From Octopus vulgaris (lineage: Eukaryota), in NCBI GenBank assembly GCA_951406725.2, contig OX597840.1:7192001-7256000 (forward strand): 64,000 nt of DNA, read 5' to 3'. A program made the translations under genes and the position numbers. The notes under the pieces were generated by a model, which was given only the letters and a program-made list of their open reading frames with translations, was not told where the DNA came from and searched no databases. Positions 1-64,000 of the stretch are shown piece after piece; the first letter of the stretch is position 1, and each line of letters starts with the position of its first letter.

Positions 1-1283
1 TATTTACTAGATAAAACCAGCTGATCAATGCCGAAAATATTAAACTGTTGATCAACACACAACACTGTGTGTACACGTATACATGTATGTATATCAAACC
101 ATCTGGTCTATAACCATTGTAGAAATATTACTAAAACCCCTCAAATTAAGTAAAACATTAGATAATAATCCCATTAAAAACAGCCACAAATAGTTAAACA
201 AGTAAACAATATTTCCCTCTTTTAACTAAACAAATTTTGATTACATTTTTCAGGGAAATGAAAGTAAAGAAAACTGATGTGATCCATCTTGGACCAGAGT
301 CATTGGGTGACAGTCAAAAAGTTGAATAAAATGTAGACCTATATACTAAACATTGTAGTCACAATAACAGAGCCAGCAAGATTGTACCGACTCCAGTAAT
401 GGTACACCTTCTGCCAGTTGTGGAATTTCAGCAAGAGTCACAGTCATTAAAATTTGTACTGACTCAAACATAAAATACATAAACCGTAATAAAACAGCTA
501 GTTTACTAACCGCATCAACTCCAATTAAAGGTTAACTGTAATGATAGCACATAACAGCTAATTCCACAAACTCGATTATTTTTCAGCATTAAAAAAAAAA
601 TATATATAAATAAATAAAAAATAAATAAATTTAAGGTCTTCAATTAAGGAGGATCTGATAGAAGCAATTCTGTAAGAACAATATGTTAGTAAACTTCTGG
701 ATTAGATTTTTGATTTAACCCTTTTACTATAGGGTTTCTTTAATAAATATCACAGGGATAAACCTTTTTAATAACTTGTTATATAATGTCGATTTTATAA
801 AGTGAAATAAATGTTTGTTACAATGACAGAGCATTAACTATTTTGAAACCAACCCACCCATCCAGAACCAACTCTGGTTCAAAGTAATCTAAATTAAAAC
901 ATTAAAATTTCATGTTAATTTGCATTATCAAACACCAGCTTAATGGCCAAGTTGCTTTAGTAAATTCATAATTTTCGAACTCAACAGAAATATGGTAGCA
1001 AAAGTGTTAACATATTTCTATTGAAATACACTGCGATTGTTTCATTTAATTTTGAAATTAATGAAGAATTTGCTTAAGTAATTTGGTCGTTATCAAGCTG
1101 ATGTTTAGAAAATAAATTAGCATGGAATTTTGATGGAAAGTTTTAATCTTAGAACACTTTACAAGTTGACGTTTGTATCAGATACCAGAGGCTCCGAAGT
1201 AGATTTTTAAGAACTAAAAAGTAACTTGATTGTGAGCTTTCAAGCGATAAGAAATACAAATACAGGAGTTGGAATTTGAAAGT

Positions 1284-1502
1284 TTAACCCTTTAGCATTC
1301 AGATTACTATCAAGCATAATGCTTAATTATTTTCATTTTTTCAGTTAATCATGCATTGCCTCATAGCTTTGCAATTTCAATAATGCAATCGTTTATTGGT
1401 AGAATGATTAGAGCATGTATGAGACCATATCTGGCCAATTTGAACAAAATACAGGTAGATTAGTTGTGCTGGATATGGCTATTTTAAATGCTAAAAGGTT
1501 AA
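1284..1502 (+). mobile_element. piggyBac-type MITE (TTAA-flanked)
   Basis: ttaa-ccctttagcatt ... aatgctaaaagg-ttaa; related copies at 4771-4979 and 53482-53710. Confidence 0.75.
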
Positions 1503-2759
1503 CATTTCCACGAGTCTAAGATAAACCAAAAATTCTTGCCCACGTTAGCTAAAAGTTTGATAATTTTAACAATAATTAAATTATTTCAGATGAATCAAAT
1601 TTCTCATGAAAGGTTAACTGCTTTATATAATTCAAGGGTACCATGAGAACAAGAGATATGATCCCTTACTAGGGTTCACTTTCAGGTGCCAAATAGATTA
1701 CAATTTTCAGAACTGCAAAGTAACAGAACACGTTCCACTGCAGTTGGTCAAAGAAGATAAAAATTGGTGGATACTCAGCCAATAGTGAGACAGACACTTC
1801 TGGAATGAAAATATACTTCTTTATTGAGTATAACTTAACTATACCTTAATGTATTTAGATGAATGCATGAAAAGGTAAGTAAAAATAAATTTAAGGAGTA
1901 CAATAAATCCTTTATTCTGGTATTTAGAGTCTCCCCCTTTCCTTTATAATCACAAAGAAAGTTGTGAAGACTTGCTAGTTTTGTCACATTTTAGTGAAAC
2001 ACTGACAGCAATGGGTGTACATTCATTTCAAGCAAACTAAATTATTTCATAGAAGTGAAAGAAATGTACACTTAGCATTTCACAAAAGTACGTTGAATAA
2101 TCTGTTCAGTTGCATCAAGTTCACTACTGCATTTGTGGTCTGCTCAATGATTCTCAAAAGGCAAAATTGAAGTAACTGGTAACACAATGTATGCAGAGCA
2201 GTGAAAGTCATAATTAGAACTTGTAATTTATTTAAAGCCACAAACACACAGAGACACACACTCAAGATTAGAATTTTTTTAGACTATTCACCTCATCTTT
2301 ACAAACAATTTTGTATTCAAACTAAATCTTAATTAGTTTGATCATCAATGCCAGCCGTTGTTCCTGGACAATTACAGAGGACAAGATAAGCTAAAATCTA
2401 GTCTTGTACTGTGTACACATCCACAACAGGCATCCAATGATTGAATAGTATATGGGTATGTTAAACATCTCAAAGATGAGATTAATAGTCCAAAACAATA
2501 AAACTACTTCCTTAACATCTCAGACATTTAATCATATATACAAGAAACTATAGCACTCATTGACATGTGGTTGTGAAACTTTCCTAGTATTTTTATAAAA
2601 TCAAAATTCCCCTTAATTACCTAATCAAGAGGAAATATTAGAGAACATTCAAAAGGATTAAAAGGGGAGATATATATATATATATATATTTTAAAAAAAC
2701 CTGATTTTTTTTTTTTTTTTTCAATATGAAAAGACAGCATCACAAAATAGTTTACTTAC

Positions 2760-2821
2760 CAAGTTGAGACATGGTCACTAGTGAGTGATCCTATCAGAAT
2801 AGCTGTTATCACAATGAGCTG
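2760..2821 (-). other. Candidate 62-nt downstream exon
   Basis: Branch-like ctgACTAAT, acceptor ttcttctag|cag (NAGNAG), donor TTG|gtaagta. Confidence 0.5.
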
Positions 2822-4770
2822 CTAGAAGAATTCAACATTAGTCAGAATACAACAGTACTAACTGTCTAGAAGTAGACAGGAGCAGACATTTCCAGATTCA
2901 TGGCCATGTTCAGCTTGGAGAAACAATAGTAGTCCCCTTCTTTCCTTATCAGTAATCCAATCTTAAAACAGAAACCAATGTGGTCAATTATCAGATCAAA
3001 CACTTGAAACTGTGGAATTATGTTACCATTTTTTCTGGTCCATTCCATAACTTCATTTCAAGTGGCAAAAGTCAAACCTGAACTCAGCAAGATTAAATCC
3101 TCTCCATGTAAAAAATAAGATCTTAAATTTCAAATTTTTACTTTGAAAATAAAATCTACATAGATGAATCTCTTAGATTCAGATATTTATTATGCATTCT
3201 CATTTCAAAATGTGGTTGAGCTTAAATGCATACATTGTATTTTTTAAGTAATTGGTAGTTTCTTGTAATAAAATCGATACTACAAGATACTGATATCACC
3301 TTATTTACAAGTATCTGCAAGTTGTAATGAAATAAAAAGATGATGTCTAAATGTATCTAGGAGTTTCTTGTATTGAAATTAATATTACAAGATGTTGGGT
3401 ATCTCCCACTTCTGATGATAGTCACAATCCTTAATATATACTCTCAATGTTGAATCTATAGAGGGAATGAAAAAAGGTTTCCAAGTTTAAGTGCTTGGCC
3501 AAACACCAAAGGTTTTTGATATTTGTTACAAAAATAAATTCAAATAAATATTTATACATTTTAATACTGTTACATGCTAATTGCACTATGGTCACGGTAA
3601 GTCATTGGGACAAAAGCCATCTGCTTCAGTTGCATGAAGCCATACTGATGTCACAATAAAAGGGAACAATATTCTTCATAAAGAAATCTTTAAGAATTCT
3701 AAATCCAGTTATCAGTATCAGTTTGTGGGATTTTGAGACAGAATCCAGGTATTTTGGAAAAAAAAAAATGTAAAAAAAAAAAAATATCAAGCACAAATTA
3801 ATAAAGCATTTAAGTTTCATATAAACATGCACAGTTTAATACACCAATTTTTGTTATGAGAATTTATGGTTTCCTAAAACAATTTTTTAAAGAATTGATG
3901 AAAAAGCAAGTGATGGAAATCAATGAAACCTTAATTCCAAGTATCTTAGATCAACCTTTATTCACTAAAAGTGTGTAAGACTGACAGAAAGACCAAAGAA
4001 CTAAAAACTAAATGAACAAGTTTTAAAAAGACAACAACCAACTTTAATACTTCATGGAATTGAGTCACCAGAAAATAAATTGTGAACTGACATCAAAAGC
4101 ATTTTTAAAATGATGAAAGGGAAAATGCTTCCATTCAGGATACACACTTTATCCATCAACAAACAGTTAAATAATTATCAGAAATTAATTTCATTACAAA
4201 TAAATTTATAGTAGTTAGCAAGTTGACATTTCAGCTTTTAAAAGTAGGAAATGTTCATTCAAACTTAAGATATCTTGATTGTAGTTTTTAAGTAAAATCA
4301 AAGTGTAAGACCTTTAAATATTTGCTACTGTTCCTTCATATTGAATGGAAAGAATTTAACTGCAACATTTTAAAATGTTTAAGCATTACTTGGAAACCTA
4401 TTTTACTGAAATAACCACACTTATAAAAAAAAAACCCTGGTACAAATCATATTTCCAAAGGAAAATAAGTTCCAATACAATGAATTCACAGAAGTGACAA
4501 TGGAAAGTGATTAAGAAATTACTATTTCTTTTGACAGTTACATAAAGATTTTATACTAAAAAATTAAAATTACTTAGTTATTAACTTTTTTACACTCAAC
4601 TATCTTATTAACAAAATCCATTTGTAAGTTTGATTGAAACTTAATTAAATACTATTTACTTTCAAGACTAGAACCAAGAGGAAAAAATATTCTCTTAAAA
4701 AATGGGAAAAAAAAAAGACCTATAAATTATAAAAATATCAAATTTTAATAAATTCTTAAAACAGGTTTAA

Positions 4771-4979
4771 TTTACTCAAACATTTAAACTGGCCGTAACA
4801 GGTCTAAATATTCTATCTAGTTTTATATTCAAATTGGCCATGTGGCCTCTCACAGCTACCCTACAATATCACACTAAAAATAATCACATCAAAAGTTAAA
4901 TGAAAAAGCATAATTCAAAGCAATATGAATAAATTAGCAATACATTTGACAGAGTAATTCTGAATGCTAAAGGGGTTAA
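4771..4979 (-). mobile_element. piggyBac-type MITE, inverted copy
   Basis: Ends ctgaatgctaaagggg-ttaa; reverse-complement similarity to 1284-1502. Confidence 0.65.
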
Positions 4980-6986
4980 ATAAGAAAGGAAGTTATTGAT
5001 AGAGTCATAGATACTCAAAGATTGATAGAAAATAGATTATATCAAGGACTGGGGACATACTGAATTTGTTATGGACCGGATACTTTCAATCAATCTACAT
5101 TTGACTTTACGTCAAAAATACAAGTTTACCTGTCATCATGAGGTATTTTCATGGATGTGTAGATAACCTAAAGTAGAGGACTGACTTCCTTACCCACTAT
5201 ACAAGCAACGAGAGAGAAAAACAGTTTGGTGGAATGAACATGTTGAGATCAACTTATCTCAGATTTTAAGTAAGGAAGTGGAGGAGAAAAAAAAAAAAAA
5301 CAATTTTCATCAAATATCAAATTTAATTTGCATTAAAACTATCTTTTTGTTTTGTTTTTGCCAAATCTGTATGTGCATACATGCAACATGAGGCAAAACA
5401 AGGCTAATCAATTCTTGATAAAAAAATAACCAAAATCATAATAGTTACTGAAACACTAATTCCTCTATTACATCCAGTAAATAATCAAAAGGAGAAACAT
5501 ATAGAGAAATATCTCATTGAATATAGTTAACTATAGTAAGAGAATGTTTTAAAAAAGTACCTTTGACCAAATATTCAAAAATGGAATCCTCAAGAAATAT
5601 GCTTGACATATGCCAAAACAAGTATCAGATAAAATAGACCACTAACAATTTACAAAATTCATTACACATATTTAAGCATTACAATGAATTTAGGGTTGGG
5701 ATGAAAAGAAAAAAGGGGTTAGAATAAGCAGCAAGCTCTAAATCTTCCCTACAACATAGATTGGCCAAACCCACTTACCATACAACAGCTTTAGGGTATA
5801 AGCCTTATAGAACAGTGGTGACCAGTTGAATACATACCTGCATTTCAGATCCACATGCTGGTATTCAGTAGCACAAGGATTCTCCAAGTAATTCATATTC
5901 CAACAAGGTACTTCGTATTTCATCCAAACAAGGACAGAATTTAGAAAGCGTTCCAGACACTTAATTTGCATGGGAAGTTTTCAAAGTAATTGCCAAAATG
6001 AACAGAGTCCAGCCATCAGTATTTAAGTATGAAGTATTTAAAAAAAAAAAAAAAAACTAAATGGCTTTCTAAATCAAGAATTCTTATGTAAACTTAAGTT
6101 GCACAAGTACTGTTCGTCAAATGGGAAGAGAATCAGAACCGTCGAAGGAGAAAAACGGTTGATGATATTGCAGGAAATTAAGATATAATTGCAGAAGAAA
6201 TTCCCATTTTATCGGGTGAATTTCTCCCCTCACTCTTTAAATCAGAGATGCTGGTATTTCATTTGCATAATACTTCTCAATATCATTCAAAAGTTCTACT
6301 TTTCAGTGAAATTCTTTATATCAAGGACTATTTGGTGTAATTTTTCACATCATGTTATATAACTGTATATATATATCAGGTCAAGAAATATATGTATCAA
6401 ACTTAGGTGAAAAAGCTTATACGGTATAAAGTTCATCTTGGAAACTTTCAGGATTTCCATGCTTCGAGTCTTCATAATCAAATTAAACAAAAGAACTTCA
6501 GAAAATCAAATGAGCAAGGGATGGATATTGCTTCAGGCATCACAAGTTCGTTCCAAAGTTAGTGATTGAAGTGGATCAACTTTTAAAAAGAAGGCACTAC
6601 ATGAAAGAATTAAGGAATGGGGAGTGGGGGTATGATGAGTAGATAGGGGGGCAAAATAAAAAGTTTACTGATCCAAGTAGAAATGATTTCAAGACCCCCT
6701 CATATCATTTTAAAATTAAATGCTTGGGTTACGTGGAATCTAAGTGAAATCATCAAATTGTCTCATAACAATTTAGTATCTTTGCATGGATGTCGTATTT
6801 CTGCAATATTGTTGTTGCTGATACAATTTCCGATACCTACCAGTATTCATACAACACAAGTGACATGACCAAATGGCGCAGTATTAGCTTTCACAAAAGA
6901 ACTTATGTTCTATATTATCATCATCTGTGCCGAGTTGTCAAGAGCTACCATTATCTTGTCAATCATCGAATTTCTTCCATACTTAC

Positions 6987-7017
6987 CAAGGGAAACACTG
7001 TAACCAATTATGCCAAT
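6987..7017 (-). other. Candidate 31-nt downstream micro-exon
   Basis: ccaatttttctag|ATTGGCATAATTGGTTACAGTGTTTCCCTTG|gtaagta. Confidence 0.5.
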
Positions 7018-7065
7018 CTAGAAAAATTGGCTGACAATTATTCGTTACCACATTCACTCTAGCCT

Positions 7066-7625
7066 AGACAGTTTTCTACAGGTAAGACAATTTTCTTAGA
7101 TTTAGAAAAAACACAAAAGAGTTTTAAAAACAGAGAGTGGTAGAGGTAGTTTTTCTTAAGAAAACTATCTAGAGATAGTTTTCTTAAACAGAAAGAAGCA
7201 GATTTCATACAGATAGAGACAGTTTACTTTAACACAGAGAAGCAGTTTTCTTAAAACACACAATAAGTTTTCTTGGAAAGAGACAGTTCACTTAAACAGA
7301 GAGGGAAAGAGAGATAGTTTACTTAACCCTTTTGATACCAACCCATCCGAGATTGTCCCTATTTAAGACACAGGCTTAAAATTTTCCATTTAAATTTCAT
7401 GTTAATTTGTTCCAAACATCGGTCAAAGTTATTTTACTATATTCATTATTTTCAAAATGATTTTAAAAGGGTACATTTGAACAGAACTACAGTAACAAAA
7501 GGGTTAAACAGAGTTTTCTTAAACAGAGACAATTTCCTAAAACACAGAGTTTCCTACACATTCTCACAAACCACAAGTATTTCCATGTGCAGTTTCTTAG
7601 ATAAGTGCACATAGTTACTTAGACT
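7066..7625. repeat. Degenerate minisatellite of about 20-nt units (consensus ~AGAGACAGTTTTCTTAAAC)
   Basis: More than 10 imperfect copies of cagtttt/acttaaac, interrupted by the 7323-7507 MITE. Confidence 0.65.
7323..7507. mobile_element. piggyBac-type MITE, second family (related copy at 834-1010)
   Basis: ttaa-cccttttgatac ... gtaacaaaaggg-ttaa. Confidence 0.7.
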
Positions 7626-9230
7626 TGTGCACACACTCACACGCATTATGTAAAGTATGAAGTACACATAAGTTTGTGACAGACACTTTCCTGAACAGAA
7701 AACATCTATCACAGCTTGTCTGAAGAATTTCATTAAGTATAAACTTCAATAGTAACTAAGTTTACAAACAAATTGACTTTCAAATTTCCAAGTTTTTTAA
7801 CATTACAATTATGACATTATCCAAAATCATTTAAATATAATACTTAATGAGATTCTGAAATCAGACAAGCCAGTAAACATATACTGCATTCAGTTGTTGA
7901 GCCCATGCGTTACAGAAAGTTTTTCCCAGTCCTCCAGTTCACCTAGACTTTTACAGCAAAAATTTTACAGTGATTGCTTCCATTAACAGCAGGTATGGCT
8001 TCAAAAGATACACTGTACTACTAGTATACTAATGTTCACAAGTATACTTGAGTGGTTGCTGGCATAAATAAGCTATAGCTATGGTTATGCCAAGAGTTGG
8101 GTAAACTTGTATCTACATAAAATGATTGCAGAAATTTCAAGTATTTGGAATGCTTCATCCATTACATGTGTGACCTAACTGTTTATAGTCACAACTTGCA
8201 CCAAGACATGTTAAAATTTTTTCTTTTCTTTCTTTTGTTAATAGCCAGAGAAAAATAAAAATTAGCACAGTATTCAGAGTAGCAAATTTATTGACATTTA
8301 AAAATTATAGCAGTTTTTTAAAGTCTTTAGACATTAATTGATATTAAGCAAATCATTCCATTGTTTTCTATTTGCTTTGCAAAATTAGAAAACTTTTTTC
8401 TTCCAATGAATGTTTGAAATTACAACAAATATCTCATCCTATATACATCATATATGTATATATAATGTATATAGTTATTCATTTTAAATATTTACATTAA
8501 AAATTAAAATGTTTCATTGTAATAGCAAATGAAACAATTCCTTAATACCACTTCAGGGTGTGACAAAATGGATAAGCAAGAAATGAAAAGTCAAGCAGTG
8601 AATATTTATGATGAGGTTTACAATTCACCCTAATAAACTGCCATTTCATAATCCTCAATTTGCACAAGTTAATGCTTGATGAATACTTGGAGACTAAGAT
8701 TAGAGAAATTTGCCTTGCTCTCTCAAAGGAGTAATTTTCCCCCACAGTTTAGAAATATCTTAAAATGAATAGAAATCCTAGAATACAAGATTAAGAGAGT
8801 GTGTATGGTCCAAGTATCTAAACACTTGTTACATACATCTGCCAAATGTGTCTTGTTGAAAACAAGACTGAGAAATTGTGCACAAAATCTAATTGTATAA
8901 AAATGTATTTGGCATGTCATGGAAGGAGAGGAAGGGAAGTTGAAGTTTTTATTTCTATTTATCAGATTATCACAAGAAGCATTATTTTGAAGCATTAGCT
9001 TTTTTCTTTAGAAAACTAAATTAAGTATATAAAAACTTTTGAAATGATCAAATACCTCAAGGAAGAGGGCTGGTGTAAAATACACCCACACGTTTAAATA
9101 CAAGATGTAAAACTATAATGCTACTTTTGGTTTTATCAGGTTACACAGTGTACTTCAGACTTTAAAAGAAAATAGACTTCCCCAGAGCTATGACCAGCTA
9201 AAGAAAGAATTATTGTGAGGGACTCCTTAC

Positions 9231-9279
9231 CACTAACTATATAAATCTTGAATTGAAATCAGAGAAATCTGAAACCCTG
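9231..9279 (-). other. Candidate alternative downstream exon (QGFRFL*) of the DBHS gene
   Basis: Long pyrimidine tract ...ctccctctttgctgttcca(t)n-TAG|CAG| (NAGNAG); donor GTG|gtaagg; phase-0 reading stops after 6 codons. Confidence 0.55.
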
Positions 9280-9966
9280 CTAAAAAAAATGGAACAGCAA
9301 AGAGGGAGGAGCTAAAGAGGAAACAGCCCAACGATATCAAGTTCTCGACCATGACATGCCAAATCTGAAATCTAAAAAATGTGCTATAAGGAAGCAAATC
9401 AGAGAAAAAGAGTGTAATTTTTTCCCCTTTAAAAGATGACCAAACAACCATATTGACAACCAAATTTGATAGTTTAGGAACAAGATCATGTACCGTGTAG
9501 CTTCCCAATGCTACAGATGAGCCAGGGATGGCTTTGGGTAAGTGGCCAGAGCTTATAATAAAAGATGGCATCAATGAACAGGCCAAATTGCAGTGGCTTA
9601 TGAAGTACATGTGGCTTTTTGCATTTTACTTTTTTCCTGCAAGATCTTTTTAACACTAAGATAGGGAATAATTTAAGGAGCTCACTTATTAAAGTTGCTG
9701 CATGAGACAATGACATTACTGAGATGGAAAAACTCAAGTCATTGGCAGTAACACTTAAAGTTGTATTATCTTCAGTAAAGTTCAGTTTATAGGTATAGTA
9801 AGTCAGAAATGACTATAAGATCATCAGAACGACCCAAAAGAACATTTTGCCAAGATAATACAACTTCTATAAAGAAACAATGATTTTTAAAAAATTAATA
9901 AATAAAATGGAAAAAAAAAAAAAATCAGTTAAATCAGGCACAAAATTCAAGTTAAAGGTCACAATG

Positions 9967-9972
9967 TTTATT
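9967..9972 (-). terminator. Candidate polyadenylation signal of the main isoform
   Basis: First AATAAA on the minus strand after the stop (about 285 nt), followed by U-rich/poly-T downstream sequence. Confidence 0.55.
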
Positions 9973-10254
9973 AGACGGTTAAGTCGAAATGAATATGACA
10001 AAATCAGAGTCATGATGATGAAATCCTTATTTTAGACTATGAATAACCAGTGAAACACTGATATGAAGAGCACAAGGATGGTGACACCAACAAGTAATGG
10101 TTTTACTACTGTCCACTACATGATATTAAGTTCTCCAGGAATAAATTGATACATTTACAGTAAAAGTTAAGATAAATGAGTTGCTGTCAAAATAATGTCA
10201 ATGGCATGGGTGTAAAGTTTTTTTTTTGTTTTGTATCATTTTGTTTTTGTTTTT

Positions 10255-10647
10255 TTAATATCGCCGCATTCTTTTCATCTCAGCATAATCTTCTCTGTTG
10301 GCATTCTCTCTGCGTCTGTCCATCATGTTACCTCTGTCAGCACTATTTCCGCTTCCACTGCTTCCACCGCCAGCTCCGCCACTGCCGCCGCCACTACCTC
10401 CGCCGCCTCCTCCTCCTCCTCCACCACCTCGCATGCCACTGTTGCCAGCCCCAGGCATGTTCCCTCCCATATTGGAATTGAACAAGCTGGGTGGACCATT
10501 TGGTCCACCACCCATCTGACCACTACTGATAGGTGGGCCGCCACCGCCACCCATGGCACTGGCAGCACTGCTGCCCATTCCTGCTGACCCGTAATTGTCA
10601 GTACCTCCAAAGCTGTTATCCCCAGGTTGATCGTAGCGAGACTGACG
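10255..10647 (-). CDS. NONO: DBHS gene terminal coding exon (Gly-rich tail plus C-terminal NLS)
   Basis: ttgaacag|CGT CAG TCT CGC TAC: [15 protein letters not shown]...[12 protein letters not shown]; resembles the KRRRY* end of NONO/PSPC1; a second in-frame acceptor lies 6 nt further in. Confidence 0.92.
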   Translation of the reverse strand, partial: RQSRYDQPGDNSFGGTDNYGSAGMGSSAASAMGGGGGPPISSGQMGGGPNGPPSLFNSNMGGNMPGAGNSGMRGGGGGGGGGGGSGGGSGGAGGGSSGSGNSADRGNMMDRRRENANREDYAEMKRMRRY

Positions 10648-13600
10648 CTGTTCAAGTTAAAAGGGCATATCATCAGAATGAGTAGTAAGATCAAGGGAGA
10701 TATAAATATATATTTTATAAATATATATCTTAAAATATATATATACATATATATATATTACATAAATGTAAATTATGTAAATATATATATATATTATATA
10801 AATATATATCTTAAATATATATATTATGTAAATATACATATATAAATATACATTATGTAAATATATATTGTATTAAATATATATTATATAAATATATTTT
10901 GTAAATATATATAAATATGTAAATATATATCAATATATATTATATAAATATATTCATGCAAATAAGTCTGCAAATATATATTATATATCAAATATATAAA
11001 TATGTATTTATCATGATTATTATATATATGTAACAAATATATTATATAACAAGAGAAAGGCAAATAGCATTATAGGAAGGACGCATGTAAAACAGTTACG
11101 GAATATACTGAATGCTACAAGTCTTAGTAGAGAGGACTAGTGAAATGAAACCTGAAATAAAAACTGTATAAGATTTTAGGTTGGGTGAGTATGGAATCAA
11201 ATACAGAACCATTATTGAAACAGTCCTATTAAAATCTAATGTCTATTAAGGATATAGACATTTCTCGAAGTTAGTAGTTATAATCAGTAAGGAGCTGTCA
11301 CAAAATTAATTTAATTAAATCCTTAAAAGCAATTAAATTTACTATGGCCCTCTACTGAAAACCCTTCATAAGTTGAGTTATTTTATTAGCAACTCATTTG
11401 GAAGGGGCCAGTTTTGTTTTTATGGAAAAGGCATCCATATGTGACAAAACTGCTAAGTTTTAAATGTTAGTTTGCAGCTACTACTTATAAAGAAATTTTA
11501 AAAAGCATCTGAAAGAACAGATACTGATTTAACTTTCAGTAAATATTAAATATTCTTGCAAGTTTCCAATAAGTAGAAAGTAACAGTTTCTGTTCTACAA
11601 AAAACTAGTTAGTCGTAAATTGACAGTTTTCACTTTTTGTAACATATCCCTGGAAAAACAAGGCCAACAACTTCAAAACTGCAGTTCAGTGGAAGTTCTC
11701 AGGGATTCATTAGACAGGAGTACAAGTGAATTCCAAATACCAGTTTCAATGATAGAACGGTGTTCACAAAAGTGTTTTGTAGAATTTAGCTCTAGATCAA
11801 CCTGATTAAGTAGATCTATAAGTCGAAATAATTCTTGCCATATCCAATACCTCTTCCAGAAGGCATGAGTAACTTGTCCTTCTTTATAAAACAACAGAAG
11901 GGAAATTTGGTGGCTATTTCTAGCAAGCTGTGTGACAGCTTAGAGGGTCCCTCATTAGCTCAAGCTGTCTGAGAGCACATGCAGATTCACAAATTGAGAA
12001 GTAAGCTCCGATGTTATCACTTAAAGTACTTGTCTTGATATCTTGTTATTTCTATCTATACATATATATAAAAACTGATATATCTATACACATATATACA
12101 TAAAAAGGTGTCCCAAAAACTGTATACACACTTTAACAGCTAATAACTCAATTGTCATTTCTTTTTAGATTTATAATGAAGGGAGCCCGACTAAGCTTTG
12201 TACAAAATGCATCTACTCTAATGGGCCACTGGCAGTCAAAGAGCAAAAGACAGTTTAGGAGGGACTTTCAAATATATTCAGCTACATGACTTATCAATCA
12301 GTTGAATAAGAGAACAGACGGTACTGCTCAGAATATCCATGACTATCAACAAGTTCCATAAAGCATAAAAGAGTACCAGAAACATATTGCAAGAATTCAA
12401 GAAAATTTGTGCCCCGAGTCATGAGATGGGAATTTCAAAATTAAGGGTCCCTTGCATTTTGAAAGGTCTGGAGTTTTCCAAGTGGTACTTGGAAAGATGT
12501 GTAGAAGACTAAAACTTTTCAACGAAAGTTGCTTGAATGCGGATACATTTATACCAAATGGCTCCAGTTAACTATCGAAAGTTAGTTTACCAGGAGTTCT
12601 CTAAAGTGTGACTAAACAGGATTGATTGAACTGTTCTTTCTTAGTGATACTGTAACGACTCCCATTTATTTGCAATTGCTGCAACTGTGTCAAGGGAAAC
12701 CTTCAAGAGGACTTTGTAGATGTGGAATTTTATTTCCAGCAAGATGAGGCACCCCCACACAATCCAAGTAATATAAGGGCCTACATTTGATCATAAAGCC
12801 TTATTAGTAGAAAACCCTCTGCAGTCACTAGGCTTTGTTTTTTTTTTTTTTTGTATGGGAATACTGAAACTTTCAGGTACAAAGCTCATAAAAAGAAAAA
12901 ACAGAAAAAGAAAATCGAGTGCAACCATTGAACACATCTACACACAAATACCAAACAAAATACATTTAAAATTGACGGATATTTGTTCTCATCTTTGTTA
13001 ACACGTTTCGGATGATATACACTTCAACCTTCATCATGTGTCTTGGGGAAATTTCGAACCTGGGTTCCCTTTCCTAAGGTATTTTTCATTATTATTGTTA
13101 TTATTATTATTCAGGACACTGCATGAAATAGAATTTTGGGGTTAGTAGCCCGCGCTCTTAACCACTACGCCATATGGCATTGTGGTTAAGAGCACGCACT
13201 ACTAACCCCAAGATTCCGAGTTCTATTCCTGGCAGTGACCTGAATAATAAAACAATAACATCGAAAAATACCTTAGGAATGAGAACCCAGGTTCGAAATT
13301 TCCCAAAGACACCTGATGAAAGTTGGAGGGTATATCAGCTAAAACGTGTTAACAACAAACAAGATGAGGACAAATATCCGTCAATTGCAAATAATGTACA
13401 TAATTCCTCATCTCTTAAATATAGGAACTGCACCAAACAAAATGTTTCAATATTTGCTATTCCACCGGTTCACATTATGAGCTTGCATGTGAACCAGAAT
13501 GTTCAGTTTGAAAACAGGCATTCACAATTGAAATTTTGCCTACAGATTCTATTAAATTTTCAAACTGTATTTTAATGAACACTAACTTTATAATCCTCCA

Positions 13601-16600
13601 ATGTGTGTGTATACATTTTTGGTGGGATACCCTATATATATATGGACAAATTAGATAGCAACTTAGGTGAAGATTTCAAATCCTTATTGTCAAACAAAAT
13701 CATGGTACAAGAAAGAAAAAAAGTAAAGACAACAGCTATATTCCTAACTTGGTCATTACAAATGATAGTTTTCAGATGACTTGCAGCCAAGATATTATAG
13801 ACAATTTATCGGTACAAATATGATCGACTATGTTATTATATATAACCAAATATATTTCTATTCACTAAATACAACAAATGGAAAAGATTAAGTGAAAGGT
13901 TCCAAAAGAATTTTAAAAAATATGTAATATTTTAAAGAAACATCAATATAGAAAATAAAACAGGAACTGGTACTGGCTCATTTATAATCAATAATAGACG
14001 TAGTCACAAATAGCTACTCGACTCCTCTACACACTTTTATATAAAAAACAGTGTGCGGAGTGCATGCATGAAAGAGCAATTATTTAACACCCGTTACTAT
14101 TACTTTGGAATAGGAGGCAAAGCATGCTTTTTTTTTATATATCTGAAAGTCACTCTACATGAAGCCAAAATACCAATTGTCCCAATGAAGTTTTCCCAAT
14201 AGAACACAAGAAATGTAATAAGTGTCAAATATTCACTTTCATGGAGTTTATATTTGAAGAGCATCAAACGTGTTGGAGAGTCCCATAGGCAACCGTTGAC
14301 ACATTTCATATTAAAAATGAAGTTCAAGTGAACATCCTAATATTCTATTCAGTTTTATTGCAAAGAACTGAATTAGATGGCTTCTTGGTATCGCCAAAAA
14401 AAAAACCCACAGGGGTTTTATACCACCAAGATCATTTTTACACTGTGATAAGAAAGATATCACAGAAACAAAATATTGAATTACAAAATTTTGATTAAAG
14501 CTGTATTAAAAAATACATAAATTTGTAGGATAAATAGAGTGCGCATAATAGGAATTGTTTTTACAGTATGTGCCAAATCAATTTATTTTACTGAAGTTGT
14601 TTTGTATTAGCGGTACACAAGTGGAGATTTGATACAATTTTACATATAGAAATGTGATAGTATAATTGAATAAGTTTCACTTAGGTGAATTGTCCTGGAG
14701 AAACTCACTAAGAAAGTATATGAAATTACTCAAATAGCAATTGATATATGGCCTAGAACTAGCAATGTAAACCAGGTTTATAAATGACTGCTATTTATAT
14801 CACAAGATTAAACATTGTCAAGTGAAGACTGAATCCAACACGAGTCTACCAAGACAACTATCATAGATTCCACATGATCGGAGTCAATGCTTACGTCACA
14901 ATACTATAACCCTAACTGAAGTGGGGGTAGGGAAAAACAAACTTTTCTTTACATCAAGTTCAGCAGCTTGGATTTGGTCAACACATACAAATCAATAAAC
15001 GTTATTTTAAAATAGATTTCTTGTTAAACAAATCCTAGATAATTTATATGTGGAGATGAAGCTGGAGTTTATTTTTCACAATACTATAAACACAATTATG
15101 AAAACTGACCAAAAATGGTCAGGATTTTTTTCTTCTTCCCCGGTACTGATTTTGGTTGTTTCAGCTACCAATTTTTTTTTTTTTAATTCTCCAACTGATT
15201 GGGGTGAAATTGTGTAAAGATGAGACACAAGACCCAAGGACCATTAAAAAGAGAAACTTGTATAGCTACCGCTCTAAATTACATATACAACTTCAATGTA
15301 CCAGGATATTTTTCAATCCACTTGGAGGTGGGGGGGATTTTTGAAAAAATTTATAGGTCCTTTAAATCAGCAACTATAAATAAAATTTTCACTTACCATT
15401 CTGTTGGGGACACTTTGATTCATTTTAACCTAAAAGGATACAGTTAAATATATAAGCAAAAGTAAAACATTTATTCAAGTTTTTATTTTAGTTCACATAA
15501 AACCCAAGAATGAAAAGAAATTCGAAGAAAAGAGTTATGTAACATTTACCATAGAATTTGCAGTCATTCCTCCACCCGTTGGGCCTCCACCCATATTAGA
15601 GTTGCTAGTATTGCCACTGCCACCAGGTCCTCCACCCATGTTCTGTCCACCCATAGGTCCTTGGTTACTGTAATTGTAACCACCACTCATACTTCCTCCA
15701 CCAGTCATCTACAAAATGAAATCAATTGTCGGTTATCTACTCTTCAGTTCAAAACAAACAAGCTCCACTTGTGATACAAATATGCAATATTTAAAAAGCA
15801 CTGAGATTATAAAACCCATTGAGCTTTCATTAAAAAAAAAATTTACCTGATTCTGGCCAGGTCTGTCAAGTCCCATAGCTGCAGGAGGTGGGGGAGGTGG
15901 TGGGAGAGGAGGTGCACCAGTGTTGGTGTTTCTACCTCTCTGTTGATTATCATTCATTGCTGGACTACCACCCTACAGAGAAAATAAATGCTAGTTTAAC
16001 TATCAACAACAGACTTGTTACTATTACTGACATCACTGATTGCATGCTACGACAGCCAATGAAAATACACCAAGTTTTTAAGTGGAACAAGAAAAAAAAA
16101 CCCGCTTCCATACATCACTATTTGAAACTAAACAAAACATTTCTGGTGACTTATGTAATGTATTGTAGCAACTAACATAATACCATCTTTATTATATAAA
16201 GCACTGATAAAGTAAAGTTCCAAGAATATGAAGCTATTTGAACCAAGAGAAAGTACTGAAATTCCAATCAAGTTAACTAGTATTTTTTAAGTATAATAAA
16301 ATTCTTAAACTGATTAAATTTTTTAAATGTGAAAGGTTCTGAACACAGAACCTCTCTATATTCTTATAATTCCTTACATTTTTCTAAGAACATTTTTGTA
16401 AATGAAAAAAGCATGAAATTTGAATGAAATTCAAAATGCACAAAAAACAATTTAATATAATTCAAATTTTTCTGCATGGGCTGCAGGACAAACATAGGTC
16501 AAGCGGAACAATTCAACTCTAAAATTAAAAAAAAGAAAAAAAGCACTTGCCTGTCTTCCCATCATATCCCCTGGCCGATCCCTACCCATAGATTCTTGTC

Positions 16601-19600
16601 CCATTTGTCGACGACGAATTTCCTGGGATCTCAACAGTAAATCTGTACGCCTTCGGTCGTCTTCTTGCCGTCGCCTTTCTTCGTCCTGGCGCCTGTTTGG
16701 ATATCAATTTAAGAGAAAATTTATATAAGTAAAAATTGTCCAAACTTCTGAGCAGAAAACGATACATTCAGGCAATTAAGTTTTTCGTATGGAAAAAAAA
16801 GAAAACAATTTACCTCATTTCTAATTCTTGCCTACGGCGAATTTGTTCTTGTTGACGTATTTCTTCAAGTCTTCTAAGTTCTTCCTGCTGTCGCAGTAAG
16901 TCTTAAGGGAAAGTACAGTAAAAGATTATTGAAAATTGGCTGCAATGAATAAGGACAACACACACTACACATTCTACTACATTACCTGTGCCCACTGATG
17001 TCAGTTTCTATACAATCAGATATTCAACAACACATATCTGAAAAGGGAGGGGAAATCAACACTCAAGATAAAAACATACCTTGACGGATCATTTCAGCTT
17101 GTTGTTCAAACATTGCATTTTCCATTTCATCTTCCAATTTGAGGCGAGACTCTTCCATAGCTTTCTTGACACCTTCATGCTGTTGTTTCTCAAGTTCTTC
17201 AAGTTCTTTCCAGCGCAGACCGAACTCATATTCAAAAGAGCCGGGAGGTGCAAAGCGGGGTTCTGATTCTCTGTCCCTGTTATCATTAAGGTAAATATTT
17301 AGTAACGAGTATATTAAGAAAAAGTTTACGAGTAGGCTAGAAATACAAGAAAATTCGGAAAACTCACTTCTTGTAGGCATCAGTTTTATTGATGAACTTT
17401 TCCGGATATCCATCTTCTTCGTCCTTTTGGTCAAGGGGTTCGACTGTCACTGGACGTGGAGCACTATTTAAAAGATGATGAGTTAAGATTTCAAAATTGG
17501 CAAGACATTGAAAATTGTCAACATTAATAAGAAAGAAAAAAAAAAGAATTTACTTACGATGACAGAAGAAAAACACCCTCAGTTATTCTTTTATATGCGG
17601 CTTGAGCACCAGGTTTTCTTGCAAACTCTACAATTCCTTCACCTGTTGGCCGACCTCTATCATCAACTATGACAACTGCTCGTTCAACCTCACCAAATTG
17701 GGAAAATGCTTGATGTAACAATTCATTAGAGACGTGTTGTGATAGATTTTTCACTTTTAAGGCAGAACCTAATGATGCATAACGAACACGCAGTGTTCTT
17801 CCTTTGCGTTGCATGCCATCAAGAGCAGCTTTTGCGGCTTCTGCATTGTGACGATAATCCTACAGAAAAGAGGAAGATAAAATGGGGGGAAAATATTACC
17901 AATAAATAATTTGAACTACATCTCACAAATTCTCTATTAATTGCCTATAACAGCTGCAATATTCAAATTAGAGCAAGTGCAAACCCTAACTCATTTTTGT
18001 ACTAACATTGCCTTGATGTTGGAAAGAGTCCAGCTATCAAAGTCTGATAAACTTTTGCCAAAGTCAAAATAATGAGTTATTGATCAACTACATAAAGGAG
18101 CAATCTATGTATTTAAAAATAAAATTTATCAGATAACTACATATTTGTTAAGTGGGAATAAATGGCATGTGTAAGAGGTTATTACCAACAAAAACAGTAT
18201 GGCATTTTGTCATCATAATTGTGTGTTTAAGCCTTCAATAACTTCCTAAACAAAATTATATATTTCAGGTGTTTTGCTTACTATTAACATTTAGAATTTA
18301 TATAATACCGTTGGGATATATTCAACAAATAATCACGTTTATGCATATGTTTTTATAGCATAATATCTACTTTTGATTGAAGTTGAAACAGCTTTAAACC
18401 TCAAAATTTTTTTCTCAAATATTTGTAAGCTGTCTTCTAAATCCACACCATGTTTAATCAAGATATATTTTACTATTTTCCACGACACATTCAATCTTAC
18501 AAAGCCATTACTTTTCACCAAGACTACAAAATGTATTCGACATTTGTTATGGCCATCTCATCTGAAAAGCCACACTAGTGTTATCACATCAGAGATTATC
18601 AAATTTTACCGTGAATTGAAATATTAATGAAAGCAAATAATTCATTACAAAGGTGGAGTTTAAAAACATCTTGAAATCTATCTGTATGATGATACACCAC
18701 AAACTATTTTATCATCTGATGTTATTCATCAGTATGAAGTTCTCCATAACAGAATTCTAATTCAGTTTTTAGGTGTCTGTATGTGCACACATATACATAC
18801 ACAAATACATATTCAAAAATGTGTCTGTATGTACACACATATACATACACAAATACATATTCAAAAATGTATATTGAGAGAGGAATAGAGCTATAAAGAT
18901 ATTTTAATATGCCTCTATATCTCATTTCGAGTTGAATTTAACTGAGAATGCTAAAGCTCGAGATATATAACCTTAAAATTACGTGTGCCTGATTGCTGGC
19001 AACTTTCCAAAAAAGAGACTTCACATTTTTCACTGTCTATAACCTCAAACATACTTTCCACCTCACCACACAACAGTTCTAAAACACACTATTCATATCT
19101 TGTCAACACAGCCACTCATTTCCATTAGCCTCATCATATTCAAGTAAAAATCTAGAACACTGATGCATCAGTATGAGATAAAAGTTTTTGTTTTATCATG
19201 ATTTAAACTATTAAGATGACCAACAGAGCCATTTTCTATATATTTAACTAGCAGTATCGCCCGGCATTGCTCGGGTTTGTAAGGGAAATAACTATAGAAG
19301 CATTTTTAGAGAGTTATAGCCAAAAAATGGGGGGGGATGATGGGTTTTTTTTTTAATCGTTGACTCATCGTAGACATTTTTAGAGAGTTACTTCCCTTAT
19401 ATAATAGCGAATAAATGCATTAAAATGGGGGAAAATGATGGTAAATTATTTTTAAAATTGTAGACTCATGCTAATACCCAAAAGATACACGCTTTTGGTT
19501 ACACTGCACCGCAAAATGTGGGAGTAGTTAGGAATCTAAATCGTAGGAGACAGACACACAACTTGACTTTTATATATAAAGATTAACTATGCAGAAATCC

Positions 19601-22600
19601 TAATACTTCATAAATACAAAACCAGAAAAATTTACGCTGAAATCAGTATTCAACAACAAATTCTGGATGTGATAAATTTTTTTTTTAAAGTACCACAACT
19701 GACTCCTGATTAATAAGCTTCTGAAAACAGAATCAGCTATAATTATATTCAGTATTACAAAGAACCTCTATGATTTTGTTAATATTTATTAAGAGCTTAA
19801 TTTTTTTTAAGGCTAAATTCTTATTTTTACTCATATTTGTTGATACATCAACATACTTGATTTATAACAAAGTTTTTTGAGTAACTACTCATAACAACAT
19901 TCTTAAACAGAAAAATAGCCGTAGTTTCTTTAATTCCTAATTTGACCATATGCTTTAGGAAATCAATCACCATCAGACATCCTCTTTCCATGTTGGCATG
20001 GCCTAGGCCTGTCAACATTTAAGGGATACTGCTCCCAAAAACTGGTTGGTGCATGTTCTTGTGCTACCAACACTAAATTGGCTGAAATCCAACACCTTCT
20101 CTACTGATTGTCCTATCACTTTACACTTGTGCTACTTACATCTTTGTAGTACCAGCCCAAGGGAAATTACCTCACTCATCTGCAGAGGGAGCACAGAAGG
20201 TTCAGTTGAAATATATGTAAAAACCTTAAACGAGTAGAATTCCTTAGACATTATGTCCTAAAAACCACAAGGTATTTATGCTGTACATAGACTACTATAT
20301 GCACACAATATTGGCACTACCCTACACGACACGAGTTCAAGAAATTAAAAGTACACTTCAGTAATTCTTATTAGAAACAAAAATTAAATGCAGAAATATA
20401 CTCTATGAATGAATGCATTTATGGATTGAGTACTTTGTTGTGCCATCTCATCATCTAAAACATTTTAATTAAGTTCAAATGAATTTGATTTATAAATTAA
20501 ATTGAAACTATACTATTTCTATTAAAACATCATGTCCTAAAAATTAAACAAAATCAGTAGCCATTTAAATTCAGATATTTTGAGAATTGAAACTCATGAA
20601 ATGAGGTCACTATTTTTCTAAAAGCTGACCTTAGAAATTAGAATTCTTGACCTTGAAAATCAAATACAAATTAGAACCCAAGAAGGATGGAATTGAAAAA
20701 CTGTTAACACAGGGATAACTTTTAAAACTAATGACTTAAAATATCTTCCATTTTTTTCTTTTCAAATGAAAAGCAAGTAAAAGTGATTCAGGAATGGTTT
20801 AGACAATTACATATATGGAGGATATTTTTTTTATTCTGCCCATCTAACAGCAAGTAATTTCTCATCTCCATTTAACCCATTAACAACTAAAACACAGGAA
20901 AGAAAAGTAGTCTATTTTTTGATGAATCACATGTAATGCTCAGAAGAACAAAGCAAAAGTAATGGTTGTCACAAGACATTATGGTTGCATAAGTATTCTA
21001 GCAGCTTTAATACACACAAGATGGTGATTTGGCACTAACATTAGCACAACAAAATTCCTTGAAGTATTTAGTTCATACTCTTTACATTCTGGGATCAAAC
21101 CTGCTTGTCAATTGTCATGCAGCTTTTTGAGAACCAAAAAATAAGTTACTACTCTAGTACTAGATTCAAATTAATAGTAATAATAGTCATTGATGACCAG
21201 GTTTCTCAGCAAGACATTGAGAACTTGCGACTGAGGATAAATGACTTCTTTCTTATATTTCAGTATCTTAGGAGCAACAACTTTAGGTATCATTAGCTTC
21301 ACAAGAGAATATCATGTTACATCAATCTTAAAATTTAATGAGGGTATGTGATGCCCCAGTCATCCTAGCCAGAATGGAATTTGACAGAAAACAGCAAAAA
21401 TGTCTAATCAACAATCAACCAGGTTAAAATATGTGGACAAACATGGACACATCCATATTTACTTGGGTGTCTGTAAAGAGGAGTACAGTTATGAAATTCA
21501 CTTTTCAACTATATGGTTTCAAGTGTAATCCCATTACATGGTATGTTGGGAAAGTTTTCAGCAATAAGCCTCAAGTTAACCACAGCTCTAACTGAAATTT
21601 TGTAGGTGGAAACTGTACATGTGCACATGAACCATGTCTGCACTAATATCAATGTGGACAGCACTTTCAACCAATGGGATAAGCATTTATACCTCAAAAA
21701 ATTCTTGTCCAATTCATACCAGCACAGAAAAGGGACAAAGGGTAATTAAAACATCATTTAATTTTCTGTGCAAAGTACAAGGTGAAATACCTTGTATTAC
21801 AACATTAATGTCAGGAAGTATAATTTATTTCAAGTAATACTCATAGCCACTCCAACATGGCTATCATCTGAATGGACTCTGCAATTTTTAACCCCAAAAG
21901 GACATCCCCACTAGCTGGTTATTTCAATTAAAATTAGATTGTAAAGAATGTTCTGGGCTAAGTAGACCACCCTAAATTTCTTTTCCAATAGAAAATGGGG
22001 GAATTTTTTTTCTTTTCTAACATGAAAATTTACAAATCGTTAGAAAAAAATCCACAAATTGGATATCTGAAATCTTTCTCCAACCACAACACAATTGCTC
22101 CCCACCCCCATATACGTAACTATACTTTTTTAGAAAGATTCTGAAAATGTTATTTATGGTCACTTGCTTACTTCAGGTGCAGAGAAGTAGAGACGTCTGA
22201 AATAGTCAATGTTACTGCTTGATGTCACAACTATGTACTACATAAATGCAGAACATCCAAGATCCTAGAAAGAGTGGGGGATTTTTCTTCACATGAGCAC
22301 GAGATGATCTACCATGTCACCAGACTTGTAAAAATTAAATTTCTTAGGGATATAAGTGTCTATAGGATATGTCATTTAACTTAATTTCCTAAGTCTGCCC
22401 TACACAATGCAAAATGAATCAAACATGTACTAAGAAACCTGGAAGAGGCAGACGAAATTAGGATGGTTGAGTAAAGATACTTTGAGAATATGGCAATGGC
22501 CAGGAAGAGAGTGCACAATATCATTTGCTCAAATAGCTGCTATATTATCAACAGTTTCTCTCTATTCAGCTGTTGTTAATTCATTACTACCATGTTGGAT

Positions 22601-25600
22601 GTAGGCCTATTCTGCTCACAGGAGGCAACTGATACATGATGGAACTCAAAGCACTGCTAAAGTATCTTGTTCCAAAGCACTAAAACTTTTGTCAATCCAT
22701 TATATTCATGTGTATGTAAATGTGCTTTGTACAAGTGTGATTAAAGCGTGATCTTGTAAGCATGACACTACTTAATCACATATTTGCAAGTAATATCACA
22801 AATGTGTTCGTGTGCTGCTATTGTCGTTTAGCATAAGATAAGCTCTGGGCATATAAATCTACCATATAAGGCATTCACTTCAATCACAACTATCCCAGCT
22901 TTTTTATTCTAGTATTTGGAAGTGCATTACCCCTGGTGACAGGGATAGGCAGATGTGGCCGTTATCTTTAGTAGGTCATACAACTATGGAGACTCCAATA
23001 TTGGCTCAAGTTTGTGAGTGTTTTGTTATTGGATACCACTACTTTTAATACTTCTCATACAATGCAACAAAACAGAAAAAACAAGCTACAGAAAGTGAGT
23101 ATCACAGAAAATGAAACAAATAGTAAGGCACTAGAAACTATGCGATTAGAGTTCTCATTGGTCATTTGACCAGCTAGAAATGTCATGTATCTAAGAGTCA
23201 GTTGCATGAACAAATGGTTTTCTTTCTCTCCAAACATTGCTCATTCACTAACCACTTTACATACCATATAAGGTGCATTTTATTGTAGCACCAGCACCAG
23301 CAGAATATATAGGGCTGAAGTGGGGGGAGGGGGTAAAAATGAAAGATTATGTGATAGGAGAAACCAATTCGTGTGAGGAGAGTGTAAGCGGCAGAAATGG
23401 AAGATAGTGTTGTAAGGAGTAAGAAGGAACAGTAACTACAAAGAATAGTGGAAGAGAACATGCGGAGACTGAAAATGGTCAATGGTATAACTGTCATCAA
23501 TATGAACTTGGCAGAGGAGGAGGTGGGCTGGAATTGAGGATAAAGATGGTAATGTTAAAAGAGTGATCCAAGTGAAGTAGTGACAAGCAGTACAGAGGAT
23601 AAGACTATGGACATCTATGTCTGCAAATTGGAGAACATGCTATGCTTGGGGTTGTATTGGATGTCATACAGCTGATGTAAACCTTTGGTACACAGTGGGT
23701 ATTATTAGTAACATACAATTCAATACACTATCTCAAGATACAAGCAGTGGTTGACAGGGTTATTGAATATAGACAGGTGTAATGTTTTTTTCTAAATTCA
23801 TGGCACCATAAACAGAAAAGACAGGTGAGGTGATAATGAATAAGCAAAACAGCCAATAACAAATTCTCTCTGTTTAATGCTGTATATATCCTACTTATCC
23901 TGTTGTTCATTTGTGCAACTAATGCACTTAAGTTCAATTCATTTCTTTGTAACATTCTCAAATCCTCTGCACTCAAGGACCACACATTAAACTTAGCATA
24001 CAAAAGCATCATATACCCTGCCCTTCACTCCTAGAAAAAAAAGCTTTTGTTGTCAGCAAAGGTAATAATTCTTTCAAGCTTCTCCAACCAGCTTTACTTG
24101 AGCACATTTCCAGAACACCCACCCATAACTGCTAAGTGGATTATTGTCTGCACATGTTAGTGTACGACTACCCTACGACTGAACCTCAAATTATTAAAGA
24201 CAAGGGTTGACCATAGAAACATATAAACAAACTTAAGTGATCCAATGCTCTGATGATGGCAAATAAACATTGTTTACACTTATAAACAAATTCACACGTA
24301 CATATGACAGTGCATAACATGTATAAAGTGGCACAAATAATATAACGAATTTAGCGTGGGGAAGTGGAATATCCAAAGTTTCGGTCAGAGGCCTTCTTCA
24401 GAATTAGGATAACAGGAGTGGAGAGGAAAGACAACAGTTTTACATCCTCTACGTGAGAGGATGTAAAATTTGTTGTCTTTCCTTTCCCCCGCTTCCTGTC
24501 GTCCCAAACCGAAGGAATATCTCTTAGCAAAGTTCATTACATTTTTTTCCATATAAGTATTGCTGACACAGACCACTAACAGTCTCTTCGAAGTCTATCT
24601 TAAACATGCAAACACACGCAATTAAACATGTACATACATACATATACTGATATACACGTTTTACGAAGCTTGTAAAGTCGTCGGATATTGGCCTTGAGGC
24701 CAATCAATTTATCGAATAGTACTGGGTTCGTGTCGAGGGACTGCCTTGTTCCTGACAAACCTAAGGTATATTCGATCTTATGCGTGTCTACACACAAATA
24801 TAGTACGTGGGAAAATGAAACCCCGTTTTATGTATTTCTACTGAAAGCAATAATCACACTAGATCATTTATTTTCTCAAGACACTTCCGAACTTGAGCAC
24901 CTCTTCCTTATTACCTTGCATTTCAAATTAAAAAACATACCTAGAATATGCATAACTAATTTTTTCAGTCATTTAACTGCGGCCATGCTGGAGCAACGCC
25001 TTTAGTCGAAGAAATCAACTACAATACTTTGAGCTTACTTATTCTATCGGCTCTTCTTGCCGAACCGCAAATTAACGAGTACGTAAACAAACCAACGGTA
25101 CTACTTAAGAGTGGTCCCGGAGCGCACACTCGCGTAAGCTAGTCGTGACTAGTCGATCCTTACTTTGTGTTTTTGTTTTATTTACTTTGTTTTAAAAAAA
25201 TGATTTACTCTTTTTTTACGTTTTATTGTTTTAAAAAATTATTTACTTTGTGTTTTATTTACTTTGCTAGGTAGTCGTAGGATCGACTAGTCACGACTAG
25301 CTAGCGCGGATGCGCGAGCGCGCACACCAGGACAACTCTTCTTACGTAGTACCCACACCAACATCATTTGTCAAGACACAAATACATACATATACATACA
25401 CGACGGGCTTCTGTAACAGTTTCCGTCTACTAAATCCACTCACAAGGCCTTGGTCGACCCGAGGCTATAGAAAACACTCGTTAAATGTCATTGCAGATTT
25501 CTTTTAATTAATTGAACGGACGGACGGACAGACAGCGTTAACCCCGTCGGATCATATCTTAAAATTTATTCAGCCATTGTCATGTTCAACAAAGTACACA

Positions 25601-26018
25601 ATCAAGAGAAGGTTAACCGTACACCTGAAAGATAAGTTTCTAATAGCTAAAATTTAAGCTGATAATCACCGAGTTTATTTAACTCGGCACACCTAAGTAT
25701 TTCTAGTTTTTTTAATAATGCATTGGATGTTAGCACTAACCTTAACTTTAATCTCATAGTTACATCAACACTACATATTAAAAAGCTTTATATATATATA
25801 TATATATCTTTACTGTCCAGAAGGGGCAAAACATAGAGAGGACAAACAAGGACAGACGAAGGGATTGAGTCGTTTATATCGCCCCCAGAGCGAAACTGGT
25901 ACTTTATTTATCGACTCCGAAAGGATGAAAGGCAAAGTTGACCTCGGCGGAATTTATAACTCAGAACGTAACGACTGCTCTATAACTTACAGCGTGCTAC
26001 TACAAACGAAACATTGCC

Positions 26019-26063
<45 letters not shown>

Positions 26064-29000
26064 TAGATAAACCAGGAGCAAGAACTACAATTTAACTTCA
26101 ATCACTGAACTTATGACCAGCCACGTGCATAGTTCGTAGAATGTTCTGAGTGGGATAAATTTGGGTTTGGCTTTGTACTTATTCATGTCGCCATCACCCA
26201 CTTACGTTTTAGTTTTGTCTATATATCGGATGTCATGTTTCGAAATGACTATTCATTTTGCATATACTTTAATGTGTGTATGTTATAAGAAACGTTTTCC
26301 TTTTTACAATGTAGCTTCAAAAAAAAAATTAAGCTGTTCAATTAATTAAAAGAAATATCTGCAATGACATTTAACGAGTGACATTTAAGCACTGACAAAG
26401 CTTACTCGGAATAACCAAGTCTTATTTTTGTATTTCCTCAAATTGTCTTAGCATTATCCAATGAAGAAATCATCATCGTTTAAAGTCCGTTTTCCATGCT
26501 AGCGTCGGTTGGACGGTTCGACCAGGATCCGGGAAGCCAGGAGGCTGCACCAGGCACCTGTGATCTGGCAGTGTTTCTACAGCTGGATGCCCTTCCTAAC
26601 GCCAGCTGCTCCGTAAGTGTAGTGGGTGCCTTTTACGTGCCACCGGCACGGGTAACACAACTACAATTTCCATTTGATTTGGGATCGGCACTTCACACAT
26701 CTCTCCTAATCCATCAGTAAGTACATGACCATACCAACGCAAACGTCTCTCCTGCACGCCACATCCGATACTTCTTATGTCCAACATTTCACACTACACA
26801 TCCAGCGGATCATGCTAGCTTCATTTCTATCGAGCCTACGCATGTCCTCCGCAGTCGCGACCCATGTTTCACTGCCGTGAAGCATGGCGAGAGACCCTTT
26901 GTCGCCAGTAGAGGAAGAAGCTTTCTAAATTTGCCCAGGCTATTCTTATTCTAGTGGTAACACTCTCTGAGCATCCACCCCCACTACTAACTTGGTCACC
27001 TAGGTTGTTGAAGCTATCAACTACTTCTAGTTTCTTCCCCTGGAGTATGATGGAATCTTTTCTGTACCTAAAACCAAAAATCGCCGAGTAAACCTATAAA
27101 GGAGTCTGCCTGTCGCCTCTCTGACCTTCCCAGGAGCAAGATGCTTCTTTATCGTGTTGTAGCAACTTTCAACAAATAGTTGAAAACATGTTGCCTCCTA
27201 TTCTCACCTCAGCACATTGGCTTCCTTGGAAATTTTAAAACAAGTTAAAAAAAACGGGCTTAAGTAGCGAGAGAAGAGATTGTGCAAAATCAATATATTT
27301 AGCTACCTCTAAAAACCACTAACATCAAAAGATACCCGTCTCCCCCGACGCCTTTCAAAATCTGTGAATATACTTCGATAATTTGGTAATGGTTGTTAGC
27401 TTCAAGGACCAAGCCGAATGGCTCCAATCTCCAAAAAAGTCTTAGAAAATGAAACCACGAATGACAAAGTTATTTGTTAATTCAATAGAATAATAATATT
27501 AAAAAAACTATCAGTTTCATGTTTTAATATCCAATATAGCTTTATGTAGGATATTCCAAGTGCAAGTTATTTTTAACCCAAATCTAGGTTTTAAAAATTT
27601 CAAACAAAGGTTTCATTTAAAATAAAAACCTGAAATAGAACGTGTACTTAAGCATACACACACACACGCAATCTGAAATCAATATCTGAATGCTATCTTT
27701 AAGGTTGATCGAGTAATGTCTGAAGAAGTAAGCCAACATATCTGCCTCGTTCTTCAATTTAGATAACAAGTAGGACACAATGTCACGCCGGATATTTCTG
27801 TCGGCGTGCCTCTTTCGGAGACGGAATTTATTTATACGACCCAACGGGGAAAAAATCGTTACAGTTAAATATCAATTATTTCCGTTTTGCACCCTGCCAC
27901 CTTTAAAAAATCGAGCCGACATTAGACTGTGTAGTAGTACAACAGTGGTCCCGGTGCGCGCACACACGTACTCGCGCATCCGCGCTAGCTAGTCATGACT
28001 AGTTGATCCTTACTTTGTTTTTTTACTGTTTAAAAAATTATTTACTTTGTGTTTTTGTGTTTTATTTACCTTGTTTAACAAAAATTATTTAATTTGTGTA
28101 AAATAAATTATTTATTTTGTGTTTTATTTATTTTGCTAGGTAGTCGTTGTAGGATCGACTAGTCACGACTAGCTAGCGCGGATGCGCGACTATGCGAGTG
28201 CGCGCACCGGGACCACTGTTCTCAAGTAGTACCCAACAGTCGCTATGTACTGTCCTCAAGTAGTACCCAAAAGTCGCTATGTGAGACGAATTGAATCAAA
28301 CACTTTTACCGGTTTACCATAGCAGCACCGACAAGGAGCTAATAATATATTAAAAGAACATACTTCCTCAATACTACTCGTCTCTTTTACAAGCTACTGC
28401 TAAAATTTACAAACATCTACGTCCTACAAAAACAACTCGTATCTATCTGTCTTGTTCAACTGCGCCTTTGTATATTATAATTCCTCCAACACCACCACCA
28501 CAGGCTGATATAGTCTAGAGTCCCCATCACCACCACCAACTGATGCAATATAATCTGAACATTTCGAGGCGAACTTTTGTCTATCATTTCACACACATAC
28601 ACATAACAGACATTTCGTTAATTCGACCCCATATCAGGATGAAATATATAATCAGTAGATTTTATACTGACGGACTAACCACTAAATGTTCTATATATCG
28701 TATATCAGTTGGTGCAAACAAGGTAATAAGTCTAACAAGAAGACAATAGTTTTCCCCAAGTTAGTTTAATTAACCTTGACCGATATTAAATAGTGCAATG
28801 TCTAGATTACTAATGCTAAATAATTATCATCGTCGCTTTTGGAATCACCTAATGTACACTCAGATGTACGTAGGCCGTAAAAATAAATAGAAAAACTCGA
28901 ATGGAAATGAAAACGTTTGACATAATGAAACTGTAGAAAATAATCCAATATGGCTCCACGTTGCCGAGAAAAACTAGTTGAGAGCGAGCGTGGCGTCTTG

Positions 29001-30403
29001 AGTGGAGGCGTTGAGTGTGAGTGGAGTGGAGTGAGGGATGTCGGTTTTTATAATCGGGGAGAAATTCCGCTTAAACTGATTCGATGTACCACAATTTGAG
29101 GCAGTATCGAGTAACTACATACATAAATATATATATAATAGCTATGTTATACACACACATGCATATAATTTCCAGCTATATATATATATATATGTGTGTG
29201 TGTGCTTTACGCAGAGAGAGAGAGTGAAGGGGGAGGAGAAGAGAAAATGTAGGATAATGGCGAAGGGGAGGAGGGAGTAATGGAGTCAAGAAAGGAGGAG
29301 GAGGAGGAGAAAAGAGGTTCCTTTGTTACTCTCGAGTTAAACTAGGACAAGCTTGAGTTTACTTCGTAAAATTTCTTTATAAACTACATTTTTACACTAT
29401 TTCTACAAGCAGTATTAAATAAAAATTTACACACACACACATTCGTGTGTATACATATTTCATCGAAAATTATTTTGTAAGAAGCAAAGTATGAAATATA
29501 TTCGAGCCAGGCTTTTGTAAACTGTCTGCTTCCAACAGGCATGACTAATGATTCTGTGAGATACATGTTGGGTCTCTCTCACAATAGTAAAATCTAGAAA
29601 AACGAATCTGTTTACTACTACTTACTATTTGTAGTAGTAACTATGTAACACAGAAACTAGACCCGTGTAACAACGAAAGCTGTGTGTATGTATATACCTA
29701 CAATAGCTGTCTATTTGATTCAAGACATTTGAATATCTGAGGTCGGTGATAAAAAGGGGAAAATGGCAGATATGTTTTACATACAATCAGAAGCTTTATT
29801 TCATATAACTGCCTGCCTTTTCATAGCACAGAACTGGGCTAGTCCACATTTTCTCCTTAAATTTACATTTCATGTGGAGTTGAATTACTTCCACATGTGA
29901 CAGCTCAAGTTCTGTGGGTTCAATAAGATGACGACAGCACATTTTTTAACACCAGCCTTTCTTGAAAAGGGTTACCCAAACCCCATATCTTCGCACTTTC
30001 TTTATTTTGCTTGTGTGAACCAGACATGTAAGCCGATTCAGACAGAAACTGACTCCCCAGCTAAATAAAGTAACCGAATGGTTGGTTCTTCAATGAGCAT
30101 GTATGAATGAAAGGAAGGGTTTAATCTCGGCGGGATTTGAAACCGTAATGCAGTGAACCGAATCAGAACAAAATGCCAGGGAACCAACCATCCATCCATC
30201 CGATTGTCAATTCGCCAACTTGTGAAACACAAGACACACGCACGCAAGCACGAAATCACACAACCAGAGAATAAAAAGTATATATATATATATATAACAT
30301 ACAAATAGTAAAATTTAAGAGGATTATGCATAAACTTTATTCAGATGAGAAATCTATGCCAAAATAAATGTCTAACAACTCCTCCTCTATAATAAATAAA
30401 TAA

Positions 30404-30440
<37 letters not shown>

Positions 30441-33400
30441 TATATGCTGTAATATATTGTTTGGAGTCGACAATTCAGTCATTGCTACTCAGAATTTCTC
30501 GATTTATAACCGCATTCGTAGTAGCAATGGACTAAGTCCTCCTTGGCTCTCTTCAAACGACATTTTTATTTGAAGCACTGCGGCAGATATAAAATAACAT
30601 GGCGCAGTTTTATAAGAGCCAACCAGACCGGTCGTACATGGATGGTATTGAGTTTAAATACCATGTTCTATGTAATGTTTTTTTTTTTAAATAAAGTGGA
30701 TGGGCAAGACTGGAACGGCTTTGGATTCGAAATTTGTGGATCTAAACCAAGGTTTCTAACACATGTGGTTTACAAGTCCACATATTGATGAGGAGGTGGT
30801 GGTTATGGTTGGGTACGCCGATTTTAATTAACATCCAGCTTTTTAATTAGCTCTGAAAATTTTCGACAAGGAAGGGATGGAATCAAAGATGGACTTAGGC
30901 AGGATATGAGGATGCAATGTGAGGATATTCTTGTCTGATGAATGCATATTCGAGTCACTCAAGTCGGAAAAAAAAAAGGGGGGGGGGCTAATTCCAAGTC
31001 AGTTCTGGTCAAATGAATCTGCATTAGTGCCCGATCAATAGTTAATCCAGGCGTGACCATCCTCCATTTCTTTGTCTGTCTGTGTCTCTCTCGAACATCC
31101 AGTGCAACCATCCTGCTTTCAAAAGACAATAACTGTGGGTGACTTAGATTGCTATTTCCTTTGAGTCACCCAAAGAGGAAGTATCACGTTGGCACCGGAG
31201 GAGGAAAGCGGAACCAACTGACAAAATCAAAAAAAATCGAAATAGCCCCTTGTCAATTAATAATTGGCGGGAGAGAGAACGAGAAATCCGACATGTGGCC
31301 TTAAAACCTTTTCCCCTAAAACTAACTATTTAGATCGAACAAAAATTCGTTCAACACTTTAATAATTCTGAAACATAATTTTTTTAAAGATCTATTTTCA
31401 AACTGTTCCCATTATTGAGTGAAAAAAAAAAAGATTAGGTAGTATGGTCCCTCGATTTACTAAAAACCAGTAGTCGAAATCTTCCTCGAGGTTTTCAAAA
31501 AAAAACTGTTTCTAATATTCGCACAAGGCCAGCAATTTTGAGAGAAGATTTAGTCGATAACATCAACCCTAGTATTCAACTGGTATTTACTTTCGATCTC
31601 CTAAAGAAATGGAAGGTATATATAGTCAAACTGGGCAGAATTTCAATTCACAACATAAAGGAGCCAGTATAAAGGCCGCTTAAAATAATGTAGTCCTTTT
31701 TTTTTAGATAAAGGCCCGCCAGTAGATGTCTCCACTGAGATTGACCTGAAGCCTAAAACGGTTAAAAAGGTGCCCTCGATTCAAAGGGTCCTTAATTCAA
31801 ATCCATCTATCACCCACCATATTTTAACGGCCATTGTTGGTTTAATCCCCCAAGACCCGAATTTTTTTTTGGGGGGTTTTTTTTTTTTGTTAATTAGAGC
31901 GATTTTCTCTTCTTCCTTAATTGATTTTTACGGCGTATAATTAGCACGTTTTAACCTCCACCACACTTACACACATATTAAAGGACTCAATATGAATTTA
32001 GGAGCGTAAAAGCGAAGACAACCATCCTTATCTAGATGTTAGTTTTTGAATATATTAGGAAACAGGTTATGCTGTCACCCGATCTGTGCTAGAAATAAGT
32101 CCAAATTTTCCTAACATTTTAAAAATAAGACGGAGATTTAATCATGAAAAGATTTTATATATTTTAACGAAAGAAAGAGGTCACAATGTCAATCGACTAG
32201 CCAGATATAAATCATATCTTCCTCAAACTTTTTTTTCTTTTTAATAAGAGGGACATTTTATACTGTAGTCCTACATAAAAGCCATGAAAATAAAAGGGAT
32301 GGTCATGGCCGTAGATGTTTGCTAAATCCGAGTTAACCCAAGGGTAAAATACACATTATACATACATATATATATATATATGCGGAAATTCAAAAATCTT
32401 TTCACATTTAAAGGGACTTCTGAATTAGGTCCCTACACACACACATACATACATACATATATGGCATAATTACAATATAGTGCCCCCCTCCTATCCGATA
32501 CAGTTTCCTCATGATCTTATGAGAAACAGAGATAGATTACGATTTGTGTCGAGAAAAATTTACAAATATTTTCTGGAGGAATTTCATCATTCCATCCTAC
32601 TCCTTTGTTAAGCAAAAATTTGTAATTTGTATTAACGTCTATGTAATCTACACTCTAGAAAATATTTCTGCAAAATTTCGATGAGAAAAAATAATCAGCA
32701 TTGAAAAGAATTAGGAAACAAAATCAAAAAGGTTATTATTAACTTCGGATCTTTTTTTTTTCTAAATTTTTACCAACGTGATCAACATTCTTGAGTGAGA
32801 AGTGTATCTTTACAAAGTTTTATTGAAAATTTATGCAATTTTTCAGGAAGCTGAAGAGAATTTTGCGTGGAGACAAACCAGTTTATGACTTATGAGGAAT
32901 GAAATTTTTCCTTAATATTATCTATAACCTTGAGATAATTATATTTCAGGAAATTTTCAATGAAAATAAAATATCATTTTTCAGGAAATTGCAAATATGT
33001 GGGGAAAATTTGTAGGTTCTTAAACTATAGCTATGTCATATACAAAAAGTGGGGTAAAAATGACAATTCTTCCTTAATAACAAGTAATCGACACGATCAA
33101 AATTATATATTTTTTTAAATTTCACTGGAAACATGTATTTTTTTAGTAAATTATGAAAAATTAACGTGCGGCACTCTAATGTCGCAATACCTCTTCTATA
33201 TATAACTCGAGGTGGTCAGCAAAAATGATAAATTATAATTTATCTAAGTTATTGAAAACATATCTCGGCAAAATTTTCAGTGAAAAATATTTTGTATTGC
33301 TCAGGAAATTATAGGGGAGAGGGGAAAAAACTGCGTGGGGCCCTAAAGTGTAGTTATGCCGTATATATAACATGGCTACATCCGTAAAGGAAAAAAATGG

Positions 33401-33868
33401 AATACTCACCAGTCGGATAAATCCAAAACCTTTGCTAGCATTAACGTAGACTTCGGAGATCTCTCCATAAGGTTGGAAGAGCTTTCGAAAGTCTTCTTCT
33501 GTGATGTCAGGTGTGAGATTACCAACGAATAAACGACATCTTCCCGTGAATTTCTTTTCGTCTCTTGTCGACAAGGCCGCCGCACTGGCAGCCGACAGAC
33601 CGGAGACGTCGCCTTTGCCTTCCTGGAGGTTTCCACCACCACCACCTTGGCTGTTGTGTTGTTGATGTTGCTGGTGATGTTGGTGGGACTTGCTGCCAGA
33701 ATGTAAAGATCTTTCGTTCGACGATTTGCCTTTGTCGTTACTCGAACCCGTGTTGCCGCCTCCGCCTCCGCGGGAATTCGGCGACATCATCTCCTGTTTG
33801 ATGCTATCGGGCTTGTTCTTGCCCGGGTTGTTGTCGGTTTGTTTGCCCTTATTAAAGCCTCCAGCCAT
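10255..33868 (-). CDS. NONO: DBHS-family RNA-binding protein gene (NONO/SFPQ/PSPC1 co-orthologue, nonA/hrp65-like), spliced CDS of 10 exons, about 664 aa (653 aa without the micro-exon)
   Basis: Exons join in frame with canonical splice signals. RRM1 (RLFVGNL...GFGFIRL), RRM2 (ALKVKNL...GEGIVEF), NOPS (PRPVTVEP...[13 protein letters not shown]), R/E/Q coiled coil, C-terminal KRMRRY*. The symbol is a family-level label, not a 1:1 orthology claim. Confidence 0.96.
10700..11050. repeat. Degenerate AT-only low-complexity tract
   Basis: About 350 bp of (TA)n/TAAATATAT variants just upstream of the terminal exon acceptor. Confidence 0.9.
12100..13635 (+). mobile_element. Decayed Tc1/mariner-superfamily element (maT/rosa-like), interrupted by a palindromic repeat
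   Basis: TIR-like ends ggtgtcccaaaaactgtatacacac / gtgtgtatacattttt..gggataccc; internal [12 protein letters not shown] (QQDGAPPH motif) at ~12725. Confidence 0.7.
12961..13398. mobile_element. Head-to-head inverted pair of a tRNA-headed repeat carrying a hammerhead-like motif
   Basis: About 215-bp imperfect arms centred on cat|atg at 13173/13174; head ggcgtagtggttaagagcgcgggctactaacccc; CTGATGA-stem-(G)AAAC. Confidence 0.75.
14895..14915 (-). other. Candidate 17/21-nt alternative micro-exon in the last intron
   Basis: tttttccctacccccacttcag|TTAG|GGTTATAGTATTGTGAC|gtaagc. Confidence 0.4.
15397..15429 (-). CDS. NONO: DBHS gene 33-nt in-frame micro-exon (exon 9, possibly a cassette exon)
   Basis: tttaactgtatccttttag|GTT AAA ATG AAT CAA AGT GTC CCC AAC AGA ATG|gtaagt = [11 protein letters not shown]; phase 0/0, no stop. 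Confidence 0.78.
15550..15708 (-). CDS. NONO: DBHS gene exon 8 (Gly/Met/Asn-rich low complexity)
   Basis: ttttgtag|ATG ACT GGT: [53 protein letters not shown]; donor ATG|gtaaat; 159 nt. Confidence 0.92.
15847..15972 (-). CDS. NONO: DBHS gene exon 7 (Pro-rich)
   Basis: ctctgtag|GGT GGT AGT: [42 protein letters not shown]; donor CAG|gtaaat; 126 nt. Confidence 0.92.
16551..16692 (-). CDS. NONO: DBHS gene exon 6 (coiled-coil end) with GC donor
   Basis: aaacag|G CGC CAG: [47 protein letters not shown]; donor CAG|GCAAGT gives the phase 0 required by exon 7. Confidence 0.9.
16814..16901 (-). CDS. NONO: DBHS gene exon 5 (coiled coil)
   Basis: Acceptor ctttcccttaag|AC (an AAG acceptor): [29 protein letters not shown]; donor AG|gtaaat; 88 nt. 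Confidence 0.93.
17080..17276 (-). CDS. NONO: DBHS gene exon 4 (NOPS C-terminal part, start of coiled coil)
   Basis: aacag|G GAC AGA: [31 protein letters not shown]...EMIRQ; donor G|gtatgt; 197 nt. Confidence 0.95.
17368..17463 (-). CDS. NONO: DBHS gene exon 3 (NOPS, N-terminal part)
   Basis: aatag|T GCT CCA CGT: [31 protein letters not shown]; donor AA|gtgagt; 96 nt, phase 2 to 2. Confidence 0.95.
17558..17859 (-). CDS. NONO: DBHS gene exon 2 (end of RRM1, RRM2)
   Basis: Acceptor ttttctgtag|GAT TAT CGT ([21 protein letters not shown]...EGVFLLS); donor TC|gtaagt; 302 nt. Confidence 0.96.
19247..19583 (-). mobile_element. Non-autonomous Helitron/Helentron-like element
   Basis: Minus strand starts ATCTTTATATATAAAA and ends with hairpin CCCGAGCAATGCCGGG followed by CTAGT. 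Confidence 0.7.
24958..25470 (-). mobile_element. SINE family A (minus strand), interrupted by a MITE and 5'-truncated
   Basis: ttcagtcatttaactgcggccatgctggagc... and ...aaatccactcacaaggccttggtcgacccgaggctatag. Confidence 0.8.
25097..25353. mobile_element. MITE with GGTACTAC TIRs and 9-bp TSD, inserted in a SINE
   Basis: Long imperfect TIRs (ggtactac...ctagtcgtgactagtcgatcct); TSD caaaccaac/cacaccaac. Confidence 0.85.
26471..27065 (-). mobile_element. RTE-clade LINE 3' fragment
   Basis: Minus-strand remnants [23 protein letters not shown] and [11 protein letters not shown]; 3' UTR ending in a (GAT)n tail. Confidence 0.8.
27941..28233. mobile_element. Second copy of the GGTACTAC MITE (left tip deleted; 34-bp tandem duplication at right end)
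   Basis: Same TIR and T-rich core as 25097-25353; 28215-28248 is repeated at 28249-28282. Confidence 0.85.
28945..29070 (-). promoter_or_regulatory. Candidate internal TATA promoter in intron 1
   Basis: TATAAAAA at 29052-29045 (minus), pyrimidine-rich CA/TCA initiator-like sequence about 30 nt downstream, CpG-rich, GCCATATT YY1-like motif at ~28947-28954. Confidence 0.45.
33410..33868 (-). CDS. NONO: DBHS gene exon 1 coding part (low-complexity N-terminus plus most of RRM1)
   Basis: MAGGFNKG...[15 protein letters not shown]...KGFGFIRL, then donor CTG|GTGAGT; 459 nt, phase 0. Confidence 0.95.
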
Positions 33869-34124
33869 ACCGCCGCTGTTAGCCTGTCTATTCCGTTTGG
33901 GAAAAATCGTGAAGCCTTTGTGGTACCGATTATAAATAAAAGTCCAGGTATATATATGTATATATACCTCTTAGAAAACCTTTTGGGGGGTTTCTGAATG
34001 TTCTAAAAAAATACTAATAAAAATCCTTCTCTTTCTACTGATAAAGAGAACTAGAGAAAGAGAAGAACGTGTCCAAAGTGCGTCCTTCTTGCCCTTCTCT
34101 TATTCTCTCTCTAACACACAATTA

Positions 34125-34480
34125 CTCAATATGGCGACCCTTCTTCACTGAGAAAATATTTATGTACCACGTGCTCTTCCCCATTCGCGCGAACTCCCGT
34201 CTAAATCTCGCACTCGACTAACATGGATCGTTTTCCGTTTTTTTTTTTTTTGTTCTTTCTTTTTATTATAAAAATTATTAAAAATAAAGGCAATGAATTA
34301 AAATCGAAAATATAAATTGATTGTCGTTGTTTTATTTTTTCGGGTTCGTTATTTTTCAGTCAATTTCGTTCGTGTGAAATAATTTGGAAATGCTGCAGCT
34401 TCACAAGTTTTTTTTTAACTTGTCGGCTGCAAAAACGAGATAACCAATTTTCGAACATGGCGCTCCTTCTGACGTCACGA
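34125..34480 (-). promoter_or_regulatory. Promoter region of the DBHS gene
   Basis: CpG-retaining region about 260-600 bp above the ATG. YY1-type motifs (AATATGGCG ~34128, AACATGGCG 34454-34462), Inr-like TCAGT (34147-34151, minus), E-box CACGTG 34168-34173, palindrome TTCGCGCGAA 34184-34193, CCAAT 34444, full CRE TGACGTCA 34470-34477. Confidence 0.7.
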
Positions 34481-35259
34481 GCCACATACAATTATATACA
34501 TATACACATTTATATACATACATACAGATATATATATATATATATATATATAACAAAAATACAAAGTCTGAAATATAATAAATATATCATACATACATGT
34601 ATATATATATGTGTGTTAGAAGTATTGGGGATGATGTACAGATTTAATACATATGAAAGAAAAAAGATATTCAGAATGCTGGATGGTTGTGAAAATATAT
34701 ATTTATTTACATATCACACATATTATTTCTTCATATTAGCGCTTTCAACTACTCCTGTAGTTTCATCAGAAATATATTAATAAATAATATATATATATAT
34801 ATATATAGTAATTGTGCCTATGGATTTATAGCTTGTATTCTTATTTTCTTTAATATTCAGTTCAACAATACCTTACTAGTTTCTAATCAATTTGATGTCA
34901 ATAAATATATTGAACACCACTTCTTGCCCAAATTCTATTCACTTTTTTTAAAGATTTTTATTAACATTCAGTCCGACTTTTCGACCGTCTGCTTTTATGA
35001 AAAGAACGTCGCAGTGATAAAAGTGGAAGTGCGACAATTCGGTTCAAATATAAGACGATGTAATAAAGAAATATATGGTGAAAAGAAAATTGTTGCAAAT
35101 TTATAAGATGTTTCTAAGGAAGTCATAAGTGTTTTGTTGAATTTAAAGACCAAAAAAAGTCGCCGGAAAACTTTAATGACTAATTAAATGAGGGGAAGGG
35201 GTGCTTTATATTTTATTTAAGGTATTAAAAATGCAATTTTTTTATTACATAATGTAATG

Positions 35260-35299
35260 CCATGTACATGCATATATATATACACACACACATCTATAT

Positions 35300-35330
<31 letters not shown>

Positions 35331-35336
35331 CATATG

Positions 35337-35391
<55 letters not shown>

Positions 35392-35420
35392 GCGTGTGTA
35401 TATATACATTATATGTAAAT
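35260..35420. repeat. (TA)n/(TG)n microsatellite
   Basis: Seen directly. Confidence 0.9.
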
Positions 35421-37233
35421 ACATGTTATATGTTTTACGTTATTGAGGTGAAACATGGTTACATGTTGTGTACATGTTTATTGTCTGATAAACAACTTCA
35501 GAATATTGTTTAATCTCTTAATTATTATTTACATATTTTGAAATTAAATGCGACATTTTCGTTGACAAAATCGTGACTTTATCAGTTTAATTAAACGTTG
35601 ATAAACGAAATTAAATATTACATGACGTATGAAACTCGTTTGTTTAATTAATATTTCATTTCATCGTCACGAAGGGAATATTTATTCCATTATAATAAAG
35701 GAAATATTTTTGCTTGGAATCAACACATTTTTTTTTACAATATAACTAATTGTAGCCTAACATTGTTAACATTCTTTTATTAACATGTTTTGTTAAATTA
35801 TATACGTCGATATATGTAACTGAACTTAAAACAATACACGAGAGAAAAGAATTTATTGTTTTATTTCAATTTTTATTACATGATAGGACAAAACATTTCT
35901 GTACTTCTCATTTATATGATGGGTTAACTATATATAAAAATAAATTCATTTGAAGATAGTTTCTGTAGAAACTACAAGTTTAATTTAATATTAAAAAAAA
36001 AACGTTTCAATATTTAAAATAAAAATTATTCGAAACTTCCAAGAGGAAATGTTTAAAAGTTCAATGGTTGCTTCCTCTTCCATTAATAATCTCCCTTTTC
36101 CTTCTCTATTAACATGTGTTTCTTTCGACATTATTACATTTTTCTGAATATTATTCTCCATAAATATATTATTTCCGAATAATAAAACAAAAGACTAATA
36201 CTGTTTTTGGAAAATTTTCTGATTTTCCTTCAAATATTTTTTATTTCAGTGGCACATTCTTCTTCTTCAGATTTTTTTTTCTCTGATATTTCGACCACAG
36301 CAGATAAATTTCGTTTAATCTCCCTTCTCATTTCTAATTAACATGTGTTTCCTGCATTTACTACGAAGCTGAATGCGGTATATGTATTCGCTCTTTAAGT
36401 TCTGGATTCAAAAACCCCACCGAATTCGACTTTACCATTTATCAATCGGGAGTTCATAAAGTACAAATCGAGTACTAAAATAAAATTTTCTCAAATAAGA
36501 GACCATTAATAATATATCTGAATAATAGTCACTATCGAATATATTACTTTCGAATAATGAAAACTTCATGTAGAGTTAGAAAAATTCTCCAAATTTTCTT
36601 GAATTATTTTTGCTTTCAGTAGCATGCTACCTTCTTTCTTTAGATTTCTTTTTCTCTGCTGTTTCAACTATATAAGATATCGACACGCTTAGTTTGAAGG
36701 CATTTTACACATTGTGGAGTAAACCGAAGAGAGAAATATTAGATTAATTCTAATAAGAATAGACATAAATTTATTAGACAATACATTCTTTCACATACAA
36801 GTGCAACAGCTAAACTTTGTGTGAACTAATGTGTCGGAGAATCGAGATTTTGACCACTCTTTTCATTTCCACTCTATATTTTTTGCGTTACTTATCTGAA
36901 AAATAAAGTCACCGTAAAATATATATATATCACTTTCTAATAATGGTTTCAAATTTTGACAAAAGGCCAGAAATTTTAGGGGTGGGATTAAGTCAATTAC
37001 ATCACACCAGCATTCAACTGGTACTTATTTTATTGGCCCCGAAAGAATGGAAGGGAAAGTCGACCTCGGCGGAATTTGAACTCAGAACATAAAGACGGAC
37101 AAAACACCGTTAAGCATTTTGACCAACATGAAGCAGAATAATAAGTAACATATCTTTTATCTTTCATTTATTCCAGTCTGTGGACTGCAACCAATCTGAG
37201 ACACACATTGAACGGTTTAGAGTCGAACAAATG

Positions 37234-37343
37234 GGCGAAGGTAAAGAATACGCACACCCGGTGTTTAGGGTTACGAGTAGGGTTAGAGTTTAGGGTTAGG
37301 GTTACGCCGAAAACGGGTGGTGTTCGTATTCTTTACCTCCGCC
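37234..37343. mobile_element. 110-bp MITE with an internal TTAGGG tract
   Basis: TIR ggcg(a/g)aggtaaagaatacg; flanking duplication acaaat; centre tttagggtta...tttagggttagggtta. Confidence 0.75.
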
Positions 37344-37373
37344 GACAAATCCACCATTGTACTTAATTTTTTG

Positions 37374-37787
37374 AGATCTTTTCGGTTTGAACGGCAGTTT
37401 TTTTAAATAATTTCCACGTAACTAAACATTTTTAAACTTCGTATACTGGTAGAATGTGTTTATAAAACATATTTTTCTCTTGGCTTTATTGAGAAAATTC
37501 TATAGTTTGTAAGATATTTGTTATTTTTTTTCTTCAATTTCTGCAATTTCAACCAATCAATGACGTCTGTTGAGGTAAAAAAAACATTCTGTGCCGTATG
37601 AATATGTCCCTCGTTTAAGAAACAGATTGGGTTTATTTACATTTCTGAGGAAAAAAAGATACCCTTACCCCAAACCCTAACCCTAAAACAAATTGAAATG
37701 CAATAGATCGATACTAGGGTCATAATTATGGGTGACAATTTCATCTGACACCGCTAGAAAAAACTGCCATTCAAACCGAAAGGATCC
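37374..37787 (+). mobile_element. About 415-bp MITE with GGATC TIRs (copy 1)
   Basis: TIR gatcttttcggtttgaacggcagttttt; internal ccctaaccctaa. Confidence 0.85.
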
Positions 37788-38397
37788 CTTAATTTTTTTT
37801 TAATGTCAGCTACTTATTCTACCGGTTCCTTTTACTGAACCGCAAAGTTACGGGGACGTAAACAAACTAACACAGGTTGTCAGTAGGAGGGAACACACGA
37901 TAATGGCTGTCTACTCGTGACTGACCATTGCCAATGTAAAATGTTAGCAAAATGGTAATTGCACTTCACTTGGGCTCACACACGTGGCTTCCTCAGTTGT
38001 CGCAGGACCCCAATTCAACCAGGCATCAGAAATTAGCTTCGCTGGCAATCAAACAGCTTAAAATTTTAGGTCCAATAAACCTTGCACAACACCTCACAGA
38101 CTCTCTCCACCCCACTGACATAATCCAGAGACAAGCCAGTACAAAATATTCAGTGCTAATATGGGTCACAGGCTTACGAATGTGGGAGCACCATAATCTC
38201 AAGCACAAGAAAATGATCCCAAAAATGTCCAATGCTATTTCCTATCTAGTGTCGGATTTTTCATAGACATGGCATAAAATAATAACCAATGTCTCAAAGG
38301 AGTGAGTGTCATGGAGTTTAGTTACATCCTGTAAACACTAAAGTTTTTCCCAAAATCCAGGGTTTATATAACTGCTCAACTTGACTTTAAAGAATTG

Positions 38398-38814
38398 GAA
38401 TCTTTTCGGTTTGAACGGCAGTTTTTTCTAGCGGTGTGTCATATGAAATTGTCACCCATAATTATGACCCTAGTATCGATCTATTGCATTTCAATCTATT
38501 TTAGGGTTAGGGTTAGCGGTGGGGGGAAGGGTATCTTTTTTTCTTCACAAATGTAAATAAACCCAATCTGTTTCTTAGATGAGGGACATATTCATACAGC
38601 ACAGAATGTTTCTACCTCAATAGACGTCAGTAATTGGTTGAAATTGCAGAAATTAAAGAAAAAAACAACAAATATCTTACAAACTATATAACTTTCTCAA
38701 TAAAGCCAAGAGAAAAAGATGTTTTATAAACACATTCTACCAGAATACGAAGTCTAAAATTTTTTAGTTACTTAGAAATTATGTTAAAAACTGCCGGTCA
38801 AACGGAAAAGATCC
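38398..38814 (-). mobile_element. GGATC-TIR MITE (copy 2, inverted)
   Basis: Reverse complement of copy 1; exact 8-bp TSD aagaattg. Confidence 0.88.
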
Positions 38815-39449
38815 AAGAATTGAAATCACATAAAATATTCTTTAACTAATTCTTAGAATTCCTATATGAGCAGTTATATCAATCAATGGGAAAACGACAA
38901 TCATATTTCTTCAGCAATACGACATTGCATCATATTGCCAGCTACCACAAATTGGCGCTACTATTTGAAAATGGCTACGCACTACACTAGTAACCTTCTC
39001 CAAGAGACCTGCTTTTAACAAAAACTGGAGAGTGTCTCACTCCCAGTTGTCTTTCAGCACACTGGACACTAATCTAGAATTTCTGAGGGCCCATGCTTGA
39101 TAGTCATTGAGTTTACACTAGGTTCTTCCATCCTAGTGGCTTTCTAGTAACCTTCCTCACTAGGCTAGCCTAGTGGGGGTACCAGTTTAGTGACCAATGA
39201 CCCCACCATGTAACAGGTTGTTCCAGATTCTATGTCACCAGTAGTACTCATGAGCTGACAAAAACGTTAGTACACCAGACAAAATGCTTAGTGGAAATTC
39301 GTCTGACGTTATGTTCTGAGTTCAAATTCCGCCAAGGTCGACTTTGCCTTTCATCCTTTCAGGGTCAATTAAATAAGTACCAGTTACATACTGGAGTCGA
39401 TGTAATCAACTTAATCCCTTTGTCCTTGTTTAGCCCCTGTAGACATTAA

Positions 39450-39502
<53 letters not shown>

Positions 39503-39568
39503 GGTCCCGGGTTGATTCGGGGTTAACCACAGTAAGTAAGGTACTCAATACATAGCAGAGTAAAATTA

Positions 39569-39695
39569 ATTTATTATATAGAAGGAGCTTCTACAGGACT
39601 AGTACTGTTTCATTCAAGAGAAATCTTCAGGACCTGAAGATTTCTCTTGAATGAAACAGTACTAGTCCTGTAGAAGCTCCTTCTATATAATAAAT
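39569..39695. repeat. Perfect 127-bp palindrome (63-bp arms, 1-nt spacer) in a (TA)n-flanked repeat
   Basis: atttattatatagaaggagc...tcttcagg-a-cctgaaga...gctccttctatataataaat. Confidence 0.95.
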
Positions 39696-39716
39696 ATATA
39701 TATATATATATATATA

Positions 39717-40585
39717 TTGGGTTGTCCGGAAAGTTCATGCTGACTTTTAAAGGAAAGAAAAAGGTCAATAAAAACTTGCTATTACATTTTTATTCAACCA
39801 AATATAAACCATTTTGTTGCACAATGCTTCTCCATCTTTCCTTTAACTTGAAAATACCTTCTTCCACAGAATTGAGGTGGTTTCATGGCAAAGAATTCAT
39901 CAAGGTATCTTTTTACATCATCCTAGGAATTGAAATTTTTAACATTAAGACTATTCTGCAGAGACCTGAATAAGTGGAAATCCAAAGGAGCAATATCTGG
40001 TGAATATGGAGGGTGGGGTAACACATCCCAGCCAAGCTACAGCAATTTTTGTCTGCTTCCCAAAGGAATGTGCAGCCTTGCATTATCATGTTGGAAAACA
40101 ACACCCTTCTGGTTGGCCAATTCTGGATGTTTCTCTTGAATAGCTGCTTTTAACTCCTCCAGTTGTGTGCAGTATTTCTCAGAATTAATTATCTGGTTAC
40201 TTGGGAGAAGCTCATGGTACAGAATTCCTTTCCAATCCCACTAGACACAAAGCAAGACTTTTTTTGGGTGAAGACCCGCTTTTGGGGTGGCTAAGGGTGG
40301 TTCATGTCACTTACTCCAGGATCGCTTTCTCTGAATATTTCAGTAGATAATCCATTTCTCATCACCTGTCACAATTTGTTTTAAAAGAGGTGTGTTTTCA
40401 TCCTGTTTATAAAATGAATCACAGATGGAAATGCGATCCAAAATTTTTTTCTCACTCAACTCATGTGGTAACCAAACACCATAGCAATTTGTTTACCCAA
40501 GCTTTACCAGGTGCTCATGAATGATGGATTTTGATAGGTTGAGGCTTTCTGCCAATTCTCAGGTTGTGCAATGTGGGTTATTCTC
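39717..40585 (-). mobile_element. Truncated mariner element of the same family
   Basis: TIR ttgggttgtccggaaagttc at 39717 after (TA)n; reverse-complement match to 53060-53390; decayed transposase 3' part. Confidence 0.85.
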
Positions 40586-41491
40586 AATTTAGGTTTTAGG
40601 AGGTTTTATGGGGTAACAGATAATGATTTAAAACTTCTTAATATTTTAGAGGGGGATTAATTAACCAAGGGGGGTAATTCTCCTAAGGGTAGTTGCCATT
40701 GAGGGAATTGTCCTATGAGGGGTAACTGTCCTGATATGACCCCCTGCACCCACTGTTTCTGAGCCAATTTCTCTGAAACTTCAGCTATAAATCTGGCCAA
40801 ATCCAAACCAAATATTCTGTTTGTTTTATGTTCACACTGATCAGATCCAGCCACTCATGCTTACCCGACAATGTCATCCTAAAGATAAACAAATCACATC
40901 GAAATCGCATATTCATAAGGTTGTAGTTTCGGTTTCTAGACTAGACGACATTTTGTGCCCTTGAGAATGGTACTTCATTTGACATTGCTCCAGTCTACTC
41001 AACAAAAACAAGTAGCGTATGAGTGTTAGTGTGACCCTTCCTCTCTCCATCTGTCACATCCTGGATGCGTCACTGGGTTATGGGAGAGAAGGTGCTCCAG
41101 AAAGTGCTTGTGTCTACTAAAGATAATTAGCAAAAATATGACACTTGTTCTTAAATCATAATCATAATTGCTCAGTAACAGCTGGCTCTCTATTACAAAT
41201 AACAGTGATGGTAATGATGATGATGATGGTGATACATATATATATATGTATCATCATAATCATCATCATCATCATGATGGAGCAATGTGAAATGAAGTAC
41301 CTTGCTCAAGTCTGGAAATTGAAACCACAACCTTATGAATATGTGATTTTGATGTGATTCTTTATCCTTAGGATGACATTGTAGGGTAGGCATGAGATGC
41401 TGGATCTGATCAGTTTGAACACAGAACATCCTCCTTCCATGCTGGCATGGTTTGGATGGTTTGACAGGAGCTGGCCGGACAGAAGACTGCA

Positions 41492-41726
41492 TAGGTGGCG
41501 AGCTGGCAGAAAGGTTAACACGCCGGGCAAAATGCTTAGCGGTATTTCATCTGCCGTTATGTTCTGAGTTCAAATTCTGCCGAGGTTGACTTTGCCTTTC
41601 ATCTTTTTGGGGTCGATAAAATAAGTAGCAGTTACACATTGGGGTCGATGTAATCAAGTTAATCCCTTTGGCTGTCCTTGTTGGCTGTCCTCTATGTTTA
41701 GCCCCTTGTGGACAATAAAGAAATAA
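41492..41726 (+). mobile_element. SINE family B
   Basis: agg(t/c)ggcgagctggcagaa...gagttcaaattc..cgaggt.gactttgcctttcatc...aaagaaata; about 8 copies or fragments in the window. Confidence 0.85.
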
Positions 41727-41729
41727 GAA

Positions 41730-42542
41730 GACTGCACCAGGCTTCTGTGTCTGTTTTGGTATCGTTTTTACAACTGGATGCCCTTCCTAACACCACAGAG
41801 TGGGCTATGTGCTTTTTATGGGGCACCAGAACAGATGCTATAGTAGCAGAGGTCAGTTTTGGAATGGTTTTTACAGCTGAATGCCCTTCTTAACACCAGC
41901 CACCCCACTGAGTGAGCTATGTGCTTTTTATGCTGGCATGGGTTGGACAGTTTGAATGAGGACTGGTGAGCCAGATGGCTGCACCAGGCTCAGTCTGATC
42001 TGGCAAAGTTTCTACAGCTGGATGCCCTTCCTAACGTCAACCACTCTGAGAGTGTAGTGGGTGCTTTTATGTTCCACTGGCACGAGGGCCAGTCAGGCGG
42101 TTCTGCCAACAAACATGCTCAAAAGGTGTTTTTTTACATGCTAACTGTACAGGAGCCAGTCCAGTGGTACTGGCAATGACCAAGCTTGAATGTTGTTTTT
42201 CACATGCCACCGGCACATGTGCCAGTAAGGCGACGCTGGCAATGATCAATGCTTGAATGATGCGTTTTACGTGCCACCAGCATGGGAGCCAATCCATGGC
42301 CCTGGCAACAATCATCCTCGGATGTGCTTTTAATGTTCCACTGGCATGAGTGCCAATCAGGCAGTACTGTCATCGGCCACGTCAACGATTTTGATTTTGA
42401 TTTCACTTACCTCAATAGGTCTTCACAAGCAAAGTTTATTGTCCAATGAATGAGGGGTTTTCATAAGTGGGCTGGTTACAGCCACTGGCATAGATCATGG
42501 GCTGTGGTCTCACTTGGCTTGTCAGGTCTTCTCGAGCACAGC
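41730..42542 (-). mobile_element. RTE-related 3' UTR fragments with internal repeats
   Basis: Recurrent tttctacagctggatgcccttcctaac motif shared with 26570, 48550 and 59870. Confidence 0.7.
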
Positions 42543-43135
42543 ATATATATATATATATATATATAGATGAGTGTATTTTTACCTTGTTAACAATTAACAC
42601 GGAAAAAATAAATATCAGTGGAATTTTCGAAACATGTGTCGAAAGTAAAAATATTTGATTTACACCTGCATTAAACTCCATTTATTTATTCATATATAAA
42701 TATATATAAATATATATATATATATATATCCAAATAATAAAAATAAGCAACAAGTATATCCAAGGTAGAGTAGTACAATTGTTTCATGCTACTTCATTTT
42801 ATTAAACACTGTAAGAATTACATCAGTTTTAAAATGTCGACCAATCTTCAGCCACTTATAGAATTTTCCAATCAAACGAGCAATGGACATTCTTATCCAT
42901 ATTTCATTCGCCAACATTATAAAGAGGGTAGATATATAGACAGAGAGGTTGATTTCATTCCTAAGAACATGATAGTAGCATATATATATATAGTCACAGG
43001 ATTGGCTGTGTGATAAGAAGCTTGTCCCTCTATGTCTTTAATCTTTTGTCAACTGGCACAAAACCAGCCCACCTCAATACTTACTTTCTTGTACTTGTGG
43101 CGACATTCACTCTGGGCAGGTTGAGTCGGCTTCTT

Positions 43136-43420
43136 CTACCACCCTCGAGGCATCTCGAACCATAGCAGCCCACGCACGACAGTCCTGTGCCAGTTCACTG
43201 GAGATGGCAAGCCAGTCACGGTTCCATCAGCGCAGGCCGACCACCTGTGGAGCATGAAGAGGTCCTCCTTGATCATCGCAGCCCAGGTCTTCGGCTGCCC
43301 TCTAGCACATTTCTGCCAGTTGGGAAGTGGAGTTGGGAGAAGGACATCACGGCTCGGTTCACCCACCGGACACCTACATGCATGGCCAAACCACCGCAAG
43401 CGCTGTTGCAGAAGGACAGT
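43136..43420 (-). mobile_element. RTE-like LINE ORF C-terminal remnant
   Basis: QQRLRWFGH...RGQPKTW...IKEDL in ORF 43136-43492. Confidence 0.7.
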
Positions 43421-44107
43421 ACTTGAAGTAGCAGTAGTAGCAGTAGTAGTAGTCGAGTGAGAATTCGCCATTGTAATTAGTAGCGTACCCAAAGTTCATC
43501 CCCTCCTCACCGTGGCGGGGATGCTGGCAACGGGTAGTGTCAGAGCTATGCCGTCGGGAACTTCAGTTCCTGGTAGGGCCACCCAAGGCGGATTGGTCTG
43601 ACACCGAGTGGTATTAGGGCTACAACCCAGCAGACGGGGCTCTGGTGAAAATCCTCGGAGTGTCTGTTTCGGCAACTGGTGGCTCCTCGGTCGTTCTGTC
43701 CCTGCATCTGCGGACAATCTGCGGCAAACAGGATGTCTCTACATGCAGGATTGTTGGAGACCGCTTGTGAATTTCATATTCCCACGAAACTTCTTCTATG
43801 AATTCTCAATGGCACTACTAATACTACTCTCAATACTACTCTCCACTCACAGCTGAAGGGTTTTTGTCTTGAAAGTTACTTGGTGACCTCATCAGTACTA
43901 GTGCCACATAGAAAGCACTGAATACATTCTGAATATTCTGTAAATGGTTGGCATTAGGAAGGCCATCTATCCCTAGAAACCATGCCAAAACAGATAAAGG
44001 AACAGAGTGCAGCTCTTGGCCTTACCAGATCCTGTCCATCAGTTCAACTTGAGCCAGCTTGGAAAACAGACGTTAAATGATGATGATGATGAAATATATA
44101 TATATAT

Positions 44108-44473
44108 ACTAACACTATGACCTGGCAACGCCGGGTCATAATGCTAGTGCATACATATACAGCTGCGTGCATGCACACATACACGCGAGTACTGTCCAAA
44201 TCTCTGAACAATCACATACAGCTAGCTGGCATTCAATTGGCGTATCAAGTTTCGGGCATTTTGATTGGGTTTTAGATAGAAAATTCACAAAAAAGTCACT
44301 TCTATTGATTTTTTAATGGCTCAGCGGGGTGACTGGGGAAATGTAAAGATGTGCACAACCACCCTTGGACGGTTTTGAATGACCATAGAAAGTGTGAGCC
44401 CTCTAACTGAAAAATTGTGGATTTGTATAAAGGACACACACACTGACATTTTGCCTTTTATATATAGAGAGAT
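44108..44473 (-). mobile_element. Non-autonomous Helitron-like element (second family)
   Basis: Reverse-complement copy of 60296-60645; 5' ATCTCTCTATATATAAA and 3' long hairpin. Confidence 0.7.
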
Positions 44474-45795
44474 ATGTATACACATACGTAGGCATATATA
44501 CATACATACTTATATAAAGTATATTACAATTGCAAATTAGGCAATGAGAAATAGGTGATTCTGCTAAAAATGATAAAATGATACCTTCAACACACACTCT
44601 CCTCCAAAATTCCTTCTTCTCCCATCATCTTCCCTCATCCCACCTTCCATAATCTCCCCTCATCTCACCTTCTATATACATATTTTGGTGAGAAATTAGA
44701 CCAGAGATGGCTGGCTGCCCTAGCTGAATGCTCATACATTATATTTATTTATTTATTTATTTTGTTTCACCTGTAAAATTGGTTGCTACACCTGACATAT
44801 TTAATTTAATACCAATACCACAGAGACAAACAGCAGTACTAAATGGTTACTACCTACAACAAACGAGGAGTAATTAGTTTATTGATTACTCTCTCTCAGT
44901 GTTTTTCTGATACTCTACACCATGTAGAGAGATACTGTACACTATCTATATACTATAAGGCTATTGCTGACAGAATTGTCACCTTCTGCACCTTGAAATA
45001 TAAATTTTTTTTCATTATTTTGCTCAAACTACAATCACAGCAAATCTTTATAAATATGATAGAATGTTTTTTCTTGATTTTTTACATGTTTTAGTTTCTA
45101 GGAACGGAACTTATGTATGGTGTGGTGTGGTGAGGTGTGGTTAAGGTTTGGGGGTTTAGGTGTTTGCTATTCAAAATTTACTGGTATTGATTTTTTCTTT
45201 TTTATTCATGTCTGGCTTTCAATATATTGGTTTATGGAGACGACCACAATGGCTTCTATGGCTTTTCCTGAGATATTTATTTTTTTGGTCTTATTTATTA
45301 TTATTACTATTATTATTATTATTATTATTATTGTTATCATTATTTTTGTTACTGTAATTTTCATATTTTCATTGAGATAATGAGTGACAAATTCCAGAGT
45401 ATCTCATTTGCATAAAGCACAGATAGGTATTCATATCTTTCAACTCATTCCAGGAAAAAAAGCAAAAAAGCAAAAAGCAAATTTATGAGTGATTTGTCAG
45501 ATGCAGACATGACCGTGTGGTTTATAAACTCACTTTAGAACTATGTGGCTTCGAGTTCAGTCCCACACCGTGGTACCCTGTTACCTAGGGCAAGTGTTTC
45601 CCTCTCTTAGCCATGGGCTAACCAATATCTTGTAAATGAATTTGGTAGATGGAAACTGTGTGGAAGCCTTCCATGTGTGTGTCTCCTTGCCACTCCATGA
45701 CAGCCGGAGTTAGTTTGTTTGCATTCCCATAACTTAGTGGTTCAACATAATAGATCAATAAAATAAATGCCAGACTCCAAAAAAAAAAAAGACAA

Positions 45796-45981
45796 TAGGC
45801 GCAGTAGTGGCTGTGTGGTAAGTAGCTTGCTAACCAACCACATGGTTCTGGGTTCAGTCCCACTGATTGGCATCTTGGGCAAGTGTCTTCTACTATAGCC
45901 TCGGGCTGACCAAAGCCTTGTGAGTGGATTTGGTAGACGGAAACTGAAAGAAGCTTGTTGTATATATGTGTGTATATATAC

Positions 45982-46031
<50 letters not shown>

Positions 46032-46243
46032 TTGTGTGTCTGTGTTTGTCCCCCTAGCATTGCTTGACAACTGATGCTGGTGTGTTTACGTCCCCGTCAC
46101 TTAGCGGTTCGGCAAAAGAGATCGATAGAATAAGTACTGGGCTTACAAAGAATGAGTCCCAGGGTCGATTTGCTCGACTAGAAGACGGTGCTCCATCATG
46201 GCCACAGTCAAATGACTGAAACAAGTAAAAGAGAGTAAAAGAG
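45796..46243 (+). mobile_element. tRNA-derived SINE family A, full length
   Basis: Head aggcgcag..gtggctgtgtggtaag (A box), ggttcagtccc (B box), central (TA)/(TG) tract, tail gactgaaacaagtaaaagag; many copies in the window. Confidence 0.85.
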
Positions 46244-46484
46244 AAAGAGATAGGCTGGGGAGCTGGGTCGGGATTTGCTTGACTAAACCAGGGGCTCTCA
46301 ACCATTTTTTACCTGTACACCCCTTTGATTCCTATTTTACTCAAGGTAGAGGTACCCTCATAGCGATTCGATGTCTAAAAACTCCTGTTGTATTTTTATG
46401 ATTAAATATTAACAGTGGTATACAAAAATGTCTAAATATTTTGTGTATTGTAGAAAGAAATATGACCATATATAACCAGAAATA

Positions 46485-46655
46485 TAGGCGCAGGAGTGGC
46501 TGTGTGGTAAGTAGCTTGCTTACCAACCATATGGTTCTAGGTTTAGTCCCACTGATTGGCACCTTGGGCAAGTGTCTTCTACTATAGCCTCGGGCCGACC
46601 AAAGCCTTGTGAGTGGATTTGGTAGACGGAAACTGAAAGAAGCTCGTCGTATATA
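46485..46655 (+). mobile_element. SINE family A, 5' half
   Basis: Near-identical to 45796-45960. Confidence 0.8.
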
Positions 46656-46828
46656 TGTTGTATATATGTGGAGGCGCAATGGCCCAGTGGTTATATATAT
46701 ATATTGTATATATATATATATATATATAATCTTTCACCACATTTCTCTCACTATATTTGAAGGCTAAAACAATGCAAAGTGCATTGTGACCAGCGATATA
46801 ACAACATCTGATAGCCTGGTCGGTCACG

Positions 46829-46829
<1 letters not shown>

Positions 46830-46919
<90 letters not shown>

Positions 46920-46945
46920 GCATATATATATATATATATATATAT
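46830..46945. repeat. Compound (TA)n(GATA)n microsatellite
   Basis: Seen directly. Confidence 0.9.
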
Positions 46946-47108
46946 TTAGTGTAGGAAGAAATGGAGCTGAACAAAGATTTAACAAAATTCCTTTTTATTA
47001 GGCCCCATGGTCGTAACCTCAACCGTGCTTTTTCTGTTGTGATTTTTGCTACCCAGGTATCGGTTATCATTTGAATTATCCGTAATAAGATAATTCATTT
47101 ATCTACTT

Positions 47109-47146
<38 letters not shown>

Positions 47147-47495
47147 GTATATGTGCTTGTGTGTCTGTGTTTGTCCCCTCAACATCGCTTGACAACCGAT
47201 GCTGGTGTGTTTAGGAGTGGCTGTGTGGTAAGTAGCATGCTTACCAACCCTATGCTTCCGGGTTCAGTCCCACTGCATGGCACCTTGGGCAAGTGTCCAC
47301 TGATCACTTAGTAAACCATTGATATCTTGCTTACATCTGCTTGACATCGTTATTATAACGTTGATTATCTCCCTTGTGTTTTTATTCAAGTCGTCTGCCT
47401 TTCCAGCTTCTTTTGTTTAAATGTCATCTGCTCAAAAGACAACTGATAAACAGTCTCGTTTTCAGCTTGAAAAATGGTGAAATAAATTATCATTT

Positions 47496-47926
47496 GGCGA
47501 TCTTTCGTCTCTAGTAGACCTTTCCGTCGATTTCCGTAAAAATTTTTTTTATTTTTTACATATGGGCTTGCGGGAACTTTTGAAGTAATATACATACATA
47601 TACACATACACCGAGTAAAAAATTTCAGTTATCTCTTTCTTTCACACATTACTCTGTCTCTTCACACACACTAACAGAAGCACTTCACTTACACAACATA
47701 CTGTCTGTCTCCTACACCCCATTAAACACACACGCACACACACACACATGTACATCAATGCTTCCCCTGGATGGTAACTTCAAAAGAACTTCCCTCATCA
47801 TACAATCGCTTTCTCTTAGTCTCTTTCGCTCTCATTACTTCAAAAGTTCCCGCAAGCCCATATGTAAAAAAAATTAATTTTTTTACGGAAATCGACGGAA
47901 AGGTCTACTAGAGACGAAAGATTGCC
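47496..47926. mobile_element. MITE with about 94-bp TIRs (GGCGATCTTTCG...)
   Basis: 47496-47589 pairs with 47834-47926; TSD tatcattt/tattattt. Confidence 0.85.
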
Positions 47927-48064
47927 TATTATTTTGACCAGGAAACTCTGGGTGGCTGTATTTAATAAGATTTGGTCTTTTATTATAATATTATCTTTAC
48001 TCTTATTTGCTCAAGTGCATTTCTGCTTGTGGAGACCTTACCAGATAATATATATACATATATA

Positions 48065-48374
48065 TATCACCGTGATCACCGTGACCGACCAGACTATCAG
48101 ATGTTGCTACACATCGCTGGTCACAATGCGCTTCGCATTGTTTTAGCCTTCAAACGACTCCACCCCGCTGGCTAAGCGAGCAGGCCAACAGAAGAAAGAA
48201 AGAGTGAGAGAAAGTTGGGGTGAAAGAGTACAGCAGGGACCGCCACCTCCCCCTGTCAGAGCCTCGTGGAGCTTTTAGGTGTTTTCGCTCAATAAACACT
48301 CACAACGCCCGGTCTGGGAATCGAAACCGCGATCCTATGACCGGGAGTCTGCTGCCCTAACAACTGGGACATTG

Positions 48375-48378
<4 letters not shown>
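48065..48378 (-). mobile_element. SINE family C with tRNA(Arg)-like head
   Basis: Minus head gcgcaatg.cccagt.gttagggcagc.gactc.cggtcataggatcgcggtttcgattccc; related to 49833. Confidence 0.75.
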
Positions 48379-48427
<49 letters not shown>

Positions 48428-48436
48428 GTATATATT

Positions 48437-48785
48437 ATCATCATCATCGTCGTTTAACGTCCGCTTTCCATACCAGCATGGGTTGGACGATTTTGGCTGA
48501 GGGCTGGCGAGCCAGATGGCTGCACCAGGCTCTAATCTTGATCTGGCAGAGTTTCTACAGCTGGATGCCCTTCCTAACGCCAACCACTCCGAGAGTGTAG
48601 CGGGTGCTTTTTACGTGCCACCGGCATGGGTGTTAGTCAGGCAGTACTGGCAACGACCTCACTCGAATGCTTTTACATATGCCACCAGCACAGGTACCAG
48701 TAAGGCGACTTTGGTAATGATCATGCTCGAATGGTGCCCTTTTACGTTCCACTGGCACAGAAGCCAGTTGATTGCTCTGGCAACA
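48437..48785 (-). mobile_element. RTE-related 3' end
   Basis: (CAT)n-gtttaacgtccgctttcca...ctacagctggatgcccttcctaacgcc. Confidence 0.75.
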
Positions 48786-48975
48786 ATATATGTATATATA
48801 TAGTACAAAGTGAGATAGGGGTTATGAGTGTAACCCACTATGGGATATCAGTTATCCAATATACTGCTGGTGAAGCACCCAAAAGGCAAATACATAAATG
48901 CTTATAATTGCAATGCAATTAATTCATTTATTATATTATATGGGCGAAGGTAAAATATTTTACCTCAAATTCACA

Positions 48976-49259
48976 ATACAAATAAGAAAATGGAGGAACA
49001 GATTCCTTTCAATCATCGACTTACAGATATTACCAATTCATATTATTTATTAACTACATAAATAGGAACATCCAAATCCAACAGAATAAAACAATATACA
49101 TCAATTATTTTTATGGTATTATCTTACTTATTGATGTATATTATTTTATTCTGTTGGATTTGGATGTTCCTATTTATGTAGTTAATAAATGATATCAATT
49201 GGTAATATCTGTAAGTCGATGATTGAAATGAATCCGTTCCTCCATTTTCTTATTTGTAT
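48976..49259. repeat. Inverted repeat, about 130-bp arms with 24-bp spacer
   Basis: 48976-49105 pairs with 49130-49259 with few mismatches; part of a (TA)n-flanked element starting ~48795. Confidence 0.9.
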
Positions 49260-49832
49260 ATATATATATATATATATATATATGTTCCAATAACAATGTT
49301 GTTATGAGTGAAAGTTACAGCTACTGATGTAAGTGTGACATGAAAAACAAGAAACTCTATGGGATCATTCAGTGTCAAGAGGTTATGACATCAGGGTTTG
49401 CTTTGATTCTTCAGATGTCAGTAGCCACTAAGATATCATAGAAGATTGAGCAGACGGTTCAAAAACACAGGATATTGGTCAAATAAAGTAACTCCAGAAA
49501 GTTCTCCCAAGGCCATAGGACTAACAAAAAAAAATGGAAAATAGATTTGACTTTTATCACACAGGTGAACTAAAAATTTTTTTTAAATGTTGAAAAGGTA
49601 CAAATTTTGAAGAATGTGTTTGGATAGAGTGGACACTCCACTGTTTCCCTATTTGCTGCACCACTGGTTAAATTCTAACAATATCAGATATTCTGAGAAA
49701 TAATTAGAGACATAACAAAGAAACAGCACACAGCTGAACAGGATTCAAGCCAAGAATCTATTACATCTATTGCTTGTAGTACAAAGTGCCTACCTATAAT
49801 ATGGTTATTTAGTAACCATATCAGTAGGTGTG

Positions 49833-50196
49833 TAGGCGCAATCGCCCAGTGGTTAGGGCAGCGGACTCGCGGTCATAGGATCACAGTTTCGATTGTGAGT
49901 GTTTATTGAGCGAAAACACCTAAAGCTCCATGAGGCTCCGGCAGGGGATGGTGGTGATTCCTGCTGTACTCTTTCACCACAACTTTCTCTCACTCCTACT
50001 TCTTGTTTCTGTTGTACCTGTATTTCAAAGGGCCGGCCTTGTCACACTCTGTGTCATGCTGAATATCCCCGAGAACTACGTTAAGGGTACACGTGTCTGT
50101 GGAGTGCTCAGCCACTTGCACGCTAATTTCACGAGCAGGCTGTTCCATTGATCGGATCAACTGGAACCCTTGTCGTCGTAACCGACAGAGTGCCAT
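49833..50196 (+). mobile_element. SINE family C variant
   Basis: Head taggcgcaatcgcccagtggttagggcagcggactcgcggtcatagga, shared with the 48378 copy; different tail. Confidence 0.75.
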
Positions 50197-50439
50197 CTAA
50201 TATCGGTGGTTTTGTTGCTAGTTTTCATCTCAAATTGGCAGTGTGTATAATAATGCTGAAAGCTGGTGAACTAGTAGATTCATTGGCACATTGCACAGAA
50301 TGTTTAACAGCCGGAGGACTGGCTCTTTATATTCTGAGTTCAGTGGGATTGAACCAAGAACCACAGGGTTGGGAAGCAAACTTCTTACCACACAGCCATA
50401 CCTGTGCCCCCGCCCCCACACACACACCGGGTGCATCAG

Positions 50440-51100
50440 GTATTTGAGAACAAATAGCTGCTCTCCGGCTATCTATCTGCGGCTTTATATAGCTATGGTA
50501 AGACCTCACCTGAATTTGCATCACCGGTCTGAAACCCTTATCTTGCCCAGGATATCAATCGTCTGGAAACCGTTCAGCGACATGCAACCAAAAGAATACC
50601 CTCCATCAGGCATTTGCCATATTCTGAACGCCTTACTTCCCTGGGCATGGACACATTGAAACTCCGACATCTGGCAGCTGACTTGGCAAACACCCATAAA
50701 ATTATTAACCATCTTACAAACAATAACTCAGCACCTTTTCAAACTCCACCTGTCTAACACCCGTGGACATATTTACAAAGTCAGAAAACAGCACAGCTCC
50801 CATGACTTTAGGAAACATTTTTTCATGCTGAGAGTTGCTGAAGCATGGAACAAACTTCCAGCATCAGTTGTTAGTTGTCGGAGCACTGCATCCTTCGAAA
50901 CTTCCATGCTTCCTGAGATTTGCCAACACTACACCTGATTTTCTCCCCTCCATACACACGCAAGCATGTATCTAACTCATACACTGTTCACTTTCCAGAC
51001 ATTTGTACATTACTGCATATACTTTATATGCACTTTCTGACAAGTTGTGGTGCACCTGAGCACTGTATGCAATAATTTCATTATTATTACTATTATTAAA
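50440..51100 (+). mobile_element. CR1-clade LINE 3' fragment with (ATT)n tail
   Basis: LYIAMVRPHL, RLETVQRHATKRIP, YSERL, TRGH, FF.LRV.EAWNKLP motifs across frames. Confidence 0.8.
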
Positions 51101-51998
51101 ATAATTAAATTTTCTTTCAGAAACATTTTTTCATGCTAAGAGTTGCTGAAGCATGGAACAAACTTCCAGCATCAGTTGTTAGTTGTCGGAGCACTGCATC
51201 CTTCGAAACTTCCATGCTTCCTGAGATTTGCCAACACTACACCTGATTTTCTCCCCTCCATACACACGCAAGCATGTATCTAACTCATACACTGTTCACT
51301 TTCCAGACATTTGTACATTACTGCATATACTTTATATGCACTTTCTGACAAGTTGTGGTGCACCTGAGCACTGTATACAATAATTTCATTATTATTACTA
51401 TTATTAAAATAATTAAATTTTCTTTCAGAAACATTTTTTCATGCTAAGAGTTGCTGAAGCATGGAACAAACTTCCAGCATCAGTTGTTAGTTGTCGGAGC
51501 ACTGCATCCTTCGAAACTTCCATGCTTCCTGAGATTTGCCAACACTACACCTGATTTTCTCCCCTCCATACACACGCAAGCATGTATCTAACTCATACAC
51601 TGTTCACTTTCCAGACATTTGTACATTACTGCATATACTTTATATGCACTTTCTGACAAGTTGTGGTGCACCTGAGCACTGTATGCAATAATTTCATTAT
51701 TATTACTATTATTAAAATAATTAAATTTTCTTTCAGAAACATTTTTTCATGCTAAGAGTTGCTGAAGCATGGAACAAACTGCCGGCATCAGTTGTTAGTT
51801 GTCGGAGCACTGCATCCTTCAAAACTTCCATGCTTCCTGAGATTCGCCAACACTACACCTGATTTTCTCCCCTCCATACACATGCAAGCACGTATCTGAC
51901 TCATACATTGTTCGCTTTCAAGACTTTATATGCACTTTCTGACAAGTTGTGGTGCACCTGAGCACTGTATACAATAATTTCATTATTATTATTATTAT
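50812..51998 (+). repeat. Tandem array, 308-bp unit x about 3.9, made of the CR1 3' end
   Basis: Units start at 50812, 51120, 51428 and 51736. Confidence 0.95.
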
Positions 51999-52364
51999 AA
52001 AATTTTAATTTCAAGAAAAAAAAATTTAATTGCCTCCAGGTCCTGGATACATTCCAGGCCAGTGTCTGCAATCAAGTTATCAATATAAGTGTAATGATGT
52101 TTTCCTCTTTTTACATAACCATAAAGTGGGTCCCACAAGACTAATTAGATGCTTCCATTTCAGGGTGGTGCACGCAGTAACCACTTAGTTACAGCCATCT
52201 TTACTTGATCTTCTTGCTAACTTTTGGCAGGTCTCCATAAAGGCATTCGTTTGTCATATGTTGCTGCCATTTCACATTTAGGGCCATTCGTAGCATCCTT
52301 GTGTAGCATCCACTTAACCTATTTGATAATTTCTTTTTCAATGTCCATGCTTCACTGGCATATA

Positions 52365-52597
52365 TATTTCTTTACTACCCACAAGGGGCTAAACACAGAG
52401 GGGACAAACAAGGACAGACAAACGGATTAAGTCGATTATATTGACTCCAGTGCATAACTGGTACTTAATTTATCGACCCCAAAAAGATGAAAGGCAAAGT
52501 CGACCTCGGCGGAATTTGAACTCAGAACGTAACGGCAGACGAAATACAGCTACGCATTTCGCCCAGCGTGCTAACGTTTCTGCCAGCTCACCGCCTT
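52365..52597 (-). mobile_element. SINE family B inserted in an RTE fragment
   Basis: Reverse complement of 41492-41726. Confidence 0.85.
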
Positions 52598-52823
52598 CAC
52601 TGCCATATAACAGCACCAATTCAACAGTTACAATAAACAACTTGATTTTGATTTGCCCAGGTAATTTGGAGTTCCAGATTTTCATTAATTTGTGACAGAC
52701 TGTCCATGCTTGTGCCTTCCTGATCTTGATGTCTCCTTCCAAACTGCTCACTCAGCTACCTAAGTACTTGAAGTCTTCAGCAACATTTAATTTGGAACCA
52801 CTCATAGCAAACAGTTCAGTATG
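52598..52823 (-). mobile_element. RTE-like LINE remnant (RT C-terminal region)
   Basis: DFKYLGS...DIKIRKAQAW...IKLFIVTVELVLLYG; bounded by SINE B and mariner insertions. Confidence 0.7.
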
Positions 52824-52825
52824 TA

Positions 52826-53390
52826 TTTGGTTGTCTGAAAAGTTCGTGTCGATTTATAGTAGCTTACCTTTCTACTTATTTTAGAGCATGGTTGAGTCCA
52901 TAAAATAGGATTTGACTACACCTCCATTTAGAGCACAGTTTAAGCTATATTTTCATGGAAGAAGGTTTATGTTCCTATAATCTGTGTTAATTCTGTAACC
53001 CTTTAAAACGGAAGATAAGAAAGTTGATTTTTGGCACTTGATGCTTTGGGAACAAGACAAAAATTGCTGCAGCTCAGCTGGGATGTGTTACCCCACCCTC
53101 CATATTCACCAGATATTGCTCCTTTGGATGTCCACTTATTCAAGTCTCTGCAGAATAGTCTTAATGGTAAAAATTTCAATTCCTTGGATGACGTAAAAAG
53201 ATACCTTGATTAATTCTTGCCATGAAACCACCTCAATTCTGGGAAGAGGGTATTTTCAAGTTAAAGGAAAGATGGAGACGCATTGTGCAACAAAATGGTT
53301 CATATTTGGTTGAGTAAGAATGTAATGGCAAGTATTTATTGACCTTTTTCTTTCCTTTAAAAATTGCCACGAGCTTTCCGGACAACCCAA
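52826..53390 (+). mobile_element. Internally deleted mariner element
   Basis: TA-flanked TIRs tt(t/g)ggttgtc(t/c)g(a/g)aaag; [16 protein letters not shown] mariner motif in ORF 53031-53213. Confidence 0.88.
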
Positions 53391-53481
53391 TATATATGTC
53401 TATGTGTTTCTTTGTATTTGTGTTTGTCCCCTTTCCCTTATCATTTGACAAAGAGTGTTAGTTTGTTTACACCCCTATATC

Positions 53482-53710
53482 TTAACCCTTTAGTGTTCGC
53501 AGTATTCTGCCAAAATTAATCCTTTTTCATCCACATTGCCTTGAACTAATCATGCATTATCTTGTAGCTATGAGATTTTGATGAGGTAGCTCTTAATTTT
53601 TAAAATGATATTGTAGGGTTGGTGTGAGAGACCAGATCTGGCCAGTTTGAATGTAAAACAGGCAGAATACTTCTGGCCGGATATGGCTGGTTTAAATACT
53701 CAAGGGTTAA
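53482..53710 (+). mobile_element. piggyBac-type MITE
   Basis: ttaaccctttag ... caagggttaa; same family as 1284-1502. Confidence 0.75.
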
Positions 53711-53871
53711 TTATTTAGCAAAAGAGTAACAGAATAAGTACCAAACTTAAAAACAAGGGGCTGATTTGATTGGCTAAAACTCTTCAAGGTAGAACCTAAG
53801 GATGGCTGCTGTTCAATGACTACAACAAGGAAAAGAGAAACAATGAAAGATATTCCAAGCGCTGTAATAGA

Positions 53872-54705
53872 TATTGATTTCAAATTTTGGTACAAGGCCA
53901 GCAATTTTAGGCAGGGGATAAGTCAATTACATTGACCCTACCCTGAAAGGATGAAAGGCAAAGTTGACCTCAGTGAAATTTGAACTCAGAACAAGAAGAT
54001 GGATAAAATGTCAGTAAGCATTGACATGCTAACGATTCTTATTTCTTTATTGCCCACAAGTGGCAAACATAGAGGGGACAAATGGATTAAGTCAATTACA
54101 TTGGCCCCAGTGCATAACTGGTACTTAATTTATCTATCCTGAAAGGATGAAAGGCAAAGTCAACCTCGGCGGAATTTGAACTCAGAACGTAACGGTAAAT
54201 GAAATATCGTTAAGCATTTCGCCCAGCGTGCAAACAATTCTTATTTTTTTATTGCTCACAAGGGGCTAAACACAGAGAGGACAAACAAGGACAGATAAAG
54301 GGATTTAGTCGATTACATCGATCTCCGTGCATAACTGGTACTTAATTTATCAACCCCAAAAGGATGAAAGGCAAAGTCGACCTCGGTGGAATTTGAACTC
54401 AGAATGTAACGGCAGATAAAATACTGCTAAGTATTTCGCCCAGCATGATAACAATTCTGCCAGCTCGCTGCATATATTAATTTTTAATAATGGTTTCAGA
54501 TTTTGGCACAAACAAGGCCAGCAATTTTAGGGAAGTGGTTAGTTGATTACATCAACCCCAGTATTCAACTGGTATTTATTTTATCGAGTTCTAAACGATG
54601 AAAGGTAAAGTTGACCTCAGCAGAATTTTAACTCAGAACATAGTGACAGACAAAATGATGCAAAGCATTTCACCTGGCGTACTAACGATTTTGCCAGCTT
54701 TCTAC
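53872..54705 (-). mobile_element. Cluster of four tandemly oriented SINE family B-related copies
   Basis: Core ggatgaaaggcaaagt.gacctc.g.ggaatttgaactcagaa recurs at ~53950, 54145, 54362 and 54597. Confidence 0.8.
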
Positions 54706-55204
54706 CTTAAGCACTGTAATAGATATTGGAAAAAATTATTGATTAGAAAAGCAATTCGTAAAGAGTAATTGTTCAAATTAATGAATCAGAACAAAACGTT
54801 TCTCAGAAAATGAAACAAAAAGCCTAACTAGCTTTTATCTTTTACTGTTTTCAGTCATTGGACTGCAGCCTTTTTGTAGCACCATCTTGAAGGATTGCTT
54901 CAAATGCATTGTTTAAAAATCTGATGCTTATTCTGTTGGTTTCTTTTATTGAATTGCTAAGTAATGGGAATGCAAACAAACCAATACTGGTTGTCAACTG
55001 GTGATAATAATGAACTAGGGATAGGCACAGAAACACACACACACACACGCGTGCACACACAAACATGCGCACGCACATACACACATATATACACACATAC
55101 ACATTTCAATTCAACTGGGTGAAATATGTTACAAACATATTTTAACTAACCTAAATTTTGCTTATGCTTAAACACTGCTTAGCCCTAACATTTTGTTTTA
55201 TATA

Positions 55205-56766
55205 GGGGTGGCTGTGTGGTAAATAGCTTGCCCACTGACCACATGGTTCCAGGTTCAGTCCCACTGCATGGCACCTTGGGCAAGTGTCTTCTGCTATAGC
55301 CTCGGGCTAACCAAAGCCTTGTGAGTTGATTTGGTAGATGGAAACTGAAAGAAGCCATTTGTATAAACAGGGGTTGGACAAAATAATGGAAACACCTTAA
55401 AATTTCAAACAAATTTATTTTAATATGGGGTGGGACCACCTTTGGTACTAATTACAGCTTGAATTGTACTAGGTATGGACTCGTAAAAAGTTTAAATTGT
55501 TTCCAAAGGAATTTTTGTCCATTCTTCAGCTAAAACAGTGATGATGGTGGAGGATATTGACTCCTTACTTGTTTTTCTAAAATGCACCATAAATGTTCAA
55601 TAATATTGAGATCTGGGGATTGCAGTGGCCAGATAAGATGTTCAACTTTGCTAGAATGTTCCTCGTGCCATTCAGTAACAACTTTATCTATGTGAGTTGG
55701 TGCATTATCATCCTGAAAGATTGTGTTTCCCTCTAGAAACAGTTCTGCAACCACAGGATGAATTTGATCAGATAAAATGCTTAAATAGTCTTCACTATTA
55801 ACTCTGCTATGAAGGGAAACCATTGGGCTGGCAGATTTCCAAGATATAGCCCCCAGCCCTGATCATCACAGATCCTCCTCCATGTTTAACAGTTGGAAGA
55901 AGGCAGTCTGGGTCAAATGCTTCTTTTGGCTATCACCACACGTATACTCGGCCGGTGGTTAGAAATAAGGTAAAGGATGACTTGTCTGAGAAAATAAGAT
56001 TCTTCCACTGCTTTAAAGACCAATTCTGGAGGTTTTTACTCCACTCTAAATGTTTTGCAATGTTTGTTTTTGAAAGTAGTGGTTTTCTGATTGCAGCCCT
56101 CCCGTGAAATCCGGCTTTGTGCAGCTCCCAGCGAACAGTTTTTGTGGAAACTGGGTTCTTGAGGTGGTCATTAAGCTCTGCAGTAATTTTGGGAGCTGTA
56201 TTTTTGTGATCCTTTCTAACAAGAGTCCGACAGTCCCTATCTGAAAAGTTTTGTTTTGTTTTGACGAGGAGGTTTTTCCCTTTTTCTCAAAGCCTGTCAT
56301 TACTTTCGAGACAATACTTCTTGATACACCAAACATTTCAGCTGTTTTCATAATGCTAGCGCCTGCCATACAAGCACCAACAATTTGACCTCTTTGAAAG
56401 TCCGATAGAAATGTCATTTTAATGAATTTTAATTACCTTCTTCTGTTGACATCTGAAAAGAAACAGCAATTTTAGCAAAACATATTAAGCAACACTTTTG
56501 ATGGTTTTATAGATATTTCAAAACTTATGATGCTATGATGCTAGGTGTTTCCATTATTTTGTCCAACTCCTGTATATATATGTGTGTGTGTGTGTTTGTG
56601 AATCTGTGTTTGTCCTCCTACCATCACTTGACAACCGATATTGGTGTGTTTATGTCCCTGTAACTTAGGGGTTCAGCCTAAAAGACCAATACAATAAGTT
56701 CTAGACTTACAAAGAATGAGTCCTGTAGTTGATTTGTCCAACTAACGGCAGTGCTCCAGCATGGCC
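55205..56766 (+). mobile_element. SINE family A split by the Tc1-like insertion
   Basis: Head 55205-55365; tail resumes at 56573 after the right TIR. Confidence 0.8.
55368..56572 (-). mobile_element. Tc1-like DNA transposon with DD36E catalytic spacing (Incomer-like), degraded transposase
   Basis: 29-bp TIRs CAGG(G/A)GTTGGACAAAATAATGGAAACACC (28/29 match), TA on the right flank; HTH fragment LSDFQRGQIVG...; catalytic fragment FQDDNAP...WPLQSPDLNIIE; frameshifted. Confidence 0.9.
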
Positions 56767-57112
56767 TTATATATATATAGAGAGAGAGAGAGCAGAGTTA
56801 TTAGTGAGAGATTATCAATCCATGTAAATTACTTTATAAGCTCTCCAGGTTAACAATATTCTTCAGATAAGTAAAGAACTCTGTGTATTCCTGTGGACAG
56901 GTCTATAGTGTATATCCATGGTTGTGCTCAAGTTCTACTGGTTTTTACACAGAGTAATATACAAGACAAGGCATAAATAATGATCATACCGTATTCTTCT
57001 TTATTGTAGTAAATTTTGATTTAGAGCTGTTTCTCTGTAGCCTTTATAGGTTTGTTATTGATAGGTTTACTCAATCAGTTCATTGATCAGTTGAGAAGAA
57101 TTGAATGAGCTA

Positions 57113-57521
57113 GGGAGAGTTTACGAAAAAGGCAAAGACAGGTAGTGTAAAAAACAAACAGATGTATTTGTATAATGCTCAGGAATAGAAAAAGTTTTTT
57201 ACGTTTTGAGCCTACGCTCTTCTTCAGAAAGAGACACAGGAAAAACAAGGAGAGAAAAAAATGTGTGTAGTGGCTAATGATCTATCATGGTGATATATAT
57301 ATATATATATACACACACATATATAAATAAATATATATATCTATATATCTATATATTTATATATATATAGGGAGAGTTTACAGAAAAAAACAAAAGACGA
57401 AGATAGGTGGTGTACAAAAGAAACAGATGTATTAGTATAATGCTCAGGAATAGAAAAAGTCTTTTACGTTTCGAGCCTACGCTCTTCTACAGAAAGCGAC
57501 ACAGAAAAAACAAGGAGAGAG

Positions 57522-57560
<39 letters not shown>

Positions 57561-57714
57561 GGCTGTGTGGTAAGTAGCTTGCTAACCAACCACATGGTTC
57601 TGGGTTCAGTCCCACTGCGTGGCATCTTGGGCAAGTGTCTTCTGCTATAGCCCCGGGCCGACCAATGCCTTGTGGGTGGATTTGGTAGACGGAAACTGAA
57701 AGAAGCCTGTCGTA

Positions 57715-57759
<45 letters not shown>

Positions 57760-58135
57760 GTGTGTGTGTGTTTGTCCCCCTAGCATTGCTTGACAACCGA
57801 TGCTGGTGTGTTTATGTCCCCGTCACTTAGTGGTTCGGCAAAAGAGACCGATAGAATAAGTACTGGGCTTACAAAAGAATAAGTCCCGGGGGGCGAGTTG
57901 CTCGATTAAAGGCGGTGCTCCAGCATGGCTGCAGTCAAATGACTGAAACAAGTAAAAGAGTAAAGATATAGGGGGAGAGTTAACGTAAAAAAACAAAAGA
58001 CGAAGACAGGTGGTGTACAAAAGAAACAGATGTATTAGTATAATGCTCAGGAATAGAAAAAGTCTTTTACGTTTCGAGCCTATGCTCTTCTACAGAAAGG
58101 GACACAGAAAAAAACAAGGAGAGAAAAAAATGTGC
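57113..58135 (-). repeat. Three direct copies of a 150-175-bp unit carrying a hammerhead-like motif
   Basis: Units gggagagtt(t)ac...aaggagaga at ~57113, 57370 and 57973, separated by (TA)n and a SINE. Confidence 0.85.
57560..57965 (+). mobile_element. SINE family A
   Basis: Colinear with 45806-46235. Confidence 0.85.
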
Positions 58136-58534
58136 CATTTTTATTAGAATTATTTCTGGTTATGACCAAGCAAAGCACTGAAGGAATGGTACAAGCATGG
58201 CGGGGAGGGAAGCAAAGGGAGGCAATAAGAGTAAGTATAAGGTAAGTGGAAGAGAGATAAAGAGGAAAGGGGGAAGAGAAGCGATGATTTGGAAACGAAG
58301 AACTAAAGGGAAGAGAAGGAAAGAAAGGAGGAGAGGAAGAAATAGGAAAAATAGAGGAAGGGAGGCATTCTATGGAAAAGGGGGAAGAGGACAAGAGAAA
58401 TTAAGGAAGGAGCAGTCATAGAACCATTAATGTTTGTAATTTGGGTCATCAGTGATGACTCATCACACAGGAGGACATTTGAACTATCTACTGATCAGAG
58501 GCTATCCAGATATTGTGTTGAAATTTGATATATA

Positions 58535-59023
58535 CTCTTTTACTTGTTTCAGTCATTTGACTGTGGCCATGCTGGAGCACTGCATTTAGTCGAGCAAATC
58601 GAACCCAGGACTTATTCTTTGTAAGCCGAGTATTTATTCTATCGGTCTCTTTTGCCGAACCGCTAAGTTACGGGGATGTAAACACACCACCATCAGTTGT
58701 CAAGCGATGTTGCGGGGACAAACACAGACACACAAACATATACACCGAGTGTGTATCGTTGGCAATTTTTTTTCCCCCCCAACTTCCCTTCCTTGGATCT
58801 TTCCTTTTCCTATGTTTCTGACGAAGAGCTTCGCTTGAAACATTAAATCATCCTTCTTTCTTTCCTTTCCTGAACATCCAAAAACACTATATTTGTTCCA
58901 CGTCCTCGCGTTGTTGTGTTTTCTCTTTGTGTTTTCATATTTGGATTAACTATATATGGAAATGAACTTGGAACCATGTGGTTGGTAAGCAAGCTACTTA
59001 CCACACAGCCACTCCTGCACCTA
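58535..59023 (-). mobile_element. SINE family A (minus strand) with its middle replaced by a hammerhead-bearing repeat
   Basis: Head 59023-58960, tail 58740-58535. Confidence 0.75.
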
Positions 59024-59032
59024 CTGTGTGAC

Positions 59033-59150
59033 GCTTACAGCTCCTAGGTTTCCCAAGCGGTCACCCATCTAAGTACTAACTAGGCTCGACGTTGCTTAAC
59101 TTTGGTGATCAGACAAGAACTGGTGCTTTCAACGTGATATGGCCATAAGC
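59033..59150 (-). pseudogene. Dispersed full-length 5S rRNA copy, probably a pseudogene
   Basis: Minus strand GCTTATGGCCATATCACGTTGAAAGCACC...AGTTAAGCAAC...AGTACTTAGATGGGTGACCGCTTGGGAA...CTGTAAGC; closing stem GCTTA/TAAGC; several CpG to TpG/CpA changes; no oligo-T terminator. Confidence 0.9.
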
Positions 59151-59752
59151 ATGAGATTCCATGCAGTTTCCATCAACTGAATTCACTCACAAGGCATTGG
59201 TCACCCTGGGGCTATAATAGAAGATACTTGCCCAAGGTACCTTACAGTGGGATAAAATCACACTGTTTCAAAGCAAGCTTCTTAACCATACAGTTATGTC
59301 TGCACTTAATTTTTTTTTTCTAGTTTCAGCTCAGAGCTGCGGCCATGCTGATGCACTGCCATTTTGTGTTACACTGTTATTACTAAGAGCCCCCTCTAAT
59401 ATGTGGCACTTGATGAAGAATGGAGTTTGATATAGCTACCCTCATTTGCATCTCTACGGATATCATTCAACTAATCTTTTCTTGGTCTACCCCTAGGTCT
59501 CTTACCAGTTAGTTCAGCTTGAAGAATCTGTCTTGCAATCCCTTCCTGTGACATCCTAATTACATGTCTGTAGTGCCTGAGCTGTGACCTCCCAATGCAG
59601 AAAAGTAGAGGCTCAACCTGATCTCCAAGCTATGTACACTGTTGCATAGCATTACTCCAAAGGTCCTTCAGGAACCCCATTTCAGCAACTTGTATTCTTG
59701 ATTGTACTCTTTCAGTCAAGACCTGAAATTCATGACCATAGGTGAGGTTAGG

Positions 59753-60058
59753 CATCATCATCATCATCATTTAACGTCCGTTTTCCATGCTAGCATGGGT
59801 TGGATGGTTCGACCGGAGTCTGGTAAGCCATGGAGGCTGCACCAGGCTCCAGTCTGATCTGGCAGTGTTTCTACAGCTGGATGCCCTTCCTAACGCCAAC
59901 CACTCCGTGAGTGTAGTGGGTGTTTTTTACGTGGCACAGGCACAGGAGCCAGTGCAGGCTGGCAAACGGCCATGATCGGTTGGTGCTTTTACGTGTCACC
60001 GACACGGACGCCAGTCAGGCGACGCTAGTAACCGCTACGCTCGAACGGTGCTTTTACA
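59753..60058 (-). mobile_element. RTE-related 3' end
   Basis: Same family as 48437-48785. Confidence 0.75.
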
Positions 60059-60295
60059 CGTGTAAACTAAATTGAAGGTGGTAATGACAAAAATGGTAGA
60101 ATTTAAAAGGAATAAGGGCAATATTTCGTTTTGTGATCCAGAAAGCAAAACTACTCTAGTCAGCAGAGATTGTTGTTTACTGGAAAGTCAGCAGAGAAAA
60201 TAAAAGAAGTTTTGTTTGAAATTAAATAAAAATGATACAAACTTGAAAAACAATATTTGCTCTTTTCATTTGTTTAGTAAAAATGCTTTTGATTG

Positions 60296-60645
60296 ATCTC
60301 TCTATATATAAATGGCAAAATGTCTGCGTGTGTGTCCTTTATACAAATCCACAATTTTTCAGTTAGAGGACTTGCACTTTCTACGGTCATTCAAAACCAT
60401 CCAAGGGTGGTCATGCACATCTTTACATTTCCCCAGTCACCCCAAAAAGCCATTAAAAAATCAATAGAAGTGACTTTTTTGCGAATTTTCTATCCAAAAC
60501 CCAATGAAAATGCCCGAAACTTGATACGCCAATTGAATGCCAGCTAGCTGTATGTGATTGGTCGGAGATTTGGACAGTACTTGCATGCGTGTGCACATGC
60601 ATGCACTAGCACTATGACCTGGCGTTGTCGGGTCATAGTGCTAGT
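60296..60645 (+). mobile_element. Non-autonomous Helitron-like element (second family)
   Basis: Starts atctctctatatataaa; ends actagcactatgacc...ggtcatagtgctagt (hairpin plus CTAGT). Confidence 0.7.
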
Positions 60646-60926
60646 ATTAATTGAAGAAAGAGTTAAGATTTTCCATTAACTTCAACAGTATAAATATTTA
60701 TTCTTTGATTCGCAATATAAACAGTTCCTTCCTCTGGGCGAATCGGCAGCCTAGGAGCTTATCGGCAGTAGTCTAGTGGAGTGAGTCAATCCTGCCCGTT
60801 CAAGCATAGCGGAGATGCACCATGAGGTAGGAGCTCAAGAGAGCTGCTGAAGACACGTCTGTATCATTCAGATGCTAGCGTCAAAAGAGCCCAAGATGGT
60901 TGTTATCTAACACGAGATCATTTCTA

Positions 60927-61337
60927 GGATCTTTGCGGTTTGAACAGCAGTTTTTAAATATAATTTCCACGTAACTAAATACTTTTAAACTTCGTATACT
61001 GGTACAATATGTTTATAAAACATCTTTTTCTCTTGGCTTTATTGAGAAAATTCTATAGTTTGTAAGATATTTGCTGTTTTTTTTTCTTCAGTTTCTGCAA
61101 TTTCAACCAATCAATGACGTCTATTGAGGTGAAAACATTCTGTGCCGTATGAATATGTCCCTTGTTTAAGAAACAGATTGGGTTTATTTACATTTGTGAA
61201 GAAAAAAAGATACCCATCCCCCACCCCTATCCCTAAAACAGATTGGAATGCAATAGATCGATACTTGGGTCATAATTATGGGTGACAATTTCATATGACA
61301 CTGCTAGAAAAAACTGCTGTTCAAACTGAAAAGATCC
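60927..61337 (+). mobile_element. GGATC-TIR MITE (copy 3)
   Basis: Same sequence family; exact 8-bp TSD catttcta. Confidence 0.88.
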
Positions 61338-61651
61338 CATTTCTAATATATCTCTCAAACAGTGAGGATATCAGCTACGCTATACCTGTATCATGATGAT
61401 TTGTTCTGGATATCAGAATACCGACATCATGATGGCTGCAGAGCCATCTTGAGGCCGTGTTTAATCATTTTCAATAGTCAGTGAAAATGTTTTGCAAAGG
61501 GGAAATATTACCTTATTTGGAAATAGGTGAGGACTGGTGATAGGAAGGGCATCTGGTCAAAGAAAATTTGACCCAATAAACTGTCTGATCTATGCAAGCA
61601 TAGAAAAGTGGATGTTATGATGATGATGATGATGATGTAGGCATGTGTATC

Positions 61652-62012
61652 CGTGGCTGTGTGGTAAGTAGCTTGCTTACCAACCACATGGTTCTGGGTT
61701 CAGTCCCACTGTGTGGCACCTTGGGCTGACCAAAGCCTTGTGAGTGGATTTGGTAGACGGAAATTGAAAGAAGCCCGTCGTATATATATATGTATATATA
61801 TGTGTGTGTGTGTGTTAGTGTGTCTGTTTGTCCCCACCCTCTAACATCACTTGACAACCAATGCAGGTGTGTTTAGGTCCCCGTAACTTAGCGGTTCGGC
61901 AAAAGAGTCCCTATAGAATAAGTAATAGGCTTACAAAGAATAAGTCCTGGGGTCGATTTGCTCGACTAAAGACGGTGCTCCAGCATGGCCGCAGTCAAAT
62001 GACTGAAACAAG
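61652..62012 (+). mobile_element. SINE family A
   Basis: Colinear with other copies, small internal deletion. Confidence 0.85.
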
Positions 62013-64000
62013 TGTGATCTGTGTAGCCATGTGCATGTACGAGAGTATGTATGTATGTATGTATGTAGCTATGTGTATGTATGAGAGTGCTTGTGTTGTA
62101 CTTTTTTTTAAAGTCTGGTACTTATTCAATCAGTTACTTTTGTTGAAACACGTTAATTTACGCTGACATAAACAAACCAACACCGGTTGTGGAGGACAAC
62201 ACAAACATACACACACGTATATGGATACAAAGGAGGATAGGCGAAAATACAACACTGAATGCAGACTGAATCCGAAAAATCTACGTAGAGCTCTAAAATC
62301 AACAGTAGCAGTCATGCGGTCAACTGTATACGCAAGTTATACAATACATACTCATACATATATACGACGGGCTTCCACACATTTTCCTTCTATCAAATTC
62401 TCTCACAAAGTATTGATTACCTGGGGCTATTTATAGTAGAAGCTACTTGCTCAAGATGCCACGCAGTGGTACTGAACCCGAAACTATGTGGTTGTAAAAT
62501 GATCTTAAATGGACAGTCATGCCTGCACAGATTTCATAGTTTTCTATCTTCTGTCACGAAAATATCCATAAAAAAAAAGCACTGATATAAATCAGTGGCA
62601 TTTTACGATTAGTGTTTTTGTTGTTGATTTTTGCTCCCAATTATGCTTTACACTATCACTCTATAGTTATTGTAATTTGTCCGCCATATTGTATACCAAC
62701 TTCGAAAGATAGTAATTTCTGAGTTCAACCTTATAAAAACTAATTTATAAAGCAAAATTAGCAGTCTTTTAAATATACCATATTTTGGGCAAAGGTGGGA
62801 GCGATTGGTTAAGCAAAAAACAAAAAAAAAACTTAGGTCTACGGCAAAAGAATTATGGCTTTTGCCAAGAACATTAGCAATGAGCATAAAATGAATTGAT
62901 TCCAAAGGGGAATTGAAGCTATGTCTTTATTTTAACTCATATGGGTTTTCTACGATCGCCACGAATGTTTAAAGAATGTCGTTATTGAAAGCAGTCAACT
63001 TGAAAATGTCTTATGTCAAGGATTATTGGCAAGAGGCAAAATCAAGTATGGAGGATATAATTCAAACTTTTCGAGAAACGTAAGCTAGGTAACAAAGCAG
63101 AAGGGCTTTAATGGGAGACTCGAGTCTGGTGGCAAAGTAGATTCGTTGCGAGATTATCTCTCCAAAAGACAATAATTGTTTTATCTGAAGAGAAAGTAAA
63201 TTTGTATAAAAATGGCGGAATGTAAAAGAGACGGGCATTATGGGTAGTCATGGACATTAACAGAAGATCAACAACCACTTGTGTTTAACTTAGGAATTAT
63301 GACATATACCATTGGTATATGATATTCTTTATTCGCACGAAGACATTTGGTAAATTAGAAAATTAAGCATAATGAATAATTTTCTTTAAAAATTTTAATA
63401 GCAAAGTGCTTTTTGGCATTATAAACTATAATGAAAAATAAAAAAATAAATACAACATCTATCACATTTATTGCTTTTTCGTGTTTTTTTTAATTAGATA
63501 TCTCATTAAAAAAATTCTGAAACTTGGTTTAATTTTAATAAAACCTTTCCCTCACACAAACTAAAAAACAAAAATAAAACACAGCCAAGGGAGGTAATAA
63601 CTATTCCGAGGAGGCTGTGCAGCAAAAATAAAAAAAAACAAACAAAACACGAAATATAATTTCAGCTTACTTTTTGATCTAATTTTCATATTCCGACTTT
63701 TTAATGTATTTGAACGATAATTTCAAAAAGCACTTCGTGTAAAATTTCGATTTTATAATTTGTTAAATAATTTAAAAGTGGCTGAAATCGAGGCCCCTAT
63801 GTCTTATGTGTGGCGGCCATGAGACTTAATACATTCGAATCCTTACACAGCTTGCTGTGTATTTGCAATATTTGGGAGACATACCGCACATTTTTTGAAC
63901 CACCCCCTTTTTTTAATGTTGTACAAAGAAAACCCTTCCGCTATCACCCCCCAGTTGGTTTTATTTAAGTTGTTTTCTCTCGTGTTTCTCTTCCTCTGCT

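Follow-up and report, generated by a model that had tools for sequence, protein, structure and literature searches.

A candidate distal 3′ end encoding an NLS-less tail downstream of the octopus DBHS gene

The 64-kb window, by which we mean the whole stretch of Octopus vulgaris DNA that was analyzed (contig positions 7192001-7256000), contains a single octopus DBHS (SFPQ/NONO-type) gene, arranged as ten exons on the minus strand (Table 1). Translation of the ten exons gave a protein of 665 amino acids, of which 663 were identical to O. sinensis XP_029652490.1. Identity to P0129 was likewise 663/665, and P0129 is an isoform of P0003, in which a Pfam scan detected tandem RRMs (PF00076 twice) and NOPS (PF08075), placing the window product among the DBHS proteins. 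Exons 6 to 9 all end in phase 0, exon 6 with a GC donor at 16551, and the KRMRRY sequence of exon 10 aligns with the C termini of relatives and is predicted to act as the NLS. A genome search returned one match each for exon 4, the candidate exon A region and candidate exon D, and thus no second copy or retrocopy was present among the matches listed.

Table 1. Features of the octopus DBHS locus and of the sequence beyond it. Positions prefixed L002 or L003 lie left of the window; slashes within motifs mark splice junctions.
Feature	Position	Strand	Remarks
DBHS coding exon 1	33410..33868	-	ATG at 33868; protein match to XP_029652490.1
Coding exons 2-7 and start of exon 8	15708..17859	-	RRM2, NOPS, coiled coil
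Exon 8	15550..15708	-	phase-0 donor; skipped in O. sinensis isoform X3
Exon 9 (33 nt)	15397..15429	-	phase-0 donor, the branch point; missing in one O. bimaculoides model
Last intron (4.75 kb)	10648..15396	-	
Canonical last exon, coding part	10255..10647	-	Gly-rich tail and KRMRRY NLS-like end
Proximal AATAAA	9967..9972	-	U/G-rich downstream element second best of 18 AATAAA sites
Repeat-poor, CpG-poor, T-over-A-skewed domain, in-window half	1..9800	-	
Candidate exon A (49/46 nt, NAGNAG)	9279/9276-9231	-	pyrimidine tract, TAGCAG, G/GTAAGG
Candidate exon B (31 nt)	7017-6987	-	ttttctag, G/GTAAGTA; chance level
Candidate exon C (62/59 nt)	2821/2818-2760	-	TGACTAAT branch-like motif, TAGCAG, G/GTAAGTA; chance level
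Alternative form of exon C (106 nt)	2865-2760	-	better-scoring acceptor at 2865
Further candidate internal exon (67 nt)	5130..5196	-	acceptor/donor 4.2/4.1
Further candidate internal exon (72 nt)	2292..2363	-	acceptor/donor 5.0/3.9
Further candidate internal exon	L002:3994-3916		acceptor/donor 8.7/5.1
Further candidate internal exon	L002:3098-3020		
Strong acceptor, rival first distal exon	3951..3980	-	acceptor 6.4; 9-residue Gly-stop tail when read in phase 0
Candidate last exon D (~650 nt)	acceptor at contig position 7181925 (L003:9925)		acceptor 9.7; AATAAA at L003:9293

The initial annotation had proposed that three small exons past the main poly(A) signal, here called A, B and C, are spliced from exon 8 or 9 as an alternative 3′ end. 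The coordinates and splice motifs of all three, the AATAAA at 9972-9967 and the phase-0 donors at 15550 and 15397 were verified in the sequence. Splice sites were scored with a generic matrix of metazoan frequencies taken from general knowledge and not trained on octopus, and the background comprised 197,750 bases, being both strands of 104 kb (the window plus 40 kb of sequence added on its left) minus the target strand and the coding donors. Exon A scored 8.5 at its acceptor and 5.4 at its donor, and no background pair matched it on both sites and one on their sum. By the same matrix, exon B (-0.7/4.6) was matched by 79 background pairs, or 4.0 per 10 kb, and exon C (1.2/4.6) by 65, or 3.3 per 10 kb; the claim that all three have strong sites was therefore confirmed for A and not for B and C. 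Known exons of the gene had scores spanning those of B and C, such that both are possible exons yet indistinguishable from chance, and the four further internal candidates in Table 1 equaled or beat them. Donor motifs showed no strand asymmetry, as GGTAAGT occurred three times per strand in 1-10200. The acceptor of the canonical last exon, previously described as weak, scored 2.5, which exceeded five of the seven other coding acceptors scored, and so it is weak only relative to the far stronger acceptor of A. An exact 24-base query from exon A found no match in metagenome contigs, and a protein scan of such contigs confirmed 1 of 71 stretches, a distant intron-containing DBHS fragment that was uninformative here. 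We conclude that exon A is likely real, judged by its splice sites, and that it is probably spliced into transcripts, that use of C is rather doubtful and that use of B is unlikely.

Exons A to C lie in a compositional domain that runs from the gene body to approximately 10.7 kb left of the window start. Repeats covered 3.6% of the zone downstream of the gene and 7.6% of the gene body, compared with 54% and 41% of the flanks. The zone had been described as free of SINEs; it is indeed repeat poor, but old interspersed repeats were found at four places (about 1005-1190, 1280-1500, 4780-4980 and 7380-7510). Observed/expected CpG was 0.22 to 0.25 in the two 10-kb halves of the domain and 0.55 to 0.57 in the flanks, and minus-strand T-over-A skew gave z values of 6.8 and 5.5 in the halves and -2.8 and -1.5 in the flanks. 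The 3′ part of intron 1 resembled the domain (CpG o/e 0.22, skew z 4.5). A genome-wide search with 10 kb of the domain returned 50 match candidates, nearly all of them short simple sequence, compared with 25,363 for an intron-1 stretch. On the left, the CpG change point fell 10.75 to 11.1 kb away from the window, and repeats resumed at 11.0 kb. Exon D lies at this boundary: its AATAAA follows the acceptor by 632 nt and ranks first among 18 such signals for the U/G richness of its downstream element, and in the zones where they were counted acceptors scoring at least 8.5 numbered 0 to 1 per 10 kb, although we note that D was chosen after the domain boundary was known. A second coding gene in the zone was considered and rejected for the ORFs scanned, as Pfam gave no match in 39 ORFs (19 from the window and 20 of the 31 in L002). 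Rfam gave no match in 1-9800, and no CpG-rich promoter was found between the gene and A or D.

In invertebrates, gene-body CpG loss and strand skew are marks of long-term transcription. The skew and CpG loss here likely point to transcription, not to splicing from exon 9, and one way in which they could arise is if no regulated isoform exists, the domain being a read-through/termination zone or a separate same-strand noncoding gene, and A, B and C being cryptic sites. Transcription alone would explain the composition, B and C are at chance level, and one strong site pair per ~100 to 200 kb arises by chance. We nevertheless consider this explanation improbable: A lies 0.7 kb past the poly(A) signal, at the place expected of a competing acceptor, the domain end coincides with an acceptor and a poly(A) signal, a second gene would be without a CpG-rich promoter, and relatives possess an NLS-less isoform (see below). 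We lean slightly toward D being reached by DBHS transcripts, in which case the octopus gene would be ~20 kb longer than protein models imply.

Read in phase 0 after exon 8 or 9, exon A encodes (Q)GFRFL followed by TGA, a predicted NLS-less tail of 5 to 6 residues. In a chain of A, B and C, the stop would precede successive junctions by 28, 59 and 121 nt; the translation and the first two distances reproduced those previously given. The 50- to 55-nt junction rule for NMD is established in chordates, not cephalopods, and under it the position of the stop only 28 nt before the A donor means that NMD would require at least one internal exon after A. NMD may operate in snail embryos, as suggested by one knockout study (PMC12277549). 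Whether the distal transcript takes an NMD-coupled form is, in our estimate, evenly balanced, and autoregulation by the DBHS protein, proposed by analogy, is somewhat less credible than that.

Cephalopod proteins were consistent with delayed processing of the last intron. Five full-length Logan-derived cephalopod proteins (P0002, P0126, P0123, P0124 and P0133) were spliced through exon 9 and terminated soon after its junction in Val-initial tails, and the tail of P0133 matched the read-through of intron 9 in the window. These tails suggest that the last intron is removed slowly, like intron 9 in human, although contig assembly could also be their source. The O. sinensis and O. bimaculoides RefSeq models retrieved, together with one JGI protein, had the canonical NLS end. 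GFRFL was absent from 230 retrieved proteins, later searches gave no cephalopod isoform with such a tail, and searches for cephalopod C termini, in which 3 of 2802 and 2 of 375 candidates were kept, yielded no new tail. NMD-type forms are often left out of protein listings.

If A were spliced straight to D or a nearby end, no junction would satisfy the 50- to 55-nt rule, and instead of a decay switch there would be a stable RNA encoding an hrp65-like protein without the NLS. The chance-level scores of B and C fit such an arrangement, as do the many mollusc NLS-less forms annotated as proteins, the suggestion that the function as a protein could be older than that in NMD (PMC12372870) and the reported setting of localization by dimerization of Hrp65 isoforms (PMC4872119). 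We regard direct joining as quite improbable, as no such protein was found among the cephalopod entries retrieved and the 19-kb interval holds several internal-exon candidates.

Support for an NLS-less 3′ end came from other animals, in which all isoforms compared were automated gene models. NLS-less isoforms diverged at or next to the junction at which M or L is followed by RxxRF in 11 genera of molluscs and nemerteans, as well as in lizard SFPQ, and the octopus phase-0 junction M/RQSRY aligned with M/RPERF of lizard SFPQ, indicating a homologous last intron. The count took in named lophotrochozoan genera whose tail did not exceed 160 residues and for which a canonical protein served as a close partner. 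The tail ended in Gly-stop in 9 of the 11, namely Haliotis (VCCPG), Patella (VVSVYG), the chiton Liolophura (VLVFG), Pecten (MIACCG), Potamilus (VLQELAIPG), Sinanodonta (VLQEPAIPG), Ostrea (NSACGG), Mya (28 residues, ending VVG) and Lineus (VVPLPG), and lacked a terminal Gly in Pomacea and Dreissena. Not counted were Mactra, whose tail ends in Gly and which had no partner from its own genus, five gastropods whose tails run to several hundred residues, incomplete models, and unnamed proteins, of which P0296, P0304 and P0289 also end in Gly. The tails of two lizards also ended in Gly (VKVIPAG), and those of Nipponia, Limulus, Tachypleus, Acanthaster and Larinioides did not. Random phase-0 tails from octopus noncoding DNA ended in Gly in 21 of 1022 cases (2%), giving a binomial value of 2e-9 that treats genera as independent and, because they share ancestry, overstates that independence. 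Pecten, Potamilus and Sinanodonta were added after the pattern had been noticed, and all three fit it. Chiton isoforms that differ by an 11-residue exon, and hence use two upstream donors, shared one tail, which indicates that the tail is a spliced exon. Moreover, donor read-through does not explain the Pecten, Mya and Ostrea tails, as they have no initial Val, but it could account for the remaining Val-initial tails.

One way in which a terminal Gly could matter is through the efficiency of decay. Gly before a premature stop is reported to give the most efficient NMD, mainly independent of the EJC (PMC12278647), and Gly at -1 with Gly, Cys or Pro at -2 is reported to be enriched in SMG1-sensitive transcripts (PMC13651330). 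The relatives' tails resemble this context, with Gly at -1 and often Gly, Cys or Pro at -2, whereas the enhancement was shown in human cells and octopus exon A, which ends in Leu-TGA, lacks the Gly context. C-terminal Gly residues also form degrons, which are handled by the CRL2-KLHDC pathway, and the Gly tails might be C-degrons instead of NMD signals. We prefer the NMD reading over the C-degron reading because the -1 and -2 residues both match the reported enrichment (PMC13651330). A literature search, which reached little of the subscription journals, found neither a distal end of a mollusc DBHS gene nor Gly-stop DBHS tails described, and no paper was found linking the C-degron pathway to SFPQ. 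A Gly-stop poison end in DBHS genes is possibly pan-bilaterian and is a more novel lead than the A-B-C chain; if true, Gly-stop tails would be natural, deep-time selection on an NMD signal that has to date been demonstrated in reporters and variants from human.

In octopus, no Val...Gly-stop exon with a good acceptor was found between 15390 and a point 40 kb left of the window. That the real distal 3′ end starts elsewhere, for example at the acceptor at 3980, with A bypassed or secondary, is the least probable of the alternatives: Gly-stop is the rule in relatives and 3980 gives the sole Gly-ending phase-0 tail among 20 acceptors scoring at least 5 (15390 to 11 kb left of the window), but 1 in 20 is unremarkable against the background of random tails, A is stronger and nearer and has a donor, and an AATAAA lies inside the 3980 frame.

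The reading that we favor, and to which we give roughly even credence, is an alternative last-exon switch of the altSFPQ type, with coupling to NMD if the transcript includes one or more internal exons. Splicing from the phase-0 donor of exon 9 (or 8) would lead to exon A and bypass the terminal exon that encodes the NLS. Removal of the 4.75-kb last intron would be slow, and whenever cleavage at the 9972 signal was delayed the much stronger A acceptor, 0.7 kb downstream, would win; the RNA would then continue for ~20 kb to exon D. Inclusion of an internal exon, whether B, C or another candidate, would leave a final junction >55 nt past the stop and trigger NMD. The DBHS protein itself may favor the distal choice, as human SFPQ does, and RNA escaping decay would encode an NLS-less protein with both RRMs, NOPS and the coiled coil. 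Three observations indirectly favor a distal 3′ end: the domain ending at D, the NLS-less isoforms in 11 genera and the Gly-stop tails in 9 of them. The main discordance is that the octopus tail ends in Leu, against Gly in 9 of 11 relatives. Either A may not be the homologous exon, the acceptor at 3980 being its rival, or, more speculatively, downstream introns made Gly dispensable, which would agree with its reported role in junction-independent decay. The NLS-less distal 3′ end originally proposed was thus indirectly supported by the acceptor and donor of A, the transcription-like domain and the mollusc isoforms, and the specific A-B-C chain was not, as B and C are at chance level. More tentatively, and unlikely as a whole, an ancestral bilaterian NLS-dropping 3′ end may have persisted at one intron for >500 million years with Gly-stop as its only conserved coding feature, the Gly being selected to slow peptide release and to cause junction-independent NMD, and octopus may instead use a 20-kb noncoding exon chain that converges on the mammalian SFPQ layout.

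The closest known counterpart is human altSFPQ (ENST00000470472/NR_136703 and NR_136702), which is described as joining exon 9 to exon 11, with three distal exons, 7 unique residues and no NLS, in two RefSeq forms 3 nt apart, and as being NMD sensitive and promoted by SFPQ (PMC12372870). The octopus candidate is similar in that it would branch from the last intron into distal exons past the normal last exon and encode a short NLS-less tail (5 to 6 residues predicted, against 7 in human altSFPQ), and in its 3-nt acceptor variants, its predicted introns after the stop and the probable retention of that last intron as a third outcome. In anatomy and position the octopus arrangement thus appears altSFPQ-like, since the branch point and predicted tail match. 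Human altSFPQ differs in having been proven by reads, SMG1 inhibition and overexpression, whereas the octopus form is predicted from sequence. Moreover, the two later altSFPQ exons are reported to have arisen in mammals (PMC12372870), such that octopus internal exons would be convergent. In the nine genera from Haliotis to Lineus listed above, the branch point is the same or an adjoining donor and the tails of 5 to 9 residues (28 in Mya) end in Gly-stop, in contrast to the Leu end of octopus exon A. Among invertebrates, Miralles and Visa (2001) and Kiesler et al. (2003) are said to have described Hrp65 isoforms without an NLS in Chironomus tentans. Like the octopus candidate, these would be NLS-less products of alternative splicing of an invertebrate DBHS gene, but the Hrp65 isoforms were described as proteins imported by dimerization and the octopus form is predicted to be a decay form. 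In ALS models, altSFPQ is reported to be elevated, and the authors who discovered it posed the question of which is older, the NLS-less protein or the function in decay (PMC12372870). If true, a counterpart in molluscs at this intron would make that order testable across animals.

The candidate distal last exon, exon D, is proposed to end alternative DBHS transcripts that lack the NLS. It is single copy in the octopus genome, its AATAAA was the best ranked, and it sits on the boundary of the domain, poor in both CpG and repeats, that extends downstream of the gene. Within L002:1-10000, a stretch to the left of the window, interspersed repeats were nearly absent over 10 kb, with 50 genome-wide candidates versus thousands for neighboring stretches. 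The near-absence of interspersed repeats suggests that L002:1-10000 is under constraint.

On the minus strand at L002:9359 and L002:3020, a strong acceptor is immediately followed by a donor (ttttcag/gtatgt and ttttcag/gtaaat, respectively), and at window 5196-5194 the donor lies 3 nt beyond a strong acceptor. These sites in the long downstream interval are recursive-splice-like. From 24000 to 36000 of the window, a region that takes in exon 1 and the 5′ half of intron 1, CpG o/e was 0.8-1.3, as in a broad promoter-type zone.

Coordinates of the exon 6 donor and the candidate distal last exon
Feature	Position	Strand	Signals
Exon 6 GC donor	window 16551-16546		
Candidate distal last exon	L003:9925 to about 9270 (G000:C27:7181925 leftwards)	minus	acceptor 9.7; AATAAA

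Use of a GT located 4 nt downstream of the exon 6 GC donor would shift the frame to Ala-Arg-Trp-stop, and a matching Ala-Arg-Trp closes P0121, the public 431-aa model from O. vulgaris. Either that end is an annotation error or it represents a second premature-stop isoform. Annotated Octopus isoforms also differ by a 12-nt shift of the exon 6 acceptor (window 16704 versus 16692), and some skip exon 8 (15708-15550) or exon 9 (15429-15397).

In five snail and sea slug DBHS models (P0031, P0037, P0039, P0033, and P0043), tails of several hundred residues replace the NLS end, and a motif at the C-terminus is common to four of these proteins. Gly-stop ends alternative DBHS tails in molluscs, a nemertean, and lizards (P0148, P0167, P0184, P0211, P0216, P0224, P0231, P0233, P0235, and P0119), and the residue at position −2 is frequently Gly, Cys, or Pro.
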